Virus record (IMG/VR): IMGVR_UViG_3300024252_000004
Location: 186,001 to 250,000 of that record
DNA length: 64,000 nucleotides
Direction: 5' to 3' (one strand)
In this document: in pieces, positions 1 to 64,000 of the stretch
How the letters are laid out: every line of letters starts with the position of its first letter
How positions within the stretch are numbered: position 1 is the stretch's first letter
Notes under the pieces: generated by a model
Told to the model about the DNA's origin: nothing
Database searches by the model: none
What the model saw: the letters and a program-made list of their open reading frames with translations, nothing else
Translations under genes and position numbers: made by a program

Positions 1-216
1 CCCACCTGATGAGGCCATGGCAGTCTGTCAGGAGTCTTGGGATTGAAATGGAGACGCCTCTTGGGGCAGTGTATATTTGTCCCCTGGATGACAAGAAGCA
101 TGTAAGGGTAAGAGACACAGAAGGTGTTGAGCATGATTGGCCCTTTGACTATGCTGTTGGCAACGCATTTGTAGCAACATTTTCAGAAAATGATGCCGCC
201 CCATCCTGAAGGGAAG

Positions 217-244
217 TTTTCTAAATTTCTCACAGGATGTTATA
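217..244 (+). promoter_or_regulatory. phage-specific promoter motif copy 1 (TTTTCTA-N15-GTTATA)
   Basis: TTTTCTAAATTTCTCACAGGATGTTATA; 14 same-length, same-strand copies in the window, nearly all upstream of gene starts. Confidence 0.8.
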
Positions 245-319
245 GGGTTATGTAAGCCCGCACAATGTCAGGAATAGGTCGCCGCCATTCCTTGGCAATA
301 CTTTGTCCCCGAGAATAAA

Positions 320-868
320 ATGCCTCCGTCTATCGTTTGGTATTACCACAATGATGAATGGGTCAAGCTTTACAAGGAGAGTAGCTCTTACTACTTTGTA
401 GATGTATTGACTTATGGTCGAGGAATGTGTTTCGGAGCAGCGCCTTCGAATACATATTCGGATAAGCCAAAGTATATTCCTGGGAAGATCCCTCTCGATC
501 GGGTTAGGGTCTTTACCGAACGGAAAATCTCCATTGATTACGTCGAGGAAGCAGAAAAGGTTCTCTTCAGAGATACTTGCTTCAGCTTCAGTCAAGACAT
601 GGAGGCTATTGAGTGGGGCGGAGAGAGCACGAAGATCACCGTTACTGAGACGGTTACGAAGATCGAAGGCTGGAACAACACTCACGTCTGCTCCTATTGC
701 GAAGAGAGTTCTGTGACTCCAAACGATAGCATTGACCTCTCTGCTGTCACTTGTAACTGCGGAAGCACGGGACGCTTTGTCACAATGGAGCATTGGCTGA
801 GTAGCAGCGGGATCAATGAGATTCCATACGTTGGTCAGACGGTCACCGTTACCAGAGAGGGTAGATAG
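320..868 (+). CDS. hypothetical protein with CxxC...CxC...H (possible Zn binding)
   Basis: 182-aa ORF downstream of the promoter, abutting the next gene. Confidence 0.65.
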   Translation: MPPSIVWYYHNDEWVKLYKESSSYYFVDVLTYGRGMCFGAAPSNTYSDKPKYIPGKIPLDRVRVFTERKISIDYVEEAEKVLFRDTCFSFSQDMEAIEWGGESTKITVTETVTKIEGWNNTHVCSYCEESSVTPNDSIDLSAVTCNCGSTGRFVTMEHWLSSSGINEIPYVGQTVTVTREGR

Positions 869-869
869 C

Positions 870-1088
870 ATGTCTGCGGAGACTATCTCACTTCAGGAAT
901 TCATGATCGAAGTTCGCAGAATCCTCCGCAAGAACAACTGGTCTGCTGCTTACTTCCTTTGGCACACAATCCACTTTGTATATTCAGAATGTGATCCCGC
1001 AGACTTCCTGTGGTTCTTGCTCGAAGTAAATAAAAGAAAGGCCGGCACGGCCTGCGAAACGTACACACAGACTAAGGAACCAGTATAG
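870..1088 (+). CDS. hypothetical protein
   Basis: ATG at 870 just after the previous stop, purine-rich upstream. Confidence 0.55.
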   Translation: MSAETISLQEFMIEVRRILRKNNWSAAYFLWHTIHFVYSECDPADFLWFLLEVNKRKAGTACETYTQTKEPV

Positions 1089-1104
1089 GTTCTGAGGAAA
1101 TCTG

Positions 1105-1614
1105 ATGACTGATGGCGAAGGTTTTGATCCCAACAATGTTTTCTCTCTGAATGCAAAGCGAAACTACGGTAGGTCTTTCGAGATTGGCCGGAAGTATGCT
1201 GAGTGCATCATTGATGGTGTTGAAATCAAGCACAATTTCAAGGTTGCAGATCGGGTGGCGTTCACTATGGATTGTTTTAAGGAGGTGATTGACGAGAGTT
1301 ACTCTCTTGAGTTTTCCAGATTCATGATGATTTGTGTTCGTCACAAGATTGATCCCATTCATTCTGCTCTACTCTCTCAGAGTCTTTCCGGCAATGTCTT
1401 TGGTTTCTATACCGTGAAGATTGAGGATGGTAAGGCGCCGGTTCGAGAGTATCCTCGCATTGGAACTTACATGAACGATGGTGTCATTATGGTTTCTGAA
1501 GAGGCTGGGCTTAAGGCCATGAAGTTCTCAAGAAATCTTGGATACCTTATGGTCTCCATTGCTATGGCACTCTCAGGGGGTTTTGTGGCGGTCCTCTTCT
1601 TCATCTTTGGCTGA
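1105..1614 (+). CDS. hypothetical protein with C-terminal TM helix
   Basis: GAGG RBS; hydrophobic C-terminus. Confidence 0.65.
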   Translation: MTDGEGFDPNNVFSLNAKRNYGRSFEIGRKYAECIIDGVEIKHNFKVADRVAFTMDCFKEVIDESYSLEFSRFMMICVRHKIDPIHSALLSQSLSGNVFGFYTVKIEDGKAPVREYPRIGTYMNDGVIMVSEEAGLKAMKFSRNLGYLMVSIAMALSGGFVAVLFFIFG

Positions 1615-1630
1615 AATAAAAGGAGAAGTG

Positions 1631-2035
1631 ATGGCAACGAGTTTTACATTCAGAGATAGGGACGGAAAGACCCTGAGCATTAGCCATGATGGTCCTGTGG
1701 ATATCCTACTTACTCCGAAGGTTTGGAGAAGGGACAGAGAGAACTATCGGATGGTTACGGTTCAAACTGTAGTTGATTTTGCAGAAGACCCTGGCCCTGA
1801 AAATGAAGTGTGCTATAGTGAAATTGCTCATGTCACTGGATGGCATGGTAAGGGTTTCATGGTACGCGTCAAGTCAAGAGAAGATGAGTCTGAGCCTGTG
1901 TTTGCATTCCGTTCGTCCAGTAAGGTTTTCTACCTTCAGGACTACGATGATGACTCTACGGCATACTCTGATGCCATGACCTGGGCAACTGAAAAGATTG
2001 CCCATTACTACGAAATGAATCAGAAAAACTACTAA
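1631..2035 (+). CDS. hypothetical protein
   Basis: AAGGAG RBS before ATG 1631. Confidence 0.65.
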   Translation: MATSFTFRDRDGKTLSISHDGPVDILLTPKVWRRDRENYRMVTVQTVVDFAEDPGPENEVCYSEIAHVTGWHGKGFMVRVKSREDESEPVFAFRSSSKVFYLQDYDDDSTAYSDAMTWATEKIAHYYEMNQKNY

Positions 2036-2098
2036 GAGAGCGCCGAGACTCTTAGTAGATATTAATCGGTAAAACAAAAAACCTGTAGAGGTAAGTCA

Positions 2099-2458
2099 AT
2101 GAATCTTCGCAATCTTAGCGCCATGCTCCTGTTCTCTTTCGCAATGGCGTGTGGTACCATTGAGGGCGTTGCTGACAGGACTCTTGATCCTGACAATGTT
2201 ATTCACAATTACGAGTGGTTCCACGACACGAGTGAGGCCATTGAGGCTCGTCTTCCTCAGATTGCTGACTATGTTCAGTATATTGCAGACGAGACTGATC
2301 CTGCTGAGAAGCAGCGTCTTCGGACGGAGCTTAACGCGATGCGTCAGTCGTGCCGAAGCATGGTGTCTGATTACAACGCGAATTCGAAGAAGGTCAACGT
2401 GTCTATGTTCAAGGGGCGTACTGCTCCTGCCAGCTACTCTCTCTCCATCTGCGACTAA
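2099..2458 (+). CDS. putative lipoprotein
   Basis: signal peptide ending FAMA-C; biased codon usage. Confidence 0.65.
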   Translation: MNLRNLSAMLLFSFAMACGTIEGVADRTLDPDNVIHNYEWFHDTSEAIEARLPQIADYVQYIADETDPAEKQRLRTELNAMRQSCRSMVSDYNANSKKVNVSMFKGRTAPASYSLSICD

Positions 2459-2469
2459 GGTTTTATACA

Positions 2470-2949
2470 ATGAAGCGTCTATTTTTTGCTGCCCTCTATG
2501 CTCTCACCCTCACTTCGTGTGAGTTTGCTCCGCCTACTGCGTCTGAGAAGCAGGCTCGTAAGGCTCAGAGGGCTGCGGAGACAGTCAATTTCACTGAGAA
2601 TGCAGAGATTGAGAACATTCAGCGTCGTCTCAAGCTGACTTCTTCTCCTGGCCTGACCGGCTATGTCCTGCTTCTGAATGATGCTGGTCAGCCCATCATG
2701 TATGTTGCTACTGAGGGCAAGCTGACCTCTGGTGGTAAGCGTCTGACCAGACCTTATGATCTCAGCGGTACTTATGGACAGATGCCGACCCCTTCTGACG
2801 AGGGAACTTGGAGCGGTGGTGGTTCTCTGCCGTATATCTACTTCTGGTCTGTTAGCGGGCAGTATTACCAGTGGAGTGGAGACTATCTGTTCAGTGACCA
2901 GCCTTTCCGTCTGAGTGTCGAACCTCTTGTGGTTGACATTCAGCGCTGA
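2470..2949 (+). CDS. putative lipoprotein
   Basis: MKRLFFAALYALTLTS-C lipobox; paired with the preceding lipoprotein. Confidence 0.7.
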   Translation: MKRLFFAALYALTLTSCEFAPPTASEKQARKAQRAAETVNFTENAEIENIQRRLKLTSSPGLTGYVLLLNDAGQPIMYVATEGKLTSGGKRLTRPYDLSGTYGQMPTPSDEGTWSGGGSLPYIYFWSVSGQYYQWSGDYLFSDQPFRLSVEPLVVDIQR

Positions 2950-2997
2950 GAAGCCTGTAAGGTAGCAAGCGTTTGGTTTCAAGCTGCGGGAGTTCTG

Positions 2998-3321
2998 ATG
3001 TATATTTTGGATCGCAAAACGAAGGTTGAAAACCCGGAAGACTTGGGTGATACAGAATTCGTCATTCTGAAACAGAGTAAGATTGTTCCTTCTTCTGGTT
3101 GGGAAAGTGATCCGGGCTACTCGACTCCACCTCCGGAAGCTTATTGGGAAATCTATCCCTTTGAGTCTCGGGAAGCATGGGAGTCTGCGGTCCTTGCTCT
3201 TGGAAAGAAGAATCTGGAGAGAGCAGAGACGGGCAAGTATGGCAAGCCTGATATCTTTCTTGCTCTTAGGATCTCCGGTTCTGCCTCTGTTCAGACAGTT
3301 GTTCAGTTGGTGAATCGATGA
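2998..3321 (+). CDS. hypothetical protein
   Basis: GGGGAG RBS; overlaps the next start (ATGA). Confidence 0.6.
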   Translation: MYILDRKTKVENPEDLGDTEFVILKQSKIVPSSGWESDPGYSTPPPEAYWEIYPFESREAWESAVLALGKKNLERAETGKYGKPDIFLALRISGSASVQTVVQLVNR

Positions 3322-3809
3322 ATGGAATCGTTCTTTTTGACAGAGACCTTGACGAGACTCATTCTTCTAAGGGGAATGAGGAGGTTCTGTTCACCTCGGA
3401 GACTGGCGGAGTAAAGATTAAGTTCTTCTCTTCGGGAACTCTTGAGAGGGCGATTAAATGCTGTGAGCAGCACGGTATGCCTCTTCATATTCTGGTAACC
3501 AGATGGTTTGGATCCAAGGATGCTTTCGCTAAGCATGTGTCAGAGAATGAGACATGGTGGTATGACAAGCTCTACTCCACGAAGGTAAATGTCACACTGC
3601 ACTTGAGCAAGAGACTCTATCATCATCCGGATGGCTTCCTTGACAGGATGGCGAGAGAGTCTCTTGATTTGACACTTCCAACACGGATGTATCTTGGTAG
3701 AGAGCGAGCGATGAGGTTGCAAGACATTCAGACTATGTTGCTGACTAAGGGTTGGTTGACAGTCTCGAATGAGAGCCTTTGGGAAGTGTTGTGTCAGGAG
3801 GATTCTTGA
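3318..3809 (+). CDS. hypothetical protein
   Basis: translationally coupled ORF, 163 aa. Confidence 0.6.
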   Translation: MNGIVLFDRDLDETHSSKGNEEVLFTSETGGVKIKFFSSGTLERAIKCCEQHGMPLHILVTRWFGSKDAFAKHVSENETWWYDKLYSTKVNVTLHLSKRLYHHPDGFLDRMARESLDLTLPTRMYLGRERAMRLQDIQTMLLTKGWLTVSNESLWEVLCQEDS

Positions 3810-3856
3810 ACGAAAGAGAGCAGAAGATTTGCTAAGGTAAGTCTCAAACAAACAGG

Positions 3857-3888
3857 AACCCCGGTAGGCTTAGGCTTACCGGGGTTTT
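3857..3888. terminator. intrinsic terminator between convergent genes
   Basis: AACCCCGGTAGG...CTTACCGGGGTTTT hairpin. Confidence 0.75.
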
Positions 3889-3910
3889 CTGCGTTTGGGA
3901 TATGCTTAAG

Positions 3911-4849
3911 TTATCTTCTTCCTGGGTCAAAGCCGGGAATCATTTTCAAAGCGAAGGCAATGTTAGTGAGGTTATCTGGATCAATCAGCAGATTCTCAAT
4001 ATTATAAGTCTTGCCGTAAAGCTTTACTGCATCTTTGATTGCAGCTTCAGTCTTCTTGCCCCACCAGCCATCAATGTCTCCAACGTTGAGACCCATCCTT
4101 GCACAGTGACTCTGAACTGCTCTAACTCTAAGCTTCCTGTTAAAGTTAACATCAAGCAATGCAGGCTTTTCCTTCACCATTCTTGCTCTTAGATAAATCT
4201 CTAATTGGTTCCAGGGGAATGCAGGCCCGGGGTCAGTCTTTCTTGTAGGAGATACATGCTCATGACCGATGACATTCTCTGGAAGAATGTTATATTCTTT
4301 CATCCAATTCCATACTTGCCAAGCCACAGCTTCTACTTGCTGGTCAGGATACTCTGCCCAAAGTTTATTACTCCAAGCCTTTCTATGGTCGGGGAACTTA
4401 TCCATATCCTGTGCTGTTACCACACGAGTAGTAACTAGTTTACCCTTGGATGATTTATATCTTTCATCACGATAGAATTCCTTATCAGATTGCATAACCT
4501 CTGGAGTTCCTTTGTTTCTGTATACATAGCGAGGAGAGGAGCCATCAAACTCTCCGTCTCCCCAACCAAAGTTAACCATCTCAACACCGAAGGCGTGATG
4601 ATTTATGCCGGAGTATCCGCACCAGCTACTGGAGCCAGCGTGCCATCCTCTGTTCTCATCCTCAAGGTATCTAACAAGCTTGCCGTCTCGTTCAACACAG
4701 AAGTGAACAGAGATGCCTCTGTTCTTCAGCACACTGTGCGTCTGAGGCTCAGTATAGCCGGCAGTATAATGAAGGACGATAGCCCAAGGGGTACGTGTCC
4801 AGCCCCTGCTATATCCTTTTGTTAAAAGGTTCTCTTCTACTTTTCTCAT
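3911..4849 (-). CDS. N-acetylmuramoyl-L-alanine amidase (Amidase_2/AmpD type) with C-terminal peptidoglycan-binding domain; endolysin candidate
   Basis: IVLHYTAG, SVHF, GWHAG, GVEMVN, IGHEHVSPTRKTDPGPAFPW; C-terminal DIDGWWGKKTEAAIK. Confidence 0.9.
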   Translation of the reverse strand: MRKVEENLLTKGYSRGWTRTPWAIVLHYTAGYTEPQTHSVLKNRGISVHFCVERDGKLVRYLEDENRGWHAGSSSWCGYSGINHHAFGVEMVNFGWGDGEFDGSSPRYVYRNKGTPEVMQSDKEFYRDERYKSSKGKLVTTRVVTAQDMDKFPDHRKAWSNKLWAEYPDQQVEAVAWQVWNWMKEYNILPENVIGHEHVSPTRKTDPGPAFPWNQLEIYLRARMVKEKPALLDVNFNRKLRVRAVQSHCARMGLNVGDIDGWWGKKTEAAIKDAVKLYGKTYNIENLLIDPDNLTNIAFALKMIPGFDPGRR

Positions 4850-4894
4850 AATGTTCCTTTTAGTTAGTTGTGTCGCATCTTCAGTTAGAGGTGC

Positions 4895-5317
4895 TTAATC
4901 TATTGTACTCAACGCGGCACCCTGGCCACCGGGGAGAAAAGCTTGATAGGCGATTTTCCTGACGATTTGCCCGGCATCTTTTTGCCCGAGAGATATCAAA
5001 GTGTTTGAAAGATCGATCAGCTTATCATAAGAGGATTTCTTTTTAGTCTTCTTATCTTGCTTCTTGGTTTCTTTCTTTGTTTTTGTTGGATCGGTTTTAT
5101 GATGGCTCGACTTGAGCTTCTTGTTATTATTAAGGACGCCCCAAGCTTTTGCGTAAGCGGTAGACTCACCATCTCCATCAGCTATAGCACCGTTAAAGAC
5201 GTGGATGAACTGTTTGACTTCTTTCTTGCCAGCTTTAGGGTGACGCTTTTTGATTCGTTTGACTAAAGCCTTCGGCGGATTTTTAACACTATAGGGCATG
5301 GTACTTTCTATCCTCAC
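4895..5317 (-). CDS. ChaB-like basic protein
   Basis: MPYS...P...FIHVFNGA...AYAKAWGVL pattern; true start probably the MPYS Met. Confidence 0.6.
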   Translation of the reverse strand: MRIESTMPYSVKNPPKALVKRIKKRHPKAGKKEVKQFIHVFNGAIADGDGESTAYAKAWGVLNNNKKLKSSHHKTDPTKTKKETKKQDKKTKKKSSYDKLIDLSNTLISLGQKDAGQIVRKIAYQAFLPGGQGAALSTID

Positions 5318-5347
5318 TATTGATTCTCATTATTAGTTGAAAGATTC

Positions 5348-5375
5348 TTCTCCAAAATTCTTGCAGGATGTTATG
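5348..5375 (+). promoter_or_regulatory. phage promoter motif (degenerate)
   Basis: TTCTCCA-N15-GTTATG. Confidence 0.55.
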
Positions 5376-5437
5376 GATTGGCATAGCCCGATGGAATCAT
5401 CGTGGATGATAAAACTATTCATATGTAGTAGAATAAT

Positions 5438-5785
5438 ATGGAGAGAGGGACAATGGCTGAAGCTGTTACGGTACATGCTTATAAAGCATCTGGATCCGAA
5501 AGAGAATATACATTTCTATTTGATTCAGATCCTGGCCAAGAAGCAGTAGAGGAACTTCTTGGCAGCTTCGAGGGTGACATCTGGATTACAGACAGATTCC
5601 CATTCATGATGGGCAATATGTATACGCTTCTTAAGGGTGAGAAACCTTTCAACGTCTATGACTTTGATCTTACTCTTGTTGGGGGAGGAGTCATTTCGGC
5701 CGGCACCCAAGTCATGTTTAAAACCTACACCGACATTTTGTGGGAACCAGTAGAGGACGGAAATGAAGAAGGATTTCAAGCTTGA
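5438..5785 (+). CDS. hypothetical protein
   Basis: ORF downstream of promoter. Confidence 0.6.
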   Translation: MERGTMAEAVTVHAYKASGSEREYTFLFDSDPGQEAVEELLGSFEGDIWITDRFPFMMGNMYTLLKGEKPFNVYDFDLTLVGGGVISAGTQVMFKTYTDILWEPVEDGNEEGFQA

Positions 5786-6101
5786 TAAGGAACTGACTAC
5801 AGATACCGCTGCCTATTTTGGCAGTAGTCATTACGTCGTTCATTATGATCTTGATCCTATCAACCCATTCTCTCTTAACAGACTGATCGTCATTGATGAA
5901 GTCCCTGGCAAAGTAGCTCAGCTATTTGGCAAAAGAACAACTCGTCGTGTTTTTCTTGGCAGGATGAGTTGGCACGAGATTCTTAACGATAAGAGGCTGC
6001 TCTGTCCAAAGCAGATGGAACTTCAGCTATCAGAAATATGTTTCAGTTTGGAGAAGAAGAACAAGAGCAGACTAAAGGCTAAACGAATTAAGAGGACTTG
6101 A
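5763..6101 (+). CDS. hypothetical protein
   Basis: GAGG RBS, overlapping the upstream gene. Confidence 0.55.
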   Translation: MKKDFKLDKELTTDTAAYFGSSHYVVHYDLDPINPFSLNRLIVIDEVPGKVAQLFGKRTTRRVFLGRMSWHEILNDKRLLCPKQMELQLSEICFSLEKKNKSRLKAKRIKRT

Positions 6102-6117
6102 AGATCCTATTCGGATT

Positions 6118-6145
6118 TTTTATAGATTTCTCGTAGGGCGTTATA
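6118..6145 (+). promoter_or_regulatory. phage promoter motif
   Basis: TTTTATA-N15-GTTATA. Confidence 0.7.
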
Positions 6146-6184
6146 CTGAAGGGAACGAAGCCCCCAACGAATCCCGAGGTTTGA

Positions 6185-6496
6185 ATGGCCACTCCTATTG
6201 TTACCACTGATGATGGAACCTACACCTATTCTACGAGCCTTAGGCGGTGGGTCTGTACGGCTGGGAGAATCCCCGGTATGAGTGGTGGATTCCATCTCAA
6301 TTGCTGTGTTCACCTCACGTTTGGTGCGGAGCTTAGTGCTGTGGCACTCAAGGAAGGGTTCACCCGCGAGGACTTTGGTTTCTTCACGAAGCCTGAGAAG
6401 CCTGAGAAGTCTGTTAAGGTGAAGAAGCTTCGCACTGGAAAGCCCGGTGTTCGTCGCAGCAAGGTCAAGAATTTCGAAGAGCTTTTCAGTCTGTGA
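6185..6496 (+). CDS. hypothetical protein
   Basis: GAGG RBS; follows promoter. Confidence 0.65.
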   Translation: MATPIVTTDDGTYTYSTSLRRWVCTAGRIPGMSGGFHLNCCVHLTFGAELSAVALKEGFTREDFGFFTKPEKPEKSVKVKKLRTGKPGVRRSKVKNFEELFSL

Positions 6497-6535
6497 TTGA
6501 CTCCCTGAGCCACTTAGGGTACAACTCTCTGTAAT

Positions 6536-6611
6536 GGCGAGATACCCAAGTGGCCTAAGGGGCGCGGTTGCAACCCGTGTATCGTCGGTTCAAATCCGAC
6601 TCTCGCCTCCA
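6536..6611 (+). tRNA. tRNA-Cys(GCA)
   Basis: GGCGAGA/TCTCGCC acceptor, TTGCAAC loop, GGTTCAAATCC T arm, encoded CCA. Confidence 0.93.
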
Positions 6612-6628
6612 ATGCCTGGAGAAATAGG

Positions 6629-6868
6629 ATGAACGAAGTTAAAGCCCAACGGTGGTATGTGTACCCGGAAGGTGCCGGAAAGGGTGAAGGGAAAGACCTT
6701 TACGATTTCGGTCTTAGGCTCACGTCTTGTGGCACAGATGAAGATCCTCAGGAGCTTCTGGATTCGTGGGACGAATTGAGTAATGATAATCTGATCATTG
6801 TTCTCTGCACACATGATGGATCTGGTTGGCTGCGTGCCACCGATAAGTTGAACCCCACAGTCTCTTAG
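6629..6868 (+). CDS. hypothetical protein
   Basis: GGAG RBS. Confidence 0.55.
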   Translation: MNEVKAQRWYVYPEGAGKGEGKDLYDFGLRLTSCGTDEDPQELLDSWDELSNDNLIIVLCTHDGSGWLRATDKLNPTVS

Positions 6869-7239
6869 TGAGAGACGCAAACAAAGTAAAGGAGGCCATA
6901 ATGGCTAACGCTGAGACTACTCGTAACTTCTGTCAGAACGGCGGACGTGTTGCGCATTTTCACGAGACGGATGATGACGGTCCTCTGATCGCAACCATCG
7001 CATACACTCGCACTGATGAGGGCGAGATCCTCTTCGGTTCCACCATCTATCGCCCGGGTGATGACCCGTGGACGAAGCAGCCTCACACTGAGACTGCCAT
7101 TGGTCGGGCGACTGTGCGTCCTATCTCCATTCCCGATGCTGATATGTCCGGTGCTGAGCGCAAGGTCTATGTGCGGGAGGCTATGAAGACCAACTACCGT
7201 GGTAGTCGAGTTCGGGTTCGGGCAGTCTCGACTGACTGA
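6868..7239 (+). CDS. hypothetical protein (likely start ATG 6901)
   Basis: AAGGAGG RBS before ATG 6901; strongly biased codons. Confidence 0.7.
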   Translation: MRDANKVKEAIMANAETTRNFCQNGGRVAHFHETDDDGPLIATIAYTRTDEGEILFGSTIYRPGDDPWTKQPHTETAIGRATVRPISIPDADMSGAERKVYVREAMKTNYRGSRVRVRAVSTD

Positions 7240-7247
7240 ATGAATAT

Positions 7248-7341
7248 GGGGCGGTACGCCATATGTGGACCGCGAGCGAACGACAAACTGTGAGGGGTAA
7301 AGATCCCCTGCTGTAGGGCCCGATCCCTACCTGCCCCACCA
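7248..7341 (+). ncRNA. tRNA-like RNA with degenerate anticodon arm
   Basis: GGGGCGG/CTGCCCC-ACCA acceptor, long variable arm AGGGG/CCCCT, T stem GTAGG/CCTAC with non-canonical loop; no foldable anticodon arm. Confidence 0.65.
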
Positions 7342-7645
7342 TTCGTGACAATGAAGTTTCCGTAGAGTACATCGCTATTTGTAGTGGTAGCTAATACTCA
7401 AACTATAGATAGGAGGTGACTGATGGAATTTCTTCTTAGAATTCTGAGACATATGGATTTTCCATTCTAATTGAGTGGGGTCCGTGACTGAGCCTAATGC
7501 TTAGGCTATATAACTGCCAAAGAGTCCTGTGCGTTTTGCCTTGTATCGCGGTAGAGAACGACAGTTATATAGTTAGGACAGGGTATGCCAAGAAAGTAAA
7601 TCAGAGTCATGCACCCGTATGTATACACACAGACGGAGGTGTTAT

Positions 7646-7840
7646 ATGACAAAAGAAGAAGCGATTTTGGTAAGGAATCTTATTGACGGAATGGAAGAGA
7701 AGCGTTGGGGAGGCACTCTGTATGAAGGTACAGAATGTTTGGGCTGCTACATTGTGGTAGACGAAGATGAGACTCAGACGCATGAACCCGACTGCCTTTG
7801 GCATAGGGTCATGGAGATAATCAATAAGGTTCTGGAGTAG
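7646..7840 (+). CDS. hypothetical protein
   Basis: GGAGGT RBS. Confidence 0.6.
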   Translation: MTKEEAILVRNLIDGMEEKRWGGTLYEGTECLGCYIVVDEDETQTHEPDCLWHRVMEIINKVLE

Positions 7841-7868
7841 ATGGGGCGTCGGCCCCTTGCTCCGACAT

Positions 7869-7945
7869 GCGTGCGTAGCTCAGTTGGATAGAGCATCGGT
7901 TTCCTAAACCGAGGGTCGCAGGTTCGAGCCCTGCCGCGCGTACCA
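7869..7945 (+). tRNA. tRNA-Arg(CCT)
   Basis: canonical cloverleaf, TCGGT-TTCCTAA-ACCGA, CCA end. Confidence 0.95.
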
Positions 7946-8122
7946 TATTTCCGTTCGATGATCGTAGCTCTTTTCTGTAAAGGAATGGGGAGCCGTTAAA
8001 GATCGATAGTGTGTTCTTCCGAGCATGATAGAAAGGTTTAGCTAAGTCTATCGGAGGCCCATTTGAAAAGCTTTGTTTTTCAGAAGCAAATTCTGATTAG
8101 TTAAACTTCAAAGGATATAGCG

Positions 8123-8338
8123 ATGCCTACAACTAAGATTGATGTGACTCCAAAGGGTCTTGCATTGCTTAGACTAATGTGGTGGCCGGAAGGTTCCGGA
8201 CCTATTGGGGCTATGCGCTGTATCGTAACTCTGATCAATCTTCTCGCAGAAGAGAAGGGAATTGATCTCGATTCTGTTGTCGTTGAACACAACGGACATA
8301 AATACTCAGGCTCTCCCCCAAGGAGGGTCAAACCTTAA
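8123..8338 (+). CDS. hypothetical protein
   Basis: AAGGA RBS. Confidence 0.5.
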   Translation: MPTTKIDVTPKGLALLRLMWWPEGSGPIGAMRCIVTLINLLAEEKGIDLDSVVVEHNGHKYSGSPPRRVKP

Positions 8339-8476
8339 GGTAAAGAAATGCTACGTTGTTCTAGATTTTATCGCTGGCGTAATCGTCCAGTATCTCGTTT
8401 TCATGACGACCGTTACAATCATCGAGCCAATCGTCGTTGGCGTCGATAACTCAATACTCCTACTAAGGAACACACA

Positions 8477-8737
8477 ATGAAGAATCGTATTTTCGGAATC
8501 CTGGCAATCTGTCTTGCTATCGGCACTGGATGCGCAGAGTCTAAGGTGATTGATGGTCGCGTTTATCAGCCTTATGGCCTGATTGATGAGCATCAGGTCC
8601 GAGATCCTTGCGTTGAGTACCGTGCTTCTACTGAGAATGTCATTTGGGGCATCCTTCTTGTGGAGACTGTCGTTGCTCCTGTGTTGCTGTTTGGCTATGA
8701 GCTTTACGAGCCCGTTGGCAAGCGGCAGTGTGACTGA
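8477..8737 (+). CDS. putative lipoprotein
   Basis: LAIGTG-C lipobox plus a second hydrophobic segment. Confidence 0.65.
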   Translation: MKNRIFGILAICLAIGTGCAESKVIDGRVYQPYGLIDEHQVRDPCVEYRASTENVIWGILLVETVVAPVLLFGYELYEPVGKRQCD

Positions 8738-8757
8738 TAAATATATAGATTAAGAAG

Positions 8758-9006
8758 ATGCTTCATATTAGATTCCTTTTTCTGCTGATGACAGCTTGTG
8801 CTTCTCCGACTAAGGCGGAGTATGTTGATGCTTATGTGTCGTATCTCTGCTCCTGTAGTGAGAACGAAGAGTGTGAGGGTTACCTATCCTCATTCGAAAG
8901 CTGCGACTATGATCCTCAAGCTGGTCAGGAATGTGTAAGGGATCTGTCTGCACTTGATAACGAGTGTGAGTGGGCTCCCTTGTCTTGCGAATATGCTTGC
9001 CCTTAG
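8758..9006 (+). CDS. Cys-rich putative lipoprotein
   Basis: LLMTA-C lipobox, many Cys. Confidence 0.6.
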   Translation: MLHIRFLFLLMTACASPTKAEYVDAYVSYLCSCSENEECEGYLSSFESCDYDPQAGQECVRDLSALDNECEWAPLSCEYACP

Positions 9007-9020
9007 GAGTTCTGAAAGTG

Positions 9021-9263
9021 ATGATCTATACCGCACTGCTTGCAGATAGAATGGGAAGAACAAAGGTCTTCACGTTCCATGGATCAAAGACAAAGTCAGA
9101 AGCCTACATTGATTTCAGAAAGGCCATTCCTTTCACTGGTTTCGATGGGTTTAGGCTTTTGGCGATTGTGCCAGGAGAGCATGAGGTAACCTGTTGGGAT
9201 ATAACTCATACTTTTCCAAGAGACGTAACAGATACCGCTACGGACTTTATGTCGGAAGACTAA
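9021..9263 (+). CDS. hypothetical protein
   Basis: AGGAG RBS. Confidence 0.55.
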   Translation: MIYTALLADRMGRTKVFTFHGSKTKSEAYIDFRKAIPFTGFDGFRLLAIVPGEHEVTCWDITHTFPRDVTDTATDFMSED

Positions 9264-9300
9264 GCCTCAGGCTCGGTCACAATTTAACTCAGAGAGTTTC

Positions 9301-9534
9301 ATGTCTTTCACTGCTGCTATGATTATGATCCTTGTAGGAATCATTCTCGGCCTTCTGTTCGCTGCTGGTTGCGTGGGGGCCGTCTTTAAGATTGTCTTTT
9401 CGACAAAGGGCGGAACATTTAGTGATGTATCGAGTTTCTTCATCGCAAGTTTCGTTGGAATGGTAGTGTCCATCATGATCTTCTATGCCGGTCTCGTCTT
9501 TGGCGGGCTGGAACTAATTCAGATGTTTTTTTAA
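9301..9534 (+). CDS. small membrane protein
   Basis: two hydrophobic helices. Confidence 0.6.
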   Translation: MSFTAAMIMILVGIILGLLFAAGCVGAVFKIVFSTKGGTFSDVSSFFIASFVGMVVSIMIFYAGLVFGGLELIQMFF

Positions 9535-9620
9535 CAGGTAGAGATGCCTAAATTTAAACGCTTATATGTTTCGCCCAGGACATATTAAGTTTAATGTATT
9601 CTGGGTAATGGAGAATTAAC

Positions 9621-10013
9621 ATGTCTACTTATAAGAACACCGATCTTTTATCTGCTCTGGCTCAGAAGCTCTCTGCAAATGAGGCTATCTCTGCCATGGG
9701 AACTGCTGAGGCTGTCCTCGTCCCTCTGTGGGAGGGTGACCGTGCTCCCCGTAATCTGTGGGAGCGAGTCTGTGTTGCCTTCGGTGTTACGCTCACTGAC
9801 ATTGCGTGTCTGAAGGTTCGTTACAGCGCATCGTCTGGTTTCGACATTACTGGTGTTAGCTCCAGTGTGCTCCTTGAGCGTATGGATGCTGGTGCTGTTG
9901 TGACGATGGTTGTCAAGGCGATCAAGAAGAACTATGCCAGTACGAATGGTTGGGAGTCTGCCATCGAGTCTGCTCTCGCGGCTGTTGATGAGATTGATGT
10001 TGAGGCTCTCTGA
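9621..10013 (+). CDS. hypothetical protein
   Basis: GGAG RBS, biased codons. Confidence 0.7.
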   Translation: MSTYKNTDLLSALAQKLSANEAISAMGTAEAVLVPLWEGDRAPRNLWERVCVAFGVTLTDIACLKVRYSASSGFDITGVSSSVLLERMDAGAVVTMVVKAIKKNYASTNGWESAIESALAAVDEIDVEAL

Positions 10014-10295
10014 GGCTTAAGAGCCTCATTGTGTGTAGGCACGCGAGTCGTGCTACCTGAATCCGTGAGTTCCTGTTTGTAGTTGAACGCACTCAAGGCG
10101 AGACGGTCTGGACAATGAAGCCAGAGAACGGTGTCGATGCAAAATTCAACCTCCATCGACTGCACACATAGGCCACATCTTGAAGAGAGCCCTGTTGTAA
10201 GCTAGCAGGCTGATACTTGTTGACTCATAGATGGCCGCTGGCACACCGGTTAAAGTGTGCCCCCTTTTCTCTTCGGAAATAACTTGGAGTTCCTG

Positions 10296-10583
10296 ATGTC
10301 TTCTAATGATAGATTCATCCTTAATGTCGGCTGGTTCGATGAGGATTACTACGACTTCATTCCCGAAGATGCTGCCGGACGTGAGTACGAGACAGTAATT
10401 TGCAGAGGGTACAGCAATGACAAGGAGGAATTCGTTAGCACAAGCGATGCGTTTCCGCTGAGTGATGCACTCAATTTCATTCAGTCAATGGCAGAAAATC
10501 CTCCTGCTCGTAATATGACAATTGAGGAACTGAAGCTTGCATATGATGAGCTTAGTGAGAAGGCAAACAATCTCCTTCCTTGA
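10296..10583 (+). CDS. hypothetical protein
   Basis: GGAG RBS before ATG 10296. Confidence 0.6.
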   Translation: MSSNDRFILNVGWFDEDYYDFIPEDAAGREYETVICRGYSNDKEEFVSTSDAFPLSDALNFIQSMAENPPARNMTIEELKLAYDELSEKANNLLP

Positions 10584-10599
10584 AGCAAAGGAGCGCAAG

Positions 10600-10971
10600 A
10601 TGTCTGACGACAAAAGTAAGAAGCCTATCAACTGGGACGCGGAGCTACGGCAGATTGTCCGCGATGTTGAGAAGAACTTGAGGCTCAATAACAGAAAGCG
10701 TGCCAATTCAAGGGAGCACAAGATGCCAGAAGAGAAAAGCTATTTTGTTGTTAGAACTTATCCAAACCCAGTCAATGGGCAGGACTTCTCTGACATGATC
10801 AGAGTGAAGACTAGTCTTTCTAGGAATGAGCTTATCAAGGCTGCTTCCGAAGAGGTTGGTGGAAATGTAGACTTCGTGTTTGATGCAGATGATGTTGAAG
10901 ACGCAAAGCTCGAATCCAATCCATGTATTGTATGGCTCAAGCCATCAAAGAATTTCTCCCTAGAGTCCTGA
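10600..10971 (+). CDS. hypothetical protein
   Basis: AAGGAG RBS before ATG 10600. Confidence 0.6.
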   Translation: MSDDKSKKPINWDAELRQIVRDVEKNLRLNNRKRANSREHKMPEEKSYFVVRTYPNPVNGQDFSDMIRVKTSLSRNELIKAASEEVGGNVDFVFDADDVEDAKLESNPCIVWLKPSKNFSLES

Positions 10972-10994
10972 CGGATTCGGGCACAAACAATTTA

Positions 10995-11175
10995 TGATCA
11001 AGAGGCTCGAAAGACAGACAGTGTGCTTGTCTGTTTGTGAAGCCGCCTGTGATGAACAGGTCTTAGAATGGGAAACACACTTCCTTGAGATATGAGTTGC
11101 GTAGAAGCCGACTGGCTACGGCCGACAGGTGGAGCACTTTAAGCTCGCAGGTATCCAATCCTGCCTTGATCACCC
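10995..11175 (+). ncRNA. putative structured RNA closed by a tRNA-like acceptor stem and T arm
   Basis: TGATCAAG(10995)/CTTGATCA(11165) stem directly after GCAGG-TATCCAAT-CCTGC; several internal hairpins; gene-free region. Confidence 0.5.
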
Positions 11176-11662
11176 TTTTAAAACGAAATGGTCCTCTTCC
11201 GCGCTTTGTAGAGATCCTGCAAAGATTTGAGAATGGAAGAGTGTCAGACCATGGCGGTGACTTGATGACACAAGTAAATTCTCCCCGCCTCCATTTCAAA
11301 TAACAATAAGTTCCACTCCTTTAAAGAGGTTGTGCGCTTAGTTAGACTTGACTCAAAGATGGAATAAAGAGTCTCCCCTTTAAATCTCCGTTGCCCTGCG
11401 GTCTGGTTGGTAACCGACTCCGGGTAATGCAATGACCTCACCAGGGTCAGGTTGTCGTCAAAGTCATATTAGCTGAACGGTCCCAACTTACCGGGAAATC
11501 CCTCGCAAGTGCTTAGACTAATTGTTGCTATGAATCTCCAACCCTCTGCAATTTGCAGGGTAAAAATCTACTGCCGGGTGAGACGCGATTAAGCGGAGTC
11601 CGGCCAACAAACAATCAGCGCATTCCCATTCTCCCGACAAGAATATAAAAAGGTAAATATCA

Positions 11663-12544
11663 ATGAATAAAATTATTACGCTCCTTCTCGCGTGTTCGCT
11701 TTCCTTTAGCACTCCCGCAGAAGCTGCAACTGATCCTGTTGAGCAGGCTGCATATGCTGAGGCTATTAACGCACTGGAACAGCTAATTGCACAGCAGACT
11801 ACATCTCCATCTATCGCGGGTAAGATTCGTCTTACCGTGATGACTATGGAAGATCAGGCTGCTCGCCATCGAGAGAATCTTAAGAAGCTTATCCCTGGGA
11901 CGGGCTCTTATATTGCTCTCAGGGAAGTCATCCTCAATCAGGAGGCGAGAGCCGCAGCGATTCGTCGTGGTTTGGCGATGGCTGACGCTGCCGGATATCA
12001 GTATATGGCTATTATCAGTAGCCGACTGATCTCGATCAATGGGCTTCTCATGCCTACGCAGGCCCTTCTTGATCAGCTTATCTATGGGCCAGGTTATATG
12101 CCTAGCTATGATAGTGCTGAATGGAATCCTACTGGTCCGGCAGGAGATATTGGCAGTAGCGATCAGACTTGGCTTGTTGGCCTGTTTGATGGGGGGATCC
12201 GAGGCTCTAAGAGTAGTAAGTCTGATGATGTTGAGTGGGCACCGTGGTCCGAGGAAGACCCGGAGTCTGATAATCCCGGCCCTGTTGCGCTTGGTGGCGA
12301 AGATGCTCCGTCAATTACTGCTCAGTCTGAAGGCCCCGTTGGTCCGTGGATGCTGAGCGTTGGGATGGACCCGTACATGGTAGCGACACGCTACCGTCTT
12401 GGACAGCTTTCTGAGCAGTTTGATACACCTCTCGCCTATGGTGTCACTGTGAATGGTGTCGAGATTCTTACCGTGGTTCATGGGGCAGACTACGCAGAGT
12501 CTTTCGATATGAACGGCTCCAGAGTTGACTGGCATATGCTCTAA
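11663..12544 (+). CDS. secreted protein of unknown function
   Basis: Sec signal peptide (MNKIITLLLACSLSFSTPAEA). Confidence 0.7.
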   Translation: MNKIITLLLACSLSFSTPAEAATDPVEQAAYAEAINALEQLIAQQTTSPSIAGKIRLTVMTMEDQAARHRENLKKLIPGTGSYIALREVILNQEARAAAIRRGLAMADAAGYQYMAIISSRLISINGLLMPTQALLDQLIYGPGYMPSYDSAEWNPTGPAGDIGSSDQTWLVGLFDGGIRGSKSSKSDDVEWAPWSEEDPESDNPGPVALGGEDAPSITAQSEGPVGPWMLSVGMDPYMVATRYRLGQLSEQFDTPLAYGVTVNGVEILTVVHGADYAESFDMNGSRVDWHML

Positions 12545-12700
12545 GGGAGACCTTGAAGGATCTGAGTTAGTGCAGAGCAAAACAAGAGGATTAGTTTAAC
12601 GACTAATCCTTTTGTTGATTCTAAGAAAACAGTTTCGGTTTACCTCCCGGCACAGCTTCTGTGCAAACTATTATTTAATATGTTTCAGTGGGAGGTTTAA

Positions 12701-13855
12701 ATGAGAAGTCTACACATTCTATCTAAGACATTGAGAAGCTTAGGCTTCGAGAAATATGCGCAAGAAGTAGACGGCTTAGCTGAACCAGAAGAATGGGATG
12801 AAGATTGGCATGAGTCAGCAGTAGAGAATCTCGAAACTGAGGAGCGCAAAAGGCTGGAAGAATCTGCGCTATATCTTGATAAGGATAAGATGAATCCGGC
12901 TGGATCATATGTGTCCGGTCTTGATTATGAGATTCTATCAAAGCATGGGCTGATCCCAATAGAAGCAGACGGAGAGGCGTACTTAGGTAATGGCCGTTAC
13001 GGAACCGTTTACAATGTAATTTGGAATGGTAAGCCAGCAGCAGCCAAGTTGACAATGGATGACGAATCCGATGCAAACATATGGGATAAGATTCTTGCCG
13101 CAACTAAGTCTCCTCAGATGGAGTCAGTAGCGAACATATTCCCCGAAGTATATGAGGTCATCCGATCTCATGAATCATCCGATCTCTTTTCGGATTTTGA
13201 TAGCCCAACTTACTCAATCATTGTAATGGAGAAGTTATATCCCTTACCAAAAGAGGTAGCTAAAGTGTGGGGAGGCCCAGGCAAGGTGCCCAGGTTGGGG
13301 CAGTCAAATGTGGAGTATAGGGATATCTATCGTGAAGATGCTTTAAGTGCAGAGATTCAAAAGAGTTTGGCAGAACTGCTTCCGGGGAGAAGTATTGAGC
13401 TTGAGCTTCCGACAATAGAAGAGTTGGAGATTGAGGCTTCCAGGTATGAAACAAGATCTGAAATCATAGGGACTATGGCTTCCAGTATACTTAATATCAT
13501 ATATGAAAAGAATAAAATCATAGAAGATGATTACAGTCTTAGAGAGCCCGTATGGTATGGCGTGTCGGATTACGTTGGGAAACTAAAGCCTTATTTGAAA
13601 AGAGAAGATAACTATAGAGGAGTCCCGGATTACTACAACATCATGGAGGATGATATCGAAGAGGTAAGAAAGGAAGTACCTCCGGAGCATTTGGGTGTTT
13701 TCGATCAGTTACTTAAGCTTCAACGTATGTCGGGGATAAGGTGGCATGATTTGCACAGCAAGAATGTAATGATAGATGCTGATGGAAACATAAAGGTTAC
13801 TGATGTTGGCAACTTTAATGTAGTAGAGAATGAGGAAACTGCCCGCACGAACTGA
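12701..13855 (+). CDS. protein kinase-like (Ser/Thr kinase fold)
   Basis: LGNGRYGTVY, AAKL, IVMEKL, WHDLHSKNVM, TDVG. Confidence 0.85.
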   Translation: MRSLHILSKTLRSLGFEKYAQEVDGLAEPEEWDEDWHESAVENLETEERKRLEESALYLDKDKMNPAGSYVSGLDYEILSKHGLIPIEADGEAYLGNGRYGTVYNVIWNGKPAAAKLTMDDESDANIWDKILAATKSPQMESVANIFPEVYEVIRSHESSDLFSDFDSPTYSIIVMEKLYPLPKEVAKVWGGPGKVPRLGQSNVEYRDIYREDALSAEIQKSLAELLPGRSIELELPTIEELEIEASRYETRSEIIGTMASSILNIIYEKNKIIEDDYSLREPVWYGVSDYVGKLKPYLKREDNYRGVPDYYNIMEDDIEEVRKEVPPEHLGVFDQLLKLQRMSGIRWHDLHSKNVMIDADGNIKVTDVGNFNVVENEETARTN

Positions 13856-13906
13856 TTTGTTGCTATAGTTATAAGTAGCTTCGAACTACGGGCAGTAAGT
13901 CGAAAA

Positions 13907-13934
13907 TTTTCTAAACTTCTCTTAAGGTGTTATA
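13907..13934 (+). promoter_or_regulatory. phage promoter motif
   Basis: TTTTCTA-N15-GTTATA. Confidence 0.8.
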
Positions 13935-13968
13935 GTCTTAGGAAGCCTCCGCCGTTCAGGACAACGCC

Positions 13969-14667
13969 ATGATTCTTAGATATGCAGGTGATACTCACGG
14001 CCGTATTGACGAACTCAAAAGCATGGTTAGTAGCGCCGCAGATGCAGGCATCACCACGATGATTCAGGTTGGGGACTTCGGAGTCTTCACCCCTGATGAT
14101 TGTCCCCTATACAAGTGGATCAAGGAAAGGGCAGAGAGTGCTTGGACTGTAAAGATCATTACCAGTTTTGGTAACCATGACAATTGGAATCTTTACTACG
14201 AGCTTTGCGCTCGATATCCTGATGAGGATCTTCTTGAGATTTATCCTGGCTCTGGAGTCTATGTAGTTCGCAGAGGTTCTGTCATTGAGATTGAAGGTGT
14301 GAAGCATCTCTTTCTTGGCGGAGCATTGTCGAATGACAGACAGAACAGGGTGGAGGAAGTTAGCTGGTGGGATAGGGAACAGCCTTCCGAGGAAGAGTTT
14401 CAGAGATTCTTTGATTCTTGGGAGGCTCATAAGCCTGACACTATCGTTACTCACGATGCGCCACTGAGAGTTCCGTTCAATAGAGCGGGAAGAAACTCAA
14501 ACACAACAGTTCGAATGCTCGACCATGCGCTCAAGCTTTCAGATCATAAGCCTAAGAAGTGGTACTTCGGTCACCATCACAAGCTTAAGAAGTGGAAGAT
14601 TGGCGGCATTAGGTTTCATTGTTGCGGTCTTCACGGACAGTATTGGGACCGAGAGATCAGAGTATAG
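13969..14667 (+). CDS. calcineurin-like metallophosphoesterase
   Basis: GDTHG, GDFG, GNHD, THDAP, GHHH. Confidence 0.9.
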   Translation: MILRYAGDTHGRIDELKSMVSSAADAGITTMIQVGDFGVFTPDDCPLYKWIKERAESAWTVKIITSFGNHDNWNLYYELCARYPDEDLLEIYPGSGVYVVRRGSVIEIEGVKHLFLGGALSNDRQNRVEEVSWWDREQPSEEEFQRFFDSWEAHKPDTIVTHDAPLRVPFNRAGRNSNTTVRMLDHALKLSDHKPKKWYFGHHHKLKKWKIGGIRFHCCGLHGQYWDREIRV

Positions 14668-14688
14668 TTTTAAATAAAGAGGTAACCA

Positions 14689-15441
14689 ATGTCTGACGTT
14701 AGAATCTTTGAGGTTGGTGGACATATTCGTGATAGTATCCTGGGCATTCCGAGCAACGACATTGACTACTGTGTTGAAGCAGAGTCTTACGAGGCAATGA
14801 AGGAATGGATTGAGGCAACTCACCCCAACAGAAAGGGGAAGGATACCGCAATCTTTCTTGAGACTCCCGACAAGTTCACCATTCGTGCGCTAAAGGGTCC
14901 CCGCGATGTAAGAGACTACGTTCTCTGTCGTATCGAGGGGCCATACTCTGACGGTCGCAGACCCGATTGGGTAAAGATGGGGACGTTTGAGGATGACATC
15001 CTCCGCAGAGACTTCACTGTCAATGCTTTGGCAAGAGAAGTTGGTACTGAAGAGATCATTGACATTGTCGGTGGTCTTGATGACATCAAGCGTCGGCGCC
15101 TCAGTTGTGTTGGCGCTGCTCATGAGAGGTTTCAGGAAGATTCTCTGCGAATCATTCGAGCCATCCGTTTCATTATCGTGAAGGGTTTTCAGCCTGACGA
15201 TGAGATTGAGAGTATCCTTTTGAGTGGTGAGTTCGCTTCCAACTTGGCGGCTGTGTCTGTCAACAGACGACGCGATGAACTGCTGAAGTGTATGAGGACT
15301 CATACCGTTGCGACCTTGCGTTTCCTCGGTCAGATCAGTCCTCTCTACACCGAAGCTATTTTCGAGTCTGTTAAGAGTGAGAACAAGGACAGCAAGGCTA
15401 TTGTTGATAAGCTGTGGCTCATGCCAACGATGAAGGACTGA
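14689..15441 (+). CDS. cca: tRNA nucleotidyltransferase (CCA-adding / poly(A) polymerase family)
   Basis: VGGHIRD, DIDY, RRDFTVNALA, RFQEDSLRIIRAIRF. Confidence 0.9.
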   Translation: MSDVRIFEVGGHIRDSILGIPSNDIDYCVEAESYEAMKEWIEATHPNRKGKDTAIFLETPDKFTIRALKGPRDVRDYVLCRIEGPYSDGRRPDWVKMGTFEDDILRRDFTVNALAREVGTEEIIDIVGGLDDIKRRRLSCVGAAHERFQEDSLRIIRAIRFIIVKGFQPDDEIESILLSGEFASNLAAVSVNRRRDELLKCMRTHTVATLRFLGQISPLYTEAIFESVKSENKDSKAIVDKLWLMPTMKD

Positions 15442-15445
15442 CAGA

Positions 15446-15646
15446 ATGCTTTGGCTTACAGTTCAATATTTCGGTCTGATTCTTATCAACGTAGGTATTG
15501 CGCTTGTAAGTTTCAAAATGGCTTCGAGTCTTCATAAGAAAAAGAATTCTGGAGCGATTGGCGCAGTCATTTCGGGCGTAGTTAATGTGGTCTGTGTCCT
15601 TGCGGTTCTTGCGATCTACTTTAACGCCATGTACTTTGGTCAGTAG
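15446..15646 (+). CDS. small membrane protein
   Basis: two TM segments. Confidence 0.55.
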   Translation: MLWLTVQYFGLILINVGIALVSFKMASSLHKKKNSGAIGAVISGVVNVVCVLAVLAIYFNAMYFGQ

Positions 15647-15654
15647 GAGATACG

Positions 15655-15846
15655 ATGTCTCACTTCGATGCACTCATTAGCTATACCGGTCAGACTCTTG
15701 ACCTTGCAGAGCAGGCAGCACAGTCTGGTCACCGAGATGTCGCTTTGACTCAGATTGCTTTGGCGGAAGGTCTGTTGAGGCAGGCTTGCCAGGAAGCCAT
15801 CAACTCTGTCACTGATGACACTTCCATTAAGATTGTGGAGCACTGA
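15655..15846 (+). CDS. hypothetical protein
   Basis: AGGAG RBS. Confidence 0.6.
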   Translation: MSHFDALISYTGQTLDLAEQAAQSGHRDVALTQIALAEGLLRQACQEAINSVTDDTSIKIVEH

Positions 15847-15849
15847 CGG

Positions 15850-16140
15850 ATGATGTTTTCATTCTTGGTAGGATTTATTCTTGGACTGTTGGATGACGGC
15901 GGTTACATGCTTAGTGTGGATGCAACCACCAAAGGTCGTGTCCTGCAAGCAGTCTTCTTCTATCTAGTATTCTTCTTCAGTACGATGGGCGCAGTATACT
16001 TCATGACTCAGCAGGATTATGTTGGAGTCTTGGGAGCCGCTTGCGGCGGTGGTCTCGGAGTAGCTCTCGTTGCTTACAAGAATCGCAAGAACAAATCCAC
16101 TTCGAGAGAGGATAAGATTGAGGTAGAATGCAGAGACTAA
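15850..16140 (+). CDS. small membrane protein
   Basis: three hydrophobic segments. Confidence 0.55.
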   Translation: MMFSFLVGFILGLLDDGGYMLSVDATTKGRVLQAVFFYLVFFFSTMGAVYFMTQQDYVGVLGAACGGGLGVALVAYKNRKNKSTSREDKIEVECRD

Positions 16141-16808
16141 AATTTGGAGAAAAGAAGCCGGGGCATGGTGAGGCAGTCTTCACTGCTATCATGACAGAGT
16201 CTGTTCAGCCTTGGGAGTTTCATTACGTTAAGCGTGTTGCTCCGATTAAGTGTCCGAGCATGATCATTATCTCAAGATGGGATGGCGCGAGAGGTTTTCC
16301 TGGCGGTTTCATTGACAGCGGAGAGTCCATTAGAGACGCTGCTGTAAGGGAGACCATGGAGGAGATTGGGGTAGAGGTTGACCCAGATAGATTGGAGGAT
16401 GGGTATACTTTTTTTAACAACATATCAGTTCATTTGGTTAAGCTGATAGTTGATGAGAGAGAGTTCCTTGAGATTCTTCAGTCTGCTTGGATTCATTCTT
16501 CTGCTGTTCTTGGTGACATTATCAGCAGGAAGTTTTATCCTGAAGCTCCATTGCTGTTTGATGACATGAGAGATGTTAACTTCTTCACTGAGGTTAACGG
16601 TGTTGAAGCTGTCTATGTCACAGAAATTGACACAGCAAAGTGTTTCCCAAGGTTCCTTAAGAGTCCATTCCCTCCGACCATGATTGAGCAGATGGCTCTG
16701 CTTTGCAGGGACCACAAATGGGGAGACGAAGAGACCATGATCAGATGGTTCGCTGAAGGCGGGCATGATTATTTGAGTCTCATTGCCGAGGATACTGCGC
16801 CGGAGTAG
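16128..16808 (+). CDS. Nudix hydrolase, NUDT16-like
   Basis: RWDGARGFPGGFIDSGESIRDAAVRETMEEIG Nudix box; EVNG...FPRFL...EQ tail. Confidence 0.85.
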   Translation: MQRLKFGEKKPGHGEAVFTAIMTESVQPWEFHYVKRVAPIKCPSMIIISRWDGARGFPGGFIDSGESIRDAAVRETMEEIGVEVDPDRLEDGYTFFNNISVHLVKLIVDEREFLEILQSAWIHSSAVLGDIISRKFYPEAPLLFDDMRDVNFFTEVNGVEAVYVTEIDTAKCFPRFLKSPFPPTMIEQMALLCRDHKWGDEETMIRWFAEGGHDYLSLIAEDTAPE

Positions 16809-16815
16809 GTAGAAG

Positions 16816-16843
16816 TTTTCTACGAAACTCATGGGACGTTATA
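16816..16843 (+). promoter_or_regulatory. phage promoter motif
   Basis: TTTTCTA-N15-GTTATA. Confidence 0.75.
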
Positions 16844-16884
16844 GGCATCCGAGGTGTAACGCTAAACTCTACGGAGAAAATCGC

Positions 16885-17376
16885 ATGTCTGTTATGAATC
16901 CTATCAAGGACGCGGCCACCCTTTACAGTCATCTTGAAAAGGATTGGCGAAGCTTTCACGAGACCTTTTCCAAGATGGGAGTGACCCTTCGTGATATGGG
17001 GGAAGAGGGCGAAGGTGTCATGGTGATGGCAAAGAGCCTTGTCTCCAATGGCATTCTCGATGAAGTGATCGGGGCAATGACCAACGAGAAGCTTGCGAGT
17101 CTTGCTGACTCTGTGGCTTCCACGATGGAATCCGGTGGAAGAGATAAGAACTATGTCTTTGGCATGGTGAATCTTCGAGGCTCTCTGGACCTTTACCTCT
17201 TCCGTCCTGTGACCGGAGAAACTATTTCGGTTACTGCGGGACTTCCTGATTGTGGCGATGAAATTGCTGGGCAGTTGTATCTGACTGTCTGGATCAGCAA
17301 GAACATTGAGCGTTACGCTGCACAAAATGACGCCATTGTATTTAGTGAGCTTACTGATTTCCTGTGTGGAATCTGA
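16885..17376 (+). CDS. hypothetical protein
   Basis: GGAG RBS before ATG 16885. Confidence 0.65.
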   Translation: MSVMNPIKDAATLYSHLEKDWRSFHETFSKMGVTLRDMGEEGEGVMVMAKSLVSNGILDEVIGAMTNEKLASLADSVASTMESGGRDKNYVFGMVNLRGSLDLYLFRPVTGETISVTAGLPDCGDEIAGQLYLTVWISKNIERYAAQNDAIVFSELTDFLCGI

Positions 17377-17400
17377 ATAATTAACCAAGTGGTATGACCT

Positions 17401-17910
17401 ATGCGATTTAAAGTAATTTTTTCTGACGATGAAACTCTCAACATTGATGCCGAGACTCCGAATGCTGCTTTCAAGGAGGCACAGACGAAGAATGGTGTTG
17501 GTCGCTTTGTGACCAGGATTTGTGCTCGGGGTAATAGTTCTCACATCTATTATGTCAATGGTGAATTCGTCGATCCGTATGCAGAAGCCTCTCGCATTCT
17601 TGGAGAGGTTGACCTTCAGATTATCATCAAGCGAATCCGTCCCAGCTTTTCTCGGCTTGATACTTCACGAGACGTAAAATTTGACGGCATCTATTACACC
17701 ATGAAGTCCGTTGGGAATGGTCCGGGTAGTTTTATCACTGACATTCGGGACTATAACAACCATGCGGTAGTTCTTCGCCGAGTGATTACTTCTGTTACCA
17801 TTCAGGACTTTGTCCCTGTGGTTCATGAGTTCAAGGATATGGTCTGCATCCACTGTGAAGGCGACCTGTTTGAGATTGAGAACCCCAACGGAGAATGCGG
17901 TGGGAAGTAG
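17401..17910 (+). CDS. hypothetical protein
   Basis: 169-aa ORF in gene run. Confidence 0.6.
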   Translation: MRFKVIFSDDETLNIDAETPNAAFKEAQTKNGVGRFVTRICARGNSSHIYYVNGEFVDPYAEASRILGEVDLQIIIKRIRPSFSRLDTSRDVKFDGIYYTMKSVGNGPGSFITDIRDYNNHAVVLRRVITSVTIQDFVPVVHEFKDMVCIHCEGDLFEIENPNGECGGK

Positions 17911-18135
17911 AGAAGAAAGAATCAGAATCTATAAGGATTTGGAGCCAGACGATCATGTGATGACTCTTGATGATTTTCGGGAAACCGTTAAGTCAGGAGG
18001 CTTCATTGATTACGATGGTTATGCTTCTCCTATGAAGGATGGAAAGGTTCATCAGGTAGTTGTCTACCCTTCAGACGTTCCATTCTTTAACTTCGAAGAC
18101 TTTACTCACATAGTTTGGTATAATAGGTAGTAGAT

Positions 18136-18660
18136 ATGGATGATGTTCTATTCGATCTCGGTGAAGACAAGGCTGTTAAGCCTAAGATTAAACCCAAGAT
18201 TTATACGTCTGGTGGTAAGGGCAAGAAGCAGTGTCAGAACACTGACTGCGGTGTTTTTGTTGGTGTCAGGACGAAGCTCTGTCCGATCTGCGGAACAGAG
18301 TTCGTCAAGAAGGCTCCGCAGAAGGCAGCTCTCAATCCTGCTAAGGATGCTGAGAGCGAGACAGATTCGCATTACTGCCCGAGAACGATTGTTAAGACCT
18401 CCCGGCCTTACGATGCAATCGTGCTGATCCCTTCCGGTCTCTGTCCTATTGTTCCAACAAAGGATGACCTGACTGAAGAGGGAATCATTCTGTGGGCTGA
18501 GGCTGTAAGAGATTGGGGACTCTCTGAGAAGAAGGACTATCTGACAGGTAGAGCTATCCTGTACTACGCTCGTCATACGTTCAACATCTTCTCTGATGAG
18601 TATAAGCAGATTCGTTCCGTACTGACTGTATGGGAGGAAGGCACAAGTGAAGTTCGGTAA
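18136..18660 (+). CDS. zinc-ribbon protein
   Basis: GKKQCQNTDC...CPICG. Confidence 0.65.
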   Translation: MDDVLFDLGEDKAVKPKIKPKIYTSGGKGKKQCQNTDCGVFVGVRTKLCPICGTEFVKKAPQKAALNPAKDAESETDSHYCPRTIVKTSRPYDAIVLIPSGLCPIVPTKDDLTEEGIILWAEAVRDWGLSEKKDYLTGRAILYYARHTFNIFSDEYKQIRSVLTVWEEGTSEVR

Positions 18661-18775
18661 ATTCGAAATTCATTGGCTGGTCGTTGTTTCTGCGATGATT
18701 CTACTCTTCCTTCATCTAAACATTTAAAGGTGTCTGACTAAGTAATTTATTCTGCACTGAGAAAAAAGGTGCATA

Positions 18776-19543
18776 ATGAATAACGTAATTGTCTTTGGAG
18801 ATATACATGGCAAAGCACACCTGCTTACCAAGTTCCTAAAGAAAGTCAGAAAAGAATACGGATATGATGTTGAGCTTTGGAGTTGTGGTGACCTCGTAGA
18901 CAGAGGCGGTACAGAGAAAGAAGTTATCGACATCTGTTCTAAAGAGGAAATCAAAGCAGTAATTGGAAACCATGACCTTTGGATGATTGAACTGATAGTT
19001 CACCAAAGGTTTAATCCTAACATGATTAAGATGCTGGATGCTTATTCTACTCTCGAATCGTATGGAGTTGATTGGCGTAAGCTCATAGCGGATCTTGGTT
19101 GGACAGATGGTTGGGCGACCATTGGGGCAGAGTTCATTAAGGCGTTACCAGAAGATCACATCGGTTACATACTGAACATGTATGATGTCGGTATGATTGA
19201 TTGGCTGGATGACAAGACCTATTGGATCCTGCACGCTGGCCTGCAAACCAGTATTGCGAAGAAGCATAAGAAAAAAGATGGCGACATCGCCATGATGAAA
19301 CGTCTTACCAAGAATGACCATGGCAGTATCCTCTGGGGCCGACCAGACTTCTGGGGCGCAGAGGATAACCTGTATCACTTTGACAATGGAGTGCAGATAT
19401 TCGGTCACTCGTACACTAAGCGTCCTGTAGTAAAGGACCACTTCATTGCACTTGATACGATCGGGTGGGGCAAAGCAGACAAGTGGACTCTGTCCGGAGT
19501 AGTTCTTCCAGAGCAGAAGGTGATACAGGTGAAGGAGGACTGA
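18776..19543 (+). CDS. Ser/Thr protein phosphatase-type metallophosphoesterase
   Basis: GDIHG, GDLVDRG, GNHD, HAG, FGH. Confidence 0.9.
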   Translation: MNNVIVFGDIHGKAHLLTKFLKKVRKEYGYDVELWSCGDLVDRGGTEKEVIDICSKEEIKAVIGNHDLWMIELIVHQRFNPNMIKMLDAYSTLESYGVDWRKLIADLGWTDGWATIGAEFIKALPEDHIGYILNMYDVGMIDWLDDKTYWILHAGLQTSIAKKHKKKDGDIAMMKRLTKNDHGSILWGRPDFWGAEDNLYHFDNGVQIFGHSYTKRPVVKDHFIALDTIGWGKADKWTLSGVVLPEQKVIQVKED

Positions 19544-19544
19544 G

Positions 19545-19937
19545 GTGTTATCAGAAGATCGCCTTGTCATGTTCCTGTTCGAGTCTACGGCAGACAAAGT
19601 TTTGAAATGGTTCTACGATAAAGATGGTAACTTCTACCATGTTAAGTTGAAAATCTATTACGAAACAGAATGTTATGCTTCGCCTGTAGGGAGTGTTGTT
19701 CTGGCAAGGGGTGTCTTAACTGACTACAGCTTTGTCCACATAAAAATTCAGCTTCAGGAAAACAGGATACATCTGCGTCATTTTCACAATGATGATAGTC
19801 TAACTCAGGATGAGTATCCTGAACTGATCTCTCTGTACTATATGGTAACGGAGTTTTCTCGCAAGATGATCTTAAATTTTCTTGATGTTCAGATGTTTAC
19901 TTTGAGCGTTAATGGTTCGTATCACATAGTAGAATGA
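19545..19937 (+). CDS. hypothetical protein
   Basis: GGAGG RBS, GTG start. Confidence 0.5.
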   Translation: MLSEDRLVMFLFESTADKVLKWFYDKDGNFYHVKLKIYYETECYASPVGSVVLARGVLTDYSFVHIKIQLQENRIHLRHFHNDDSLTQDEYPELISLYYMVTEFSRKMILNFLDVQMFTLSVNGSYHIVE

Positions 19938-19949
19938 GGATCAGATTAT

Positions 19950-20570
19950 ATGAAGGCTTTTACATTTAGACTCTTTGATGTTCCTGTTCAGGTTCGTTGG
20001 GGATTCCTTGCCATGATGGTGTTCTGTGGGGTCCTCACTAATAGTATTACTATTCCAATTGTGATCGCACTGAGCATTTTGGGTCATGAGTTTTCCCACA
20101 TTCTGATGGGAAGAAGGTTCGGATATCACACTCAAAGAGTTATGTTGTTTTTTCTTGGTGGCGCAGCCATGATGGAAGAGAGGAAAGGCTCTTACAAGGA
20201 ACACTTTTGGATTGCAATTGCAGGTCCACTGTTTAACTTTGTTACTGCGATTCTAGCATTGGTTCCGTACATTCTTTTCTCATTGCCGGATGTTCTAACT
20301 TTTGTGCTCAGTGTAATCTTTGGTATCAATGTCCTCATTGGGGCATTCAATATGATTCCTGCGTACCCACTGGATGGTGGCAGGATTCTTAAGAATGGAT
20401 TGTGTCTCATGGGATGTAAGGAAGATACTGCCACTAATGTGGCGCACGTTGTCGGGCTGCTGTTCGCCATTCTGTTCATCGGTTATGGCTTTGTCAGACT
20501 CGATCCGGGTATGCCAATCATCGGAGGCTTTGTTGCGTACTACATTCTGAGGGAGAGAGACATCTTCTAA
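19950..20570 (+). CDS. site-2 intramembrane metalloprotease (peptidase M50)
   Basis: HEFSH, IAIAGP, FNMIPAYPLDGGRI, multiple TMs. Confidence 0.92.
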   Translation: MKAFTFRLFDVPVQVRWGFLAMMVFCGVLTNSITIPIVIALSILGHEFSHILMGRRFGYHTQRVMLFFLGGAAMMEERKGSYKEHFWIAIAGPLFNFVTAILALVPYILFSLPDVLTFVLSVIFGINVLIGAFNMIPAYPLDGGRILKNGLCLMGCKEDTATNVAHVVGLLFAILFIGYGFVRLDPGMPIIGGFVAYYILRERDIF

Positions 20571-20652
20571 TCAATTTAGAATCGTCGCGAGGGGTTTTCA
20601 CCCCTCACGGGGAGAAAAAGATGGCGTGCTCCAGAGCCGTAATAGATAAAAC

Positions 20653-20680
20653 TTTTCTACATTTCTCCTGAGGTGTTATG
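20653..20680 (+). promoter_or_regulatory. phage promoter motif
   Basis: TTTTCTA-N15-GTTATG. Confidence 0.7.
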
Positions 20681-20766
20681 CTCAAGCATGGGAAGTGATC
20701 GGCCATACTGTCGCGGAAAAAACTTCTGCCAATAGTGTAGATACTTCGACAAAATAACGGCAGAGA

Positions 20767-21162
20767 ATGAAAAGAATAAACAACATTCATTCGTTCGTTG
20801 GAACCGGCGCTTTCCAAACTGGGAAAGAGATGGCTCTTTCGAATGGAGAAGATTTTCATCTGGCGGCATTCCTTAAGCGGAGCAAGTCTCTTATCAGGAT
20901 TGGTGTCAATCGCAATGTCTCTCATGCTCGATTCATTAGGGTTGAGGATGGAGAGGTGTTGTCATTTCTTCATGCTGAAATGGATGCATTGATTGCTGCC
21001 CGTCCTGGCGACACATTGGTTGTCGTTAGATGGACGAAGGGCGGTGAAGTTTCAATGAGTCGTCCTTGCGAACACTGCCAGCGCTTCATTGCGAAGGCTG
21101 GAATCACTCGTGTCATCTATTCTGGATGGAATGGTGACTATTTCTCTGAGAGGTTCATGTGA
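20767..21162 (+). CDS. zinc-dependent cytidine/adenosine deaminase-family protein
   Basis: HAEMDAL and PCEHC motifs. Confidence 0.85.
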   Translation: MKRINNIHSFVGTGAFQTGKEMALSNGEDFHLAAFLKRSKSLIRIGVNRNVSHARFIRVEDGEVLSFLHAEMDALIAARPGDTLVVVRWTKGGEVSMSRPCEHCQRFIAKAGITRVIYSGWNGDYFSERFM

Positions 21163-21800
21163 AAAGAATTGAAATTCTTGGAGACATTCCTCGAAGAGTG
21201 GGTCTTGCATGTTCTGGTGGCGTTGACTCAATGGCGGTTGCTGATTTCCTTATCAAAGGCGGGCGGCAAGTCATTCTGATCAATTTCGATCATGGCACGG
21301 AGTACGGCGGAAGAGCAAGAGAAATGCTCAAGGCGTATTGTGAAGACAAGAATCTTATGAGGGTTTTTCCTAAGACATTCGATCCACCACCCAATGGTGT
21401 ATCTGTCGAAGCTTATTGGCACAAGCTACGGTATGAGTTTTACCGTCACATTGCACAGACAATGAAGCTTGATGCAATCATCACCTGTCATCACTTGGAT
21501 GATCAGGTGGAGACATGGATTATGACAGCAGCGACGGGTAATCCGAGGCTGATTGCTCATAGCAACAACGAGACCAAGGTAATTAGACCCTTTCTTTTGA
21601 CGAGGAAGAGTGTCTTTGAATCGTGGTGTGAAAGAAAGGGGGTTCCTTACCTTGAGGATCCTTCTAACGAAGATACGAAGTACACTCGCAACCTTGTGAG
21701 GCACGAAGTTGTGCCAGCTATGCTGAAGGTTAACCCTGGAATGCATAAGGTTATTGCGAGAAAGGTTAGGGCTGCGTATGATAAACGTAGCGAGCGGTAG
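21159..21800 (+). CDS. tilS: tRNA(Ile)-lysidine synthetase (catalytic domain only)
   Basis: SGGVDS PP-loop, HHLDDQVET, IRPFL, EDPSNEDTKYTRNLVR; adjacent to tRNA(CAU). Confidence 0.9.
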   Translation: MKRIEILGDIPRRVGLACSGGVDSMAVADFLIKGGRQVILINFDHGTEYGGRAREMLKAYCEDKNLMRVFPKTFDPPPNGVSVEAYWHKLRYEFYRHIAQTMKLDAIITCHHLDDQVETWIMTAATGNPRLIAHSNNETKVIRPFLLTRKSVFESWCERKGVPYLEDPSNEDTKYTRNLVRHEVVPAMLKVNPGMHKVIARKVRAAYDKRSER

Positions 21801-21862
21801 ATAAAAATAGTTTAAAAAGAATTGATGGACCATAGCTCAATTGGTTAGAGCAGCAGTCTCAT

Positions 21863-22637
21863 CTGAACCTTGATTTTCGGTTCAAATCTGAGTACAATTT
21901 CCTTACGGAGATTTGTATAATGATTGTGGTCAAGGTAAAGCCAGTCAGAATTCTGAATGGTTATCGTGTAATCTATAATCCTGAATACCACAGGGCCATG
22001 TCCAGTAATAATTGGAGTGGTTATGTTTATGAACATATTGTAGTTGCAGAAGAAATGATAGGCAGAAATTTGAGAGAGGAAGAGGTCGTTCATCATTTAG
22101 ATGGTGATCGTTCTAACAATCGAATAGAAAATCTGCTTGTACTTTCTAATGCTATGCACGCTAAGCTTCATGGTTGGCTTGAAAATGGTGGCGTATTTAA
22201 GGAGACTGAATACGTTAAGAGGGTGAATTCAGAGAAATCTAAGGAAGTAAGAACAATCAATAGGTTTTGCAAAGTCTGCAAAAAAACATTGCAGGCTAAA
22301 GAGAAACTTTATTGCTCAAACAAATGTCGAGGCATCGGAACTCGTAAGGTTGAAAGACCTTCGAGTGAAGAGTTAGCAAAAGACATTGAGAGTATGAGTT
22401 GGCTCGCCATTGGAAGAAAGTATGGTGTTAGCGATAACGCTGTAAGAAAATGGGCAAGGTCTTTTGAGCTTCTATGACAATTCTGAGCCAAGCCAGTCAG
22501 GCGTGACTGGAAGGTGCAACGACTAGTTGGTGTCAGACGAACTTCTGACGTAATACAACATTAGCGCCCTCCACCCTAACGTGTAATGACGAGGGTGATG
22601 ATATAGTCTGCGGAGTTAGGAAACTAACACAAACGGG
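21863..22637 (+). mobile_element. group I intron in tRNA anticodon loop (after CAU), carrying an HNH homing endonuclease
   Basis: 5' exon ends in U, intron ends in G; core motifs AATTCTGAGCCAAG, GGTGCAACGACTAG, GATATAGTC; P3 GAGGGTG/CGCCCTC. Confidence 0.88.
21920..22477 (+). CDS. intron-encoded HNH homing endonuclease with Zn finger and HTH tail
   Basis: YEHIVVAE...VHHLDGDRSNNRIENL...H; CKVC...YCSNKC; IGRKYGVSDNAVRKW. Confidence 0.9.
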   Translation: MIVVKVKPVRILNGYRVIYNPEYHRAMSSNNWSGYVYEHIVVAEEMIGRNLREEEVVHHLDGDRSNNRIENLLVLSNAMHAKLHGWLENGGVFKETEYVKRVNSEKSKEVRTINRFCKVCKKTLQAKEKLYCSNKCRGIGTRKVERPSSEELAKDIESMSWLAIGRKYGVSDNAVRKWARSFELL

Positions 22638-22697
22638 AAACTGCGGGTTGTGGGTTCAAGTCCCACTGGTCCTACCATTTAAAACGGAGTAAGTTCA

Positions 22698-22937
22698 ATG
22701 AGAGTTACAGAAGCACCAGTTGGTGAGATAGACTTTGATTGGACCAACTTCTCTAATGTTTCTATCAAAAGAAGGTTGCCACATTCTTTTTTGCTTAAGT
22801 GTGTTCAAGCACATGAGAGTGGAGAAAGCTATGTCGATCACCTGACGGATGGAGGCAACAGAATTGTAGGAAGATTGACCCCTGAAGGTCATATCGACTA
22901 CATTATTAATCCAGAAGAACACATGGTAAAGGAATAA
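22698..22937 (+). CDS. hypothetical protein
   Basis: GGAG RBS. Confidence 0.55.
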   Translation: MRVTEAPVGEIDFDWTNFSNVSIKRRLPHSFLLKCVQAHESGESYVDHLTDGGNRIVGRLTPEGHIDYIINPEEHMVKE

Positions 22938-23131
22938 GATGTTTAGCGGTAAGACTCAAAGGACTCTTGAGGCTATCATTTGGTTCATGATAGTAGGTGT
23001 ACTTGCATTTATCCTTGTCACGCAGGTCAAAGCCTGCGTCACCTGTGACGATGTGCTTGTAAAGACCATGTGGAATACCTACGCTTGCGTTGACGAATCT
23101 GCTCTAAAGTAGATAAGGGTAAGGAAATCAG

Positions 23132-24646
23132 ATGAAGATTATGAATGCACGGTTTGGTTTCGCTACCAATAGCAGCAGCACGCACAGTGTGATCGTACTA
23201 CCTGAAGGCACACCTATGCCTGCCACAGACGAGTGGGAGAGTTTTGGGTGGCAATACTTCACTGCCGCTGACGAGGAGTCTAAGCGTAAGTATGCAATGC
23301 TTACTATTCAGAGCACAATCCGTAGGGTGCTGAGTAAATCCGGTCTATTTAACTGGCAGGACAAAGGTGATATGTCATCTTACCTGATGAATGCATGGTT
23401 TGATGCAGGTATAGACCTTGAGAACTATGACCGCTATACGAACATGGAAGGTAGCATTGACCACCAGTCTTTGACTGGTTTGCCGATGCGTTGGGACGGA
23501 AAGATGATTGACATTCCATTCGCTAAGGCGTTCATGGATGCAATGGTCAACTCCAATGTTATTATCCTTGGTGGTAATGACAATGATGATCGTACCCATC
23601 CCCTTTCTTATTCGGGAGAGGCTTGGGATCTTATCGAGAAAGCGAATCTGCCCCTTGATGGCCTTTCTTCAAACGTTGTTAGGTTCGATGCAGAATACAA
23701 CTACTGGACCTCATTCAATAGAAGTAATGGGGCCAAGCTAAGGTTCCGTATCTCTGGCGATGAGCCTATTGAGAAGTCTTCATACCCTGAGCTTGTAGAC
23801 ATTAAGATTACGGATATGTGTCCGTATGCGTGTGCGTTCTGTTACATGGGCAGTACGAGTTCTGGCCTTCATGCGAAGGCAGAGACCGTCAATGCTTTCA
23901 TCAGAGAGCTTTCGAGTAAGAATGTTTTTGAGATTGCCATTGGTGGCGGAGAGCCAACGATGCATCCGTACTTCGTTTCGATTCTGAAGTATGCAAGACT
24001 CAATAACATTGTTCCGAATTTTACCACGAAGAATCTTTCGTGGCTCAGAGATCCTACTCAGTGGGTAGATATCATTCGGGAGTGTGGAGCATTCGCTTAC
24101 TCTGCGGACTCTAAGAAGGACGTAGTAAATCTTGTGAGCCTGCTTGATACCAATGGTATCTCTCGTAGCAAGGCGACCATCCAGATTATTCCAGAAGTCC
24201 TAAGTACGTGGGCTCTTGACGGCATCCTTCGTGAGGCCGGGAGTTATGGTATGACTGTGACTCTTCTTGGTTATAAGACAACCGGAAGAGGTGCAGAGTA
24301 TGCCGAGAACAAGCTTGACACCGACTGGCTGAGTGTCGTGACAGAGATTCAAGAAGAGGGTTCGAAGCTTCCGAGGATTGGTATTGATACTATCCTTGCA
24401 GCAAGCACAGACCTATCGGATTTTGATCCTAAGCTTTACACTCTTGAGGAGGGTAAGTTCAGCATGTATATTGATGCCGTAGGTGTCAAGGCTGGTCCGA
24501 GTTCCTTTGCGAATGAGGATGAGTTTGTTAGTCTTGGTGAGAAGCCAAGATACGCTGGATATCCAAAGCCTGGATACGTTACAGAGCTTAAGCTCCCCCA
24601 TAATGATTGGAATGATTCACTCTGGGAAGCGTTTCGTTCCTACTAG
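23132..24646 (+). CDS. radical SAM protein with N-terminal GFATNSSS domain
   Basis: CPYACAFC, GGGEP motifs. Confidence 0.88.
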   Translation: MKIMNARFGFATNSSSTHSVIVLPEGTPMPATDEWESFGWQYFTAADEESKRKYAMLTIQSTIRRVLSKSGLFNWQDKGDMSSYLMNAWFDAGIDLENYDRYTNMEGSIDHQSLTGLPMRWDGKMIDIPFAKAFMDAMVNSNVIILGGNDNDDRTHPLSYSGEAWDLIEKANLPLDGLSSNVVRFDAEYNYWTSFNRSNGAKLRFRISGDEPIEKSSYPELVDIKITDMCPYACAFCYMGSTSSGLHAKAETVNAFIRELSSKNVFEIAIGGGEPTMHPYFVSILKYARLNNIVPNFTTKNLSWLRDPTQWVDIIRECGAFAYSADSKKDVVNLVSLLDTNGISRSKATIQIIPEVLSTWALDGILREAGSYGMTVTLLGYKTTGRGAEYAENKLDTDWLSVVTEIQEEGSKLPRIGIDTILAASTDLSDFDPKLYTLEEGKFSMYIDAVGVKAGPSSFANEDEFVSLGEKPRYAGYPKPGYVTELKLPHNDWNDSLWEAFRSY

Positions 24647-24862
24647 GAGAGAAATATGTGTAAGAGTAATGAAGAGTGCGAGCACAAGAAGGTTCATCCT
24701 TTGAGTAAGCTTATCTACTCCAACTTTGTTCTGACCAGATTTACCGCTGCCGGCGGAGGAGTGTTTGCATTCGCGCACTCTTGTCTGCACATCGTCATGC
24801 ATGGATTTGGTTTTCCCTGTCCATAAGGGGCTCCTTCGGTTCTGCGGCGCGATACTTCAAAT

Positions 24863-24890
24863 TTTTCTAAATTTCCTGTAGGACGTTATA
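24863..24890 (+). promoter_or_regulatory. phage promoter motif upstream of the ncRNA cluster
   Basis: TTTTCTA-N15-GTTATA. Confidence 0.8.
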
Positions 24891-24924
24891 TTCTACCATC
24901 GATGGAGAAAAAACGGAAGCGCAT

Positions 24925-24953
24925 TTGACTTTCAACAAAAACCTTCGTATAAC
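24925..24953 (+). promoter_or_regulatory. sigma70-like promoter for the ncRNA cluster
   Basis: TTGACT-17 nt-TATAAC. Confidence 0.7.
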
Positions 24954-24990
24954 AACAGCACGAGGGTAGTTAATACCTTCCAAAAATTCC

Positions 24991-25127
24991 GGGGCTGTGG
25001 AGAAATTCGCAATTCAGTTTGAAGCCTCGCTCCTTACGTGGAGCAACCCACAGCAAACTCACAAGCATAGTAACTCGTTTACCTGAAAAGTAGAAGATTG
25101 TTGGTGCAAATCCAGCCGGCCCCACCG
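24991..25127 (+). ncRNA. chimeric tRNA-like RNA A: GAA-anticodon scaffold with module inserted in the D loop
   Basis: GGGGCTG/CGGCCCC acceptor; TTTAC-CTGAAAA-GTAGA; ~60-nt D-loop insert AGTTTG-aagCCTC-GCTCC/GGAGC-CAAACT-CACAAGCA. Confidence 0.75.
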
Positions 25128-25150
25128 AACACATTTTAAATAAGTATTAA

Positions 25151-25221
25151 CGAAAGGCAGCACGGAGAAGGTGCGGCCCTTACTGGGACGGTCGTTGGTT
25201 AAAGTCCAACCCTTTCGACCA
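25151..25221 (+). ncRNA. degenerate tRNA-like RNA with shortened anticodon arm
   Basis: CGAAAGG/CCTTTCG-ACCA, D stem GCAC/GTGC, CCC-TTACT-GGG, T arm GTTGG/CCAAC. Confidence 0.7.
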
Positions 25222-25236
25222 TACTTAGAATTAGTT

Positions 25237-25370
25237 TATCTGTTCATCATCACAAAGCTTACAAGCATAGATAGATCAATTGGTTAGATCATCGGACTAT
25301 TAATCCGAAGGCTGCGGGTTCAATCCCCGTTCCTTGCAACAAAAACCCAGCTTTGTACCTCGAACAGATA
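25237..25370 (+). ncRNA. chimeric tRNA-like RNA B (Y RNA-like): module replaces the acceptor stem
   Basis: TATCTGTTC/GAACAGATA and ACAAAGCT/AGCTTTGT stems with ATCATC/ACCTC loop, TACAAGCA, then full D, anticodon (ATT) and T arms. Confidence 0.78.
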
Positions 25371-25378
25371 CCCCTTCT

Positions 25379-25451
25379 GCCCTTATAGTGTCAAGTTAAC
25401 ACGCCGGCCAAATAAACCGGAACTAGAGTATCGAATCTCTTGAGGGCACCA
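25379..25451 (+). ncRNA. degenerate tRNA-like RNA
   Basis: GCCCTTA/TGAGGGC-ACCA; CCGG/CCGG stem with non-canonical loop (no U33); atypical T loop. Confidence 0.68.
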
Positions 25452-25459
25452 CATAACAT

Positions 25460-25553
25460 ATGTTTCTGAGCCTGGATGGCACCCCTAATAGGGGAAGAGA
25501 GGTTCGTTTCCTCTGCGGGACAAAAGCCGGTTCGAAGCCGGACAGAAACATCA
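25460..25553 (+). ncRNA. tRNA-like RNA with two T arms
   Basis: ATGTTTCTG/CAGAAACAT closing stem; GCC/GGC, CCCCT/AGGGG, AGAGG-TTCGTTT-CCTCT and CCGG-TTCGAAG-CCGG arms. Confidence 0.6.
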
Positions 25554-25606
25554 CTACATTTTATGCCGGATGATCCCTCGTTAAATCGCGGGGCCGGCTC
25601 CCATTT

Positions 25607-25729
25607 TCCCCGTCCAATCATTTCAATCTTACAAGCATAGCTCACTTGGTAGAGCATTAGAATTGAGATCTAAAGGTTGCAGGTTCGATCCCTGCTGCAA
25701 ACAAAACAGATTGATCCCTCGGACGGGGA
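25607..25729 (+). ncRNA. chimeric tRNA-like RNA C (Y RNA-like): module replaces the acceptor stem
   Basis: TCCCCGTCC/GGACGGGGA and TCAATCT/AGATTGA stems with AATCATT/TCCCTC loop, TACAAGCA, then D, anticodon and T arms. Confidence 0.78.
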
Positions 25730-25856
25730 GCCCTTTCATCATGGTGTTCCATGATGTAAAATGAAGCGAACATCTTTGCGTAGGCTCAATAACCGTTTGA
25801 TGCATTGAATGTTGAAAAGTGCTCCAGTCACCAGATAATCATAGGGTGACGCACAT

Positions 25857-26015
25857 GCCGAAGTGGCGTAATTGGTAAACGCAACAGTATATGGAACTGT
25901 CTTTAAAAAGTCACCAGCTTTAAACCTCGACCCGTTAGAAATAATTGGTCAACACTTCAAGCTTACAAGCAGCCTTCGGGCAAAAATGTTGGTTCGAGTC
26001 CAACCTTCGGCACCA
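25857..26015 (+). ncRNA. chimeric tRNA-like RNA D: module inserted in the variable arm
   Basis: GCCGAAG/CTTCGGC-ACCA, Leu-type D arm, ACAGT-ATATGGA-ACTGT, insert AGCTT-aaaCCTC-GACC/GGTC-AAGCT-TACAAGCA, canonical T arm. Confidence 0.78.
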
Positions 26016-26038
26016 TATAACTCCGCTCAAAACAATAG

Positions 26039-26079
26039 ATTGATCCTGCAAGTCACACAAACTGATTTGCAGGATCAAT
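26039..26079. terminator. long hairpin ending the ncRNA cluster
   Basis: ATTGATCCTGCAAGTCA/TGATTTGCAGGATCAAT. Confidence 0.55.
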
Positions 26080-26114
26080 TCATTTATGTATAGACCCTTT
26101 GCTAAGAGGCAGAT

Positions 26115-26399
26115 ATGTACGACGGTACTGATAAGCGTAGCCATAAACAGTATGGGCACCCAACCCTTGATGAGTCAAAGATTTTCAAGTGGTTTGGTTT
26201 TGATAATCCTCATTTTCCAGACTTCTACCTTTACAGTAACTCTACTGGAACAGTAGGCATTTGGATGCATGATGGTTCTCCGATAATTGAAGGTTCCGCT
26301 AAGTGTCTTGGTTCAATCTACACTCGTCTTGCGCCAATTGAGCGAATTCTTTTTATGGAAGAGTATGATGCTATGGCCGCATTGTTTGGAGTCAGCTAA
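26115..26399 (+). CDS. hypothetical protein (CxG...L..EE family)
   Basis: GAGG RBS; C-terminal motif shared with 26399, 43779, 47406. Confidence 0.6.
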   Translation: MYDGTDKRSHKQYGHPTLDESKIFKWFGFDNPHFPDFYLYSNSTGTVGIWMHDGSPIIEGSAKCLGSIYTRLAPIERILFMEEYDAMAALFGVS

Positions 26400-26710
26400 T
26401 GCTTGGTGAATTCAAAGAGTATCACAACATTCACGGAAACCCCGTATTGGATGCCTGCAATACATTTGAATATTGCTACGCATATATCTATCGGGTTAGC
26501 AATTTTTACGGTTACGCAAACAAGGGACGAACAGTATCTTTTTGGATGACCAATAGTGGTGCTAATGGAGAGCTAAGGGTATCTTTTAGCTCGCAGAGCG
26601 GCACCTGTATCGGAAACGTTTTTGCGTCCCTTAGCAAGGAAGAGCAAGAGTCTCTTCTTGCAGAAATTGATACTCTCGGAAAGGAATTTGAGTTTTTCCG
26701 ACAGGAATAG
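26399..26710 (+). CDS. hypothetical protein (CxG...L..EE family)
   Basis: coupled to the previous ORF. Confidence 0.6.
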   Translation: MLGEFKEYHNIHGNPVLDACNTFEYCYAYIYRVSNFYGYANKGRTVSFWMTNSGANGELRVSFSSQSGTCIGNVFASLSKEEQESLLAEIDTLGKEFEFFRQE

Positions 26711-26719
26711 GAGGTCCAA

Positions 26720-28600
26720 ATGACCAATACAAATACAGAAAGAGTTGAGTCTCTCGGTCCAGCCGAGACGATCATCAGTGCTCTTATCAAAGCTACAGAC
26801 CACATGGTCCACAACCGTCCCGGCATTGTTGTTTCAGACAATAGCAACGTTGTGGGCACAAAGTGGTATCCTGTTACTCACAAGAGTGAGGAAGGACAGG
26901 ATGTTGTCTACAGGCTTGATAAGGTTGGGGCCAAGAGTGTCCGCACCAGAATTGGTATTCGTGGTGAAGATGGTATCGTCCGTAGCAACGGTCGTGTCGT
27001 CGGTGAGTACCGTAAGCCTGGAATCTACAAGGAAGTTGCATCTTTCCTTTACAGGCAGGTCGCTAATGTTTGGGACATGGACAATGAGTTTGTAGCTCGT
27101 TGGGCATCTTGGTCTATGAATCAGGAGTACCGTGATCTCAAGGTTGTTCTTGCTGCATTCTCTATGGTTCAGAACCGTATGGGTGCCCCAATCAGAGAGG
27201 GTGGAGAAATCCTATTCTATGATGATGATTACCGTGATGTTGGTGAGGCCATGTGTCTCGTCAGGAGTAAGGGTAAAGACATTGATGCTAAGCTGCTGAT
27301 CCGTATTGGTGATGTTCTCCGTCAGGATGATATCGCTGCAATGAATCGTGAGCTTGGTTTCGGTATCTCTACTCGTAGACCTGCGATGGGAAGGTACAAT
27401 AAGGTTGTTGAGAAGTGGCTGCGTTACCGCGAGAATAACCCTCGTATGCTCGCCGGCCTTATCAAGTCTGGTCAGAGGAAGATGATCATGACTCTCGCTA
27501 AGAGAGTCGGATACAAGCCTCAGACTGAGGATTTCTTCAAGGTTCTTAGGTGGAAGCAGAAGCAGTCAGAAGATGGTCGCCGTACTATGATGATTGGTGT
27601 GGAGGTTTCCGAGGCAGAGTCTTGGGTGAACCTTACTGAGCGTCAGATTTGCGAGAAGATTATGTCTGACAAGCCGAACTTCAAGCGGATCACTGGTCTG
27701 CTTGGGACGACTACAGTTGGGCTTACTCGTGCGATTATGGCTGCGGCTATTGATGGCGGGTGTCTATCTGATGCTGACCTAATCATTCTCACTCCTACTC
27801 TTGAAGAGCTTGGACTCTTGAAGGTTGCGGCTATTAAGCAGAGGTGGGAGACTGCCACACTTAATGCTACAAACCAGAGAGCAATGAACATTGCTCGTAA
27901 TGTCAAGAGCAGAGAGACTGCTGATGTCTTGAAGGCTGGTGCTGACGCTGCTGTTCAGAAGGCAGTGGAGGAGAAGGTTGCTAACCTTCGTCTCTATGTC
28001 ATTGTCGATAAGTCTGCATCTATGGATGGAGCAATCGAGAAGGCGAAGCAGTATCTTTCCATGTTCATTCATGGCTTCCCACTGGATAAGATCCATGTTT
28101 CTATCTTCAACACTGTAGGTAGAGAGCTTAGGATTAGAAACAGGTCGAGTGCCGGAGTTACTCAGGCATTCATGGGTCACAGTGCGAGCGGTGGAACTAA
28201 CTATGCTGCCGGTGTTTCTGCGCTGGCGAATAGAAAGCCTGCTGCTGACGAAGATGCTATCATGCTTTTCGTTGGAGATCAGGACCCTCATGCATCTGGT
28301 GGTGTCCGTAGTAACTTCGCAAGTGTTGTCAGAGCTTCTGGCATTAACCCCGTCTCCTTCGCTCTCATTGAGGTAGGCAGAAGGCAGGGGCGCTGTGTCG
28401 ATACAACGGCTACTGCTCTTGGCATTCCATGTGTCAGGATTCAGGAGGACACTTTTCAGGATCCTTACGCAGTTCAGAGAGTGTTTACTCACTTGATTGA
28501 GTCTGCGCCTATCGGAGCTTCTAGTGCGAGAGCACCAAGGAAGACTTTGATTGATACGATCTTGGAGACAGAGCTTCTTGCTAAGCCGGCTTGGGCGTAA
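26720..28600 (+). CDS. vWA-domain protein with large basic helical N-terminal region; Ro60/TROVE-like candidate
   Basis: MIDAS VIVDKSASM, GGTNY, LFVGD in the C-terminal third (vWA is secure); TROVE assignment inferred from architecture and flanking tRNA-like RNAs. Confidence 0.7.
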   Translation: MTNTNTERVESLGPAETIISALIKATDHMVHNRPGIVVSDNSNVVGTKWYPVTHKSEEGQDVVYRLDKVGAKSVRTRIGIRGEDGIVRSNGRVVGEYRKPGIYKEVASFLYRQVANVWDMDNEFVARWASWSMNQEYRDLKVVLAAFSMVQNRMGAPIREGGEILFYDDDYRDVGEAMCLVRSKGKDIDAKLLIRIGDVLRQDDIAAMNRELGFGISTRRPAMGRYNKVVEKWLRYRENNPRMLAGLIKSGQRKMIMTLAKRVGYKPQTEDFFKVLRWKQKQSEDGRRTMMIGVEVSEAESWVNLTERQICEKIMSDKPNFKRITGLLGTTTVGLTRAIMAAAIDGGCLSDADLIILTPTLEELGLLKVAAIKQRWETATLNATNQRAMNIARNVKSRETADVLKAGADAAVQKAVEEKVANLRLYVIVDKSASMDGAIEKAKQYLSMFIHGFPLDKIHVSIFNTVGRELRIRNRSSAGVTQAFMGHSASGGTNYAAGVSALANRKPAADEDAIMLFVGDQDPHASGGVRSNFASVVRASGINPVSFALIEVGRRQGRCVDTTATALGIPCVRIQEDTFQDPYAVQRVFTHLIESAPIGASSARAPRKTLIDTILETELLAKPAWA

Positions 28601-28607
28601 AAATTTA

Positions 28608-37391: not shown

Positions 37392-37886
37392 ATGGGTAAA
37401 GATATCGAGCATTTCTATGCCAAGTATGGTGTGTCACAGGTAAGAGATCAGAGTTACATAGATGAGTTCAAAGAACTGCTGGAAGCAGTCTTCGCTGCCG
37501 AAGAGAAGATTCAGTTGATTGTGTTCAGAGGATACACTCCATCATTCAATGATGGTGACCCGTGCCGACATAGTTCTGGCATCTCCGTACTAACGACTGA
37601 TGGTCTGGAAGATGATGATGAGATCGTTTGGCCTGACGTGGAGGAGCACTACGATGATACGATAGAAGATGCCGTATTGCTTGACGAAGTGTTTGGAGTG
37701 AGGCTTGCTACGCCAGTCTCTTCTCACATTTTTGATTCAACAACAGCCATTAGCAAAAAGGTTGATAGAGTAATCTATGGCAATGATTTGGCGGATATAA
37801 TCTACGACACTAACTATCTTGTGAAGGTATATCGCACAGCGAATGGCATCACAATTGAGCATAAGGAGTATCACTGTGGCTGGTAA
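37392..37886 (+). CDS. hypothetical protein (GYTPSFNDGDPC family)
   Basis: tandem paralog of the next gene. Confidence 0.7.
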   Translation: MGKDIEHFYAKYGVSQVRDQSYIDEFKELLEAVFAAEEKIQLIVFRGYTPSFNDGDPCRHSSGISVLTTDGLEDDDEIVWPDVEEHYDDTIEDAVLLDEVFGVRLATPVSSHIFDSTTAISKKVDRVIYGNDLADIIYDTNYLVKVYRTANGITIEHKEYHCGW

Positions 37887-38397
37887 ATTTGACGAACTAT
37901 ATGACAAGTATGTGAAAAGCGAAGTTGTGAAGGAGCAGTTTAAGGCTGATCTTGACGAGCTATTGCTCGCGACCTTTGAGGCTTACCCTACCCTTCGGAT
38001 GATAATCTTTCAGGGTATGACCCCTGCTTGGCAGGATGGAGAAAGGTGTGAACATAGCGAGGAGATTATGCTCGTATGTGATGATGGCCTCTATGATAGC
38101 GGCTTTGCTTCGGATTACAGTTTCGATTCTAATGAGTTTACCGATAAGTACGGAGACAAGGCCGAGAGTATGATCGGGAAAGTTCTTAAGTTTCCTGGAG
38201 CAGAAACTGTCTATGTAGAACTTCCAGTTAATGTTGGACCACACCCTAAGAAGCTACCCAAAATGGAAAAGGTGAAACAAATCCTTAAGGCTCAACTTCT
38301 TACTACTTTGATCCATGACACTGATTATGTCTTAGCGATTACAAGAACAGAAGAAGGATACGACTCTAACGTTCAGGAATGCTGGGATGAATACTAA
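37843..38397 (+). CDS. hypothetical protein (GMTPAWQDGERC family; likely GTG start near 37876)
   Basis: tandem paralog. Confidence 0.7.
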   Translation: MASQLSIRSITVAGKFDELYDKYVKSEVVKEQFKADLDELLLATFEAYPTLRMIIFQGMTPAWQDGERCEHSEEIMLVCDDGLYDSGFASDYSFDSNEFTDKYGDKAESMIGKVLKFPGAETVYVELPVNVGPHPKKLPKMEKVKQILKAQLLTTLIHDTDYVLAITRTEEGYDSNVQECWDEY

Positions 38398-39004
38398 ACC
38401 ATATACATTCCTGGCGCTTGATAAGAGGCCAGTGAAGTATATAGAGCCGCCTACATGGGACTCTATTAAAGATCAACGTAGCTTTAAGTATGCCGCGTTG
38501 GATTTTGTAATGCGGAATAGTACGGAGCCTATCAGGGCCATTTTGAAGCAGATGCCTATCGAGGGTAATCATCGTTATGTCGTAGTGGATGTTAAGTTGC
38601 ACGACATAATTGAGGGACAGTTTCCATGTCTGCCGGGATGGCACATGGACTGTACCCTAAACCCTTGGCATGATACTAAGCCTGACGTTCACCATATCTA
38701 TGTGGTTGGCGCAGGATGCAGGACAAGATTTCTTGCAGAGGATTTCACCATGGAATTTCCTACTGTGATTCCTGCACAGGTTAAGACTCTTATGAACTCA
38801 GTTGAGCATAAGAGTTGGAAAGCAGAAGAGGCTCATGTATATCGCTATGATAGATTCGGACTCCACGCTCCGTCCGTCGCTGAGTCAACCGGAAAGAGGA
38901 TGCTCATTCGGGTGACAGAAACCGATCTTATCAGACCGAACAGACGATATTTTTCTAAATTTACCACAGGACGTTATAAGGGTACGAGCCGTAGCCGCAG
39001 ATAA
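38387..39004 (+). CDS. 2OG-Fe(II) oxygenase-like protein
   Basis: PGWHMD ... H ... R pattern. Confidence 0.65.
   Translation: MNTKPYTFLALDKRPVKYIEPPTWDSIKDQRSFKYAALDFVMRNSTEPIRAILKQMPIEGNHRYVVVDVKLHDIIEGQFPCLPGWHMDCTLNPWHDTKPDVHHIYVVGAGCRTRFLAEDFTMEFPTVIPAQVKTLMNSVEHKSWKAEEAHVYRYDRFGLHAPSVAESTGKRMLIRVTETDLIRPNRRYFSKFTTGRYKGTSRSRR
38951..38978 (+). promoter_or_regulatory. phage promoter motif (overlaps the 3' end of the upstream CDS)
   Basis: TTTTCTA-N15-GTTATA. Confidence 0.75.
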
Positions 39005-39375
39005 AAGCGGTCCCCGTCCCTTTGCAGTGAGTGATAAATGGAAAAGGTCACACTTTGGTATGAGATCGTGGATGGACAGGATGGTAGTGCTGAGCTTTTT
39101 TGGTATTTTGATCGCCCTAAGTGGCGCGAGTATCAGATGAACACTGGATCAGTAGAAACCTTTGTTGGTTCCGATATTCATAAAGAAGCTGCTTTTGGAT
39201 ACGATGATTAAATCTTCAGCCGAATGTAAAGGCTGAATGAAGACCGAGCAACACTATACATATAGCGGGACAATGCTTGGTCTTCTGGGAGAGGAACGAA
39301 GAGGTCGCTCTGCTAACTTGGCGGCTTAGCAGAGAGGGTGGGTCTCTTCATCAATTTGGATAAAGGAAGTGTGGC

Positions 39376-39744
39376 ATGGAGCTTGGAACAAATGTTCAGA
39401 ATGAACTTGGTGCAATCCAGTCACTGAATGCCAAAAATCAACTGACGATAGATAATCTTCGTGAGCTTTGGTCTCAAGTCTTCAGACTCAATTTGGGCAA
39501 AAATTCTAATATGACGTTCAGTCCGGAAGGTTGGAATCATATCACCATTCGTTTCTACAACTTCGGAATGGTCGTAAGTGCCAGAAAGGAACCAAAAAGA
39601 TGGAGCGCCGATTGGTTCTGTGGAGCCAGCGGAGAAACGTGTGGCTTCTATGTGAGAGAGGAATCCACTTTCGAAAAGCAGTATGGTTCGTTTGAAGATT
39701 GCACAGAAGTAATGGAACTCGTTCTACAGTTTCTACAAGAATAA
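39376..39744 (+). CDS. hypothetical protein
   Basis: AAGGA RBS. Confidence 0.55.
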   Translation: MELGTNVQNELGAIQSLNAKNQLTIDNLRELWSQVFRLNLGKNSNMTFSPEGWNHITIRFYNFGMVVSARKEPKRWSADWFCGASGETCGFYVREESTFEKQYGSFEDCTEVMELVLQFLQE

Positions 39745-39757
39745 AGTAGGTTAAGAT

Positions 39758-42037
39758 ATGTCTGACGCACTAGTTAATGCTCTCCTTGATAACTCAAAGG
39801 CTGGCAACCCACGGCACTATGCCGCTGTCATTAGAGCTACGGAATCTGAAGAGGTTGCCGTTCTAAAGGCTCAGCTTGACAATCTCAAAGAGCAGATGGA
39901 GAATGCCGCAGCTTCCAGTGAAATCTTTGGAAGCATTCGCAATGCCATTCTTGGCACTGGATATGCTCGCCGCAGAAAGGCGACGAAGGATGACCTGTTC
40001 GGCAGTCTTTCTGCTGCTCCTATGGCTGGAGCTAACACAACTATCATCGATATTGTGACCTATCAGACTGCATTCATTGGTTCGTTCTCTCGTATGATCT
40101 ATGAGGGTGCCGAACTTGTTTGCAATTCGAATATCATTTCCTTTGATCAGGCTAAGACTGATCTATCGGAACAGCTTGGAGAAGACTCTAAGGTGATCGG
40201 TAAGAGTAGGGCTGATGCTATCCTTGCTAAGCTGGGGAACGCAGAGAAGGATGCGCTACAGTCTCTTGCACTGGAGCAGCAGGTAAATGCCAGCGCAGTT
40301 ACTAACTTTATGACAGGAGTTAGAAGGCTTGGTCAGGCTCTAATGATGGGTGAGGACTACTGCGCAAACATGCTTAACAGCTTTGATGGTTACTACAACC
40401 GTCTTCGTCATCGTCACACCGAGGAAGGCATTGTCGTGCAGCCTTGGCATGGAATCCCATGTCCCGTCCTCACAGACGTGGCTATCAATGTCTGGGATAA
40501 TTTGGACCGTGCCGGAGAGATTGAAGGCGGAGCTTCTACTCGTGAAGAGATTGGAGTTTATACCGTTAGGCGAGCTAAGGCTATGATTGAAGCCTGTCAT
40601 TCTCTGAGGGTTATGTTTGCCAACGCTAATGACTTCTTTGCGATGGAGCTTGAAGATATCAGAGCTACTACCACTGCCCTGCGGTCTACTGTTGTAGCAC
40701 TTGATACGATTCTTGGCAACAGTGTCTGGAAGTATTCGCCTTACAAGTTCGATGCATACGCCAAAGAGCTTTCCGATGCTTATATCGACATGAATCTGCT
40801 CGACATCCCTCCCGAGGGAAGGACTAAGGAAGCACTGGATAAGTCTGAGACTTTCGCGCTTAAGCATAGGAATGATTGTATTGCAGATATTGCAGCAATG
40901 ATTGCCTCCGAGCGTCCCGTTGATGAGATTGTTGAGGTTGCACTAGAACTGAAGCTCGAAGAGAAGGCATTCCTTCTTGAAGAGAATAGTTTCTTTGTGT
41001 GCAAGATCGGAACGGGGAACTCCTTCCTTGGTGAAGCTCCCGGTGCTATCGAAGTGATGCCGGGAGAGAAGCCTACCGCAAACCTTGACAGGATTTGGGG
41101 CTCTGGCTTTGACGAAATGCGTCATTACATCGCAGGTCTTCATACTATCAAGAAGTGGGCTCCGCTATATCTCGCAACAAGTCCAAGCTTCAGTACGGAC
41201 AAGAGCAACGTTCTTCTTGTTGGACCACAGGGTTGTGGTAAGACTGAGCTTCTGAGGGCAGTTGGTGCAGACAATGGATCCATTTCCATCTTTGCTACTG
41301 GCTCTGACTTTCTGACCTGTTGGATGGGTGAGGCTCAGAAGAACCCAAAGCGTCTCTTCAATGAGGCACGAAAGCTTCAGAAGGCTTCTGGTCGTGATGT
41401 CAATATCCTTATTGATGAGATTGATCAGGTGCTTAAGAAGGGAGATGGAAGCTCCGGTAAGGTTGACCTGTCTCTTGAGTTCCAGAACCTAATGGATGGT
41501 GTGGTTGCATACCCTGGCATTAGAATCTGGGGAGCTACTAACTTCCCCGACCTGATTCCTACTCCTATGCTTCGACGCTTTGCTCGTGTTGAGATTGTCG
41601 GAGAAATGGATCAGGAAGATAGAGAGCAGACTCTCAGATACTACATCGGCAACTTTCTTCCCACTACTGAGGATTGTGAGGATAAGTACGAAGGTTGGGC
41701 CAGAGGTCTTGAAGGTGCGACTGGAGACATTCTTCGCAAGGTTGCAGACGATGTTTGGCGCGGAACCGTTCGCTCTCTGATTGATGTGAATGAGGATCTT
41801 GCAGAAGAGATTGTCACGTACCTTGTCGATACCTACGGAGAACGCTTCTCCGCTCAGGATCTTTCTGACGAGGATAGAGAACTTATCAAGGAAATGATGG
41901 GCGAGCACAAGGTAGGTCCCCTTGTCGTACAGTCCTGTATCACTAAGCTACTTGGCAATCAGGCAATCAAGGATCAGATTGCCGGTGCCAGCAATACTTA
42001 CGCTCTCGCCAGACAGATGAAGCGTAAGAGTCAGTAA
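39758..42037 (+). CDS. classical-clade AAA+ ATPase with long N-terminal helical region
   Basis: GPQGCGKT, pore loop WMGE, ILIDEID, GATN, RRF. Confidence 0.9.
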   Translation: MSDALVNALLDNSKAGNPRHYAAVIRATESEEVAVLKAQLDNLKEQMENAAASSEIFGSIRNAILGTGYARRRKATKDDLFGSLSAAPMAGANTTIIDIVTYQTAFIGSFSRMIYEGAELVCNSNIISFDQAKTDLSEQLGEDSKVIGKSRADAILAKLGNAEKDALQSLALEQQVNASAVTNFMTGVRRLGQALMMGEDYCANMLNSFDGYYNRLRHRHTEEGIVVQPWHGIPCPVLTDVAINVWDNLDRAGEIEGGASTREEIGVYTVRRAKAMIEACHSLRVMFANANDFFAMELEDIRATTTALRSTVVALDTILGNSVWKYSPYKFDAYAKELSDAYIDMNLLDIPPEGRTKEALDKSETFALKHRNDCIADIAAMIASERPVDEIVEVALELKLEEKAFLLEENSFFVCKIGTGNSFLGEAPGAIEVMPGEKPTANLDRIWGSGFDEMRHYIAGLHTIKKWAPLYLATSPSFSTDKSNVLLVGPQGCGKTELLRAVGADNGSISIFATGSDFLTCWMGEAQKNPKRLFNEARKLQKASGRDVNILIDEIDQVLKKGDGSSGKVDLSLEFQNLMDGVVAYPGIRIWGATNFPDLIPTPMLRRFARVEIVGEMDQEDREQTLRYYIGNFLPTTEDCEDKYEGWARGLEGATGDILRKVADDVWRGTVRSLIDVNEDLAEEIVTYLVDTYGERFSAQDLSDEDRELIKEMMGEHKVGPLVVQSCITKLLGNQAIKDQIAGASNTYALARQMKRKSQ

Positions 42038-42050
42038 AAGAGAGGCAATC

Positions 42051-43550
42051 ATGAATGAGCTAAGAACTTCTGCCGAGAACATCGGTGTGTATCGAGGATT
42101 CTATAATCGGCAGTACAATGGGGGCGGAAGGCTTGTAACTAGCGGCGCAGGATATACTGACCGTGAGAATGACGATGCGGTCATTAAGCTGATCACTGGC
42201 AACAAAAAGGCTGGTCCATTCGGAGAACTGTATCTGGAAAACCGAGCAAAGGTTATTCGCTATGGCGATACCTTTACGGTTCACACCCCTGGATTCTACA
42301 TCTATCGCAACATGCGCAAGAGAACTAAGGGAAAGTTTAACGTAATCCTCTTTACTCGGGTAGGTACATTCGACTCTTGGTCGATTTACGATAAGCTCGA
42401 TCGCTACGGTGATTCGTTTGCTGAGTTTGGAATCTTCGGAGAAAATGAACTATTTTCCGGTGAGGAATTCGAGAGATCCACACTTAAGTGTTGCATCCCT
42501 TACGGTGGTTATGGCACTCCGACGAGCCCGGTCCTCCTAGTTGCTGACATATACGGTCAGACGCTATACACTCAGTTGATGAGTAAGATTCTCGGAACGG
42601 AAAATGTCGAAGAGGCAGCCGAAGAGGTTGTCGATGAGATCAGGGTTGAGTCTGAGTATGCCTTGTTTAATGGGTACATTCCCGTCTTTGCTTCGAACAA
42701 TTCAGTTATCACTGTTAAAAGCGATGGCACAGTTGAGGACTTCAAGTTTCCTTACTCTCCAGATGCAGATCCGTCTAGTGTTGCAGGGAACATTAAGGAT
42801 GGCACAGCCTATTGGGGACGCAGAAGTATCATGAGGCACTGGAATTCCGATTATGATGACTATTCTCCTGCCGAGTTTATCTTCTACGATGAGTTCAAGA
42901 ATGAGATTGTTTGGTGCGATCAGGCACAGGAAGAGTTCGCTGCATTCTGTGATACAAACCAGAAGGTGATGAAGGCTTCCTTTGATGAAAGAACCGACAG
43001 ACTGCATGATGATCCGCTGAGGGATCTGTTTGTCGGATACCTTGAGGCGATGAGTCCTATTGCGTTTAAGGAGTACATGAATGATTACTTCAAGAAAAAG
43101 GGACTCCCTAATCTGGAAGTAACGGAAGTGTGGCCAGCCATGTGCTGCGGTGGAAAAACCGTACACGATTGGGACACAGGCCATAGTGAGTTTATGACCT
43201 CAAAGGATATGGGGTATTACATTGAGGTTGCTTATAACGGTAAGAAAATCATTGGTGGGAACTCCGGAACCTCTTTCTCCTGGCTTGCCGTAAAGCATCA
43301 GAGGGAGAAGGATAGGGTCAGACTGATTCACTCCAGTCGTTGTCAGCACATCTCTTCGTGGTCCAAGCATACAACTGATCAGGGTTACGCTCACTGGGAG
43401 ATTTCGGACTGGATTACTGGTCCGATGGCTGAAGAGTCCCGGCTTAAGATCGGAGATTGCCCTGCTGTCTTCATGGGTCGTGACTCTACTGGTAAGTCCA
43501 GAAAGAAGCTTGCGATGGAGACTCTGAGGGCAAGGATGGCGAATCTCTGA
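42051..43550 (+). CDS. hypothetical protein, paralog of 51599-53020, conserved C-terminal Cys
   Basis: YIPVF, TEVWP, RCQHISSWSK, DWITGP shared with the paralog. Confidence 0.8.
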   Translation: MNELRTSAENIGVYRGFYNRQYNGGGRLVTSGAGYTDRENDDAVIKLITGNKKAGPFGELYLENRAKVIRYGDTFTVHTPGFYIYRNMRKRTKGKFNVILFTRVGTFDSWSIYDKLDRYGDSFAEFGIFGENELFSGEEFERSTLKCCIPYGGYGTPTSPVLLVADIYGQTLYTQLMSKILGTENVEEAAEEVVDEIRVESEYALFNGYIPVFASNNSVITVKSDGTVEDFKFPYSPDADPSSVAGNIKDGTAYWGRRSIMRHWNSDYDDYSPAEFIFYDEFKNEIVWCDQAQEEFAAFCDTNQKVMKASFDERTDRLHDDPLRDLFVGYLEAMSPIAFKEYMNDYFKKKGLPNLEVTEVWPAMCCGGKTVHDWDTGHSEFMTSKDMGYYIEVAYNGKKIIGGNSGTSFSWLAVKHQREKDRVRLIHSSRCQHISSWSKHTTDQGYAHWEISDWITGPMAEESRLKIGDCPAVFMGRDSTGKSRKKLAMETLRARMANL

Positions 43551-43753
43551 TGACTAAGATCATTCTGCGATTTCCGAACGTTTCCAAAGAGGACCTGAAA
43601 AAGAAACTTGATCCTGCGGTTGAGAACTTCAATCTCTCCGCAGAGTATCAGGACGAAGAGGTTGCTATTGTTGGGCCGGAAAGAGCTATCAATGCTATCC
43701 AGCAGGCTTATCTAACTCAGAAGCTGATGAGTGATCTGGGAGTAAGGTTCTGA
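43550..43753 (+). CDS. hypothetical protein
   Basis: TGATG coupling. Confidence 0.6.
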   Translation: MTKIILRFPNVSKEDLKKKLDPAVENFNLSAEYQDEEVAIVGPERAINAIQQAYLTQKLMSDLGVRF

Positions 43754-43778
43754 TCCGATAAGGATCGTCCTTCAAACA

Positions 43779-44081
43779 ATGGGGTTCACGATGTATGGTG
43801 TCACTTTTGAATTCGCAGAGAAGGCAAAGCATTTTGTCTCCTACCAGTATGATAACTGCAAGATTTATATTCCAAGAAGCTATGTAGACGAACGATATAC
43901 GAAAATGGGCCTTCCGTATTTCTGGTCGTATAAAGATGACGGAAGCTTTAATATGAGTTGGTCGAATATGTCTCACGAATATATATGTTACGGAAAATTC
44001 TATTCCATTTTGAACGAAGATGAGAAGCTGGAATTTGCTTCAGATATTATGCCAGAACTAGAGAAACTTTGTAGACGTTAG
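43779..44081 (+). CDS. hypothetical protein (CxG...L..EE family)
   Basis: CYGKFYSILNEDEK. Confidence 0.55.
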   Translation: MGFTMYGVTFEFAEKAKHFVSYQYDNCKIYIPRSYVDERYTKMGLPYFWSYKDDGSFNMSWSNMSHEYICYGKFYSILNEDEKLEFASDIMPELEKLCRR

Positions 44082-44121
44082 GTGATCACGCAGGTTATCT
44101 TCCGTTGTTACTGAGGCAATA

Positions 44122-44730
44122 ATGTTTACTTCATACGGAAGACTAAGGTATGATCCTAAGTTTCGTAAAAGGTTTGATCCCTGGTGGGCGCTGCTTGAGT
44201 GCAACGACCATGACTATAACCTTTACAGGTGGCTAATCAAACAGAGAAGGTCCTACAAGATGCACTCTGCTGACTGGCTAAAAATGGTCGGACTGCCGGA
44301 GAGTGATAAGGTATGGACGGTTGATGTCCCTTACGGTCCAGTAGTGAGGCCAGCTTGGGGGACACATATCTCTGTTGTTAGAGGTGAGAAGCCTTCAAAC
44401 CCTGATGCTTGGAGAAAGTATCAGGGCAAGAGGTTTAAGTTCACTTACGATCCTGAGTATATAAACACTAACGGTAGACACTGGTGGTTCAGGACACATT
44501 GTCCTGAGCTTGAGGAAGTAAGAGTCGAGCTTGGCTTAACTCCTCAGCCAACATATGTTCATCGGTATACGAAGAGAACGAAGATCAATCACATGCATCT
44601 AACATTCGGGAAGAATGTAGAGACTCCTTCATACAAAGCCCTCAAGAAAAATGCGAGAGCAACCTCTCGAAAGGCTCCGAAGAAAACCCAGCCAGAAGTG
44701 GTTGTTCATCGGCGCAGGCGACGCAAGTAA
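44122..44730 (+). CDS. 2H phosphoesterase-family protein
   Basis: HISV and HLTF motifs; YDPEYI..N..HWW shared with 30329. Confidence 0.7.
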   Translation: MFTSYGRLRYDPKFRKRFDPWWALLECNDHDYNLYRWLIKQRRSYKMHSADWLKMVGLPESDKVWTVDVPYGPVVRPAWGTHISVVRGEKPSNPDAWRKYQGKRFKFTYDPEYINTNGRHWWFRTHCPELEEVRVELGLTPQPTYVHRYTKRTKINHMHLTFGKNVETPSYKALKKNARATSRKAPKKTQPEVVVHRRRRRK

Positions 44731-44735
44731 GGAAT

Positions 44736-44763
44736 TTTTCTAAATTTCCCCTAAGATGTTATA
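44736..44763 (+). promoter_or_regulatory. phage promoter motif
   Basis: TTTTCTA-N15-GTTATA. Confidence 0.78.
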
Positions 44764-44837
44764 GGAAAATGAGGGGGGGCACCATATCTTTGAGCCTTCT
44801 ATTGACCTACTAATATTCACCTTTCACATAGTGAGAG

Positions 44838-45506
44838 GTGAATGTGCCAAAAAAGAAATTCAGTTGTAAAAACTGTAATACGGTCACAGAAAGATATAGG
44901 AGCACGGTAAGAAATCCAGACAAAGTCTTTTGTTCTAAAGAATGTAAAGGCTCTTGGCAAAAAGGTAAGACTACCGGAAAGGATAATCCAAACTATCGCG
45001 GCGGACTACACTGCGAACAATCCTACTGCAAGTGTGGTTCTGAGAAAGACTATAGAAGTGAGCAGTGCATGAACTGTCGTTCTATCGTTTTCAATATGGA
45101 TCAAATCCTGTTGGCAATAGCGAATAGTAAGAGCTACAGTGAAGCTTCAGTCAATCTTGGAATGTCGCGAACATACCTAACGAAATATATCAAAGAGCAC
45201 AAATTAGATATAGCACACTTTAGGCCGGGAAGAAATAGGGAGATTCCTAACGAAGAGTTATTCTCAAAATCTTTTTCGAGAAGAAATAACACGGTTAAAA
45301 AAAGAATAACTAGAGATAAACTGCTTGTCAATTCCTGTTTGTGGTGTGGAATTACAGACACTTGGAATGACAAGCCTATAACATTAGAACTTGATCACAT
45401 CAATGGTGATCCTACTGATAATCGTATTGACAATTTGCGTTTACTGTGTCCTAATTGCCACAGCCAAACTCCCACGTCGAAAGGTAAAAACAGTAGAAAA
45501 AAATAG
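44838..45506 (+). CDS. free-standing HNH endonuclease
   Basis: LELDHINGDPTDNRIDNLRLLCPNCHSQT; AT-rich. Confidence 0.9.
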   Translation: MNVPKKKFSCKNCNTVTERYRSTVRNPDKVFCSKECKGSWQKGKTTGKDNPNYRGGLHCEQSYCKCGSEKDYRSEQCMNCRSIVFNMDQILLAIANSKSYSEASVNLGMSRTYLTKYIKEHKLDIAHFRPGRNREIPNEELFSKSFSRRNNTVKKRITRDKLLVNSCLWCGITDTWNDKPITLELDHINGDPTDNRIDNLRLLCPNCHSQTPTSKGKNSRKK

Positions 45507-45517
45507 GAGGTGCCGCT

Positions 45518-46167
45518 ATGTCAGGTCAGAAGACTTTTTTCACTTCTGACCTCCATTAGCTGGAGGTCACTTTTTTCATCACAATATAATTAAATATTCT
45601 AACAGACCTTATCGTGATTCGCATGGCGAGCCTGATGTGAATGCAATGAATGAGGGAATTGTTAATAACTGGAATGAAGTAGTTGGTCCTAAAGACCGAG
45701 TATTTATCCTGGGCGATGTAGCAATGGGCGGAATGTCTAAAGCTCCTTACCTCGCAGAATACCTGCGTCGTCTTAACGGTGACAAATATTTGGTTCCTGG
45801 CAACCATGATACTTACATTCTCAATAGCGAAGAATGTATGGAAGAGCTAACCTTGCTTCCTGCCGTTTACGAACTGAAGATTCCAGATGACACTCTTCCT
45901 AAGCGAAAGAATGGTCGTATGAAGCGTCAGACGATTGTTCTGTGTCACTACTCTATGAGAGTATGGCACAAAAATGGCAAGGGTGCTTGGCATCTATTCG
46001 GCCACAGTCATGGCAGCATGGATGGCATCGGACTATCTTTCGATGTTGGTTTCGACGGACCATACTCTAATCATCGCCCTATGAGTTATGAGCAGGTTCG
46101 CGACGTTATGAGTAACCGAGAAATGGCTCTACTTGATCATCACGGCGAACATACAAGCTACCATTAA
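45518..46167 (+). CDS. metallophosphoesterase interrupted by a 14-nt insertion (45557-45570); candidate translational bypass
   Basis: AGGAGG-ATG, MSGQKTFFTSDLH then TAG; resumes FFHHNIIKY...LGDV, GNHD, HY, GHSH in another frame. Confidence 0.8.
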
Positions 46168-46177
46168 GAGGTGTTCT

Positions 46178-47395
46178 ATGCAGTTCGAGGACTTCTGTAA
46201 AGCTCTCAACGAAAGCAAGTGGCGAGGCTGGATTCACGAAGTTGGATTCGGCCTCCCTTTGCAGGCTTCTTATCTCGATGTTCCTGGGGCTTCCGCTACC
46301 ATTATCAGTACAGGCTGTCTGTATGATAAAAGTGTGCAGGGTCTTGGGAGTATTCGTTCTGTAAGCAGAGAAGGCGCCACAAGGTTTGCTGCTGGCTTCA
46401 TGGAAGGTCAGTTGGGCAAGCTCCCTGAGTCTTATGAGGACCTGTTCAGCATCGCTGTGAGTGGGGCACACAAGACTGCTGAGAAGCGTGGTGATAGTCA
46501 TGCCTGGATCTCTCTCATTACTGTCTCCACCGGATTTGAGCTTGATGGAGAAGAATGGAATGTGCATGTAACCTTCGATAAGGATGAGTTCGAAGACAGA
46601 AAGGTTGCCGGTCAAGTGCTGGCACAAATCTGTCAAGACCTTATGTGTTCGGTCTTTAAGCTTGACGTTTGGACAGTCGATAGGTTCATCCGAAAGTATC
46701 GTGATGCTTCCGGCTTCTCTGTCGATGTTGTCAGTAATCATTTCCCTGGAAATTGCCTGACTCTTGAGCAGCAAATCTCTTTGGCAGGAACAGGTAAGCC
46801 TGTCTTCATCAGAGAAGGTAAGCTTGTTCGTCCGACTGACATTCTGAGAGAGAAGACCACAATCTACAGGGGTTCATTCAATCCTCCGACCAAATCTCAC
46901 GATGCTATTGGTGGCGATGCCATCTATGAAATCGTCATCTATAATGCTCGAAAGGGTATGGCCGACTTGGGAGACGTAGCACACAGAGTTAGAATGCTCA
47001 ACGCTATGGGCAAGACAGTTATGATCACCTACTCTGAGGCATTGTTTTCAGAGATTGATTTTGTCTTGAGAAGGATTGTTGACGCAAACTATAGTTATAT
47101 TGTTGGAGTTGATACTTTCAATGCAGTTGTAGACCCGAAGTGGTATGACTATTACCCTTACGAACTTGAAACTTTCAAGAACGGTAGTCGCTTTATCGTA
47201 GCTGGAAGAGACGATGCTCCGATCAAGAAAACTGTCATTGCGGAGTACATTCAATACGAAAGGCTAACCGGTGTTGAGTATGATCACGCCATTAGTTCTT
47301 CGAGAGTTAGAGGTGGAGAGAGCAATCTCTGTCCCGAATCAGTTCAGAAATACATTGCTGATAACAAGTTGATAAACTATCCCGCAAAGTCTTAG
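46178..47395 (+). CDS. NadD-like nucleotidyltransferase with CinA-like N-terminal region
   Basis: YRGSFNPPTKSH, VGVDT, ISSSRVR; N-terminal PGAS...Y...SVS pattern. Confidence 0.7.
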   Translation: MQFEDFCKALNESKWRGWIHEVGFGLPLQASYLDVPGASATIISTGCLYDKSVQGLGSIRSVSREGATRFAAGFMEGQLGKLPESYEDLFSIAVSGAHKTAEKRGDSHAWISLITVSTGFELDGEEWNVHVTFDKDEFEDRKVAGQVLAQICQDLMCSVFKLDVWTVDRFIRKYRDASGFSVDVVSNHFPGNCLTLEQQISLAGTGKPVFIREGKLVRPTDILREKTTIYRGSFNPPTKSHDAIGGDAIYEIVIYNARKGMADLGDVAHRVRMLNAMGKTVMITYSEALFSEIDFVLRRIVDANYSYIVGVDTFNAVVDPKWYDYYPYELETFKNGSRFIVAGRDDAPIKKTVIAEYIQYERLTGVEYDHAISSSRVRGGESNLCPESVQKYIADNKLINYPAKS

Positions 47396-47405
47396 GATTT
47401 TTCAA

Positions 47406-47720
47406 ATGACTATTACCCGAAAGAATGATCCGGATCTTCGTTTTGATTTTCTGACTTCAGAAAAATATCAGTTTAATCCGAGCGACTATGATACGACCGG
47501 TCATTACTCTGCTGACAGAAAGGCACTTCTAATCCCAGGTGTCTATGATGTGAAGGATCCTCAGAAAAAAAACGGGAACGTTACTTATCTTTTTAAAGCA
47601 AGAGATAATGGGCGAGCAGTTCGAAAGCGCCTTTGCTTGGGAGAATTCGCAGCACTTCTGAACGAAGAAGAGAGGGCGGCTTTTGCAATGATCGCAGAGG
47701 AATTGACCGTCGGATTCTGA
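47406..47720 (+). CDS. hypothetical protein (CxG...L..EE family)
   Basis: CLGEFAALLNEEER. Confidence 0.55.
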   Translation: MTITRKNDPDLRFDFLTSEKYQFNPSDYDTTGHYSADRKALLIPGVYDVKDPQKKNGNVTYLFKARDNGRAVRKRLCLGEFAALLNEEERAAFAMIAEELTVGF

Positions 47721-47802
47721 TGATTATTAATATCTTTTTATACCTTCTGTGTGATGATTCACACAGAGATTCACGGTATAATTAAAAGGTGGAAGGTACA
47801 TA

Positions 47803-48078
47803 ATGAAAAGAGTTCTTTATGCTGAAATTGAGGCACTGAACATTAATGCTTGGGTTACCAGCCTTGGTGTGCCAGAGGACTCTGTTTCTATCGTGGAGTT
47901 TCTGCTGACTGGTCACTATAAATCAGAGAGACTTGAAGTCTCTTGGGAACCGAGCGAAGCTGTGGAGATTTATCTGCTTGCTCTTTGGAGTGCAGGATTC
48001 GGAGGCCATCATCACTCTAAGAGTGTAGCGAAAGCTGCCGTAAAGAAGCACATCTTCGGATCAGATTTCCTATTGTAA
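47803..48078 (+). CDS. hypothetical protein
   Basis: purine-rich RBS. Confidence 0.55.
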   Translation: MKRVLYAEIEALNINAWVTSLGVPEDSVSIVEFLLTGHYKSERLEVSWEPSEAVEIYLLALWSAGFGGHHHSKSVAKAAVKKHIFGSDFLL

Positions 48079-48087
48079 AGGTGAGGT

Positions 48088-48321
48088 ATGGACGACGAGA
48101 ATGATGACATTTTTGAGGAAGAAGATTCCGGAACACTAATGTATCACGTTGTCTTTAAGGGAGGTGGTATGCTCAGAGTAGAGCTTCCCATTGATGAAGT
48201 ACCTCAGTCTAAAGATGAATTGGTTCTGGCCAGAAACGTCAGTCCAGTAGTTTACTACACAGGTGCGATTCTTGACTGGAATCAAGTTGCTGCTTGTGTT
48301 CCCGATTACTCTACAGTATGA
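48088..48321 (+). CDS. hypothetical protein
   Basis: AGGTGAGG RBS. Confidence 0.55.
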   Translation: MDDENDDIFEEEDSGTLMYHVVFKGGGMLRVELPIDEVPQSKDELVLARNVSPVVYYTGAILDWNQVAACVPDYSTV

Positions 48322-49011
48322 TTAATAAGATTTGCCATCTTTATATCTTTCGCGCCTCTTATATCTTCCCATGCCTTTGTTCTTACCTTTATAAGTATCA
48401 GTCTGAGCATGACAATTTGGACAGATTAATCTAAGATTCGATAAAGAATTGTTTTCTGAGTTACCATCGATGTGATCTAATTCAATCGGCATTGGTAACT
48501 CATTCCATTCTAACAAATCGCACACAGAACATTTGCTTCCGTTGTGTTTTAAAAGATATCTTTTTCCAACTACCGCAGAAAACTTTCCAGATGCTATTCT
48601 TTTCTCAAGATCAAAATCATGCTGGCAATAGTTTGAGCAATACTTTGCAGAACCTCTCTTGGTTTTTTTGCCGCAATTTACACAATCTGATGCGGGTTTA
48701 CCATTTCTGGTGACGCCTACATTGTGAAATGAAGCAGAGCAGCTATGAGAACAAAATTTGGAATTAGCTTTAGCGTAGTTGGTGAATGAATTGCTGCAAC
48801 CTAAACAAATATATTCTACGAGAACTTCATTAAATAAACTCCTGCATTGACCTGAACAAAATGAATGCGTAAGATTTTTTCGAATGGAACGCAAAACTGA
48901 ATGCTTATTTATGCGATAAGCTTCATCGCATTGATCACACTCAAGAGTTACAATTTCTCTTGATTTGAAGTCTGATAACCACTCTCTGATGTTATCATCT
49001 GAATATTTCAT
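48322..49011 (-). CDS. free-standing HNH endonuclease with multiple Zn fingers
   Basis: IELDHIDGNSENNSLSNLRLICPNCHAQT; AT-rich; inverted, next to a tRNA. Confidence 0.9.
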   Translation of the reverse strand: MKYSDDNIREWLSDFKSREIVTLECDQCDEAYRINKHSVLRSIRKNLTHSFCSGQCRSLFNEVLVEYICLGCSNSFTNYAKANSKFCSHSCSASFHNVGVTRNGKPASDCVNCGKKTKRGSAKYCSNYCQHDFDLEKRIASGKFSAVVGKRYLLKHNGSKCSVCDLLEWNELPMPIELDHIDGNSENNSLSNLRLICPNCHAQTDTYKGKNKGMGRYKRRERYKDGKSY

Positions 49012-49024
49012 GTCTTCCTTTTAT

Positions 49025-49102
49025 GGCCGTCTAACTCAATTGGCTTAGAGTACCTACCTCGTAAGTAGGAAGTTTCCGGTTCGAGCCCGGAGTCGGCCTC
49101 CA
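49025..49102 (+). tRNA. tRNA-Thr(CGT)
   Basis: CCTAC-CTCGTAA-GTAGG, canonical T arm, CCA; one acceptor mismatch. Confidence 0.88.
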
Positions 49103-49180
49103 TATGCTTTATCTTAAGAAAATAATAGAAGTATCACTTCATTAAAAATAAATTGCTCCATAACATATAGGAAAGCTATA

Positions 49181-49588
49181 ATGGCTAAATACGATATGTC
49201 TCCACACATCAGAAACCTTGATAATTTCGTCGGCTGGATCTTTATCCGCACTGTTACCAGAGAGGCTGAAAAGAATCTTGGTGATGGCGGAAAGTTCTGG
49301 GAACAGTTCCCTGGAATGCGGGAGGCACACAAAGCAGGAGAGATTGATATCTCTCTGACGATTCAGGGTGTTGAAGTAGACTTTGTCGATGTGATGAATC
49401 AGGTTTACGCAGAGTACCGTAAGGCTGTCGCCGATGACTCTCGCACTCTCGCCAAGACTCTTATCTCTGACGAGTTGTCTGATAAGATTGATCTTATCAA
49501 GGACATGCTTGACGAGGTTGAGTCTAAGATTGCGGAAGAGATTCCTGAGGATAAACTGGCGAACATTAGAGAATGGCATAGCGATTGA
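49181..49588 (+). CDS. hypothetical protein
   Basis: AGGA RBS. Confidence 0.65.
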   Translation: MAKYDMSPHIRNLDNFVGWIFIRTVTREAEKNLGDGGKFWEQFPGMREAHKAGEIDISLTIQGVEVDFVDVMNQVYAEYRKAVADDSRTLAKTLISDELSDKIDLIKDMLDEVESKIAEEIPEDKLANIREWHSD

Positions 49589-49611
49589 CTATGCTATAAC
49601 TTAGGAGTTCA

Positions 49612-50043
49612 ATGACCGAAGGAACCATAGGATTTACGGGAACAAGAGAAGGCTTGACTAATCTTCAAGTTTTCGAATTGGCCCGGTTGTTTGTGATAAA
49701 TTCAGAGCTATACGATACGTTCATACACGGGGACTGTATCGGTGCTGATGCTGACGCAGACCACATTGCGTACTCATTGGGTTACGCAATTAAGATGAGA
49801 CCATGTACTCTCGAAAGTATGAGAGCTTACTGTCGATCCGGTATAATAGTAGCAGAGCCAATGCCTCCCTTGGAGCGAAATAAGTTAATCGTCGGTGATT
49901 CGAATCTGATGATTGCTTGCCCCAAGGAAATGAAAGAGGTTCGTCGCTCTGGTACTTGGGCGACAATTAGGCACTCTATCAAGATGGGCACTAAATTGGT
50001 TATCATATATCCTGATGGTAGTCTGGAGGTAAAGAATGACTAA
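49612..50043 (+). CDS. SLOG (DprA/YspA-like) family protein
   Basis: IGFTGTR, HGDCIGAD, RN, SGTWATIR. Confidence 0.8.
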   Translation: MTEGTIGFTGTREGLTNLQVFELARLFVINSELYDTFIHGDCIGADADADHIAYSLGYAIKMRPCTLESMRAYCRSGIIVAEPMPPLERNKLIVGDSNLMIACPKEMKEVRRSGTWATIRHSIKMGTKLVIIYPDGSLEVKND

Positions 50044-50260
50044 GAGTAGAGAAGAGTTTTTGCATAGAAAGAGTTTGATCCTGGGTAAGATGTTCCGCGA
50101 GGCTTATGAGCGTTGTGGCAAAGATCATCAAATCACTAAGGATCTTCTTGAAAGATATTGCAATACTCGCAGAGAGCTACCGGGTGAAGGGAATGACGGT
50201 CAACGTCAGTCTACAAGACTTGGAGCGTATGAGGCTTTCCAGTCAACGCAAGAAGGCTAA
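50036..50260 (+). CDS. hypothetical protein
   Basis: GGAGGT RBS. Confidence 0.5.
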   Translation: MTKSREEFLHRKSLILGKMFREAYERCGKDHQITKDLLERYCNTRRELPGEGNDGQRQSTRLGAYEAFQSTQEG

Positions 50261-50283
50261 GAAAGAAACACATTCTGCATAGC

Positions 50284-50316
50284 AAAAAAGGGACACTGTA
50301 ATGGTGTCCCTTTTTT
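50284..50316. terminator. intrinsic terminator
   Basis: AAAAAAGGGACAC/GTGTCCCTTTTTT. Confidence 0.8.
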
Positions 50317-50350
50317 CGTGGCCGCCGGGGAGAAAAACTTGATAGCGGAT

Positions 50351-50486
50351 TTTTCTACATTTCTCACAAGACGTTATACTAAGCCAGCAGCACGGCGCTG
50401 CAAACAACGTACAGCATCGGGCAAGCGGAAAACGAAACAAACTGTCGATAGACGAAAGTTTTCCAAATTTCCCACAGGATGTTATA
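50351..50486 (+). promoter_or_regulatory. tandem phage promoter motifs (50351-50378, 50459-50486)
   Basis: TTTTCTA-N15-GTTATA and TTTTCCA-N15-GTTATA. Confidence 0.78.
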
Positions 50487-50530
50487 CGATGGTGTCGGGT
50501 GAGCCGATAACGATTAAGGAGCGCGAAAGC

Positions 50531-50911
50531 ATGTCAAGTCGCAATGCAAAGTGGGATAAGGCGGTCAGTGATAAGACGCCTCTGAACCCAGAAGATACTC
50601 TCGCTTACTACGAGAATGTTCAGCTTGACCCCACCGCTGGTCTTTCCAGCCGTGACCGTGCTCGAATTGCTGGATGGATGAGTGCTACGAAGAATAGCTC
50701 CAACCAGCCTGATACTGTCGAGCTTTCAGATGGCGACAAGAGATACCTTGCCCGTCTGGACAAGAGAGCTAACGCTCTCCCCGCTGACAACACACAGTTT
50801 ATACAGCCGGTTGATTACTACAAGCTCCTTGGAGACGCATGGGACAATATGTACGTGTGGTTTAAGGGGAACAGTTGGCCAAAGGCCCGACCGGTTACTA
50901 CAGAGTCTTAG
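50531..50911 (+). CDS. hypothetical protein
   Basis: AAGGAG RBS before ATG 50531. Confidence 0.65.
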   Translation: MSSRNAKWDKAVSDKTPLNPEDTLAYYENVQLDPTAGLSSRDRARIAGWMSATKNSSNQPDTVELSDGDKRYLARLDKRANALPADNTQFIQPVDYYKLLGDAWDNMYVWFKGNSWPKARPVTTES

Positions 50912-50980
50912 AGAGAAGAAGGAAAGGGTTGCTATTTTGACCTTGACCAATTAATTAAAACAAAAGAAAGGAAATTACAT

Positions 50981-51448
50981 ATGTCTGCTGAATTCGATCT
51001 TCGTCCCGATGACCTCGTCATCATTCGTCTTACCCTTCGCGGTCGCGATGGCGGTGCTGCCGTCAACGTGAATGAGACCCCTACTGTTGCTGATCTCGGC
51101 CTCGGTCAGGATGCTCCTACCGTCGAGCCCCCAACGCTCGATACTGCCGAGTACGCTCGCCTGCTTTCTGCTGGCGGAAGTGATGCTGAGGCTGCCCTTC
51201 GTATGCTCGCTGAGTTTAACGAGGCAACCGCTGACTTCATGGCTGCTGGTGGAACCCCTCCTGCTGAGTCTCTGGCTCAGGCAGTGGTTGACTGGGTCGT
51301 TGAGACCCGTCCTGGCGGACACAAGTTCGTTACCACTGACTCCGCAGACGGCTACGTGATCTCCGCTCGTGAGATCAACATCCACCAGGTTAGCCTTGGT
51401 GATGATGACCGTGCCTTCCGTGTCACCGCTGTCGGTACTTGGGGCTGA
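50981..51448 (+). CDS. second Ubl-like candidate ending VGTWG
   Basis: terminal aromatic-Gly; N- and C-terminal strand patterns echo the 34061 Ubl; very biased codons; E1 two genes downstream. Confidence 0.5.
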   Translation: MSAEFDLRPDDLVIIRLTLRGRDGGAAVNVNETPTVADLGLGQDAPTVEPPTLDTAEYARLLSAGGSDAEAALRMLAEFNEATADFMAAGGTPPAESLAQAVVDWVVETRPGGHKFVTTDSADGYVISAREINIHQVSLGDDDRAFRVTAVGTWG

Positions 51449-51502
51449 TTAACTGAGCGTAAAGCTTAGTTAGTCGCGAAGGGTCAAAAATAGCTAAACA
51501 CT

Positions 51503-51540
51503 GGGGGTCGGTAGTTCGGAAGTTCTACCGACCCCCTTTG
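51503..51540 (+). terminator. intrinsic terminator
   Basis: GGGGGTCGGTAG/CTACCGACCCCC-TTTG. Confidence 0.75.
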
Positions 51541-51598
51541 TCCATTCTTCTCTAAAGAATAAAACATTAAACATAACACCAATAACCTTTACTCATAG

Positions 51599-53020
51599 GT
51601 GATTAGAATGTCCGATATTGGTAAGCTTTGGTCCACGGTAGACGTAGACCTTGAAAAGTATAAGGCCGGCACAATGCCGGAGGTTCGCAGGAGCGGCAGT
51701 TACAGTAACTGCAATTGTTCCGAGTGCCAGAGTCTTAAGGCTCTGCGTGACAATATTCTCGCCGCACGAAACGGAAGTACATTCTTCGGCATCTCCCGAG
51801 ATGTGCAGGCAAAGGTCGAAAAGGTCAAGATGTCTCTGGTCGTAGAGACTCCAGGCTTCTATAGTCTTGGCCCTATCTCGGATCAGACGAATGGTATCTT
51901 CGATACGGTCTACTTCTCCGAGCCCGGAAAGTATTCTTTCGTCAAGATTTACAAGGCCGCACGCAATGCTCCAGATGGTCTGATGCTCATTGACGATGAG
52001 ATCAGCGCTGCCTTTGGAGAGGGTGGAATTACGTCTGCTTACAGAGAGGCTTTCGGAAAGGTCTTTGTTATGGGAGAGCTTGCCGGCGATGCTTGGGGCG
52101 CTCTGAAGAATAAGATCAATCTCGCTATCCAGGGTGTTGTGCCTGAGGAAGATGAGCCTATTCTCGAAGAGGTTAACTTCGATGGAGTGTTTCTGGTCAA
52201 TGACCGATACATCCCGATGTTCTACTTCAATGACACCTTCACTATCATCACGAGTGCCGATGGTAATAGTAAGAAGTGTGAGTCCATCCCTGGTCTTCCC
52301 ACTGATGATGCGACTAAGTCGATGAACTACATCAAGAGCATCGCCAAGAAGCTTCCTAAGTGCTTCGGCTTTGCTGATGATAAGCACGCGATCCCATTCG
52401 TCTATGATACCGAGACGCATTCTCTTGCGACTGGTGTTGGGATCTCTGATGTCATTCATTGCCTTGTGAATGAGAATAAGGATAAGTTCTCTGAGGCCAT
52501 TCAGAATGTCTTTGGTCACGTTCTGAGTCCGCTTGAGTTTATTGATGCAGTGAAGCAGGACTTCGCAGTCAATGGTGCAGATGAGTTTGAGATCACCGAG
52601 TTCTGGCCTAAGCATGTTACGGCACGCTGGTCGGAGTGGGAGACTCACGATAAGCTGGACCACTCTGTTACCTTCTCTGGCTATCTTGCAGGAGTTAGTT
52701 TCCAGGGTAAGCCTCTGGTTGGGAAGAATGGTTCTCAGCGTGGAGACATCCACATTCGTTTCAACCCTGAGACTGGCCGTCCTTGGCTTATGAAGTCTCC
52801 CTGGTGTCAGCGAATCAACTCTTGGTCTAAGAAGAATCATGGAGTTATCGATCAGCTTTATGATATCTGGGCTCTCGCTGACTGGCTGTCCGGTCCCTTC
52901 GCTGAAAAGTGCAACCTCAACATGAAGTCTGCTCCTTGTGTCTTTGCTGGAAACAAGATGGTTGACCGAAAGAAGAGTGCTCTTGACAAGCTTCGTGCCA
53001 AGCTTAACGCTGTAGGCTGA
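51599..53020 (+). CDS. hypothetical protein, paralog of 42051-43550, conserved Cys (possible E2-like)
   Basis: YIPMF, TEFWP, WCQRINSWSK, DWLSGP. Confidence 0.8.
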   Translation: MIRMSDIGKLWSTVDVDLEKYKAGTMPEVRRSGSYSNCNCSECQSLKALRDNILAARNGSTFFGISRDVQAKVEKVKMSLVVETPGFYSLGPISDQTNGIFDTVYFSEPGKYSFVKIYKAARNAPDGLMLIDDEISAAFGEGGITSAYREAFGKVFVMGELAGDAWGALKNKINLAIQGVVPEEDEPILEEVNFDGVFLVNDRYIPMFYFNDTFTIITSADGNSKKCESIPGLPTDDATKSMNYIKSIAKKLPKCFGFADDKHAIPFVYDTETHSLATGVGISDVIHCLVNENKDKFSEAIQNVFGHVLSPLEFIDAVKQDFAVNGADEFEITEFWPKHVTARWSEWETHDKLDHSVTFSGYLAGVSFQGKPLVGKNGSQRGDIHIRFNPETGRPWLMKSPWCQRINSWSKKNHGVIDQLYDIWALADWLSGPFAEKCNLNMKSAPCVFAGNKMVDRKKSALDKLRAKLNAVG

Positions 53021-53066
53021 AGCTTAGTTTCCCCGCTACATAACACTAACTATACAGGTGTAACAA

Positions 53067-53858
53067 ATGCTACGTAGACCCACTATTGCCATCGTTGGCT
53101 GTGGCTTTATCGGCTCGCATCTTGCAGACGAGCTTGCTAAGCTTTTCTACTCTCAGGATGTATTCCCTTTCCACTTCCTCTTCATTGACTATGATGAATG
53201 GGAGGACCGGAACGCTGCGAACCAGAATGTGTCTTACGAGATCGCAAATAGTGAAGAGCCTAAGGCTATCACTTGCGCTCGGTATGCCAATCAGTACCCG
53301 AACAACGAGGGCAAAGCTGTCGTTGAGAAGCTGACTCATGCAAATGCTGCTGAGCTTCTAAAGGATGCTGTGCTTGTCATTGATGCAGTGGATAACATTC
53401 CTACTCGTCAGATCCTTTGGGCTATGGGTATTGGTGGAGCTACTGCTCCCTGTATGCATGTTGGTATCTCGCGGAAGGGTGACGGTATCATCAACTGGTC
53501 TTCGACCAAGCTTGATACCTTCCCTTTCAACCCGGTTGCAATGGCCGGTCGTGATCTCGCTGAGCAGGATGTCAAGGAGCCGCCTTGTGAAATGTATAAG
53601 TATCGTGCCTCTGGCATGGTTCTTTTCCAGGCAGCAGCTAAGGCTGTATCCTTCTTCTTCGGAAAGGATCCTTGGAATTATCTTGAGTGTGATGGGGTCA
53701 CTGAGCGTGGAACCATGACTTGCTGGACTACCAGTGTTGAGAACGGAGCGAAGCTTCTGACAGATGATATGTATCTGGATATGGAAGAGGGCTTTTTCCC
53801 TGTTGATTGGCGGGACGTTGACTTCCACGCTATCAACGCAGAAACGGACGAGGACTAA
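53067..53858 (+). CDS. second ThiF/E1-like activating enzyme
   Basis: VGCGFIGS, DYDEWEDRNAANQ, VIDAVDN, PPCE. Confidence 0.88.
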   Translation: MLRRPTIAIVGCGFIGSHLADELAKLFYSQDVFPFHFLFIDYDEWEDRNAANQNVSYEIANSEEPKAITCARYANQYPNNEGKAVVEKLTHANAAELLKDAVLVIDAVDNIPTRQILWAMGIGGATAPCMHVGISRKGDGIINWSSTKLDTFPFNPVAMAGRDLAEQDVKEPPCEMYKYRASGMVLFQAAAKAVSFFFGKDPWNYLECDGVTERGTMTCWTTSVENGAKLLTDDMYLDMEEGFFPVDWRDVDFHAINAETDED

Positions 53859-53860
53859 AC

Positions 53861-55486
53861 ATGACTAATCGTAATTGGGGCAGGTCGAGTACGCCCACAA
53901 AGAAGACTGCTCACGCAAAGATCACGATCTACAGTGGCGAGATTCCAGAGGATGATAATACTGATGATTCCACTTGGGAGGTCGAGGGTGAGTATTACGT
54001 CGGAGAGCAGAGGCTCGGACAGGCTATTGACAATGCTGTTGATGTCCTTCAGGTCTACTCCGATGTAATCAAGGATGACAACAAGTCGTACAAGATGCCT
54101 ACTGGTAAGGACACTATTCCTAACCTCTTCATGAAGAAGGGAAGTGTTCCTACTAAGAGGACTTGGACCCGAAATGTTGCTTGCTGTGCATACAATGCAA
54201 CTGACGGCTACATGAAGCACTGGCTTGGTCGCCAGTTTGATCGGGATGATAGGGATTGGTACTGTCGCCACCATTTGGTGACCCCTGATGGTCTCCCTCA
54301 GGAGTTCAGTTTCACTGTGCTTCAGCAGCTTGTTGAGGCTTATGACTGTGGTATCAAGGGGATTCAGGTTCCACGAACCAGTCGTCGCTTTGATGAGCAG
54401 AAAATCTTCATTGAGGCTCTCGGCGCAAACCCTCTCTTTAAGGTGAATGGAAACACCACCAACGAAGAGGCTTATGAGGTTCTTTATCCCGAGGCAGCTA
54501 TTCCTATCTTCCTTGAGAAGGAAGGTCTGGATGATACTCCGAAGGGTCGTGCCGAGCTTAAGAAGCGTGTCTTTGACACTTGGCGATTCGAGTGTATTGA
54601 TATGCCCGATCTCGGTGCAGTCATCATGCGGCAGTTTTCTTTGAGCATGGTAGGACACAATGGTGGTTCTAACTACTATGGTCCTCGCTCTAAGTTCTCG
54701 GTGAATGATGATACTGATAAGTGGCTGATGGCTGTGCAGTTTGCAGAGCTTAAGGACATCGACTATCTTGTTCCGCTGGAGCTTGAGGCATACAAGGAGT
54801 ATGACGGTACTCTGATCTATGATTGGTGGGGAATCAAGTGCGATGCTTCTAAGACTCTTAGAGGTTACGCTCCCAAGTATCAGAGCACCAGTTCTTACCG
54901 AAGCGGCTATGGCGGCGGCAGCAGCTACAACGGTGATACTTCCGGCTCTGGCAAGGGAAAGACTGATTACTTTGTTCCTCCACTTCGGGCTCTTGGATAC
55001 GATGCTTCACAGATTCTTCTGATGTCTTGGAAGACTGCTCGGACCCTAAAGGAAGGTAAGATTTCTGCGAAGGGTACGGTCATTAAGAGTGATGGTACTT
55101 GGCTGTCTGAGAAGGATAAGAGTTCTTCCTCTAAGGATGGAGGACAGATGAAGCTTATCACGGACAAGGAGAATGTTTCGACAGAGGTGAAAGTCCTCGC
55201 TTACCCGCCTCTGTGTGAGGGTTGTCAAAAGAATCCAGGCGATACGGTCTATGATATCAATGATAACCTAAAGTGTGAGAACTGTGGTGATCTTGTCGAG
55301 GCGTACCTCGTTCCCAGGAACAACCTTCTGAGCGGCTGGACTGCTGTTAGCGAGCGAGCACTGTCTCAGCTTGATGACGACAGTGATGACGACCTTGAGG
55401 ATTGGGAATACCAGTGGCTTCTTGGGGGCGATGACACCGATGAGATAGATTTCAGTGGAGACTCTGGGAACATTCACCTTCCTTGA
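53861..55486 (+). CDS. hypothetical protein (541 aa) with Gly/Ser/Tyr linker, C-terminal Zn ribbon and acidic tail
   Basis: CEGC...CENCG; follows E1. Confidence 0.8.
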   Translation: MTNRNWGRSSTPTKKTAHAKITIYSGEIPEDDNTDDSTWEVEGEYYVGEQRLGQAIDNAVDVLQVYSDVIKDDNKSYKMPTGKDTIPNLFMKKGSVPTKRTWTRNVACCAYNATDGYMKHWLGRQFDRDDRDWYCRHHLVTPDGLPQEFSFTVLQQLVEAYDCGIKGIQVPRTSRRFDEQKIFIEALGANPLFKVNGNTTNEEAYEVLYPEAAIPIFLEKEGLDDTPKGRAELKKRVFDTWRFECIDMPDLGAVIMRQFSLSMVGHNGGSNYYGPRSKFSVNDDTDKWLMAVQFAELKDIDYLVPLELEAYKEYDGTLIYDWWGIKCDASKTLRGYAPKYQSTSSYRSGYGGGSSYNGDTSGSGKGKTDYFVPPLRALGYDASQILLMSWKTARTLKEGKISAKGTVIKSDGTWLSEKDKSSSSKDGGQMKLITDKENVSTEVKVLAYPPLCEGCQKNPGDTVYDINDNLKCENCGDLVEAYLVPRNNLLSGWTAVSERALSQLDDDSDDDLEDWEYQWLLGGDDTDEIDFSGDSGNIHLP

Positions 55487-55529
55487 CAATTCGTTACGGT
55501 TCAAGCAGTAGACGTAACTCTTGATTAAC

Positions 55530-55564
55530 AAGAAGAGGGTAGACCAAGTGTCTATCCTCTTCTT
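55530..55564. terminator. hairpin terminator
   Basis: AAGAAGAGGGTAGAC/GTCTATCCTCTTCTT. Confidence 0.7.
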
Positions 55565-55636
55565 GCCGTTTGATTCTGCCCCGCCCACCGGGGAGAAAAA
55601 GCTGATTCGCGGCTCTTGGCGGGGGTTAGTTTAAAT

Positions 55637-55664
55637 TTTTCTGACTTTCCCATAGGACGTTATA
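55637..55664 (+). promoter_or_regulatory. phage promoter motif
   Basis: TTTTCTG-N15-GTTATA. Confidence 0.75.
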
Positions 55665-55693
55665 GGAAGCCAAAGGATTTTTAAGGTAAAACA

Positions 55694-56212
55694 ATGAAGA
55701 AGATATGCTACATTATGCGGGGAGTTCCAGGTTCTGGAAAAAGTACTGCCGCCCGTTCAATTGCTCGAACAGCACCGCCCGGAAAGGTTGGTGAGTTCTG
55801 GCATCACATTGGCGAGTTTGGTCCTGATCAGCGTTGCGCTCTATACTTCGGTGAGCCTGACGGTGATATCTTTTCTGCCGTTCATTCTGCGGACGATTAC
55901 TTTCTCAACGAGGAAGGGGTCTATGTGTTCAACAGGATGGCACTAGGAAAGGTTCACTCCAAGAACTTCAAGTCTTTCAGGGAGTCTTGTGAGCTTGACA
56001 TTCCTATTGTCATATGTGACAACACGAACCTTAGGCGGAAAGAGTGGAAGAAGTACGCAGCCTGCGGGGATAACCGAGGATATATCGTCGCCTTTGTAGA
56101 GATGCCTCTTCCAAATCCTCAAGTTGCAGCAGAGAGAAACTCACACGGAGTTCCACTTGCTGACATCAAACGAATGATTAAGAATTGGGAACCATTTAAT
56201 GGGAAAATATAA
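55694..56212 (+). CDS. P-loop polynucleotide kinase-like protein (AAA_33 / N4BP2-like)
   Basis: MRGVPGSGKST, SADDYF, DNTN, RNSHGVP. Confidence 0.85.
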   Translation: MKKICYIMRGVPGSGKSTAARSIARTAPPGKVGEFWHHIGEFGPDQRCALYFGEPDGDIFSAVHSADDYFLNEEGVYVFNRMALGKVHSKNFKSFRESCELDIPIVICDNTNLRRKEWKKYAACGDNRGYIVAFVEMPLPNPQVAAERNSHGVPLADIKRMIKNWEPFNGKI

Positions 56213-56471
56213 TTGGCGTAAGCTACTATTTAAGCCTTTCGGCATCCTTGTAGTTATCTTGAGGCACATAACCTCATGGTACATTGCTCCAATATGGGCC
56301 TTCTGCTTTCCCTACTTTGTAGGTGATGAAAGCTTCCTTCTGAGTGCCGCAATGGCGCTCGTTGTTGGTTTTGGATCGTACAAACTGTGGTCAGATTACG
56401 AGCCAGAACTGGATGGACAGATTACTATTGACGAATTGAAAAATCCTGTTAAGGATGATTTGTCTGAGTAG
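56199..56471 (+). CDS. small membrane protein
   Basis: two TM segments. Confidence 0.55.
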   Translation: MGKYNWRKLLFKPFGILVVILRHITSWYIAPIWAFCFPYFVGDESFLLSAAMALVVGFGSYKLWSDYEPELDGQITIDELKNPVKDDLSE

Positions 56472-56512
56472 TTTTAACAACGGTACTAGATCCTAGACAA
56501 GGGTTATCGAAA

Positions 56513-56948
56513 ATGGGTTTGCGTTTCTACTCAGGTTCTCCGTTTGAACCTGAGCATGTGTATGTTCCTGAGTTGATCCCAGAAGGTGAACCGCTCGCCT
56601 ATGGGAACACTAGGGCGGTTTGTTTGATCCTTGAGGATTTGAATCAGGTTAATCAAGAATTTGATCTCGGCATTTCCTTAAGTGGAAGCGATTGTGCATT
56701 GGATCCTATTTCTGCTGATGATGCTTTGAGGTTGGCTTCTGCGCTGGAGATTTATCTATTGGATGTTCTCAAGCAAGATAGGCTTGATGGGCCGAAATTT
56801 CTTATCACAAGCGTTCTTAATGAGCCTCAGGGGGCCGATAGATAGCTTGAGTGAGTTGAGCTTCACGCCGCAATATCAAACGAGACGCGAGCTTCTCATG
56901 GAATTCGTTGAGTTTCTGAGGTCTTGCGATGGGTTTTACGCATGGTGA
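56513..56948 (+). CDS. hypothetical protein, possibly split by a +1 frameshift near 56800
   Basis: ORF 56513-56845 overlapped by a +1 frame ending EFVEFLRSCDGFYAW. Confidence 0.45.
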
Positions 56949-56978
56949 ACTGCTACAAAGAAGAGTTGGAGAATTAAA

Positions 56979-58166
56979 ATGGATGTTAAGCTGCCGGAAA
57001 ATCATTCTGAATTTGATATCAGAAAGCATTCCATCATCGTTGGGCTTGGAGGTTCCAAGTCATATGGGACAAACCATCCTCTTAGTGATACTGATTGGAA
57101 GGGTGTGCTCGTAGCGCCTCGCCGTTACAATATGACGGATCTGTATAACTTCGATCAAACTACTTGGAAGTCTGAGGAGAAATCTGGCAGGCTCTCTGAG
57201 CAGGCAGGTCTTGAGGAAGCAGACGAAGAGGGTGTTATCTATGGTTTCAATAAATTCGTTAAGCTATGCGCTGCGTGCAATCCGAACGTAATCGAACTTC
57301 TCTTTCTTCGAGAAGAAGATTACGCTATCGTAACTGACGAAGGCAGATACCTTATCGAGAACAGGGATCTGTTCCTTTCTCAGAGAGCACTGTATACCTT
57401 CACGGGTTACGCTATGTCTCAGCTTAAGAGGATTCGCACTCACAAGAGTTGGATCGATAACCCACCCACACATAAGCCTACTCGGGAAGAGTTTGGTCTG
57501 CCAGAGCACAGGGCATTGCCAAACGATCAGTTGCAGGCTGCTCGAAAGCTTGTTACTCGTCACCTATCGTCGCTTGCTCCGTGGCTTCTTGATGCAAACA
57601 ATGAACACAAGGAAGTCTTTTACGAAGGGCTCTACAACATTGTGGGTCTGCTTGCCGAAGAGTCGGGAGTATCTCTACCAGAGTGCGATAGTTGGCTTGA
57701 GATTGAAGAGGTAGCTGAGAACTGTGCTGCTAAGACTCTTGGTTTCGACTCTAATTTTATGGATTATCTCCGTAGAGAAAAGGTATACGGTCAGAGGCGG
57801 CAGCAGTACAAGCAGTATACTTCTTGGCTTAAGAACAGAAATCCTGCAAGGGCAGAGATCGAGTCTCGATACGGCTACGATTGTAAACATGCGATGCACC
57901 TTGTCAGACTTCTTAGGATGGGAGAAGAGATTCTTCTTACGGGAAACATGAATGTGTACCGCCCTGACAGGAAGGAGCTTCTTGAGATCCGCAATGGTTC
58001 TTGGAAATATGATTACCTTGTCGAGTGGGGCGATGCCAAGGTCGAAGCCCTCAATCAGATGGTAAGAGAAGGCGCGGCTGTTGTGCCAAAGACTCCGAAG
58101 CTGGCTGAGATTGCAGAAGTCTCAATGGAAGTTAAGGAAAGGTTCCTCGCGAGAGTTGGAGAATAA
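56979..58166 (+). CDS. Pol-beta superfamily nucleotidyltransferase (YcgL/RlaP type)
   Basis: GGSKSYG...SDTDWKGV, CNPNVIELL, YDCKHAMHLVRLL. Confidence 0.85.
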   Translation: MDVKLPENHSEFDIRKHSIIVGLGGSKSYGTNHPLSDTDWKGVLVAPRRYNMTDLYNFDQTTWKSEEKSGRLSEQAGLEEADEEGVIYGFNKFVKLCAACNPNVIELLFLREEDYAIVTDEGRYLIENRDLFLSQRALYTFTGYAMSQLKRIRTHKSWIDNPPTHKPTREEFGLPEHRALPNDQLQAARKLVTRHLSSLAPWLLDANNEHKEVFYEGLYNIVGLLAEESGVSLPECDSWLEIEEVAENCAAKTLGFDSNFMDYLRREKVYGQRRQQYKQYTSWLKNRNPARAEIESRYGYDCKHAMHLVRLLRMGEEILLTGNMNVYRPDRKELLEIRNGSWKYDYLVEWGDAKVEALNQMVREGAAVVPKTPKLAEIAEVSMEVKERFLARVGE

Positions 58167-58169
58167 AGT

Positions 58170-58661
58170 ATGACTACGGCAATCTATGCAGGATCATTTG
58201 ATCCGTTTACCTTTGGCCACCTATCAATCGTTACTGCTGCGGCAAGAATGTTTGACGAAGTGCTGGTACTTGTAGCAGATAATCCTGAGAAGGAATGTCT
58301 GTTCTCTCCAGACGAAAGAAAGGACCTAATCCATACCGTAATTAGGGATGGATTTAAAGGGCTTGGCACCAACGTTAGGGCGGTGAAGTACAGCGGATAC
58401 ATTGTTGATTTTGCTAATGTAGTTGGTGCCGAAGTCTTAGTGAGAGGCATTCGTGATGCAAGTGATGTTGTGTACGAAATGAATGTTGCCGAGATCAATT
58501 CAGCTTTTGCGCCAGGTATTCAAACAGTTTTCCTTCCTGCTAATCGCTCCTTGTCAGAGGTTAGTTCGAGCGAGGTAAAGCGTAGGTTTGCCGCAGGAGA
58601 AAGTATTAACTATTACTGCCCTCCACAAATCGTTAGAGCAATGAAAGTAAAGGCAGAGTAA
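58170..58661 (+). CDS. coaD: phosphopantetheine adenylyltransferase
   Basis: AIYAGSFDPFTFGH, VRGIR..SD..YE, VSSSEVK. Confidence 0.92.
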   Translation: MTTAIYAGSFDPFTFGHLSIVTAAARMFDEVLVLVADNPEKECLFSPDERKDLIHTVIRDGFKGLGTNVRAVKYSGYIVDFANVVGAEVLVRGIRDASDVVYEMNVAEINSAFAPGIQTVFLPANRSLSEVSSSEVKRRFAAGESINYYCPPQIVRAMKVKAE

Positions 58662-59263
58662 TGTATGTAGTTGGCGTAACCGGAGGCATTGGTTCTGGAA
58701 AATCTACTGTATGTAGAGTATTGGCTGAGCGATTTCAGATCCCTTTCATCTATGTTGATAAGATTTCGAGAGAGATCGTGCAGCCGGGGATGCCTCTTAA
58801 CGTTGAGATCCGTGAAGTGTTCGGGGATGAAGCCATGCTTTCCGATGGAAACATCAACAGAGCATACTTTAGAGCTATGATTATCGCGGACCCAGAGCAG
58901 AAGGCACTTGTTGATAAGACTTTCTATCCTCACATGAAGAATGAGATCGATAGGAAGCTTGCAAATCTAAAGGAGAACGGCTTCTTGGTTGTCGGTATTG
59001 AGAATGCTATGATGATTGAGTTCGGAGCAACGTCTTACGTCAACAAGGTTGTGGTTGTTGCTTGTTCTGAGGAGTCTCAGCTTCGCAGAGTGATGGAGCG
59101 AGATAATCAAACTGAGGAGTCGGCAAGGGGAATGATGAAATTGCAGATGCCTCTTGAGGAAAAGAGGAAACATGCAGACCTTGTCATCACAAACGATGGC
59201 ACGCTTGCAGAGCTACGCGATCAAATCAATTCTCTTTATGAAAGTCTCCCGAGAATCAAATGA
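58661..59263 (+). CDS. coaE: dephospho-CoA kinase
   Basis: VGVTGGIGSGKST, FG...DGNINR, QMPLEEKRKHAD. Confidence 0.92.
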   Translation: MYVVGVTGGIGSGKSTVCRVLAERFQIPFIYVDKISREIVQPGMPLNVEIREVFGDEAMLSDGNINRAYFRAMIIADPEQKALVDKTFYPHMKNEIDRKLANLKENGFLVVGIENAMMIEFGATSYVNKVVVVACSEESQLRRVMERDNQTEESARGMMKLQMPLEEKRKHADLVITNDGTLAELRDQINSLYESLPRIK

Positions 59264-59655
59264 ATGTATTTCAAGAGTACACTAAGTGTTCGTGGTACAT
59301 TGTTAAGCATCCTCAGCTAAATGCTACAACCAATCTATTTGGTGGGCAGCTATTGGCATGGCTTGATGAGGCTACAGCTATCTATGCTTCAACTTACATG
59401 GCAGAGAATAGAGTTGTTACTGCAAGATTGAATGGCCTTGACTTTCAGATTCCAACAGAGCTTGGAATGGTTGTTACGATTTGGGCCAAAGTAATCAAAG
59501 AGGGTAATTCTTCATTGACGCTTGAGGCTGTCGCAACGAAGCGTCGCATGGGTGATCAGGAAGAGATAGAGGTAGCGAAGACGACCCTGGTATTCGTCGC
59601 TATTGATGACGAGGATAACTCTAAGGTATGGAAGCCCGAGAGATTTACTAATTAG
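59260..59655 (+). CDS. acyl-CoA thioesterase (HotDog fold)
   Basis: LNATTNLFGGQLLAWLDE, GNSS, FVAID. Confidence 0.88.
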   Translation: MNVFQEYTKCSWYIVKHPQLNATTNLFGGQLLAWLDEATAIYASTYMAENRVVTARLNGLDFQIPTELGMVVTIWAKVIKEGNSSLTLEAVATKRRMGDQEEIEVAKTTLVFVAIDDEDNSKVWKPERFTN

Positions 59656-59682
59656 TTTATATCATGTGACGAGGAATCGCAC

Positions 59683-60480
59683 ATGAAAATTTTCATTCTT
59701 GCACATCAACTATATAGACTTGGATTCGTAAAGGAATCTCAGAAAGCAATGGGTTTAGGTAACGTATTGCAGACCTGGGATTTTGATAAAGATCAGTCTA
59801 CTGATCAGGAAATGTATGATAGCGACGACTCTGCGACATACGAAGAGGATAGCCGCACGATTAATGACACTCAGATCAGTAACCAGATGGGTCTTCAGAA
59901 TTCTCCAAGAGAAACCCAGCAAGCAAGCTCCGAAGTATTATGGCAGAGCGCCCCTCTGCCGAGAGATCACGCAATCATCAAGAGACTGACAGATTACTTC
60001 GCTAAAATTTGGCCTGCCATTAAGTCTGAGCCGGGGGCAACAATCTCTGCTTCCGATGCTACAAAGGCAGCCAAGGTATTTAAGTATTTCGATCAGAGCT
60101 TCAAAGATAAAATGGACAGGCCGGGCCGGATTGCGCAAAGCGGTATGGCTATTCAGCCTGCACAGGCAATGGAGATTGTATCTCTTGCTACTCAAGAGTT
60201 CCTACTTTCCGTATCTGATGCAGATTATCAGTATCAGTACCTAAAAGAATTGCAAGATTGGGGACACGGAATCTATCAGGAATATGCAGACTACTATTAC
60301 GATAGGGTAGACCCTTCTGGTAGAGAGCAGTGGATGGCCGACGCAGTCAAGAGAGTAGATGAAGCTCCAGAGATAACAGATAATGAATTCACTGATCTGA
60401 AGAGGAGATTTAATGAGGGACAAAGACGATGGGAAGAGTCCCAGGGAAGAACTTGGGGTGACCAAGAAGACGTGGACTAG
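59683..60480 (+). CDS. hypothetical protein with N-terminal LA..L..LG..KE helix
   Basis: GAGG RBS; motif shared with 12701, 37347 and the ChaB-like protein. Confidence 0.7.
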   Translation: MKIFILAHQLYRLGFVKESQKAMGLGNVLQTWDFDKDQSTDQEMYDSDDSATYEEDSRTINDTQISNQMGLQNSPRETQQASSEVLWQSAPLPRDHAIIKRLTDYFAKIWPAIKSEPGATISASDATKAAKVFKYFDQSFKDKMDRPGRIAQSGMAIQPAQAMEIVSLATQEFLLSVSDADYQYQYLKELQDWGHGIYQEYADYYYDRVDPSGREQWMADAVKRVDEAPEITDNEFTDLKRRFNEGQRRWEESQGRTWGDQEDVD

Positions 60481-60499
60481 AGTAATCTTTGAGGGACAC

Positions 60500-60856
60500 A
60501 TGAAGATTCATTGGGTTCCCGAAGAGTTTCTTGGAAATCTTATTGCAGATATAAATCACAGATATGATGTCTGCCCTTCCCTCATTGAGCAAAAGGATGT
60601 TTTAATTCTTGATCCTGGCGGCATGATGATGCTGCACAGTAAGCCTATCGAATTTGAAGTTGACGGCTATCGTTTTGATCTGCGACCAGAATGGCATTCT
60701 CGCATTGAGTATAGGTGGAGCAGGGGGAAGGAGCGAGTAGGGTTGATGAAGGTATATATGAATAGTAATTGCTACCTCCTACCCGAAGACCTTTACGAGA
60801 AGGTTTCTGATAAGCTAAAGGAGCTTGAACCTATAGCTGAGAGGCTTTTAAGGTAA
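60500..60856 (+). CDS. hypothetical protein
   Basis: GAGG RBS before ATG 60500. Confidence 0.6.
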   Translation: MKIHWVPEEFLGNLIADINHRYDVCPSLIEQKDVLILDPGGMMMLHSKPIEFEVDGYRFDLRPEWHSRIEYRWSRGKERVGLMKVYMNSNCYLLPEDLYEKVSDKLKELEPIAERLLR

Positions 60857-60872
60857 GCTTCTGTGCGAGCCG

Positions 60873-61397
60873 CTACTTATTAGCAATGACAGTTAGGTTT
60901 TTCGGTTTAGATTTTACCTTCTTAACGCTTTTGAATCCATTTTCCAAAAGTATATCTTTTAGAAGCTCGAAATCATAACCTGATTTATGAACATCCCAAA
61001 CTAATCCTTTTTCCGATTCCTTTTGATGTCCCCAAAATCCAAAACGAGCCACAGCTTCGTAGCTAAATTGACGACGCATTTTAGTTTTTCTATTGGGATC
61101 TAAGAATTGCTCTATGTGAAGTCTTAAATTTGGAACAATAATTTCGCAGACGCCATCATTTTTCAAAATAGTGTGCCAAGCTTTAATGGTTCTATTTGCA
61201 TCATAAAATGTGAGATGTTCTAAAAAGTGTCTGCTAAAAATAGCATCAACTGATTCTGGCTCCACATGCTCTGTGATCTCCCAGGCATTGCAAACGTATT
61301 TTACGTTTGGGAAGGAACGAATGTCAACACCATCATATTCTTCCCTTCTTGGTCTATCACCACAACCAAATTCTAAGCCGATAATTTTGTTTTTCAT
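60873..61397 (-). CDS. class I SAM-dependent methyltransferase
   Basis: LEFGCG, GVDI, SRHFLEHL, LKNDG...IIVPN; AT-rich. Confidence 0.8.
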   Translation of the reverse strand: MKNKIIGLEFGCGDRPRREEYDGVDIRSFPNVKYVCNAWEITEHVEPESVDAIFSRHFLEHLTFYDANRTIKAWHTILKNDGVCEIIVPNLRLHIEQFLDPNRKTKMRRQFSYEAVARFGFWGHQKESEKGLVWDVHKSGYDFELLKDILLENGFKSVKKVKSKPKNLTVIANK

Positions 61398-61457
61398 AGG
61401 AACTCCATATAGTAAATAGAAATATTACCACTAAGTAATGAGTGTGTTGAAAAAAAG

Positions 61458-61485
61458 TTTGCTAAATTTCTCACAGGATGGTATA
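61458..61485 (+). promoter_or_regulatory. phage promoter motif upstream of tRNA-Gly
   Basis: TTTGCTAAATTTCTCACAGGATGGTATA. Confidence 0.75.
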
Positions 61486-61513
61486 AAGGGAACGTGGCGA
61501 GAGCCATTTTTAT

Positions 61514-61589
61514 GCGGGTATAGCTCAGTTGGTAGAGCGTCAGCCTTCCAAGCTGAATGTCGTGGGTTCGAACCCCATTGCCCGCTCCA
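61514..61589 (+). tRNA. tRNA-Gly(TCC)
   Basis: canonical cloverleaf, TCAGC-CTTCCAA-GCTGA, CCA. Confidence 0.96.
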
Positions 61590-61616
61590 TAAGCGTAGAT
61601 AAAAGAGGTGAACTAA

Positions 61617-61829
61617 GTGGACAAAGTCGTAGGTTACACGAGGTATAAGTTGGACACTGATACGGGTGCTCTTGAAGCTGTTGGTCCAAGGCTAAAAACC
61701 TGTACGGCTTTCAAGGAAAGGGAGGATATCGTAATTATTCTTCCAGCAAGTGGCCCTCTTCATATGGGGCGCGAAATTCAAATCCCTATTGAGATTCTGA
61801 AAGAGTTTCTCGCAGAGAATGGTGATTGA
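61617..61829 (+). CDS. hypothetical protein
   Basis: GAGGTG RBS. Confidence 0.55.
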   Translation: MDKVVGYTRYKLDTDTGALEAVGPRLKTCTAFKEREDIVIILPASGPLHMGREIQIPIEILKEFLAENGD

Positions 61830-62479
61830 AAATGGAATACCCACTCGAATATCTTAGGCACAAAGAGAGGATGAGAGCTTGGCTGCTTGGTAGTCAATAC
61901 TACGATGCAATTAAAGCGATGGCTTTTGCCGGTAAGTATCATGTGGGGATGAGAAAGGATGGGTTGACTCCAGAGTTTCACCATCAGATTTCTATCGCAC
62001 ATTACGTTAGGACACTTCCTAATCTGATCAATCCAGAACATGCATTGGTGACATCATTCCTGCATGACTTGGTGGAAGATTACGATGTGCCAGCGGATAC
62101 AGTTCGTAATCAGTTTGGTGAAGTAGTTTGCACCGCAGTTCTTCTTATGTCTAAGAAGTACATGGGGCACACGAAACCGACTGAAGAATACTATCTTGCA
62201 ATGAGAGACAATTCGGTTGCCTCCATTTGTAAGGGAGCGGATAGGATTCACAATTTCCAGACGATGCCCTCTGTATTCTCATGCGAGAAGCAGCTAAGGT
62301 ACATCGCGGAGTGTGAGCAACACATCCTTCCGATGCTTGCAGAAGCGAGAAATATATATCCTGTTCAGGAGTTGGCTTACGAAAACATTAAGCACGCGCT
62401 GAAGGGACAGATTGAGTTGATAAAGCTTGTGATTGCAGCAAGGCAGTCACCGGCAGAGGCAGATGTCATAAAGGCATAA
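61826..62479 (+). CDS. HD-domain hydrolase, RelA/SpoT (Mesh1-like) family
   Basis: H.G.RKDG.TP...H, LHDLVED, KGADRIHN. Confidence 0.85.
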   Translation: MKMEYPLEYLRHKERMRAWLLGSQYYDAIKAMAFAGKYHVGMRKDGLTPEFHHQISIAHYVRTLPNLINPEHALVTSFLHDLVEDYDVPADTVRNQFGEVVCTAVLLMSKKYMGHTKPTEEYYLAMRDNSVASICKGADRIHNFQTMPSVFSCEKQLRYIAECEQHILPMLAEARNIYPVQELAYENIKHALKGQIELIKLVIAARQSPAEADVIKA

Positions 62480-62493
62480 TAAAAGGAGAAGTC

Positions 62494-63109
62494 ATGAGCA
62501 AGTTTAGTTTGCCAGCGGGTGTCAGAGGATACTCCGCTAATGATAGTCTCCAGCGGAGGTTGGTTCATCAGTGAACTGACTTCTTGGCTGGAAGCTTGGG
62601 GTTATAGATTCATTGAGGTGCCATCACTGGTCCCGCTTGAAACATTCAAAACCTGTACTGAAGGTACAGAAAACCGAATGTTTGAGCTTGACGAAAGTAC
62701 GGTGCTGATTCCAGAGGTTACGAATTATGTTCGTGCTATGGGGTCGGCTAAGCTTGGTTGTTCTAAGGTCTATTACGTTGCCAGATGTTTCAGAAATGAA
62801 ACAAGCACAGGCAAGGAGAGACTAAAAGAATTTACTCAGGTTGGTGTAGAACTTCTTGGAGATAATTCTCTCGATTGCCGCAAGGTAGTCAGAAGGGATG
62901 CCATAAGACTCTTCAAGAAGGTGCTGCCATCGGAAGCATGGACGTTAGAGGATGATGTTGAAAGAGGTTTGAACCTGTACGATGATACGGGGAAGACCTT
63001 TGAGGTGACATCTACTAAGTTAAAGAAACAATTGCTTGGCGGCGGACCATATGACGGTGGCGCAGGTTGGGCGTTAGGTTTGGAGAGGTTAATCCTTGCA
63101 AAAGAATAA
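62494..63109 (+). CDS. HisRS/HisZ-like class II aaRS catalytic core with a +1 frameshift near 62555-62571
   Basis: AAGGAG-ATG MSKFSLPAGVRG (frame 0), then GYRFIEVP, CFRNE, KEFTQVGVE, GGGPY..GWALGLERL (+1 frame). Confidence 0.75.
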
Positions 63110-63346
63110 TGTATTGGTGAACAAGAAGACTGGAGAAGTTCTTTATCGTAGGACAAAGGATGATAGTTCTTGCAGTCCTACGACCGCTGCTGCCATTACT
63201 CCTGTTAGTTCTGGCTCTCAGACTTTGCTGCCTCACCTTGAGTCTGACGATGGTTATTGTCCAATGTGTGACTGGGAGTTTGGTCCCTATGGGAATTGGT
63301 GTAATAATTCAAGTTGCCTTTCCTTTGGACTTTAATAGGAGTCATT

Positions 63347-63565
63347 ATGAATCTGTCTGATATGGTTATGTCTTGGGCAAGAAGCCCGAAGTTGGTTGGC
63401 ATTTTGACGAAGCCTGTAGTCGTAACTGACGAAGGAACTTTTGAGAAAGGAACCAAGAGCGACTTGCTGGTCTTGAAGGATGATGGAACTTATCACTTCG
63501 AAGTAGGTGATTGTGCATTCTCAGTTGCTAAGGATGAGATAGAAGTTTACGAAAGGAAGAATTGA
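63347..63565 (+). CDS. hypothetical protein
   Basis: AGGAG RBS. Confidence 0.55.
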   Translation: MNLSDMVMSWARSPKLVGILTKPVVVTDEGTFEKGTKSDLLVLKDDGTYHFEVGDCAFSVAKDEIEVYERKN

Positions 63566-63566
63566 A

Positions 63567-64000
63567 ATGAAACTTGAGCTTGCTTACAATATCGCCAACG
63601 GTGGCGATGGTTCCGCATCTATTGACTGGTATGAGAGCAGCGAACTTGCTGACTGGTACAATGACTACTCCCAAGGGAGAGGCGACGAAAGATATATGTG
63701 GGGTGAGCCGTGTAACGGCACTATCTCCATTACCTCAGACAGTCCTATGGAAGCCAATATCAGTGTCATTACTGCTGTAAATCTCTATGGTAAAATGGTC
63801 TCTGACAAATACGATCAGGACCTTGAAGCTGCGGCATATCTCCTTGAGAATTTCCTTGGTGGAGAGAAACCTGTCTTCACCGTGAAGTCTACCTCTTTTG
63901 TATATAGTAACAAGAGACGTTTCGGTATGGAAATTTTAATTGGAGATGAGAAGGTTCATGCAAAGTATGGAATAAGCAGTGAACCTACTGAGGCTGATCT
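63567..64000 (+). CDS. hypothetical protein, truncated by the window end
   Basis: ATG 63567, MKLELAYNIANGGDGSA... Confidence 0.55.
   Translation, partial: MKLELAYNIANGGDGSASIDWYESSELADWYNDYSQGRGDERYMWGEPCNGTISITSDSPMEANISVITAVNLYGKMVSDKYDQDLEAAAYLLENFLGGEKPVFTVKSTSFVYSNKRRFGMEILIGDEKVHAKYGISSEPTEAD

What the first reader, a model, noticed from the sequence alone, without database searches (positions are those of the whole stretch)
21826..22677. Phage tRNA(CAU) with a group I intron whose HNH ORF runs through the ribozyme core
Seen: the intron lies after anticodon CAU. P3 5' strand (GAGGGTG, 22219) and P4 5' strand (TTCAGA, 22228) fall inside the HNH coding sequence and pair with CGCCCTC (22565) and TCTGAG (22482), so the ORF spans two peripheral loops and the core between them. 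The tRNA sits directly after tilS. Established: the Azoarcus tRNA-Ile(CAU) intron uses this site but has no ORF. Inference: translation and splicing would be mutually exclusive here.
Basis: partly seen in the sequence, partly recalled or inferred. Interest (0 to 1): 0.62.

Follow-up and report, generated by a model that had tools for sequence, protein, structure and literature searches.

The report
Phage tRNA intron with threaded nuclease gene
A marine jumbo phage carries a tRNA(CAU) gene split by a self-splicing group I intron, and the intron's HNH nuclease gene runs straight through half of the ribozyme core; the same layout is conserved in many related phages and I found no published description of it.

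Summary
Window 21826-22677 is a tRNA(CAU) gene with exons 21826-21862 and 22638-22677. It lies 25 nt after a short tilS gene in a 395-kb marine phage genome. A 775-nt group I intron (21863-22637; Rfam 72.2 bits against a cut-off of 50) splits it after the anticodon.

The intact 185-aa HNH gene (21920-22477) starts in the P1 loop. It reads through the internal guide sequence, P2 and the 5' strands of P3, P4 and P5, and it ends in the 3' strand of P5.

Twelve different phage contigs share this layout, and two Klebsiella jumbo phages carry ORF-less versions. Covariation supports every helix (P3: 97 of 98 cells paired; P4: 84 of 84). Third-codon positions are frozen only where the gene overlaps the core (0.89 against 0.68).

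The overlap encodes a predicted disordered linker between the two protein domains.

A conserved promoter-like site inside the intron, and a hairpin that hides the ribosome-binding site, suggest control like that of T4 td/I-TevI. This is inferred, not shown.

Related phages have intronless tilS-tRNA(CAU) alleles. A 2014 review says no phage intron was then known in a tRNA gene, and I found no later report.

Verdict: a new variant of a known kind.

The parts
21159..21800 (+). Short tilS-like gene (213 aa; PP-loop N-terminal domain only)
   Evidence: TIGR02432 scores 116.7 bits against a cut-off of 93.6. Homologues in L008-L010 are followed directly by an intronless tRNA(CAU).
21754..21782 (+). 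Promoter-like site upstream of the tRNA (TTGCGA-17-TATGAT); weak evidence
   Evidence: Consensus scan, 9 of 12 matches. L008 has TTGACA-17-TATAAT at the equivalent place, read.
21826..21862 (+). tRNA(CAU) 5' exon, ending with anticodon CAU
   Evidence: Aligns with intronless homologues.
21863..22637 (+). Group I intron, 775 nt; terminal G (omega-G) at 22637
   Evidence: RF00028 at 72.2 bits. ARAGORN gives the same intron length. A terminal G is invariant in 14 homologues.
21864..21884 (+). Hairpin at the start of L1 (UGAACC/GGUUCA)
   Evidence: RNAfold predicts it in 5 of the 12 homologue leaders folded: the window, L015, L016, L017 and, more weakly, L019.
21870..21898 (+). Sigma-70-like promoter inside the intron (TTGATT-17-TACAAT)
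   Evidence: Found by the consensus scan. The same element sits at +7/+8 from the 5' splice site in L015, L016, L017, L019 and L023. Its function is inferred.
21892..21918 (+). Hairpin that pairs the -10 box with the Shine-Dalgarno GGAG (21907-21910)
   Evidence: dG -9.1 kcal/mol, z -3.66, 0 of 200 shuffles fold as well. Conserved in 5 sequences; 4 pairs keep pairing through changes on both sides.
21920..22477 (+). HNH homing-endonuclease ORF (185 aa): HNH domain in L1, disordered linker over the core, Zn-ribbon plus helical domain in L5
   Evidence: Codon-position conservation is 0.88/0.91/0.68 in the loop parts.
22187..22191 (+). Internal guide sequence GGUGG (P1 3' strand). It pairs with exon U33-C34-A35-U36 and intron nucleotide 1; U21862-G22188 is the wobble pair
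   Evidence: The U-G pair is invariant in 14 sequences. The intron nt 1 / guide pair is C-G in most, U-G in L021 and G-C in L012, all canonical. L019 has A (intron nt 1) with U in the guide by reading the sequences, but its 5' exon was misaligned in the automated count.
22192..22214 (+). P2 hairpin, entirely coding (V-F-K-E-T-E-Y)
   Evidence: The helix is replaced by different complementary helices in L021, L023, L025, L027, L028, L034 and L047.
22219..22225 (+). P3 5' strand (inside the ORF)
   Evidence: Pairs with 22565-22571. 97 of 98 cells canonical.
22229..22234 (+). P4 5' strand (inside the ORF); J3/4 AAU at 22226-28
   Evidence: Pairs with 22481-22486. 84 of 84 cells canonical.
22238..22248 (+). 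P5/P5a 5' strand (inside the ORF)
   Evidence: Pairs with 22468-22477. 36 of 42 and 56 of 72 cells canonical.
22468..22486 (+). P5a and P5 3' strands (including stop codon UGA 22475-77), J5/4 CAA, P4 3' strand
22487..22515 (+). P6/P6a
   Evidence: P6a 98 of 98 cells canonical, with up to 5 pair types.
22521..22525 (+). P7 5' strand GACUA (pairs with 22604-22608)
   Evidence: 70 of 70 cells canonical. Matches the Rfam consensus.
22526..22559 (+). Two helices between P7 and P3' (P7.1/P7.2-like)
   Evidence: P7.2 64 of 66 cells canonical. An insertion relative to the Rfam model.
22565..22571 (+). P3 3' strand
22572..22597 (+). P8
   Evidence: 77 of 82 cells canonical.
22604..22608 (+). P7 3' strand UAGUC, preceded by J8/7 AUGAUA
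22615..22628 (+). P9 with a GAAA tetraloop
   Evidence: 68 of 70 cells canonical.
22638..22677 (+). tRNA(CAU) 3' exon, with encoded CCA

Best explanation
This is a mobile group I intron with peripheral helices typical of phage (IA-type) introns. It sits between positions 36 and 37 of a phage tRNA(CAU) gene that is most likely tRNA-Ile2, the substrate of the neighbouring phage TilS.

Shown by sequence and comparison:
- The ribozyme is complete: P1-P9, a U-G wobble at the 5' splice site, and a terminal G.
- Its HNH gene is threaded through it. The catalytic HNH domain is encoded in the roughly 320-nt P1 loop. The Zn-ribbon and helical DNA-binding domain is encoded in the P5 loop.
- The roughly 20 codons between them, a predicted disordered linker, are at the same time the internal guide sequence, P2 and the 5' strands of P3, P4 and P5.
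- The layout is conserved and under double selection in at least 12 distinct phage contigs.

Inferred:
- Pre-tRNA made from the upstream promoter folds with its ribosome-binding site locked in a hairpin. It is therefore not translated and can self-splice with GTP to give the tRNA.
- A second transcript starts at a conserved sigma-70-like promoter just inside the intron. It begins in the loop of that hairpin, so it has a free ribosome-binding site and no 5' splice site, and it serves as the nuclease mRNA. This is the solution known from T4 td/I-TevI.
- The nuclease then cuts intronless tRNA(CAU) alleles of co-infecting relatives and the intron is copied in.
For: - Ribozyme: RF00028 at 72.2 bits.
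- Exon join: gives the same CUCAUAA loop as the intronless homologues.
- Family: 12 ORF-bearing and 2 ORF-less homologues sit at the same tRNA(CAU) site.
- Covariation: seen in P1, P2, P3, P4, P6a, P7.2, P8 and P9.
- Guide sequence: the ORF-less introns of Klebsiella phages align collinearly with 22184-22248 and 22474-22637. This places the guide sequence at 22187-91 and shows that L1 and L5 are the two insertions.
- Double selection: third-codon conservation is 0.68-0.69 in the loop parts and 0.89 in the core part.
- Protein: AlphaFold gives two confident domains and pLDDT below 50 for residues 94-107, which map to 22199-22240. The best fold match is I-HmuI, and it is weak.
- Control elements: internal promoter-like site, conserved in six sequences; SD-sequestering hairpin with z -3.66 and compensatory changes.
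- Mobility: intronless tilS-tRNA(CAU) alleles in L008-L010.
- Assembly: independent seawater metagenome contigs bridge tilS, exon 1 and intron, and intron, exon 2 and downstream DNA.
Against: - No RNA data exist, so splicing, the internal transcription start and nuclease activity are all untested.
- The promoter match is only 9 of 12, and such matches are not rare in this region (7 found against 3.6 expected). It is missing or unclear in L021, L025, L027, L028, L034 and L047.
- No intronless allele of this same phage was seen in four metagenomes.
- The window's tRNA has a U1-U72 mismatch.
- Ile2 identity rests on tilS synteny, on the genome holding two further CAU tRNAs, and on a weak E. coli match (E 0.2).
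- How a contiguous two-domain gene came to lie in two loops is unexplained.
Confidence: 0.8

Rival explanations
1. There is no dedicated control. The nuclease is translated from the same pre-tRNA molecules that must splice, so each molecule either splices or is translated. The promoter-like site and the hairpin would then be incidental.
For: The promoter consensus match is modest and absent in about half of the homologues. No RNA data are available.
Against: The hairpin is significantly stable and keeps pairing through compensatory changes. The promoter-like element sits at the same offset from the splice site in six sequences whose nuclease proteins are only 53-78% identical to the window's.
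Confidence: 0.15
2. The host tRNA is an elongator tRNA-Met rather than tRNA-Ile2, and the adjacency to tilS is coincidental.
For: ARAGORN calls it Met from the anticodon alone. The sequence matches to annotated tRNA-Ile are weak. The best phage matches include tRNA-Lys.
Against: The tilS then tRNA(CAU) order recurs in L008, L009, L010 and L015. The genome has two other CAU tRNAs. AUA makes up 13.8% of Ile codons.
Confidence: 0.22
3. The true P3 and P4 use strands outside the ORF. For example, the P3 3' strand would pair with the identical heptamer at 22591-97. The ORF would then lie in one large loop and would not overlap the core.
For: GAGGGUG occurs twice, at 22219 and at 22591. Both copies give 7 of 7 pairs with 22565-71.
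Against: The alternative pairing fails in L016, L019, L021 and L023, while P3 (97 of 98) and P8 (77 of 82) covary. The ORF-less Klebsiella phage introns have P3-P4-P5 in the same order directly after the guide sequence and P2. No six-pair partner of the P4 3' strand lies upstream of the ORF; the one in the 3' part (22616) is the P9 5' strand, which has its own covarying partner.
Confidence: 0.03
4. The intron can no longer splice, and the interrupted tRNA is a pseudogene kept only as a carrier of the nuclease gene.
For: U1-U72 mismatch in the acceptor stem. No RNA evidence.
Against: All core helices, the U-G wobble, the terminal G and the J8/7 and P7 consensus are kept across 14 diverged sequences. 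The tRNA anticodon stem itself covaries across the split (64 of 70 cells).
Confidence: 0.05

Closest known systems
[quoted passage not shown]
   Same: A self-splicing group I intron in the anticodon loop of a tRNA-Ile(CAU) gene. P1 is formed by the anticodon-loop nucleotides (PMC13168695).
   Different: The Azoarcus intron is 205 nt, has no ORF, and is bacterial. Here the intron is 775 nt, carries an HNH gene, has extra helices between P7 and P3' and a roughly 320-nt P1 loop, and lies in a phage genome. The two were not aligned directly, so shared ancestry is untested.
Phage T4 td intron with I-TevI
   Same: A phage group I intron whose endonuclease ORF overlaps ribozyme sequence. Translation must be kept away from splicing precursors (PMC3984707, citing Gibb and Edgell 2010). 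From my own knowledge, in T4 the ribosome-binding site is sequestered in early transcripts and freed in transcripts that start at an internal late promoter. The window shows an analogous hairpin and promoter-like site.
   Different: The T4 host gene encodes a protein, the nuclease is GIY-YIG, and the ORF sits in one loop (P6a) with only its end reaching the core. Here the host is a tRNA gene, the nuclease is HNH, and the ORF crosses the guide sequence, P2, P3, P4 and P5.
I-HmuI (Bacillus phage SPO1 DNA polymerase intron HNH endonuclease; PDB 1U3E)
   Same: It is the best structural match of the predicted N-terminal domain (Foldseek probability 0.96, 89 columns). It is an HNH homing endonuclease encoded in a phage group I intron.
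   Different: The match is weak (E 0.08, 20% identity). There is no sequence-level hit to any solved structure. The host gene and the position of the ORF differ.
Cyanobacterial tRNA-fMet(CAU) intron with I-Ssp6803I
   Same: An endonuclease-bearing group I intron in the anticodon loop of a CAU tRNA gene (Bonocora and Shub 2001, cited in PMC3984707).
   Different: It is bacterial. From my own knowledge its nuclease belongs to the PD-(D/E)XK family. It is not a phage element, and no threaded ORF has been described for it.
ORF-less tRNA(CAU) introns in Klebsiella jumbo phages (Muenster MT708547.1; OU509535.1)
   Same: Same insertion site and a homologous core: RF00028 at 104 and 90 bits, collinear from guide sequence to P5 and from P5' to P9.
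   Different: They have no ORF; L1 and L5 are short loops. The Muenster record annotates neither the tRNA nor the intron. I found no paper that describes them.

Membership tests
Group I intron (Rfam RF00028) | Covariance-model score above the curated gathering score | tested here: met
   72.2 bits against 50, E 2e-16.
Group I intron (Rfam RF00028) | Conserved core helices P3-P8 supported by covariation, including the P3/P7 pseudoknot | tested here: met
   Canonical cells across 14 sequences: P3 97/98, P4 84/84, P6a 98/98, P7 70/70, P8 77/82.
Group I intron (Rfam RF00028) | U-G wobble at the 5' splice site in P1, and a terminal G at the 3' end | tested here: met
   U21862-G22188 is invariant in 14 sequences. 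G22637 aligns with a G in all 14.
Group I intron (Rfam RF00028) | Guanosine-dependent self-splicing | not testable with these tools
   No RNA runs hold this sequence. Needs an in vitro assay.
Subgroup IA (phage-type) group I introns | Extra helices P7.1/P7.2 between P7 and the P3 3' strand | tested here: met
   There is a 37-nt insert at 22526-22562 relative to the Rfam model. The inner helix is canonical in 64 of 66 cells. The definition of the subgroup comes from PMC3984707 and my own knowledge. No formal subgroup classifier was run.
Azoarcus-type (IC3) tRNA-Ile intron | Same insertion site (after the anticodon, in the anticodon loop) | tested here: met
   The site lies between U36 and A37. 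For Azoarcus, PMC13168695 confirms only 'anticodon loop', with exon lengths compatible with this position.
Azoarcus-type (IC3) tRNA-Ile intron | Compact IC3 architecture and sequence homology | not tested
   No Azoarcus sequence was on hand for alignment. The presence of P7.1/P7.2-like helices argues against membership.
HNH homing endonuclease (Pfam PF13392 HNH_3; PHROG 15471) | HNH motif and a full-length family match | tested here: met
   phrog_15471 at E 2.7e-37 over residues 10-182. PF13392 is recorded on the homologues. H58, H59, N67, N71 and H80 are invariant.
HNH homing endonuclease (Pfam PF13392 HNH_3; PHROG 15471) | Presence/absence polymorphism of the element at one conserved target site | tested here: met
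   Intronless alleles in L008-L010, ORF-less introns in L012 and L013, and ORF-bearing introns in 12 loci, all at CAU|AA.
HNH homing endonuclease (Pfam PF13392 HNH_3; PHROG 15471) | Site-specific cleavage of the intronless allele | not testable with these tools
   Needs purified protein and a substrate.
TilS (tRNA-Ile lysidine synthetase) | N-terminal PP-loop domain above the curated cut-off | tested here: met
   TIGR02432 at 116.7 bits against 93.6. The full-length model NF007942 is far below its cut-off (60 against 606), so the C-terminal domains are absent.
tRNA-Ile2 (CAU, lysidine-modified) | CAU anticodon, with identity elements recognised by TilS and IleRS | tested here: inconclusive
   CAU anticodon and tilS synteny. 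It is the third CAU tRNA in the genome. The best full-length E. coli match is annotated tRNA-Ile but at E 0.2.
T4 td/I-TevI-type translational control | Ribosome-binding site sequestered in the precursor | tested here: met
   Hairpin 21892-21918 with z -3.66. It is conserved with compensatory changes.
T4 td/I-TevI-type translational control | An internal promoter whose transcript starts inside the hairpin | tested here: inconclusive
   TTGATT-17-TACAAT at 21870-21898. A comparable element was found in 6 of 12 homologues. The transcription start is not mapped.

The most novel reading that the evidence does not exclude
This window would be one member of a large, so far undescribed class of mobile group I introns that home into the anticodon loop of phage-encoded tRNA(CAU)/tRNA-Ile2 genes. 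In this class an HNH nuclease and the ribozyme are obligatorily co-encoded. The disordered inter-domain linker of the protein is the guide sequence, P2 and the P3-P5 5' half of the catalytic core, with the two protein domains housed in two different loops. If so, phage tRNA genes are a regular habitat of group I introns, contrary to the 2014 review. The element would also be a natural example of about 60 nt that serve as both protein linker and ribozyme core. Maturation of the AUA-decoding tRNA may in addition be gated by splicing.
Probability: 0.5. Interest if true: 0.65.

Novelty: new variant of a known kind. Interest (0 to 1): 0.58.

Why it matters
- **Phage tRNA genes as intron hosts.** The review literature states that every phage group I intron then known sits in a protein-coding gene, despite the many phage tRNA genes (PMC3984707). 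This locus and its relatives show that phage tRNA(CAU) genes are a recurrent target. At least 12 ORF-bearing contigs were checked at the DNA level. ORF-less copies occur in cultured Klebsiella jumbo phages. Ninety-three of the 120 best protein clusters carry the N-S footprint of J3/4-P4.
- **Dual coding.** About 60 nt must fold as half of a ribozyme core and also encode a protein linker. The frozen synonymous sites are the measurable signature.
- **Annotation.** tRNA finders miss these genes. The Muenster record leaves its copy unannotated, and nuclease-gene callers label the ORF as free-standing.
- **Tractability.** The cultured Klebsiella phages carry a homologous ORF-less intron, so self-splicing can be tested there directly.
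- **Biology.** The intron sits in a gene needed, together with the phage TilS, to read AUA codons. Splicing could therefore limit phage translation.

Tried and rejected
1. **Proximal guide sequence.** GUGG at 21926, right after the start codon, pairs with the exon in the window. It is not conserved in homologues, so it was rejected in favour of 22187-91.
2. **Alternative P3 or P4 partners outside the ORF**. The P8 3' strand could replace the P3 5' strand in the window clade only. It was rejected on covariation.
3. **T-arm mimic in L1.** The 'GGUUCRAAU' stretch looked like a T-loop, but the flanking stem is not kept in L015 or L016. Not pursued.
4. **Solved structures.** The sequence search with the family profile found nothing at E 0.01 or better. 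Foldseek against the PDB gave only a weak I-HmuI match.
5. **Expression evidence.** All 24 runs that hold the sequence are DNA seawater metagenomes. Laying four of them showed no intronless allele of this phage. It showed only unrelated, abundant tRNA(CAU) genes whose similarity stops exactly at 21862.
6. **Literature.** Seven searches for phage tRNA introns found none that describes one. Closed-access papers could not be searched.
7. **PHROG scan of large neighbouring ORFs.** It gave ligase and nucleotidyltransferase hits but no structural hallmark gene inside the window. The phage assignment rests on the IMG/VR record and its CheckV estimate.
8. **Not run.** The large representative protein search, the complex prediction and a custom covariance model were not needed.
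Full report
**Where the window lies.** The window is bases 186001-250000 of a 395,127-bp IMG/VR virus record that CheckV rates complete. The DNA recurs in many seawater metagenomes. The genome carries 44 tRNA genes by the standard ARAGORN scan, and 47 when introns are allowed.

**Checking the observation.** Rfam places a group I intron at 22170-22630 with 72.2 bits against a gathering score of 50. It is the only such hit in the genome.
- Reading the sequence, the 5' half of a tRNA runs from 21826 to the anticodon CAU at 21860-62. The 3' half runs from 22638 to an encoded CCA at 22675-77.
- Joining the halves gives a normal 77-nt cloverleaf with loop CUCAUAA. ARAGORN with introns allowed finds the same outer ends and a 775-nt intron.
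- The ORF 21920-22477 (185 aa) matches PHROG 15471 'HNH endonuclease' from end to end (E 3e-37).
- The ORF 21159-21800 passes the curated cut-off of the TilS N-terminal domain model (116.7 against 93.6 bits). It ends 25 nt before the tRNA.

**Anatomy of the ribozyme.** The key comparison came from a weak BLAST hit to Klebsiella jumbo phages.
- Phage Muenster and record OU509535.1 each hold a tRNA(CAU) gene split at the same place by an ORF-less intron of about 230 nt. RF00028 scores them at 104 and 90 bits. The Muenster record annotates neither the tRNA nor the intron.
- These short introns align collinearly with two blocks of the window intron, 22184-22248 and 22474-22637.
- This fixes the internal guide sequence at GGUGG, 22187-22191. 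It pairs with exon U33-C34-A35-U36 and the first intron base.
- The U-G wobble at the splice site is invariant in 14 sequences. The neighbouring pair (intron nt 1 with the guide) is C-G in most, U-G in L021 and G-C in L012. In L019 the sequences read A opposite U, but that row was misaligned in the automated count.
- A nearer candidate guide at 21926 is not conserved and was rejected.
- The order of elements is therefore: 5' splice site; L1 of about 320 nt; guide sequence; P2 (22192-22214); P3; J3/4 AAU; P4; P5/P5a; L5 of about 220 nt; P5'; P4'; P6/P6a; P7; two helices between P7 and P3'; P3'; P8; P7'; P9 with a GAAA loop; terminal G at 22637.

**The ORF is threaded through the core.**
- The HNH domain (residues 1-89) is encoded in L1.
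- Residues 90-110 are encoded by the guide sequence, P2 and the 5' strands of P3, P4 and P5.
- The remainder, a CxxC...CxxxC ribbon and a helical domain, is encoded in L5.
- The stop codon lies in the P5 3' strand.
- AlphaFold with a 13-sequence alignment gives two confident domains. pLDDT falls below 50 exactly for residues 94-107, which map to 22199-22240. The ribozyme strands are thus carried in a predicted disordered linker.

**The layout is conserved.**
- The protein search found 647 relatives.
- I fetched DNA for homologues at 53-78% protein identity and for the best IMG/VR loci.
- Each of the twelve distinct loci I examined sits in a group I intron after CAU of a tRNA(CAU) gene. In eleven of them the Rfam hit begins about 200-270 nt inside the ORF; L017 gave no hit of its own, but L018 encodes the same protein and did.
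- Relatives below about 47% identity have no Rfam group I hit and lie among phage tRNA genes as apparently free-standing genes.

**Covariation.** I counted pairs on a MAFFT alignment of 14 sequences.

| Helix | Canonical cells |
|---|---|
| P3 | 97/98 (up to five pair types at a position) |
| P4 | 84/84 |
| P6a | 98/98 |
| P7 | 70/70 |
| P7.2 | 64/66 |
| P8 | 77/82 |
| P9 | 68/70 |

P2 is replaced by entirely different complementary helices, several with GNRA loops, while encoding different amino acids. The tRNA anticodon stem also covaries across the split (64/70).

**Double selection on the overlap.** In the five closest sequences the majority fraction at codon positions 1, 2 and 3 is as follows.

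| Part of the ORF | Position 1 | Position 2 | Position 3 |
|---|---|---|---|
| L1 part | 0.88 | 0.91 | 0.68 |
| L5 part | 0.83 | 0.87 | 0.69 |
| Core part | 0.91 | 0.91 | 0.89 |

- The loop parts behave like a protein gene under purifying selection.
- In the overlap the synonymous sites are frozen as well, which is the expected mark of dual use.
- The protein motif (R/G)-V-N-S-x-K-S-K is the translation of P3, J3/4, P4, J4/5 and P5.
- An N-S footprint at that place occurs in 93 of the 120 best protein clusters. This is a proxy, verified on DNA in only 12 loci.

- The heptamer GAGGGUG occurs a second time at 22591-97, where it forms the 3' strand of P8. It could pair with the P3 3' strand.
- That alternative holds only in the window's closest relatives and fails in L016, L019, L021 and L023, while P3 and P8 both covary.
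- No six-pair partner for the P4 3' strand lies upstream of the ORF. The only one in the 3' part of the intron (22616) is the P9 5' strand, which has its own covarying partner.

**How translation and splicing may be kept apart (inferred).**
- A ribosome reading 22187-22248 would unwind P1 through P5, so one RNA molecule cannot do both at once. This idea is established for phage introns whose ORFs reach the core (PMC3984707).
- A sigma-70-like promoter, TTGATT-17-TACAAT, lies at 21870-21898, eight bases inside the intron. The same element at the same offset is present in L015, L016, L017, L019 and L023.
- The -10 box is the 5' strand of a hairpin (21892-21918) whose 3' strand holds the Shine-Dalgarno GGAG. 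The hairpin has dG -9.1 kcal/mol and z -3.66, with 0 of 200 shuffles as stable. It is conserved with compensatory changes.
- A transcript from the upstream promoter would hide its ribosome-binding site and be free to splice. A transcript from the internal promoter would start in the hairpin loop, expose the site, and lack the 5' splice site.
- From my own knowledge this mirrors T4 td/I-TevI.
- The promoter evidence is modest, and the element is not evident in about half of the homologues.

**Identity of the tRNA.**
- In L008, L009 and L010 a tilS homologue is followed directly by an intronless tRNA(CAU). L015 keeps the deaminase, tilS-sized ORF and interrupted tRNA in the same order as the window.
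- The genome has two further CAU tRNAs.
- AUA makes up 13.8% of Ile codons.
- The best full-length E. coli matches are annotated tRNA-Ile, but only at E 0.2.
- I rate tRNA-Ile2 as likely, at about 0.75.
- A U1-U72 mismatch in the window's acceptor stem is unexplained. Relatives have G-C or G-U there.

**Integrity of the assembly.** Contigs from independent seawater metagenomes bridge 20800-22103 and 22212-23324 without differences. Other abundant contigs match only 21830-21862 and then continue as intronless tRNA(CAU) genes of other organisms. Their similarity ends exactly at the predicted splice site.

**Comparison with what is known.**
- Bacterial tRNA-Ile(CAU), tRNA-fMet, tRNA-Leu and tRNA-Arg introns are known.
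- HNH nucleases in phage introns are known.
- Overlap between an intron ORF and the ribozyme core is known (PMC3984707; PMC11878797 mentions overlap and segmented cores in Bastillevirinae introns).
- Phage-encoded TilS has been noted before (PMC6892783).
- What I could not find in the literature is any group I intron in a phage tRNA gene. The 2014 review says all phage introns then known lie in protein-coding genes, and seven searches found no later report.
- I also found no description of an ORF whose two domains sit in L1 and L5 with the linker encoding the guide sequence through P5.
- I therefore rate the finding a new variant of a known kind, with moderate to good interest.
- How the threaded layout arose is unresolved. 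Two insertions, a fusion of two ORFs, or descent of the free-standing genes from intron-borne ones are all possible.

Noticed in passing
This is too short for a group I intron. By eye the extra sequence lies after an intact-looking anticodon arm.
   Followed up: partly
G000:C1:302460-302537 (outside the window): ARAGORN reports a tRNA with anticodon CUA ('Pyl'), which would be an amber suppressor tRNA. Some genes of this phage may read TAG as a sense codon.
   Followed up: no
window 25265-25338 and 28615-28688: A tRNA called Asn with the unusual anticodon AUU, and a tRNA for which ARAGORN cannot define a three-base anticodon.
   Followed up: no
L013:1884-2194 (Klebsiella phage Muenster MT708547.1, about 302826-303136): An unannotated tRNA(CAU) gene interrupted by an ORF-less group I intron (L013:1924-2154; RF00028 at 104 bits). 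OU509535.1 holds a different tRNA(CAU) with a homologous intron.
   Followed up: yes
L003:2820-3575: A tRNA gene appears split. Its 5' part is at about 2820-2856 and its 3' part (T arm, acceptor strand, CCA) at 3541-3575. Between them lie a complete tRNA-Thr and a free-standing HNH relative (45% identity). Rfam finds no group I core there.
   Followed up: partly
L019/L020:2414-3290: The intron-bearing tRNA(CAU) of this relative has a 5' half with no recognisable D arm and a long extra arm in the 3' half. ARAGORN does not call it.
   Followed up: no
L046:578-826; L065-L068, L073, L078, L083, L092 (about 530-870): Other viral contigs hold tRNA genes with introns of about 200-240 nt, next to free-standing HNH relatives. 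ARAGORN calls these tRNA-Leu(UAA). L046 is confirmed by RF00028 at 62.4 bits; the rest rest on ARAGORN and a core motif only.
   Followed up: partly
L014:1158-3016 (Vibrio phage VnaP ON212104.1): Three RF00028 hits (77-91 bits) lie between the pieces annotated as separate 'terminase large subunit' CDSs. The terminase gene is split by three group I introns.
   Followed up: no
window 22565-22597: The P3 3' strand could pair with the P8 3' strand, because GAGGGUG occurs at both 22219 and 22591. Such an alternative fold could form whenever the P3 5' strand is occupied. It is seen only in the window's closest relatives.
   Followed up: partly
window 21826 and 22673: Positions 1 and 72 of the spliced tRNA are U and U, a mismatch at the top of the acceptor stem. 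Relatives have G-C or G-U.
   Followed up: no
window 21879-21888: A 'GGUUCRAAU' stretch resembling a tRNA T-loop is conserved in the P1 loop of most homologues. It overlaps the promoter spacer, and no consistent T-arm stem was found.
   Followed up: partly
window 23132-24646 and 20767-21162: The neighbours of the tilS-tRNA module include a 504-aa radical SAM protein and a small deaminase-like protein. A NinI-like phosphatase and an M50-type metalloprotease lie upstream. L015 keeps the deaminase-like gene and a tilS-sized ORF before the intron; L019 keeps the phosphatase and the protease.
   Followed up: no

What the first reader, a model, noticed from the sequence alone, without database searches (positions are those of the whole stretch)
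24991..26015. One RNA module grafted onto three different positions of a tRNA scaffold
Seen: four RNAs share a module of outer stem, internal loop with CCTC(G) opposite a CA-rich strand, inner stem, then YACAAGCA (25060, 25260, 25630, 25964). Stem sequences differ between copies but pairing is kept. In B (25237-25370) and C (25607-25729) the module closes the 5'/3' ends in place of the acceptor stem. In A (24991-25127) it is circularly permuted and inserted in the D loop; in D (25857-26015) it is inserted in the variable arm. Established: bacterial YrlA Y RNAs join a Ro60-binding stem to a tRNA-mimic domain. Inference: the module is a protein-binding handle, probably for the adjacent 626-aa vWA protein, that presents different faces of a tRNA as baits, decoys or adaptors. 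I do not know of a described family with this permuted grafting.
Basis: partly seen in the sequence, partly recalled or inferred. Interest (0 to 1): 0.93.

Follow-up and report, generated by a model that had tools for sequence, protein, structure and literature searches.

The report
Ro60-type RNA handle on tRNA scaffolds
A huge bacteriophage encodes a cluster of tRNA-shaped RNAs that all carry the same small two-stem module, and comparison with hundreds of relatives ties that module to a neighbouring Ro60-like protein, making this an unusually modular branch of the known Y RNA/Ro60 partnership.

Summary
Four RNAs (A 24991-25127, B 25237-25370, C 25606-25730, D 25857-26015) share one module. 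It has an outer helix Y, an internal loop ending in invariant CUC, an inner helix X of about 8 bp, then YACA(A/C)GC.

A covariance model finds 140 copies in 71 related huge-phage loci, 138 of them on the strand of the vWA gene. All 13 modelled pairs covary (89% paired, against 59% when shuffled).

The module sits at the acceptor end (B, C), the variable arm (D, by far the commonest) or the D arm (A, rare). Relatives add a fourth form, a circularly permuted tRNA with the topology of YrlA.

The 626-aa vWA protein has no Pfam TROVE hit, but its predicted fold matches Ro60 structures best. The gene, a conserved 336-aa partner, a JAB peptidase and module RNAs travel together in huge phages and in Myxococcota, Verrucomicrobiota and Leptospira-type genomes. 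The RNAs often lie within 100-900 nt of the gene.

Bacterial copies carry the YrlA motif GNCGAAG and hit the Rfam YrlA model below its threshold (E about 1e-5).

Best reading: a divergent Ro60/Y-RNA system whose protein-binding handle has been grafted onto several tRNA scaffolds. Binding itself is inferred, not shown.

The parts
24991..25127 (+). RNA A. tRNA-like: acceptor 24991-24997/25117-25123, anticodon arm 25078-25094, T arm 25100-25116. The module takes the place of the D arm.
   Evidence: (tRNA model positions 9-63, 18.8 bits)
25016..25067 (+). Module of A, permuted form. Xb 25016-25021, loop ending CUC 25022-25028, Y hairpin 25029-25044, 5' loop strand 25045-25053, Xa 25054-25059, core CACAAGCA 25060-25067.
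   Evidence: R1 hit 25012-25071, 33.6 bits, E 2e-5
25237..25370 (+). RNA B, acceptor-end graft. Ya 25237-25245, Xa 25252-25259, core 25260-25267, tRNA body 25265-25337 with a mismatched 7-position acceptor, A/C-rich linker 25338-25348, Xb 25349-25356, ACCUC 25357-25361, Yb 25362-25370.
   Evidence: tRNA 62.5 bits; z -4.05
25606..25730 (+). RNA C, acceptor-end graft with a 3-bp acceptor. Ya 25606-25615, Xa 25623-25629, core 25630-25637, D arm 25640-25655, anticodon arm 25657-25673, T arm 25679-25695, UGC 25696-25698, linker 25699-25707, Xb 25708-25714, UCCCUC 25715-25720, Yb 25721-25730.
   Evidence: tRNA model positions 5-66, 50.1 bits; z -3.72
25857..26015 (+). RNA D. Complete tRNA shape with a 7-bp acceptor and encoded ACCA. 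The module occupies the variable-arm position.
   Evidence: tRNA 47.7 bits, with the insert between model positions 44 and 45
25916..25971 (+). Module of D, permuted form. Xb 25916-25920, loop ending CUC 25921-25928, Y hairpin 25929-25950, 5' loop strand 25951-25958, Xa 25959-25963, core 25964-25971. An extra GCC-UUCG-GGC hairpin at 25972-25981 is absent from the L004 ortholog.
   Evidence: R1 hit 25912-25975, 35.9 bits, E 5e-6
26038..26080 (+). Terminator-like 18-bp hairpin closing the RNA cluster.
26720..28600 (+). 626-aa protein. N-terminal beta domain, about 300 residues of helical repeats, and a C-terminal vWA domain with a complete MIDAS. Ro60/TROVE-like by predicted fold.
30929..31939 (+). 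336-aa conserved partner. It lies directly downstream of the vWA gene in most relatives. The model shows beta-barrel (OB-like) domains, a long helix and an alpha/beta domain.
33665..34042 (+). 125-aa Prok-JAB metallopeptidase with the E...HxH...S..D motif. Third conserved gene of the set.

Best explanation
A-D are members of a large, previously unmodelled branch of the Ro60/Y-RNA world. The shared module is the docking handle for a protein of the conserved gene set, most likely the Ro60-like vWA protein. The module has helix Y, an asymmetric internal loop with invariant CUC, helix X of about 8 bp, and the invariant junction strand YACA(A/C)GC. The attached tRNA-shaped body is the effector or adaptor part, as in YrlA and Yrn1, where the tRNA-like domain recruits a second protein.

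In huge phages the handle has been combined with tRNA scaffolds in several topologies. B and C have the acceptor end blocked. D has every tRNA feature free, including the CCA end. A has the D arm replaced. Relatives add a YrlA-type form with a closed acceptor stem.

Shown: the module is real and covaries, it is genetically linked to the vWA / 336-aa / JAB set in phages and bacteria, and the protein's predicted fold resembles Ro60.

Inferred: direct binding, which protein binds, and what the complex does. Candidates are RNA surveillance or capture of host tRNA-binding enzymes, by analogy with the Thermus phage phiLo Ro60, its Yrl RNAs and host PNPase.
For: 1. Structure. R1 finds 140 hits, 138 on the vWA strand. 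In those, 89.3% of cells pair against 59.4% when shuffled, 556 changes are compensatory against 170, and slid controls give 43-55%. In 57 linear copies, X positions 5-8, which detection did not require, pair in 65-84% against 40-61% when shuffled.

2. Conserved unpaired bases. CUC is 99-100% and A-C-A-N-G is 100/100/100/-/100%.

3. Linkage.
- 43 or more of 68 IMG/VR vWA loci have modules within 10 kb.
- In GTDB contigs, modules lie 50-900 nt upstream of the gene in at least 16 loci.
- In the Verrucomicrobiota/Leptospira group they lie between the vWA gene and its partner gene.
- In the Corallococcus coralloides chromosome a single module RNA lies directly upstream of the gene, with no tRNA array nearby.
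- In a scan that ignored vWA, 16 of the 17 loci with R1 hits came from contigs that carry the vWA gene, and 83 unrelated loci had none.

4. Only three genes are conserved neighbours: vWA, the 336-aa gene and JAB.

5. Protein. The five best Foldseek PDB hits are all Ro60/TROVE structures over about 550 columns (E 2e-7 to 2.5e-5). The BFVD hits include TROVE and DUF2828 proteins. A broad profile weakly hits human RO60 (E 0.003) and the phiLo TROVE protein in collinear positions.

6. Tie to YrlA.
- Relatives carry RNAs in the order T arm, closed acceptor hairpin, D arm, with the same module.
- The Myxococcota copies carry GCCGAAG, which fits GNCGAAG.
- The Rfam YrlA model hits L254 (39.0 bits, E 3e-5), L244 (39.9 bits), L243 and L004 3188-3302 (37.3 bits, E 5e-6).

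7. Precedent. Phage Ro60 proteins with Y-like RNAs encoded just upstream are known (PMC4201824, PMC12135203).
Against: - No Pfam, NCBIfam or PHROG TROVE hit for the protein or for any homolog tested.
- Foldseek TM-scores are only 0.3-0.39 and the model's pTM is 0.48.
- All YrlA hits are below the gathering score of 69 bits. They rest largely on the tRNA-like core, which tRNA dimers can mimic (PMC4201824).
- A-D themselves give no YrlA hit at E<=10 and lack the CGAA motif.
- The vWA operon usually lies inside tRNA-rich RNA islands, so part of the phage linkage could be positional.
- One 436-kb contig has a module cluster about 225 kb from its vWA gene.
- Virus Rctr197k has the gene but no R1 hit within 10 kb.
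- Binding has not been tested.
Confidence: 0.6

Rival explanations
1. Processing signal. The Y-loop-X duplex, about 20 bp when stacked, would be a cleavage or maturation site (RNase III-like, RNase P/E or a phage nuclease) that releases non-standard tRNAs from a polycistronic transcript. Proximity to the vWA gene would then only reflect a shared RNA island.
For: - The RNAs are packed head to tail with a few bases between Y stems.
- The loci are dense in tRNA genes.
- The stem / internal loop / stem layout resembles phage RNase III sites (established knowledge of the T7 R1.1-type sites).
Against: - In 124 of 140 copies the module lies inside the tRNA body at the variable arm, where cleavage would split the RNA.
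- Invariant CUC and ACANG bases are not a feature of RNase III sites.
- A single module RNA sits next to the vWA gene in bacterial chromosomes without tRNA arrays.
- Module-only RNAs carry hairpin cargo of 20-45 nt.
Confidence: 0.1
2. Working tRNAs. D-type RNAs, and possibly processed B-type RNAs, would be decoding tRNAs. The oversized variable arm, or the leader-trailer helix, would be an identity or protection element for a phage synthetase or modification enzyme, or a shield against host tRNA nucleases.
For: - B, C and D exceed the Rfam tRNA threshold.
- 115 of 118 variable-arm copies have a matching 5' acceptor strand, and 36 of those encode CCA.
- tRNA-modifying-type genes lie nearby in the window: a PP-loop ATPase and a radical SAM enzyme.
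Against: - Anticodons differ between orthologs: B has AUU and its L004 ortholog has UAU.
- Some anticodon loops are odd (8 nt, or G at position 33), and many D arms have 6-bp stems with 3-4 nt loops.
- C has a 3-bp acceptor, and the YrlA-type relatives have closed acceptors.
- The radical SAM and PP-loop genes are not conserved neighbours.
Confidence: 0.12
3. Small self-cleaving ribozyme, or a mobile intron-like insert. Circular permutation is typical of hammerhead and twister ribozymes. The A and D inserts would be excised.
For: - The same motif occurs in permuted and linear forms.
- A few bases are invariant.
- A group I intron elsewhere in the window shows that this phage hosts introns.
Against: - No ribozyme or intron family matches at E<=10.
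- Only about 8 invariant bases and two plain helices.
- Loop sizes do not fit a bulge-helix-bulge motif.
- The insert position is fixed (variable arm) and the inserts are tied to one protein operon across phyla.
Confidence: 0.05

Closest known systems
YrlA Y RNAs of bacteria and phages (Rfam RF02553; Chen et al. 2014, PMC4201824)
   Same: - Encoded beside a Ro60-type gene.
- Stem / internal loop / stem handle formed by the RNA ends.
- tRNA-like domain with T and D arms.
- Relatives of this family have the same order (T arm, closed acceptor hairpin, D arm), and the bacterial copies keep GNCGAAG.
   Different: - The window RNAs lack CGAA and give no YrlA hit. Relatives reach only 28-40 bits against the threshold of 69.
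- The invariant signature here is CUC plus YACA(A/C)GC.
- The handle joins the tRNA at the variable arm, the acceptor end or the D arm, not at the anticodon stem.
- Each genome carries several (2-7) copies.
Deinococcus radiodurans Yrn1 with Rsr and PNPase (RYPER)
   Same: The Ro-binding stem takes the place of the acceptor end and an anticodon-like arm is retained, as in B and C. This is the working model of one RNA tethering Ro60 to a second protein.
   Different: Yrn1 keeps the metazoan-type Ro helix on both strands. No sequence relation was detected. The partner proteins here are a 336-aa OB-like protein and a JAB peptidase; there is no known link to PNPase.
Thermus phage phiLo Ro60 with Yrl1/Yrl2 (PMC12135203; PDB 9KOP, 9L5Y)
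   Same: Phage-encoded Ro60 with Y-like RNAs encoded just upstream of the gene. It is the top Foldseek match of the 626-aa protein.
   Different: The phiLo protein is a recognisable TROVE protein of about 500 aa and its Yrls carry the CGAA bulge. Here the protein has an extra N-terminal beta domain, no Pfam TROVE signal, and RNAs with a different signature and topologies.
Class II, tRNA-Sec and allo-tRNAs with long variable arms (PMC5389517)
   Same: D-type RNAs are full cloverleaves with a long extra arm. Many have 6-bp D stems with tiny loops, like tRNA-Sec.
   Different: The extra arm is 50-65 nt, with two helices, a conserved internal loop and a conserved junction strand shared with non-tRNA topologies. 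Anticodons are not conserved.

Membership tests
YrlA-type Y RNA (Rfam RF02553) | Scores at or above the Rfam gathering score (69 bits) | tested here: not met
   No YrlA hit at E<=10 in window 24800-26200. Relatives score below threshold: L254 39.0, L244 39.9, L004 37.3, L243 32.2, L029 28.1 bits.
YrlA-type Y RNA (Rfam RF02553) | Encoded adjacent to a Ro60/TROVE gene | tested here: inconclusive
   A-D end 0.7 kb upstream of the 626-aa gene, and adjacency recurs in phages and bacteria. The protein is Ro60-like only by predicted fold, not by Pfam TROVE.
YrlA-type Y RNA (Rfam RF02553) | Terminal stem with a bulge carrying GNCGAAN0-1G (the CGAA motif) | tested here: not met
   The 5' strands of A-D have no CGAA. 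Myxococcota copies have GCCGAAG, and Verrucomicrobiota copies have UCGAAGU or UCGAAUG.
YrlA-type Y RNA (Rfam RF02553) | tRNA-like domain in permuted order: T arm, closed acceptor stem-loop, D arm | tested here: not met
   A-D keep the normal tRNA arm order. The permuted order with the same module is found in relatives, with cargo of 87-101 nt in L018, L021, L025, L029, L073 and others, and in L285, L254 and L244.
YrlA-type Y RNA (Rfam RF02553) | Bound by Ro60 in cells | not testable with these tools
   Needs immunoprecipitation or EMSA.
tRNA (Rfam RF00005) | Covariance-model score at or above 29 bits | tested here: met
   B 62.5, C 50.1 (model positions 5-66 only), D 47.7 bits with an 85-nt insert. 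A scores only 18.8 bits.
tRNA (Rfam RF00005) | Free 7-bp acceptor stem ending in NCCA | tested here: inconclusive
   D has 7 bp plus ACCA, and A has 7 bp plus ACC. B has 5 of 7 pairs buried under the X and Y helices. C has 3 bp.
tRNA (Rfam RF00005) | Anticodon conserved between orthologs | tested here: not met
   B has AUU and the L004 ortholog has UAU. The module around them is nearly identical while the tRNA bodies differ.
Ro60/TROVE protein (Pfam PF05731 plus vWA) | Pfam TROVE domain | tested here: not met
   Only VWA-family domains are found in the window protein, in 10 remote relatives and in 7 bacterial homologs.
Ro60/TROVE protein (Pfam PF05731 plus vWA) | Helical-repeat ring followed by a C-terminal vWA domain with MIDAS | tested here: inconclusive
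   MIDAS residues D430, S432, S434, T493 and D520 are invariant. The AF2 model is all-helical over residues 104-420. The top five PDB matches are Ro60/TROVE, but TM is only 0.3-0.39. Weak collinear profile hits go to RO60 and 9KOP.
Small self-cleaving ribozymes / group I introns | Match to a known catalytic core | tested here: not met
   No such family at E<=10 in 24800-26200.

The most novel reading that the evidence does not exclude
Huge phages carry a kit of 'tRNA-Y RNA chimeras'. These would be fully tRNA-shaped RNAs with open CCA ends (D type), plus acceptor-blocked and acceptor-closed versions, all bearing one handle for a Ro60-like / OB-like / JAB protein complex. The kit would let the phage deliver that complex to different tRNA-binding machines of the host, such as synthetases, EF-Tu and the ribosome, processing enzymes or anticodon nucleases. 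The same system would have a simpler one-RNA ancestor in Myxococcota chromosomes.
Probability: 0.25. Interest if true: 0.85.

Novelty: new variant of a known kind. Interest (0 to 1): 0.7.

Why it matters
Y RNAs and Ro60 are conserved from bacteria to humans, yet what the tRNA-like part of bacterial Y RNAs is for remains open.

This family offers a natural experiment. One handle is joined to tRNA scaffolds in four topologies, with hundreds of covarying examples. It also has a conserved three-gene protein set and cultivable bacterial carriers (Corallococcus).

It enlarges the Ro60 world with a clade that domain databases miss. It supplies a covariance model for RNAs absent from Rfam. It also points to a new layer of tRNA mimicry in huge-phage biology.

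Tried and rejected
- An exact-pattern scan for the B/C junction plus T loop in IMG/VR returned only the same phage and coding-sequence false positives.
- blastn of the region against deposited phages gave only tRNA-fragment matches. tblastn of the protein found a single deposited phage, Virus Rctr197k.
- Sequence searches for TROVE were all negative or marginal: Pfam, NCBIfam, PHROGs, PDB phmmer and profile searches, and the 1.84-billion-protein HMM search followed by Pfam on remote hits.
- The radical SAM, PP2C, ligase and PP-loop genes were rejected as partners of the RNAs because they are not conserved neighbours.
- The fold search for the 336-aa partner gave no significant match, only weak OB-fold hits at E>0.02. 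PADLOC gave no defence-system match beyond a weak JAB hit.
- The idea of an anti-Shine-Dalgarno or 16S 3'-end mimic (CCUC plus ACAAG) was dropped. The base before CUC is C or A about equally, and the element order does not fit.
- The idea that the 5' loop strand 'ACCA' mimics a CCA end was dropped, because only its first A is conserved.
- The idea of an archaeal bulge-helix-bulge or split-tRNA processing site was dropped, because loops of 5-10 nt do not fit.
- I did not build a separate covariance model for the linear forms. I used a descriptor with reverse-strand and shuffle controls instead.
Full report
**Source and first pass.** The window is part of a huge-phage contig of about 395-414 kb (IMG/VR UViG_3300024252_000004).
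- Rfam's tRNA model hits the cores of B (62.5 bits), C (50.1 bits, model positions 5-66 only) and D (47.7 bits, with about 85 nt inserted between positions 44 and 45). It hits A only weakly (18.8 bits).
- No YrlA, Y RNA, ribozyme, GOLLD or ROOL family appears in 24800-26200 even at E<=10.
- ARAGORN calls only the core of B.

**The observation.** YACAAGCA lies on the + strand at 25060, 25260, 25630 and 25964. Reading outward from it, every copy has the same parts:
- an inner helix X whose 5' strand ends in CU;
- a 5' loop strand that starts with A;
- an outer helix Y closed by a C-G pair;
- on the other strand, a loop that ends in CUC just before the G that opens Y.

The two strands between the junction and Y have a fixed length, 13-14 nt and 13 nt. 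MFE folds recover X and Y in A, B and C (z -1.3, -4.1, -3.7) and Y in D.

B and C are 'linear': the RNA ends form Y. A and D are 'permuted': Y is capped by a loop and X opens into the host tRNA.
- B keeps a 7-position acceptor-like stem with two mismatches.
- C keeps only GCA/UGC.
- D is a complete cloverleaf with encoded ACCA.
- In A the module replaces the D arm.

**Orthologs.** A 406-kb sister phage (L004, vWA protein 83% identical) has all four RNAs in the same order.
- C has three compensatory changes in Y and one in X.
- D has an unrelated Y helix that still pairs, and it lacks the small UUCG hairpin.
- The tRNA bodies and anticodons of B differ (AUU against UAU) while the module is almost unchanged.

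The module is therefore the more strongly constrained part.

**The family.** I fetched 76 huge-phage loci through the vWA protein.
- A simple descriptor found dozens of copies.
- With fixed geometry, CUC and Y of at least 6 bp there are 95 hits on the vWA strand and none on the opposite strand. The opposite strand serves as an empirical null.
- A covariance model of the permuted form (R1) found 140 matches at E<=1 in 71 sources, 138 of them on the + strand.
- On the resulting alignment, 89.3% of cells pair against 59.4% in shuffles, and 556 cells carry changes on both sides against 170.
- Partners slid by one to three columns give 43-55%, and all 13 pairs covary.
- That alignment is fitted to the model, so I also tested positions that detection did not require. 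In 57 distinct linear copies, X positions 5-8 pair in 65-84% against 40-61% when shuffled (0 of 500 shuffles reach the observed value). Y is usually 9-12 bp.
- Unpaired invariants across 135 distinct modules are CUC (99-100%) and A-C-A-N-G (100/100/100, N = A 82% or C 16%, G 100%), followed by C (86%).

**Topologies.**
- Of the 140 R1 hits, 124 are followed directly by a T arm, which is the variable-arm position.
- Of 118 distinct variable-arm copies, 115 have a matching 5' acceptor strand about 50 nt upstream, and 36 of those encode CCA.
- The D-arm placement of A occurs only in the window and in L004.

Linear copies fall into four groups:
- acceptor grafts with a 3-bp GCR/YGC stem, like C;
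- acceptor grafts with a conserved GCAAAGA/UCCUUGC stem, like B;
- module-only RNAs with hairpin cargo of 20-45 nt;
- a group absent from the window, with cargo of 87-101 nt in the order T arm, closed acceptor hairpin, D arm, anticodon arm.

The last group is a circularly permuted tRNA with the module at the variable-arm position. That is the architecture described for YrlA (PMC4201824).

**The protein.**
- The 626-aa product has only a marginal VWA_2 hit. PHROGs and NCBIfam give nothing, and PDB sequence searches return no Ro60/TROVE entry (the profile finds only vWA-domain hits).
- It has more than 1600 homologs, many on contigs of 200-600 kb.
- An AlphaFold2 model (pLDDT 79, pTM 0.48) shows a small N-terminal beta domain, about 300 residues of helices and a vWA domain. 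The MIDAS residues are invariant.
- Foldseek against the PDB ranks five Ro60/TROVE structures first: 9KOP, 1YVR, 2NVO, 2I91 and 9L5Y. Their E-values run from 2e-7 to 2.5e-5 over about 550 columns, ahead of matches that cover only the vWA domain over about 200 columns. TM-scores are only 0.3-0.39.
- BFVD gives TROVE and DUF2828 proteins.
- A profile search of 1.84 billion proteins reached relatives of 520-590 aa, which is Ro60 size. None of them has a Pfam TROVE hit.
- A broader profile weakly hits human RO60 (E 0.003, vWA region) and the phiLo TROVE protein (E 0.7, N-terminus), both in collinear positions.

I read this as a probable but unproven, very divergent Ro60-like protein.

**Linkage.**
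- Across 68 phage loci only three window genes are conserved neighbours: the vWA gene, the 336-aa gene at 30929 and the 125-aa gene at 33665. The radical SAM, PP2C and ligase genes of the window are not.
- The 125-aa protein is a Prok-JAB peptidase.
- The 336-aa protein models well (pLDDT 88) as beta-barrel domains, a long helix and an alpha/beta domain. It has only weak OB-fold matches.
- Modules lie within 10 kb of the gene in at least 43 loci. Most are 4-7 kb downstream and some are 0.5-7 kb upstream.
- These loci are tRNA-rich RNA islands, which could inflate the apparent linkage.

Three results argue against a purely positional explanation.
1. In a scan that ignored vWA, R1 hits occurred in 17 of 100 loci, and 16 of those 17 came from contigs that carry the gene.
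2. In an independent collection (GTDB genomes), the closest homologs have modules 50-900 nt upstream of the start codon in at least 16 loci, which is the window's layout. In the Verrucomicrobiota/Leptospira group, two to four module RNAs lie between the vWA gene and its 336-aa partner.
3. In true chromosomes without tRNA arrays (Corallococcus coralloides NZ_CP172866, and a 4.25-Mb deltaproteobacterial contig) one or two module RNAs lie directly upstream of the gene.

The partner and JAB genes follow the vWA gene in 66 and 45 of the 80 GTDB loci.

There are exceptions. One 436-kb contig has a module cluster about 225 kb from its vWA gene. Virus Rctr197k has no R1 hit near the gene.

**Tie to YrlA.**
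- The Myxococcota RNAs have the YrlA topology and the module signature (YACA[AC]GC, and CACUC before the G that opens Y). Their 5' strand reads GGCCGAAGAGGCC, which contains GNCGAAG, the Ro60-binding motif of YrlA (PMC4201824).
- Rfam's YrlA model matches L254 9755-9867 over its full length (39.0 bits, E 3.3e-5). It also matches L244 12467-12530 (39.9 bits), L243 5095-5153 (32.2 bits), L029 15801-15857 (28.1 bits), and a module-less YrlA-like RNA in the sister phage, L004 3188-3302 (37.3 bits, E 5e-6).
- All of these are below the gathering score of 69 bits. They lean on the tRNA-like core, which tRNA dimers can imitate (PMC4201824). This supports resemblance and probable common descent, not membership.
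- Phage Ro60 proteins with Y-like RNAs encoded just upstream are already known (PMC4201824, PMC12135203). Jumbo phages with TROVE proteins have also been noted (PMC7824862).

**Mechanism.** The most economical reading is that the module is the docking site for the Ro60-like protein or its operon partners. CUC and YACANGC lie about one helical turn apart on helix X and would face the protein. The tRNA-shaped body would then be the part presented to something else. The phage copies would differ in which tRNA features stay free.

The shown steps are the structure, the conservation and the linkage. The binding partner and the biological role are inferred. The rivals are a processing signal, working tRNAs with a special arm, and a ribozyme or intron. 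The module's internal position, the non-conserved anticodons and odd arms, and the absence of catalytic-core matches count against them respectively. None is excluded by experiment.

**Verdict.** The finding is a new variant of a known kind: a divergent Ro60/Y-RNA system. Three things are new relative to Rfam and the literature I could search:
- a distinct RNA signature;
- a conserved 336-aa and JAB gene pair;
- handles placed on tRNA scaffolds in several topologies.

Noticed in passing
window 25151-25221, 25378-25451, 25460-25553, 25565-25598: Between A-D lie three further module-less tRNA-like RNAs. Two end in an encoded CCA, and their T loops and anticodon arms are non-standard. There is also a hairpin. 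All are conserved in L004, with compensatory acceptor changes. Neither ARAGORN nor the Rfam tRNA model calls them in the window.
   Followed up: partly
L004 3188-3302: The sister phage has a YrlA-like RNA that matches the full Rfam model (37.3 bits, E 5e-6). It has the order T arm, closed acceptor, D arm and lacks the module signature. It sits next to a 687-aa ORF that the window lacks.
   Followed up: partly
window 22170-22630: Group I intron (72 bits, above the Rfam threshold) about 2.4 kb upstream of the RNA cluster. Its host gene was not examined.
   Followed up: no
window 28615-28688: tRNA-like gene directly after the vWA stop codon (Rfam 37.4 bits). ARAGORN reports an abnormal anticodon loop. 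A counterpart lies at L004 8271-8341.
   Followed up: no
L029 15919-16011: Bacterial small SRP RNA (57.7 bits, above threshold), encoded by a 497-kb phage contig immediately after its module RNAs.
   Followed up: no
L126 3149-3989 (contig UViG_3300032782_000001, about 99 kb) against L045 (about 332 kb): A second cluster of five or six module RNAs lies about 225 kb from the vWA gene of the same 436-kb contig. The RNAs are therefore not confined to the operon.
   Followed up: partly
L207-L237 (GTDB MAG contigs): Contigs carrying the closest vWA homologs and modules are mostly binned as Myxococcota, and true Myxococcota chromosomes carry the distant homolog. This may hint at the hosts of this phage clade and at gene flow between host and phage.
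   Followed up: no
L206 (Virus Rctr197k, KX853510.1) 6070-9899 and 9983-11932: This is the only deposited phage with the gene. The gene is annotated only as a misc_feature, right after a 35-tRNA array. A ThiF-like gene lies 7 kb downstream. There is no R1 hit within 10 kb.
   Followed up: partly
L239 12216-12261; L073 9753-9839; L244 265-350: An Acido-Lenti-1 RNA hit lies next to a module RNA. tRNA-Sec-like hits, below threshold, occur in the same RNA islands.
   Followed up: no
window 21159-21800 and 23132-24646: A PP-loop (TilS-like) ATPase and a 504-aa radical SAM protein flank the intron and the RNA cluster. They are present in L004 but are not conserved neighbours elsewhere.
   Followed up: partly

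What the first reader, a model, noticed from the sequence alone, without database searches (positions are those of the whole stretch)
39758..43753. Classical AAA+ ATPase next to a paralog of the cassette-2 Cys protein
Seen: 42051 and 51599 align over their C-terminal halves (YIPVF/YIPMF, TEVWP/TEFWP, RCQHISSWSK/WCQRINSWSK, DWITGP/DWLSGP, PAVF/PCVF). One sits beside E1 and the Ubl candidate, the other beside a 759-aa AAA+ with an aromatic pore loop. Established: classical AAA+ unfoldases (Cdc48, ARC/Mpa) process tagged proteins. Inference: the pair may be a divergent E2 or Cys-E3 family, and the ATPase an extractor of tagged substrates.
Basis: partly seen in the sequence, partly recalled or inferred. 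Interest (0 to 1): 0.62.

Follow-up and report, generated by a model that had tools for sequence, protein, structure and literature searches.

The report
Phage AAA ATPase beside orphan Cys-protein paralog
In a 395-kb jumbo phage, a protein of an unknown family with one never-changing cysteine has a true paralog next to a ubiquitin-activating-type enzyme, but the neighbouring AAA ATPase is only an occasional neighbour, not a fixed part of that tagging system.

Summary
P0002 (42051-43550) and P0003 (51599-53020) are real paralogs (BLASTP E 7e-30 over about 445 residues). P0001 (39758-42037) is a classical AAA ATPase with an intact aromatic pore loop.

The family has only 49 representatives among 1.84 billion proteins. 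Every context I read lies on a large phage-like contig. One Cys is invariant in 41 of 41 members.

The P0003-type copy always sits in a four-gene cassette: a 155-aa protein ending in ...RVTAVGTWG, the Cys protein, a ThiF/E1-type adenylyltransferase, and a 440-570-aa Cys/His protein. An E2-like role is therefore plausible by context.

Membership of the E2 family is not supported. No HMM matches, and no UBC-type structure appears among the fold-search matches (best Z 4.4-4.8, at noise level).

AAA and P0002-type genes are gained and lost independently: both in 3 loci, P0002-type only in 3, AAA only in 1. Three more distant AAA homologs have no Ubl genes within 10 kb. A 99%-complete 332-kb relative has the cassette but neither gene. 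The phage encodes no ClpP or proteasome.

The result is a new orphan partner family of phage E1/Ubl-like cassettes, whose mechanism is still inferred.

The parts
39376..39744 (+). orf122, a small ORF directly upstream of the AAA gene
   Evidence: Its stop lies 13 nt before the AAA ATG. A homolog was found upstream of the AAA only in L004 (E 1e-25). It has no Pfam hit.
39758..42037 (+). P0001, a 759-aa classical-clade AAA ATPase. It has a family-specific N-terminal region of about 470 aa and a single AAA module (residues about 471-759).
   Evidence: PF00004, 66.7 bits. The best solved relatives match over the AAA module only: Cdc48, p97, NSF, AFG2 and a Vps4-like protein. The best NCBIfam hit is CdvC, E 3.9e-21, far below its cut-off. 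A search specific to the N-domain finds 15 proteins of 738-804 aa, plus one of 1182 aa that carries an intein.
41222..41245 (+). Walker A motif GPQGCGKT (residues 489-496)
   Evidence: G489, P490, G492, C493, G494 and K495 are invariant in 14 family members.
41321..41329 (+). Pore-loop 1, W-M-G (residues 522-524), within TCWMGEAQKNPKRLF
   Evidence: W522 is nearly invariant (Y in one member). G524 and E525 are invariant.
41414..41425 (+). Walker B motif DEID (residues 553-556)
   Evidence: I552, D553, E554, I555 and D556 are invariant.
41573..41578 (+). Arginine pair R606-R607 (RRF) in the second region of homology. Sensor-1 N595 lies upstream of it.
   Evidence: R606, R607, F608 and N595 are invariant.
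42051..43550 (+). P0002, a 499-aa member of an orphan three-domain family. It belongs to the copy type that is not linked to ThiF ('clade A').
   Evidence: Paralog of P0003, E 7e-30. The family has 49 representatives among 1.84e9 proteins. The AlphaFold model has pLDDT 80.7. There is no Pfam, PHROG, NCBIfam or PADLOC hit. A ribosome-binding-site-like AGAGAGG lies 7 nt before the ATG.
43008..43547 (+). The conserved C-terminal domain of P0002 (residues 320-499). Predicted order: two helices, a beta-meander, the Cys loop, then helices.
   Evidence: Alignment A3. Domain model pLDDT 82.1, pTM 0.74. All invariant residues of the family lie in this domain.
43341..43343 (+). Codon of C431, the only invariant cysteine, within S-x-[RW]-C-Q-[HR]-x-S-x-W-S
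   Evidence: Invariant in 41 of 41 members and in 45 of 45 C-domain sequences. It lies 3 residues after a beta-strand, at the start of a loop with pLDDT about 53-65.
43550..43753 (+). orf67, a 67-aa ORF translationally coupled to P0002 (TGATG overlap)
   Evidence: Sequence. Homologs occur in L004 (after the P0002-type gene) and in L006 (between the AAA and the P0002-type gene). It was found only where the AAA and the P0002-type gene are both present.
50981..51448 (+). Ubl2, a 155-aa candidate carrier or modifier protein ending in ...FRVTAVGTWG
   Evidence: R-V-T-A-V-[GA]-T-W-G is invariant at the C-terminus in 7 homologs. Three of them carry short tails after the Gly (VCA, VCL, R). It always lies directly upstream of the P0003-type gene. 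Its fold was not determined.
51599..53020 (+). P0003, the ThiF-linked paralog ('clade B'). The invariant Cys is C403 (nt 52805-52807). A CxCxxC motif lies at residues 38-43. The real start is probably the ATG at 51608.
   Evidence: M4 aligns with M1 of the homologs.
53067..53858 (+). ThiF263, an E1-type adenylyltransferase
   Evidence: PF00899, 47.4 bits. GxGxxGS, DxDxxExxN..Q, K66 and DxxDNxxxR are invariant. Only the E1 half of the CBASS Cap2 models matches. A Cys in EPPCEMYKYR is conserved within this subgroup.
53861..55486 (+). P13, a 541-aa fourth gene of the cassette. C109, H266 and a C-terminal CxxC...CxxC ribbon are invariant.
   Evidence: Alignment A10. Present after ThiF263 in L008, L009, L012, L014 and L018. 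No Pfam or PDB hit.
33665..36552 (+). Cassette 1, for context: JAB (33665-34042), Ubl1 (34061-34345, ending RPKTPFG+V), orf77, P10 (34590-35969) and ThiF190 (35980-36552)
   Evidence: Prok-JAB, 30.1 bits. ThiF, 78.7 bits. The Ubl1 C-terminus is FG followed by V, I or nothing. P10 is unrelated to P0002 (hhalign probability 0.3%).

Best explanation
The interval 39376-43753 is one co-transcribed run: orf122, AAA, P0002, orf67.

P0002 is a diverged duplicate of a jumbo-phage-specific protein family. The founding arrangement of that family is a four-gene cassette:
- a 155-aa protein whose conserved C-terminus ends in Gly;
- the Cys protein;
- a ThiF/E1-type adenylyltransferase;
- a 440-570-aa Cys/His/zinc-ribbon protein.

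The most likely mechanism is as follows. The E1-type enzyme adenylates the C-terminal Gly of the small protein. This step is inferred from the intact adenylation motifs and the conserved Gly end. The activated carboxylate then passes to the invariant Cys, which sits on a flexible loop of the C-terminal domain of the P0003/P0002 family. That would be an E2-like role carried out on a fold that is not recognisably UBC; it is inferred from context alone. P0002 keeps every invariant residue, so it probably performs the same chemistry in trans with a different target or carrier.

The AAA ATPase is a competent substrate-threading motor of the classical clade, nearest to Vps4/CdvC and Cdc48. It belongs to its own jumbo-phage family. 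It comes and goes independently of both the cassette and P0002. Its link to the tagging system is therefore at most a lineage-specific add-on, not a built-in extractor.
For: Shown:
- Paralogy, E 7e-30.
- The family is small: 49 representatives among 1.84e9 proteins. Pattern scans found no relative in 185,579 species genomes.
- C431, Q432, W437, D443, W449, W454, P458 and G476 are invariant in 41 members of both copy types.
- The order Ubl2, P0003-type, ThiF263 (then P13 where the contig continues) is conserved in L004, L006, L008, L009, L011, L012, L014 and L018, down to about 25% identity of the Cys protein.
- The ThiF adenylation motifs are intact.
- The Ubl2 C-terminal Gly is invariant, and 3 of 7 homologs carry removable tails after it.
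- The genome has no conventional E2, so that role is vacant.
- The AAA motifs are intact and conserved.
- The gene junctions are tight or overlapping, and terminator-like sites are no more frequent than in shuffled sequence.
- AAA and the P0002-type gene occur independently. Both are present in the window, L004 and L006. Only the P0002-type gene is present in L008, L012 and L013. Only the AAA is present in L018. Neither is present in the 99%-complete G001, which still has the cassette.
Against: - No sequence or fold similarity to any E2, E3, or other thioester- or persulfide-forming enzyme.
- The family has no invariant His or Asn beside the Cys.
- P13 also has an invariant Cys, so it could be the real transfer enzyme, leaving P0003 with another role.
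- The beta-grasp fold of Ubl2 was not shown.
- P0002 itself has no adjacent E1 or Ubl.
- The AAA, P0002 and orf67 genes are translationally close, and the trio is kept in three diverged phages (AAA 45-76% identical) with the gene order rearranged. That argues for some functional tie in this lineage.
- For L015-L017 only +-10 kb could be examined.
Confidence: 0.5

Rival explanations
1. P0002 and P0003 are E2- or E3-type enzymes, and the AAA ATPase unfolds or extracts the proteins they tag, as Cdc48 does with ubiquitin and Mpa does with Pup.
For: The AAA and P0002 genes are adjacent and probably co-transcribed. The trio AAA, P0002-type gene and orf67 is kept in the window, L004 and L006 despite 45-76% AAA identity and a change in gene order. 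The AAA has an intact aromatic pore loop and is nearest to Cdc48, CdvC, PAN and Mpa.
Against: The AAA is absent from three syntenic loci that keep the P0002-type gene. It is present in L018 without that gene. Three distant AAA homologs have no Ubl-type gene within 10 kb. G001 (99% complete) has the cassette without the AAA. The phage encodes no ClpP or proteasome. The AAA C-terminus (...MKRKSQ) has no HbYX-type tail, and no Ubl-binding domain was recognised.
Confidence: 0.12
2. A sulfur relay rather than protein tagging. ThiF263 adenylates Ubl2, which becomes a thiocarboxylate (as with ThiS, MoaD, CysO and TtuB). The invariant Cys of the P0003/P0002 family carries a persulfide, or uses the thiocarboxylate to thiolate a nucleotide, tRNA or cofactor.
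For: Both ThiF proteins score best against the ThiF and MoeB models. Each carrier ends in a single Gly. Cassette 1 combines JAB, Ubl and ThiF, as the CysO/Mec and QbsE/QbsD systems do (established knowledge). The phage lineage invests in tRNA and translation genes.
Against: The genome has no rhodanese. The only PP-loop protein near the region is TilS, above its cut-off, and TilS is not a thiolase. No cysteine desulfurase or known sulfur-insertion enzyme lies in the cassette. Ubl2 at 155 aa is much larger than known sulfur carriers.
Confidence: 0.15
3. P0002 and P0003 are not enzymes. They are targets, scaffolds or specificity adaptors of the cassette, and the invariant Cys is structural or is itself the attachment site. 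P13 (invariant Cys and His plus a zinc ribbon) is the catalytic partner.
For: P13 has an invariant Cys109, His266 and four ribbon cysteines, and it is as tightly linked to ThiF263 as P0003 is. The P0002 family has no recognisable catalytic fold and no invariant His.
Against: The invariant residues form a dense cluster around one loop (C, Q, W, D, W, W, P). That pattern is typical of an active or binding site rather than a structural Cys. The duplicate persists without an adjacent cassette.
Confidence: 0.15
4. AAA, P0002 and orf67 form a self-contained module with no link to the Ubl cassettes. For example, P0002 and orf67 could be adaptors or substrates of the ATPase, with P0002 having taken on a new function after duplication.
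For: orf67 was found only where the AAA and the P0002-type gene are both present (3 of 3 such loci, none of the others). The stop and start codons overlap.
Against: P0002 keeps every invariant residue of the ThiF-linked copies, which argues for retained chemistry. P0002-type genes exist without the AAA in three loci.
Confidence: 0.08

Closest known systems
Bacterial E1-E2-Ubl-JAB systems: Bil (BilABCD), CBASS Cap2/Cap3 and Bub (PMC11601596; PMC10097602)
   Same: All have a ThiF/E1-type adenylyltransferase next to a small protein whose C-terminal Gly is sometimes followed by a removable tail. A JAB peptidase lies in the same region (cassette 1). A partner protein carries a conserved nucleophile. 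The ThiF proteins here match the E1 half of the Cap2 models.
   Different: The partner is a 450-530-aa three-domain protein with no UBC-fold or E2 HMM match. The system is phage-encoded in every context read, and pattern scans found no relative in 185,579 prokaryote species genomes. Ubl2 is 155 aa and its fold is unknown. A fourth Cys/His/zinc-ribbon protein (P13) is present.
Canonical UBC/E2 enzymes and the Pfam families Prok-E2_A to Prok-E2_D
   Same: One invariant Cys lies on a loop that follows a beta-meander and precedes helices. The gene lies next to an E1-type gene.
   Different: There is no HPN motif and no HMM hit. No UBC row appears among the 50 best fold matches (Z >= 2.8). RWD-type rows score only Z 2.8-4.0, which is at noise level.
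Cdc48/p97, PAN, Mpa/ARC and Vps4/CdvC, the classical AAA unfoldases
   Same: The AAA module is shared: Walker A and B, an aromatic pore-loop 1 (WMG, as in Vps4's KWMGES by my recollection), sensor 1 and an RRF arginine pair.
   Different: The protein has a single AAA module, not the D1+D2 pair. Its 470-aa N-region has no detectable relative outside 15 jumbo-phage proteins. All NCBIfam scores are far below their cut-offs. It has no HbYX tail and the phage has no proteasome or ClpP. It has no consistent genomic link to Ubl genes.
ThiS/MoaD-ThiF/MoeB and CysO-MoeZ-Mec sulfur-carrier systems
   Same: The ThiF core scores best against the ThiF and MoeB models. The carriers end in Gly. JAB trimming is plausible in cassette 1.
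   Different: No rhodanese, desulfurase or sulfur-insertion enzyme was found. The carriers are larger. The partner proteins are unknown families.

Membership tests
Classical AAA ATPase (PF00004) | HMM score above the curated cut-off | tested here: met
   66.7 bits against a cut-off of 21.2, residues 485-613.
Classical AAA ATPase (PF00004) | Walker A, Walker B, aromatic pore-loop 1, sensor-1 Asn and arginine fingers in the second region of homology | tested here: met
   GPQGCGKT, IDEID, W522-x-G524, N595 and R606/R607 are invariant or nearly invariant in 14 homologs.
Cdc48/p97 | Two tandem AAA modules (D1 and D2) with an N-terminal double-psi-barrel domain; equivalog-level score | tested here: not met
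   Only one AAA stretch is present. TIGR01243 scores 61 bits against a cut-off of 803. The N-region has no recognised domain.
Proteasomal ATPases (PAN, Mpa/ARC) | Coiled-coil plus OB N-domains, a C-terminal proteasome-docking tail, and a partner proteasome | tested here: not met
   The pup_AAA and PAN models score 47-53 bits against cut-offs of 500-750. The C-terminus is ...ARQMKRKSQ. The genome has no PF00227 or PF00574 match.
UBC/E2 (UQ_con, Prok-E2_A to Prok-E2_D) | HMM match | tested here: not met
   P0002 and P0003 have no Pfam family at E <= 0.1. No match in the whole genome at E <= 1. They do not match the E2 half of the Cap2 models.
UBC/E2 (UQ_con, Prok-E2_A to Prok-E2_D) | UBC fold | tested here: not met
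   The domain model (pLDDT 82) was aligned against 48,161 PDB representatives. The best Z is 4.4 (a GAR domain), and none of the 50 best rows is an E2. Foldseek finds nothing at E <= 1e-3. A weak or cryptic relationship cannot be excluded.
UBC/E2 (UQ_con, Prok-E2_A to Prok-E2_D) | Conserved catalytic Cys | tested here: met
   C431 is invariant in 41 of 41 and 45 of 45 sequences. Thioester formation itself was not tested.
UBC/E2 (UQ_con, Prok-E2_A to Prok-E2_D) | Surface exposure of the Cys | not testable with these tools
The Cys starts a loop with pLDDT about 53-65.
UBC/E2 (UQ_con, Prok-E2_A to Prok-E2_D) | Genomic linkage to E1 and Ubl genes | tested here: inconclusive
   Met for the P0003-type copy in 8 of 8 loci besides the window. 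Not met for P0002 itself: its nearest ThiF genes are 5.5 kb upstream and 9.5 kb downstream.
ThiF/E1 adenylyltransferase (the neighbours P0011 and P0012) | HMM score above the cut-off, plus the nucleotide-binding and Mg/Arg-finger motifs | tested here: met
   PF00899 scores 78.7 and 47.4 bits against a cut-off of 28.1. The motifs are invariant.
Ubiquitin-like modifier or carrier (Ubl2, Ubl1) | Conserved C-terminal Gly, with or without a removable tail | tested here: met
   Ubl2 ends ...TWG followed by nothing, VCA, VCL or R. Ubl1 ends ...PFG followed by nothing, V or I.
Ubiquitin-like modifier or carrier (Ubl2, Ubl1) | Beta-grasp fold | not tested
Ubl2 has no Pfam, NCBIfam or PDB sequence hit.

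The most novel reading that the evidence does not exclude
The P0002/P0003 family is a structurally new class of Ubl-transfer (E2-like) enzymes that jumbo phages use to tag host or phage proteins. Together with the 155-aa Gly-ended protein, a minimal E1 and P13, it would form a previously undescribed virus-encoded conjugation pathway. In one sublineage a duplicated transfer enzyme would have been coupled to a dedicated AAA motor and a 67-aa adaptor that act on the tagged proteins.
Probability: 0.2. Interest if true: 0.8.

Novelty: new variant of a known kind. Interest (0 to 1): 0.5.

Why it matters
Ubiquitin-like conjugation in prokaryotes has so far been described as a bacterial anti-phage weapon (Bil, CBASS Cap2, Bub). 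Here a lineage of 330-400-kb phages carries two E1/Ubl-type cassettes of its own.

The best-conserved partner in those cassettes is an orphan family with one invariant Cys and no known fold. If that Cys forms a thioester, it would be an E2-like function on a new scaffold, and it would be used by the virus. The system is directly testable with three or four recombinant proteins.

The negative result also matters. The attractive 'Cdc48-like extractor' story rests on an adjacency that is not conserved. It should not be propagated into annotation.

Tried and rejected
- Complex prediction on ThiF263 + Ubl2 + P0003 returned 'no answer' (score 0.00, below the mark). It is not evidence either way.
- Sequence searches of the PDB with family profiles gave nothing for the P0002 family, P10 or P13, and only chance-level rows for Ubl2.
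- Fold searches of the full-length and C-domain models gave no match above noise. The libraries were PDB by Foldseek, PDB by VIA-align wide, ESM Atlas and BFVD. The Atlas's own models of P0002 and P0001 are poor (pLDDT 0.34 and 0.55), so their neighbours mean nothing.
- The phage record collection has no DNA or protein match to P0002, and only generic AAA-domain matches to P0001.
- Scans of IMG/VR, JGI metagenomes and GTDB genomes added only one further locus (L009/L019) and the window's own contig. The first metagenome call failed because no conserved pattern was available.
- The word search with the C-domain profile found only fragments.
- P10 of cassette 1 is not a distant relative of the P0002 family (hhalign probability 0.3%).
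- The sulfur-relay idea gained no support. There is no rhodanese, and the PP-loop protein at 21159-21800 is TilS.
- The careful maximum-likelihood tree did not finish, so only the quick tree was used. Its midpoint root is unreliable: P0043 falls on the P0002 side, yet it is flanked by Ubl2 and ThiF.
- The whole records behind L015-L017 could not be searched.
- Literature searches found no description of this cassette or of this AAA family.

Full report
**Setting.** The window is bases 186001-250000 of a 395,127-bp IMG/VR virus record that CheckV rates as complete. Almost all genes lie on the + strand, and six tRNA genes are scattered through the window. No phage record in the collection resembles the region at the DNA level. 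This is an uncultivated jumbo phage. Its closest relatives are metagenomic contigs of 332 kb and 406 kb.

**Observation.** P0002 (42051-43550) and P0003 (51599-53020) are true paralogs. BLASTP gives E 7e-30 and 25% identity over about 445 residues, which is nearly the full length. They are the only two copies in the genome. P0003 is followed by a ThiF-family gene and preceded by a 155-aa ORF that ends in Gly. P0002 follows a 759-aa protein with one PF00004 domain. The junctions are tight. A gap of 13 nt containing AGAGAGG separates the AAA gene from P0002. The P0002 stop overlaps the start of a 67-aa ORF (TGATG). Terminator-like sites are no more frequent than in shuffled sequence.

**The Cys-protein family.** Pfam, PHROGs, NCBIfam and PADLOC give no hit for either paralog.
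- An exhaustive profile search of 1.84 billion representative proteins found 49 members. They are almost all 410-530 aa, and none is fused to another domain.
- Pattern scans of 185,579 prokaryote species genomes found no relative.
- In 41 full-length members the only invariant cysteine is C431 (P0002 numbering). It sits in S-x-[RW]-C-Q-[HR]-x-S-x-W-S and is followed by invariant W437, D443, W449, W454, P458 and G476.
- No His is invariant.
- A CxCxxC motif near the N-terminus occurs in 13 of the 41 members, all outside the P0002-type clade. P0003 has it and P0002 does not.

**Fold.** AlphaFold2 gives confident models: the full-length protein at pLDDT 80.7 and the C-domain (residues 320-499) at pLDDT 82.1 and pTM 0.74. 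The C-domain reads as two helices, a five-stranded beta-meander, the Cys loop (low confidence), a helix and a terminal helix.

No library returns a convincing match.
- Foldseek against the PDB finds nothing at E <= 1e-3.
- VIA-align against 48,161 PDB representatives peaks at Z 4.4-4.8, on GAR domains. The tool's own guidance places that in the noise.
- The ESM Atlas gives TM <= 0.37, and BFVD gives nothing.
- A few RWD-type rows appear at Z 2.8-4.1 (Ctf19-Mcm21, the FANCL ELF domain, Spc24/25). No UBC enzyme appears.

The order 'helix, meander, Cys loop, helices' recalls E2 enzymes only loosely. I do not count it as evidence.

**Context of the ThiF-linked copy.** I read eleven related loci and scored them by tblastn. 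The run Ubl2, P0003-type protein, ThiF263 recurs in L004, L006, L008, L009, L011, L012, L014 and L018. It is followed by P13 wherever the contig continues. It persists even where the Cys protein is only about 25% identical.
- Ubl2 ends in invariant R-V-T-A-V-[GA]-T-W-G. In three of seven homologs a short tail follows the Gly: VCA, VCL or R.
- ThiF263 keeps the nucleotide-binding, Arg/Asn and DxxDN motifs. It matches only the E1 half of the CBASS Cap2 models.
- The genome has no recognisable E2.

This cassette is therefore a real system that activates the C-terminus of a carrier protein, and the Cys protein is its most constant partner. That supports an E2-like role by context. P13 also carries an invariant Cys, an invariant His and a zinc ribbon, so which of the two proteins is catalytic remains open.

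A second cassette lies upstream at 33665-36552. It encodes JAB, Ubl1 (ending in PFG plus V, I or nothing), orf77, P10 and ThiF190. P10 is unrelated to P0002.

**The ATPase.** P0001 is a classical-clade AAA protein. Its best solved relatives are Cdc48/p97, NSF, AFG2 and a Vps4-like protein, all matching over the AAA module only. Its best NCBIfam model is CdvC. All models score far below their cut-offs. Walker A, pore-loop TC[WY]xGEA, Walker B, sensor-1 N595 and the R606/R607 pair are conserved in 14 homologs. It is therefore probably an active threading motor.

Its 470-aa N-region defines a family of 15 proteins, all on large phage-like contigs. One of them carries a LAGLIDADG intein directly after the Walker-A lysine.

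The distribution argues against a built-in link to tagging:

| Loci | AAA | P0002-type gene | orf67 | Cassette |
|---|---|---|---|---|
| window, L004, L006 | present | present | present | present |
| L008 and L013 (same syntenic slot), L012 | absent | present | absent | present in L008 and L012; none found on the stretch of L013 read |
| L018 (same slot) | present | absent | absent | present |
| L015, L016, L017 (AAA 31-36% identical in the N-region) | present | none within +-10 kb | none within +-10 kb | no ThiF, Ubl or Cys-protein gene within +-10 kb |
| G001 (332 kb, 99% complete) | absent | absent | not searched | present |

The phage encodes no ClpP or proteasome. What remains is the conserved trio in one sublineage, whose gene order differs in L006.

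**Rivals.** A sulfur-carrier reading gains nothing. The genome has no rhodanese, and the nearby PP-loop protein is TilS. A non-catalytic role for P0002 and P0003, with P13 as the enzyme, cannot be excluded. The complex prediction gave no answer and is not used.

**Verdict.** Membership of the E2 or E3 families is not shown, and the ATPase-as-extractor idea is not supported. The cassette and its orphan Cys partner look like a new, virus-encoded variant of prokaryotic Ubl machinery, and I found no description of it in the literature.

Noticed in passing
window 45637-47395: orf420 (46133-47395) has a C-terminal half resembling NMN/NaMN adenylyltransferase (TIGR00482, E 2.3e-7, below the cut-off; motifs GSFNPPTKSH and ISSSRVR). 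It follows a metallophosphatase-like ORF (45637-46167). The pair is conserved in the same syntenic block in L004, L008, L013 and L018. It may be a phage NAD-salvage or counter-defence function.
   Followed up: partly
window 53861-55486 (P13): The fourth gene of cassette 2 has an invariant Cys109 (RxVACCAYNAT), His266 (GHNGG), TTNEEA and a C-terminal CxxC...CxxC ribbon, with no Pfam or PDB hit. It is a second candidate catalytic Cys protein (peptidase or ligase) of the cassette.
   Followed up: partly
window 33665-36552: Cassette 1 comprises a Prok-JAB peptidase, a 94-aa protein ending in RPKTPFG+V (the homologs end in FG+I or FG), orf77, the 459-aa P10 (invariant Cys8, no known family) and a 190-aa minimal ThiF. 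The variable single residue after the Gly suggests trimming by the JAB peptidase.
   Followed up: partly
L017 10001-13549 (P0067): One homolog of the AAA ATPase is interrupted by a LAGLIDADG intein directly after the Walker-A lysine.
   Followed up: no
window 14689-15441, 20767-21800 and the tRNA genes at 6536, 7869, 25265, 28615, 49025 and 61514: tRNA-related genes: TilS above its curated cut-off (21159-21800), a cytidine/dCMP-type deaminase (20767-21162) and a PolyA_pol/CCA-adding head domain (14689-15441). There are also six tRNA calls, two with odd anticodons (Asn 'att', and one called with a two-base anticodon).
   Followed up: no
window 37392-38397: orf164 and orf184 are overlapping tandem paralogs that share a DG[DE]xC[RE]HS motif. 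They are conserved upstream of the AAA/P0002 slot in L004, L008, L013 and L018.
   Followed up: no
window 44838-45506 (+) and 48322-49011 (-): Two HNH endonuclease genes lie inside the syntenic block between the two cassettes. They are probably mobile insertions.
   Followed up: no
window 51599-51610: The GTG start listed for P0003 is probably wrong. Met4 (ATG at 51608) aligns with Met1 of all homologs.
   Followed up: partly
window 23132-33437 and 56979-58166: A cluster of RNA and DNA repair and signalling genes lies around the cassettes: a radical SAM protein, a VWA protein, a PP2C phosphatase, a 2H phosphoesterase, an ATP-dependent DNA ligase and an RlaP-type nucleotidyltransferase.
   Followed up: no

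Follow-up and report, generated by a model that had tools for sequence, protein, structure and literature searches.

A metallophosphoesterase gene of an uncultured marine jumbo phage is interrupted by a 14-nt hairpin segment containing a stop codon, which has been kept almost unchanged in several distantly related phages and lies next to a mobile gene for a DNA-cutting HNH enzyme. This is the pattern expected if ribosomes jump over the gap, as they do in gene 60 of phage T4, and a programmed CAU-to-CAC hop is the explanation that we consider most likely, with moderate confidence. The hop is inferred from sequence comparison alone and remains unproven, without protein, ribosome or RNA data to support it, and the main rival is a selfish cassette sitting on a dead gene.

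Anatomy of the interrupted gene

The sequence analyzed (the window) is a stretch of 64,000 nt from the 395-kb IMG/VR contig 3300024252_000004. An earlier note, made from the window alone, had described a short ORF with a strong ribosome-binding site that is closed by TAG directly after a His codon, a perfect 9-bp hairpin with the stop in its loop, a GGAGG within the insert, an HNH gene ending just upstream, and a downstream frame that resumes the phosphoesterase when 14 nt ending in CAC are skipped. We found this description to be correct in every detail (Table 1). ORF1 reads ATG TCA GGT CAG AAG ACT TTT TTC ACT TCT GAC CTC CAT before the TAG, from position 45571 the downstream frame reads FFHHNIIKYSNRPY, and the hairpin arms are complementary at 9 of 9 positions around the loop TTAGC. 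Homologs from 21 viral loci and 13 close proteins all read M-x(1-5)-[FW]-[FL]-T-[SA]-D-x-H-[FY]-x-H-x-N-I-I, and the precise removal of 45557-45570 therefore rebuilds the canonical N-terminus of the family. PDB 1xm7 aligns from its residue 4 with the FISDTHFYHENII stretch, so that the 13 residues of ORF1 are part of the fold. The motifs that define this group of enzymes (PF00149; aq_1665/1xm7-like) are D-x-H, GD, GNH[DE], H and GH-x-H, and the full set exists only if the two ORFs are joined, as D-x-H (D11, H13) is in ORF1 and GD, GNHD and GHSH are in ORF2.

Table 1. Features of the interrupted phosphoesterase locus (window coordinates)
Position	Strand	Feature	Observations
44805..44843	+	Approximate 5' edge of the cassette (HNH leader and RBS shared by all HNH-bearing lineages)	In an alignment of the window, L036, L038 and L035, similarity begins about 35-40 nt before the HNH start
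44844..45506	+	Free-standing HNH homing-type endonuclease gene, 220 aa, GTG start; stop TAG 45504-06 overlaps the next RBS	Pfam HNH_3/HNH; phrog_10822; orthologs of 68-75% aa at the same position upstream of the phosphoesterase gene in L035, L036/L033 and L038; window versus L033, dS 1.23, dN/dS 0.17
45506..45512	+	Shine-Dalgarno sequence GGAGGTG (GGAGG at 45506-10) for ORF1, 5 nt before the ATG	The stretch AAATAGGAGGTGCCRCTATG is shared by all four insert-bearing lineages
45518..45556	+	ORF1, 13 codons, MSGQKTFFTSDLH; cassette-encoded replacement N-terminus with motif I (D-x-H); proposed take-off codon CAU 45554-56	Cassette-free relatives begin MRTFFTSDLH with unrelated DNA; 4 synonymous and 1 non-synonymous codon differ among lineages
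45523..45532	+	Arm A, AGGTCAGAAG; encodes the extra residues SGQK; perfect complement of arm B' 45543-52	10-bp stem, 10-nt loop; A:B is -14.3 kcal/mol in three lineages, 8 bp in L027, absent from intact genes (-3.1)
45543..45555	+	Arm B, CTTCTGACCTCCA, codons T-S-D-L-H; pairs either with A (45543-52) or with C (45547-55)	No synonymous changes in these five codons in any lineage; pS elsewhere 0.6-0.9
45547..45569	+	B:C hairpin, arms 45547-55 and 45561-69, 9 bp, loop UUAGC, -14.7 kcal/mol; proposed analogue of the take-off stem-loop	Followed by C plus U6; best terminator-like site in 12 kb
45557..45570	+	14-nt non-coding gap, TAGCTGGAGGTCAC; UAG stop 45557-59, arm C 45561-69 (with GGAGG 45562-66), proposed landing codon CAC 45568-70	Identical in L033/L034/L036 and L038; L027 has TAGTGGAGGTTTAC, also 14 nt; columns 45543-45572 are 30/30 invariant among the three HNH-bearing lineages
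45571..46167	+	ORF2, 198 codons plus TAA (46165-67); rest of the metallophosphoesterase (GD, GNHD and GHSH motifs); no in-frame ATG/GTG/TTG before GTG 45637 or the conserved Met (Met26) at 45646	Pfam PF00149; phrog_547; dN/dS 0.07-0.09 against both insert-bearing and intact relatives; first 25 codons pS 0.68-1.0, pN 0.12-0.25

The presence of the 14 nt in independent data, and in relatives with and without the HNH gene, had been named beforehand as a test, and the insert proved to be real DNA. A Logan assembly of SRR7618073 is 100% identical over 1582 nt including the insert, eight runs hold 100% of the sampled words, and contigs from four further runs cover the site with 0 differences, giving at least 12 seawater samples in which independent assemblies are identical across it. 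Given that these comparisons rest on contigs from low-depth metagenomes (4-6x) and not on raw reads, the insert is fixed at consensus level but rare insert-free variants cannot be excluded. Perfect hairpins of 9 bp or more occur about once per 5 kb in the window, and two of them share an arm here.

Conservation of the insert and selection on the flanking genes

Four lineages carry the insert, namely the window, a second HNH-linked lineage (L033/L034/L036), a third HNH-linked lineage (L038), and a lineage without HNH (L027) that carries a 14-nt variant. The window, L033/L034/L036 and L038 have the identical 14 nt and the same ORF1 peptide, with UAG following CAU and CAC at the end of the gap, although their HNH genes are only 68-71% identical at the amino acid level and have diverged to dS about 1.2, while their ORF2s are 69-74% identical at the nucleotide level, with pS 0.7-0.9, and are saturated at synonymous sites. 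Zero changes in 14 unconstrained sites at a pS of at least 0.6 has a p of about 3e-6 per pair. In L027 UAG also follows CAU, and the variant keeps the 14-nt length through one deletion plus one insertion; the TGGAGGT that it shares with the window is read in different frames in the two, so the gap is conserved as RNA or DNA and not as codons. L027 has, however, UAC and not a His codon at the landing position (a G.U pair at position 1 only), although this comes from a contig of 1.6x coverage.

Conservation peaks at 28-30 of 30 invariant columns over 45498-45572, against 12-23 of 30 elsewhere, and it collapses right after the gap, where invariant columns drop from 30/30 to 14-17/30 after 45572. 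The gap forms the 3' end of a mobile cassette (about 44805-45570) that contains the HNH gene, a strong RBS, 13 replacement codons for the phosphoesterase N-terminus and the gap itself. The 13 codons consist of a new SGQK extension followed by a re-coded TFFTSDLH, with DNA unlike the parental MRTFFTSDLH codons of the cassette-free relatives L025 and L028. L036 is syntenic with L025, and the ORF2 of L038 is 94% identical to that of L025 beyond codon 30 but only 78% within codons 1-30 (pS 0.20 against 0.62), which resembles a co-conversion tract. Some variation in cassette content was observed, as L027 lacks the HNH gene, and L035 has the HNH gene beside an uninterrupted, distant-type gene, showing that the insert is not always required.

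Both flanks are under purifying selection (dN/dS about 0.07-0.2). ORF2 is intact in all lineages, with no stop or indel in 134-199 codons in four of four, and selection extends to its first 25 codons, a stretch that always travels with the cassette. There is no rate acceleration against intact sisters: the insert-bearing L034 has a shorter terminal branch than its intact sister L025 (0.065 versus 0.094), and on the L038 branch 7 of 8 assignable changes are synonymous. L034 and L038 nevertheless group with the intact L025, monophyly of the insert-bearing ORF2s is borderline rejected (p-AU 0.050), and there is a mosaic break in L038. Beyond the conclusion that the cassette is mosaic and mobile we did not build on this topology, and intact ORF2s could in principle be recently invaded alleles.

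Searches for related sequences

Megablast of the locus against 50,697 phage records gave no match, and the closest phosphoesterases of cultured phages are under 40% identical. DNA-pattern scans of IMG/VR found only the window's own contig, and a scan of genome contigs found nothing. The insert is single-copy in the window. A generic scan for a codon followed by a stop, a hairpin, a matched codon and a long ORF gave two other sites in the window and about ten in 47 HNH loci, all of which looked like ordinary gene ends; the bare pattern turns up by chance about once per 40-60 kb and is therefore weak evidence, and no second interrupted gene was found in the window. Distant HNH relatives in IMG/VR (42% identity or less) showed no comparable interrupted downstream gene.

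A programmed bypass as the favored explanation

We contend that the 14 nt are probably the coding gap of a programmed translational bypass. In this view, ribosomes would start at AUG 45518, unwind the B:C hairpin, and reach CAU (His13) in the P site with the slowly decoded UAG in the A site. Peptidyl-tRNA-His would then let go of its codon and the mRNA would slip forward 14 nt, helped by arm B pairing with arm A as B leaves the ribosome, the 10-bp A:B helix being complete when the P site reaches about 45568. The tRNA would re-pair with CAC 45568-70 and decoding would resume at UUU 45571, giving a 211-aa enzyme with the canonical TSDLHFFHHNII motif and a TFFTSDLHFFHHNIIK junction peptide, whereas ribosomes that fail to hop would terminate after 13 residues. 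The A:B and B:C hairpins are mutually exclusive and equal in energy, and neither exists in cassette-free genes; A:B resembles the 5' "driver" stem-loop of T4, for which a model of exiting-mRNA pairing has been put forward (bioRxiv 10.1101/2024.12.09.627546), although only its pairing potential is evident here. At the DNA level, the gap probably breaks the site that the HNH enzyme recognizes in cassette-free alleles, which would let the cassette home without killing the gene.

The anatomy, the conservation, the cassette boundaries and the selection on both ORFs are established by the present comparison, while the hop itself, the joining of the two ORFs into one polypeptide, the driver helix and the protection from the HNH enzyme are inferred. 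The interpretation of the earlier note, a very short hop element of the T4 kind that perhaps shields the HNH target site, is thus only partly supported: everything that sequence comparison can test agreed with it, but several details depart from a T4-style picture. GGAGG ends 1 nt (window) or 2 nt (L027) before the landing codon, against the 5-7 nt seen in gene 60 elements. The B:C hairpin has the CA of CAU at the top of its 5' arm, which at take-off lies in the P/E sites, and the nucleotides 3' of CAU cannot form a hairpin by themselves, so that a T4-like A-site stem-loop is not evident. ORF1 gives only a 13-residue nascent chain with no similarity to the T4 nascent-peptide signal, leaving that signal without a counterpart. 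The landing codon of L027 and the uninterrupted gene of L035 are further departures, and the enzyme is probably dispensable.

Alternative explanations

The main rival, which we regard as possible but less likely, is that the HNH cassette homes into the 5' end of a dispensable phosphoesterase gene, that the insert only destroys the HNH target site or serves as a terminator or stabilizer for the HNH transcript, and that no full-length enzyme is made, ORF2 looking healthy only because each sampled invasion is recent. The mobility and mosaicism of the cassette agree with this, as does the uninterrupted gene of L035, and phosphoesterases of this family are accessory genes of which broken copies occur elsewhere (loci L029 and L030). 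The B:C hairpin followed by U6 also fits an intrinsic terminator, being the best-scoring site in 40000-52000 (9 pairs, 5 GC, tail CTTTTTT), but this is a pattern match only and the U-tract is the conserved Phe-Phe codons. However, immunity through an insertion does not need an exact sequence or length, yet the 14 nt are invariant across dS of about 1.2 and L027 has kept the length. Moreover, ORF1, which is never refreshed from a recipient genome, still encodes the canonical FFTSDLH with mostly synonymous differences among lineages, and the cassette-proximal codons of ORF2, its intact frame in all four lineages and the absence of rate acceleration also speak against a dead gene.

It is also conceivable, though unlikely, that the gene is expressed by another route, such as a hop to the next His codon (CAU 45577 at +23 or CAC 45580 at +26, both in the ORF2 frame like CAC at +14), removal of the 14 nt from the mRNA, or termination-reinitiation helped by the internal GGAGG. 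GGAGG lies 10-11 nt before the +23 His codon, closer to normal SD spacing than the spacing to CAC, and L027 lacks a cognate codon at +14 but has CAU at +23. A landing at +23 or +26 would give a protein 3-4 residues shorter (TSDLHHNII instead of TSDLHFFHH at the junction; TFFTSDLHHNIIK as the peptide for +23), but FFH (45571-79), which would then be untranslated, is conserved as amino acids with synonymous variation in all four lineages and in the whole family. No in-frame ATG, GTG or TTG follows the GGAGG in the window before GTG 45637, and a reinitiated product would lack D-x-H. No Rfam match was found in 44700-46300, nor any intron-like structure or BHB motif, and 14 nt is far below the size of any self-splicing intron.

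Programmed -1 (or +2) frameshifting or stop-codon readthrough is very unlikely and is contradicted by the sequence. A U UUU UUC heptamer (45535-41) does lie 5 nt before the hairpin, the classic -1 PRF layout, but the -1 frame has TGA at 45547-49, no slippery site lies between it and the TAG, and within that interval (GAC CUC CAU) no tRNA can re-pair in -1 or +2. The product would carry PLAGG (window) or PLVEV (L027) inside the metal-binding loop, L027 would lose the motif-I His, and the shared TGGAGGT is read in different frames in the two lineages. TAG readthrough stays in frame 0 and hits TAA 30 nt later; TAG is an ordinary stop in this genome, TAG, TGA and TAA all end long ORFs in the window, and the window holds no suppressor tRNA, which argues against reassignment or suppression. 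TGA readthrough from the 52-codon ORF 45391-45549 (no homology, no D-x-H), transcriptional slippage at the T6 runs (too short, and the in-frame TAG would remain) and a two-piece enzyme made of a 13-aa peptide plus a stump were also rejected. Finally, although the insert is an inverted copy of the preceding 9 nt, as a snap-back or template-switch event would make, an assembly or sequencing artifact or a private recent mutation of one phage clone, such as the template-switch pseudogene that was the fallback of the earlier note, is made most unlikely by the identical sequence from independent assemblers and 12 or more samples and by the same insert in three other lineages from JGI, ENA and Logan data, with 26-31% nucleotide divergence around it.

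Implications

The survey of Manning and Atkins (bioRxiv 10.1101/2022.08.31.505936) found natural phage bypassing only in the gene 60 lineage, where every case is homologous and lies in one gene, and an unrelated case would show that the phenomenon recurs. It can be speculated, with about as much reason to believe as to doubt it, that this is a second, independently evolved phage bypass system with the shortest programmed coding gap known, executed after only 13 codons and so without a long nascent-peptide signal, and set up by two mutually exclusive hairpins of equal energy, one of which zips up behind the ribosome and measures out the hop, the whole riding on an HNH homing cassette that targets a phosphoesterase gene. 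That would imply that an endonuclease plus a bypass gap is a general, convergent solution for invading coding sequence and not a T4 oddity. The minimal size (about 70 nt in all) would also make a much simpler experimental system, which could separate the contributions of the stop codon, the matched codon, the exiting-mRNA driver hairpin and the nascent peptide. In practical terms, gene callers split or truncate such genes (here they called 176-, 174- and 201-aa stumps), "pseudogenes" next to homing endonucleases deserve a second look, and the 5' end of this phosphoesterase family appears to be a recurrent endonuclease landing pad.

Comparison with known systems

The closest known system is the T4 gene 60 bypass carried by the MobA homing-endonuclease element (bioRxiv 10.1101/2022.08.31.505936, which cites Bonocora et al., 2011). 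In both, an HNH endonuclease sits directly upstream, the element supplies a new N-terminal extension plus a re-coded copy of the target's own codons, and the gap starts with a stop right after the take-off codon. Take-off and landing codons are read by one tRNA and differ at the wobble base (CAU/CAC here, with the exception of L027; GAU/GAC and GGU/GGC there), the take-off codon lies on the 5' side of a stem-loop with a second stem-loop upstream, the element ends at the landing codon with a clean break in identity, and some lineages have lost the endonuclease but kept the gap, L027 paralleling the MobA-less carriers. The target is however a PF00149 phosphoesterase and not topoisomerase II, the gene is not split into two proteins, the gap is 14 nt against 50 nt (20 nt in the Aeromonas clade) and has no resemblance to the 50-nt cassette, and ORF1 has 13 codons against about 46, leaving no room for the T4 nascent-peptide signal. 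The SD-like GGAGG abuts the landing codon, the stop is in the loop, and the 5' arm is the P/E-site sequence. The element is therefore an analogue of the MobA type and not a member of it.

Short "stop-hop" or hungry-codon hopping in E. coli, summarized in the introduction of the same survey, involves, like the hop proposed here, a peptidyl-tRNA that detaches at a slowly decoded A-site codon and re-pairs to a nearby matched codon over a short distance, but those are non-programmed, synthetic or adventitious events of a few percent or less, whereas here the arrangement is conserved across diverged natural genomes and flanked by dedicated structures. The mitochondrial "byp" elements of Magnusiomyces capitatus (27-55 nt; cited in the survey) are similar to what is proposed here, being short non-coding inserts that are bypassed in essential reading frames, with matched codons and a poorly decodable codon after take-off, and they are spread by mobility. 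Byps are however multi-copy GC-cluster-like elements (81 copies), while the present insert is tied to one gene and one endonuclease cassette. As in free-standing phage homing endonucleases whose own genome is protected by target-site differences, for example MobE at nrdA/nrdB, an intergenic HNH gene lies next to its presumed target gene and the flanks are mosaic, but protection here would come from a frame-breaking insertion inside the coding sequence, which then requires recoding.

Structure of the interrupted gene

The reading frame that encodes the HNH endonuclease is closed by a TAG codon, which overlaps a GGAGG element and is followed by an ATG that opens the short frame ATG TCA GGT CAG AAG ACT TTT TTC ACT TCT GAC CTC CAT TAG (ORF1). 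The 11 nt after this stop codon, CTGGAGGTCAC, end in CAC, and from the next position an open frame of 198 codons (ORF2, FFHHNIIKYSNRPY...) runs to a TAA codon. Two segments on either side of the stop are complementary at 9 of 9 positions, and the TAG lies in the 5-nt loop between them. ORF2 is a calcineurin-like phosphoesterase (Pfam PF00149; phrog_547). All homologues checked, namely 21 IMG/VR loci and 13 close proteins, begin with M-x(1-5)-FFT[SA]D-x-H-F-x-H-x-NII, and deletion of exactly 14 nt therefore recreates the family N-terminus. The solved relative 1xm7 aligns from its residue 4 with this stretch. What the earlier note had described here, a stop-containing hairpin insert of 14 nt with matched His codons, is correct in every detail. 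The 10-mer ACTTTTTTCA also occurs as an exact direct repeat on both sides of this region (the T-F-F-T codons, and CAC-FF-H read out of register), as a consequence of the two Phe-Phe pairs plus the end of the gap.

Features of the interrupted gene and of other loci observed (window positions unless another contig is named)
Feature	Position	Strand	Remark
Stop codon (TAG) of the HNH ORF	45504-06		
GGAGG before ORF1	45506-10		
Start codon (ATG) of ORF1	45518		
Putative take-off codon (CAT)	45554-56		
Stop codon (TAG) of ORF1	45557-59		
Putative landing codon (CAC)	45568-70		last codon of the 14-nt gap
ORF2	from 45571 to TAA 46165-67		
GTG in the ORF2 frame before the conserved Met	45637		
Arms of the B:C hairpin	45547-55 and 45561-69		
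Arm A and its complement in arm B	45523-32 and 45543-52		10-bp A:B helix
Invariant block (RBS, ORF1 and gap)	45498-45572		
Slippery heptamer (U UUU UUC)	45535-41		
TGA in the ORF2 frame	45547-49		
Direct repeat of the 10-mer	45533-45542 and 45569-45578		
Conserved intergenic motif upstream of the HNH	44732-44769		3-mismatch copy of its core at 55649-55666
Second, paralogous HNH gene next to a tRNA-Thr(CGU) gene	48322-49011 and 49025-49102	- (48322-49011)	
Three consecutive overlapping open frames	37383-39004	+	
Atypical tRNA calls	25265-25338 and 28615-28688		
Homologue with a run of 11 T	L029:1440-1560		ENA ERZ22666087 k127_57580831
Homologue with an apparent 2-nt deletion	L030:1-120		ENA ERZ23486354 scaffold_259213
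HNH and uninterrupted phosphoesterase of a syntenic relative	L035:3001-4330		Logan SRR7523437

Conservation of the interruption

The window is part of a 395-kb IMG/VR contig, and a Logan contig from SRR7618073 is identical to it over 1582 nt, including the insert. Eight seawater runs hold 100% of the sampled 31-mers and nine more hold most of them, and contigs from four of the latter cover the site with no differences or gaps at normal depth. The insert is thus real, although these comparisons rest on contigs alone, so that minor insert-free variants cannot be excluded, and no RNA run was listed.

The decisive finding is that the interruption is conserved. Among the closest proteins, one (P0004, 76% identical) began oddly with MEVYFFH, and its contig (L027) carries the same RBS, followed by ATG TCC GGT CAG AAA TAT TTC TTT ACT TCT GAC CTC CAT TAG, then TGGAGGTTTAC, and then TTT TTT CAT AAA AAT... 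This is the same 13-codon ORF with four synonymous codon changes and one T-to-Y change, and the gap again measures exactly 14 nt, differing from that of the window by one deletion, one insertion and one substitution. A metagenome pattern scan and a search with the HNH protein added two more lineages, L033/L034/L036/L037 (two JGI samples and one ENA assembly) and L038 (Logan), both of which have an HNH gene, the identical ORF1 peptide and the identical 14 nt. The surrounding sequence is far from identical. The HNH proteins of the window and L033 share 70.5% amino acid identity (dS 1.23, dN/dS 0.17), whereas the ORF2s show 69-74% nucleotide identity, with saturated synonymous sites (pS 0.69-0.89) and dN of 0.13-0.19. 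A column-by-column profile of the three HNH-bearing lineages gave 28-30 of 30 invariant positions across the RBS, ORF1 and gap, against 12-23 of 30 elsewhere, falling to 14-17 immediately after the gap. The probability that fourteen unconstrained sites stay identical at a pairwise synonymous difference of at least 0.6 is about 3e-6. A private template-switch mutation or an artefact is therefore excluded, and the exact sequence of the gap is under selection.

Two further homologues appear to be disrupted near this position. In L029, a distant homologue (about 41% identity) is broken at the same H|FFH site by a run of 11 T, 4 more than needed, and a LAGLIDADG-like endonuclease gene (Pfam 26 bits; phrog_4645 at 7e-19) lies immediately upstream on the other strand. 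This could be another endonuclease-linked disruption, perhaps rescued by transcriptional slippage, or a homopolymer error. The homologue in L030 has what looks like a 2-nt deletion inside the D-L-H codons (reads SDLLQS...), but it comes from a short, low-coverage contig and may be a pseudogene or an assembly error.

Selection on both reading frames

ORF2 is uninterrupted in all four lineages (198, 197, 199 and at least 134 codons) and keeps every invariant family residue. The 25 codons between the gap and the conserved Met contain no in-frame ATG, GTG or TTG, with the exception of one GTG in the window, and they nevertheless show pS of 0.68-1.0 against pN of 0.12-0.25. ORF1 carries the motif-I Asp and His, so that the full motif set exists only in a joined chain.

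No ordinary route joins the two frames, and frameshifting is ruled out. The ORF2 frame has a TGA directly after the only slippery heptamer, no tRNA can re-pair in -1 or +2 on GAC CUC CAU, a shifted product would put PLAGG (window) or PLVEV (L027) into the metal-binding loop, and the conserved TGGAGGT would be read in different frames in the two lineages. TAG, TGA and TAA all terminate long ORFs in this window, which holds no suppressor or His tRNA, and an Rfam search returned nothing. Four ordinary tRNAs (Cys, Arg, Thr, Gly) are present in the window, and ARAGORN also called a tRNA-Asn with anticodon ATT and a tRNA with a 2-nt 'anticodon', which are probably false positives or degenerate tRNA genes. 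Elsewhere in the window, three consecutive open frames of 167, 190 and 222 codons overlap one another, none with a Pfam hit, and could be ordinary overlapping genes or a frameshifted larger gene.

A mobile HNH cassette

The gap is the 3' end of a mobile HNH cassette. Similarity among HNH-bearing lineages begins about 35-40 nt before the HNH start and ends at the putative landing codon. Cassette-free relatives (L025 and L028, 79-80% amino acid identity) start with MRTFFTSDLH, and their DNA there is unrelated and unstructured (-3.1 kcal/mol). The backbones fall into two types. L036 is syntenic with the cassette-free L025, the upstream 65/67-aa gene being 64% identical and the downstream DFP-like gene 80% identical. 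The window is syntenic with L035, with flanking genes 63-79% identical and an orthologous HNH at 75%. In L035, however, the HNH gene lies directly upstream of, and overlaps by 35 nt, an uninterrupted phosphoesterase of a different subtype (45% amino acid identity, with a 30-residue N-terminal extension; the protein is also on a contig of about 406 kb), and the phosphoesterase gene has evidently been exchanged between otherwise collinear genomes. A conserved intergenic motif upstream of the HNH (TTTTTCTAAATTTCCCCTAAGATGTTATAGG) is shared with L035 and is also found on other contigs of the same metagenomes, but it is not part of the cassette, because L036 and L038 lack it; it may be a phage promoter or regulatory site. 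The second, paralogous HNH gene of the window lies in reverse orientation between plus-strand genes, and no interrupted neighbor was seen there.

In the ORF2 tree, the insert-bearing L034 and L038 pair with the intact L025 (support 90/96 and 89/96), and forcing the insert-bearers together costs 22 log-likelihood units (p-AU 0.050). L038 compared with L025 is mosaic, since codons 1-30 after the gap show pS of 0.62, whereas codons 31-134 show pS of 0.20 and pN of 0.013, which is what a co-conversion tract looks like. L027 keeps the RBS, ORF1 and gap, but no HNH lies within 345 nt upstream.

This mobility partly undercuts the selection argument, given that an ORF2 could look healthy because it was invaded recently. 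Three points argue against that reading. ORF1 and the first ORF2 codons always travel with the cassette, so that a recipient genome cannot refresh them, and they remain canonical at the protein level while varying synonymously. Insert-bearing genes show no acceleration, the terminal branch being 0.065 for L034 against 0.094 for its intact sister, and on the L038 branch 7 of 8 assignable changes are synonymous. Finally, four of four lineages are intact.

A second hairpin and a proposed mechanism

Codons 2-5 (TCA GGT CAG AAG, the SGQK extension that only cassette-bearing genes have) contain AGGTCAGAAG, the perfect complement of CTTCTGACCT. The resulting A:B helix (-14.3 kcal/mol) and the B:C helix (-14.7) are mutually exclusive and equal in energy in three lineages, and in L027 the values are -12.0 and -11.2. 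All substitutions within ORF1 fall in the A:B loop or at the stem ends, and the five B-arm codons show no synonymous change in any lineage.

We favor expression through the gap and consider the specific CAU-to-CAC hop more likely than not. The anatomy of the locus, its conservation, the limits of the cassette and the selection on both frames were established by the analysis, whereas the hop, its driver and the production of a joined protein are inferred from sequence alone; the interpretation of the earlier note, a programmed bypass of the T4 type, is to this extent only partly supported. We infer that an initiating ribosome covers arm A, so that B pairs with C, and that the elongating ribosome then melts B:C and stalls with CAU in the P site and UAG in the A site. 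As B leaves the exit channel, it would zip onto the waiting arm A and draw the mRNA forward, the 10-bp helix being complete when the P site is near 45568, where CAC would offer re-pairing to tRNA-His.

A different route to the same end is unlikely in our view. Landing at the next His codons (+23 and +26) remains possible, but it would leave the conserved FFH untranslated. The B:C hairpin followed by C-U6 is the best terminator-like site in 12 kb and may also attenuate or end HNH transcripts, although the U-tract consists of the conserved Phe-Phe codons. The bare stop/hairpin/matched-codon pattern occurs by chance about once per 40-60 kb, and the case therefore rests on homology and conservation, not on the motif.

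Comparison with the gene 60/MobA element

Manning and Atkins (bioRxiv 10.1101/2022.08.31.505936) found elements of this architecture only in topoisomerase genes, and our literature search found no report of a phosphoesterase case. The locus matches, point for point, the structure that they describe for the MobA/gene 60 element, with an endonuclease, an element-encoded N-terminal extension, a homologous replacement region, a bypass cassette (here a putative one), an end at the landing codon, and endonuclease loss with the bypass retained. The proposed mechanism is, in miniature, the pairing of exiting mRNA as forward driver that has been proposed for gene 60 (bioRxiv 10.1101/2024.12.09.627546). 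There are, however, several things that do not fit T4: GGAGG abuts the landing codon instead of lying 5-7 nt upstream, the nucleotides 3' of CAU cannot form a hairpin by themselves, so that a T4-like A-site stem-loop is not evident, the nascent chain is only 13 residues, and L027 has UAC at the landing position. We contend that this is a real, conserved recoding-type interruption on a homing-endonuclease cassette, and that its closest functional analogue is T4 gene 60/MobA, of which it is not a member.
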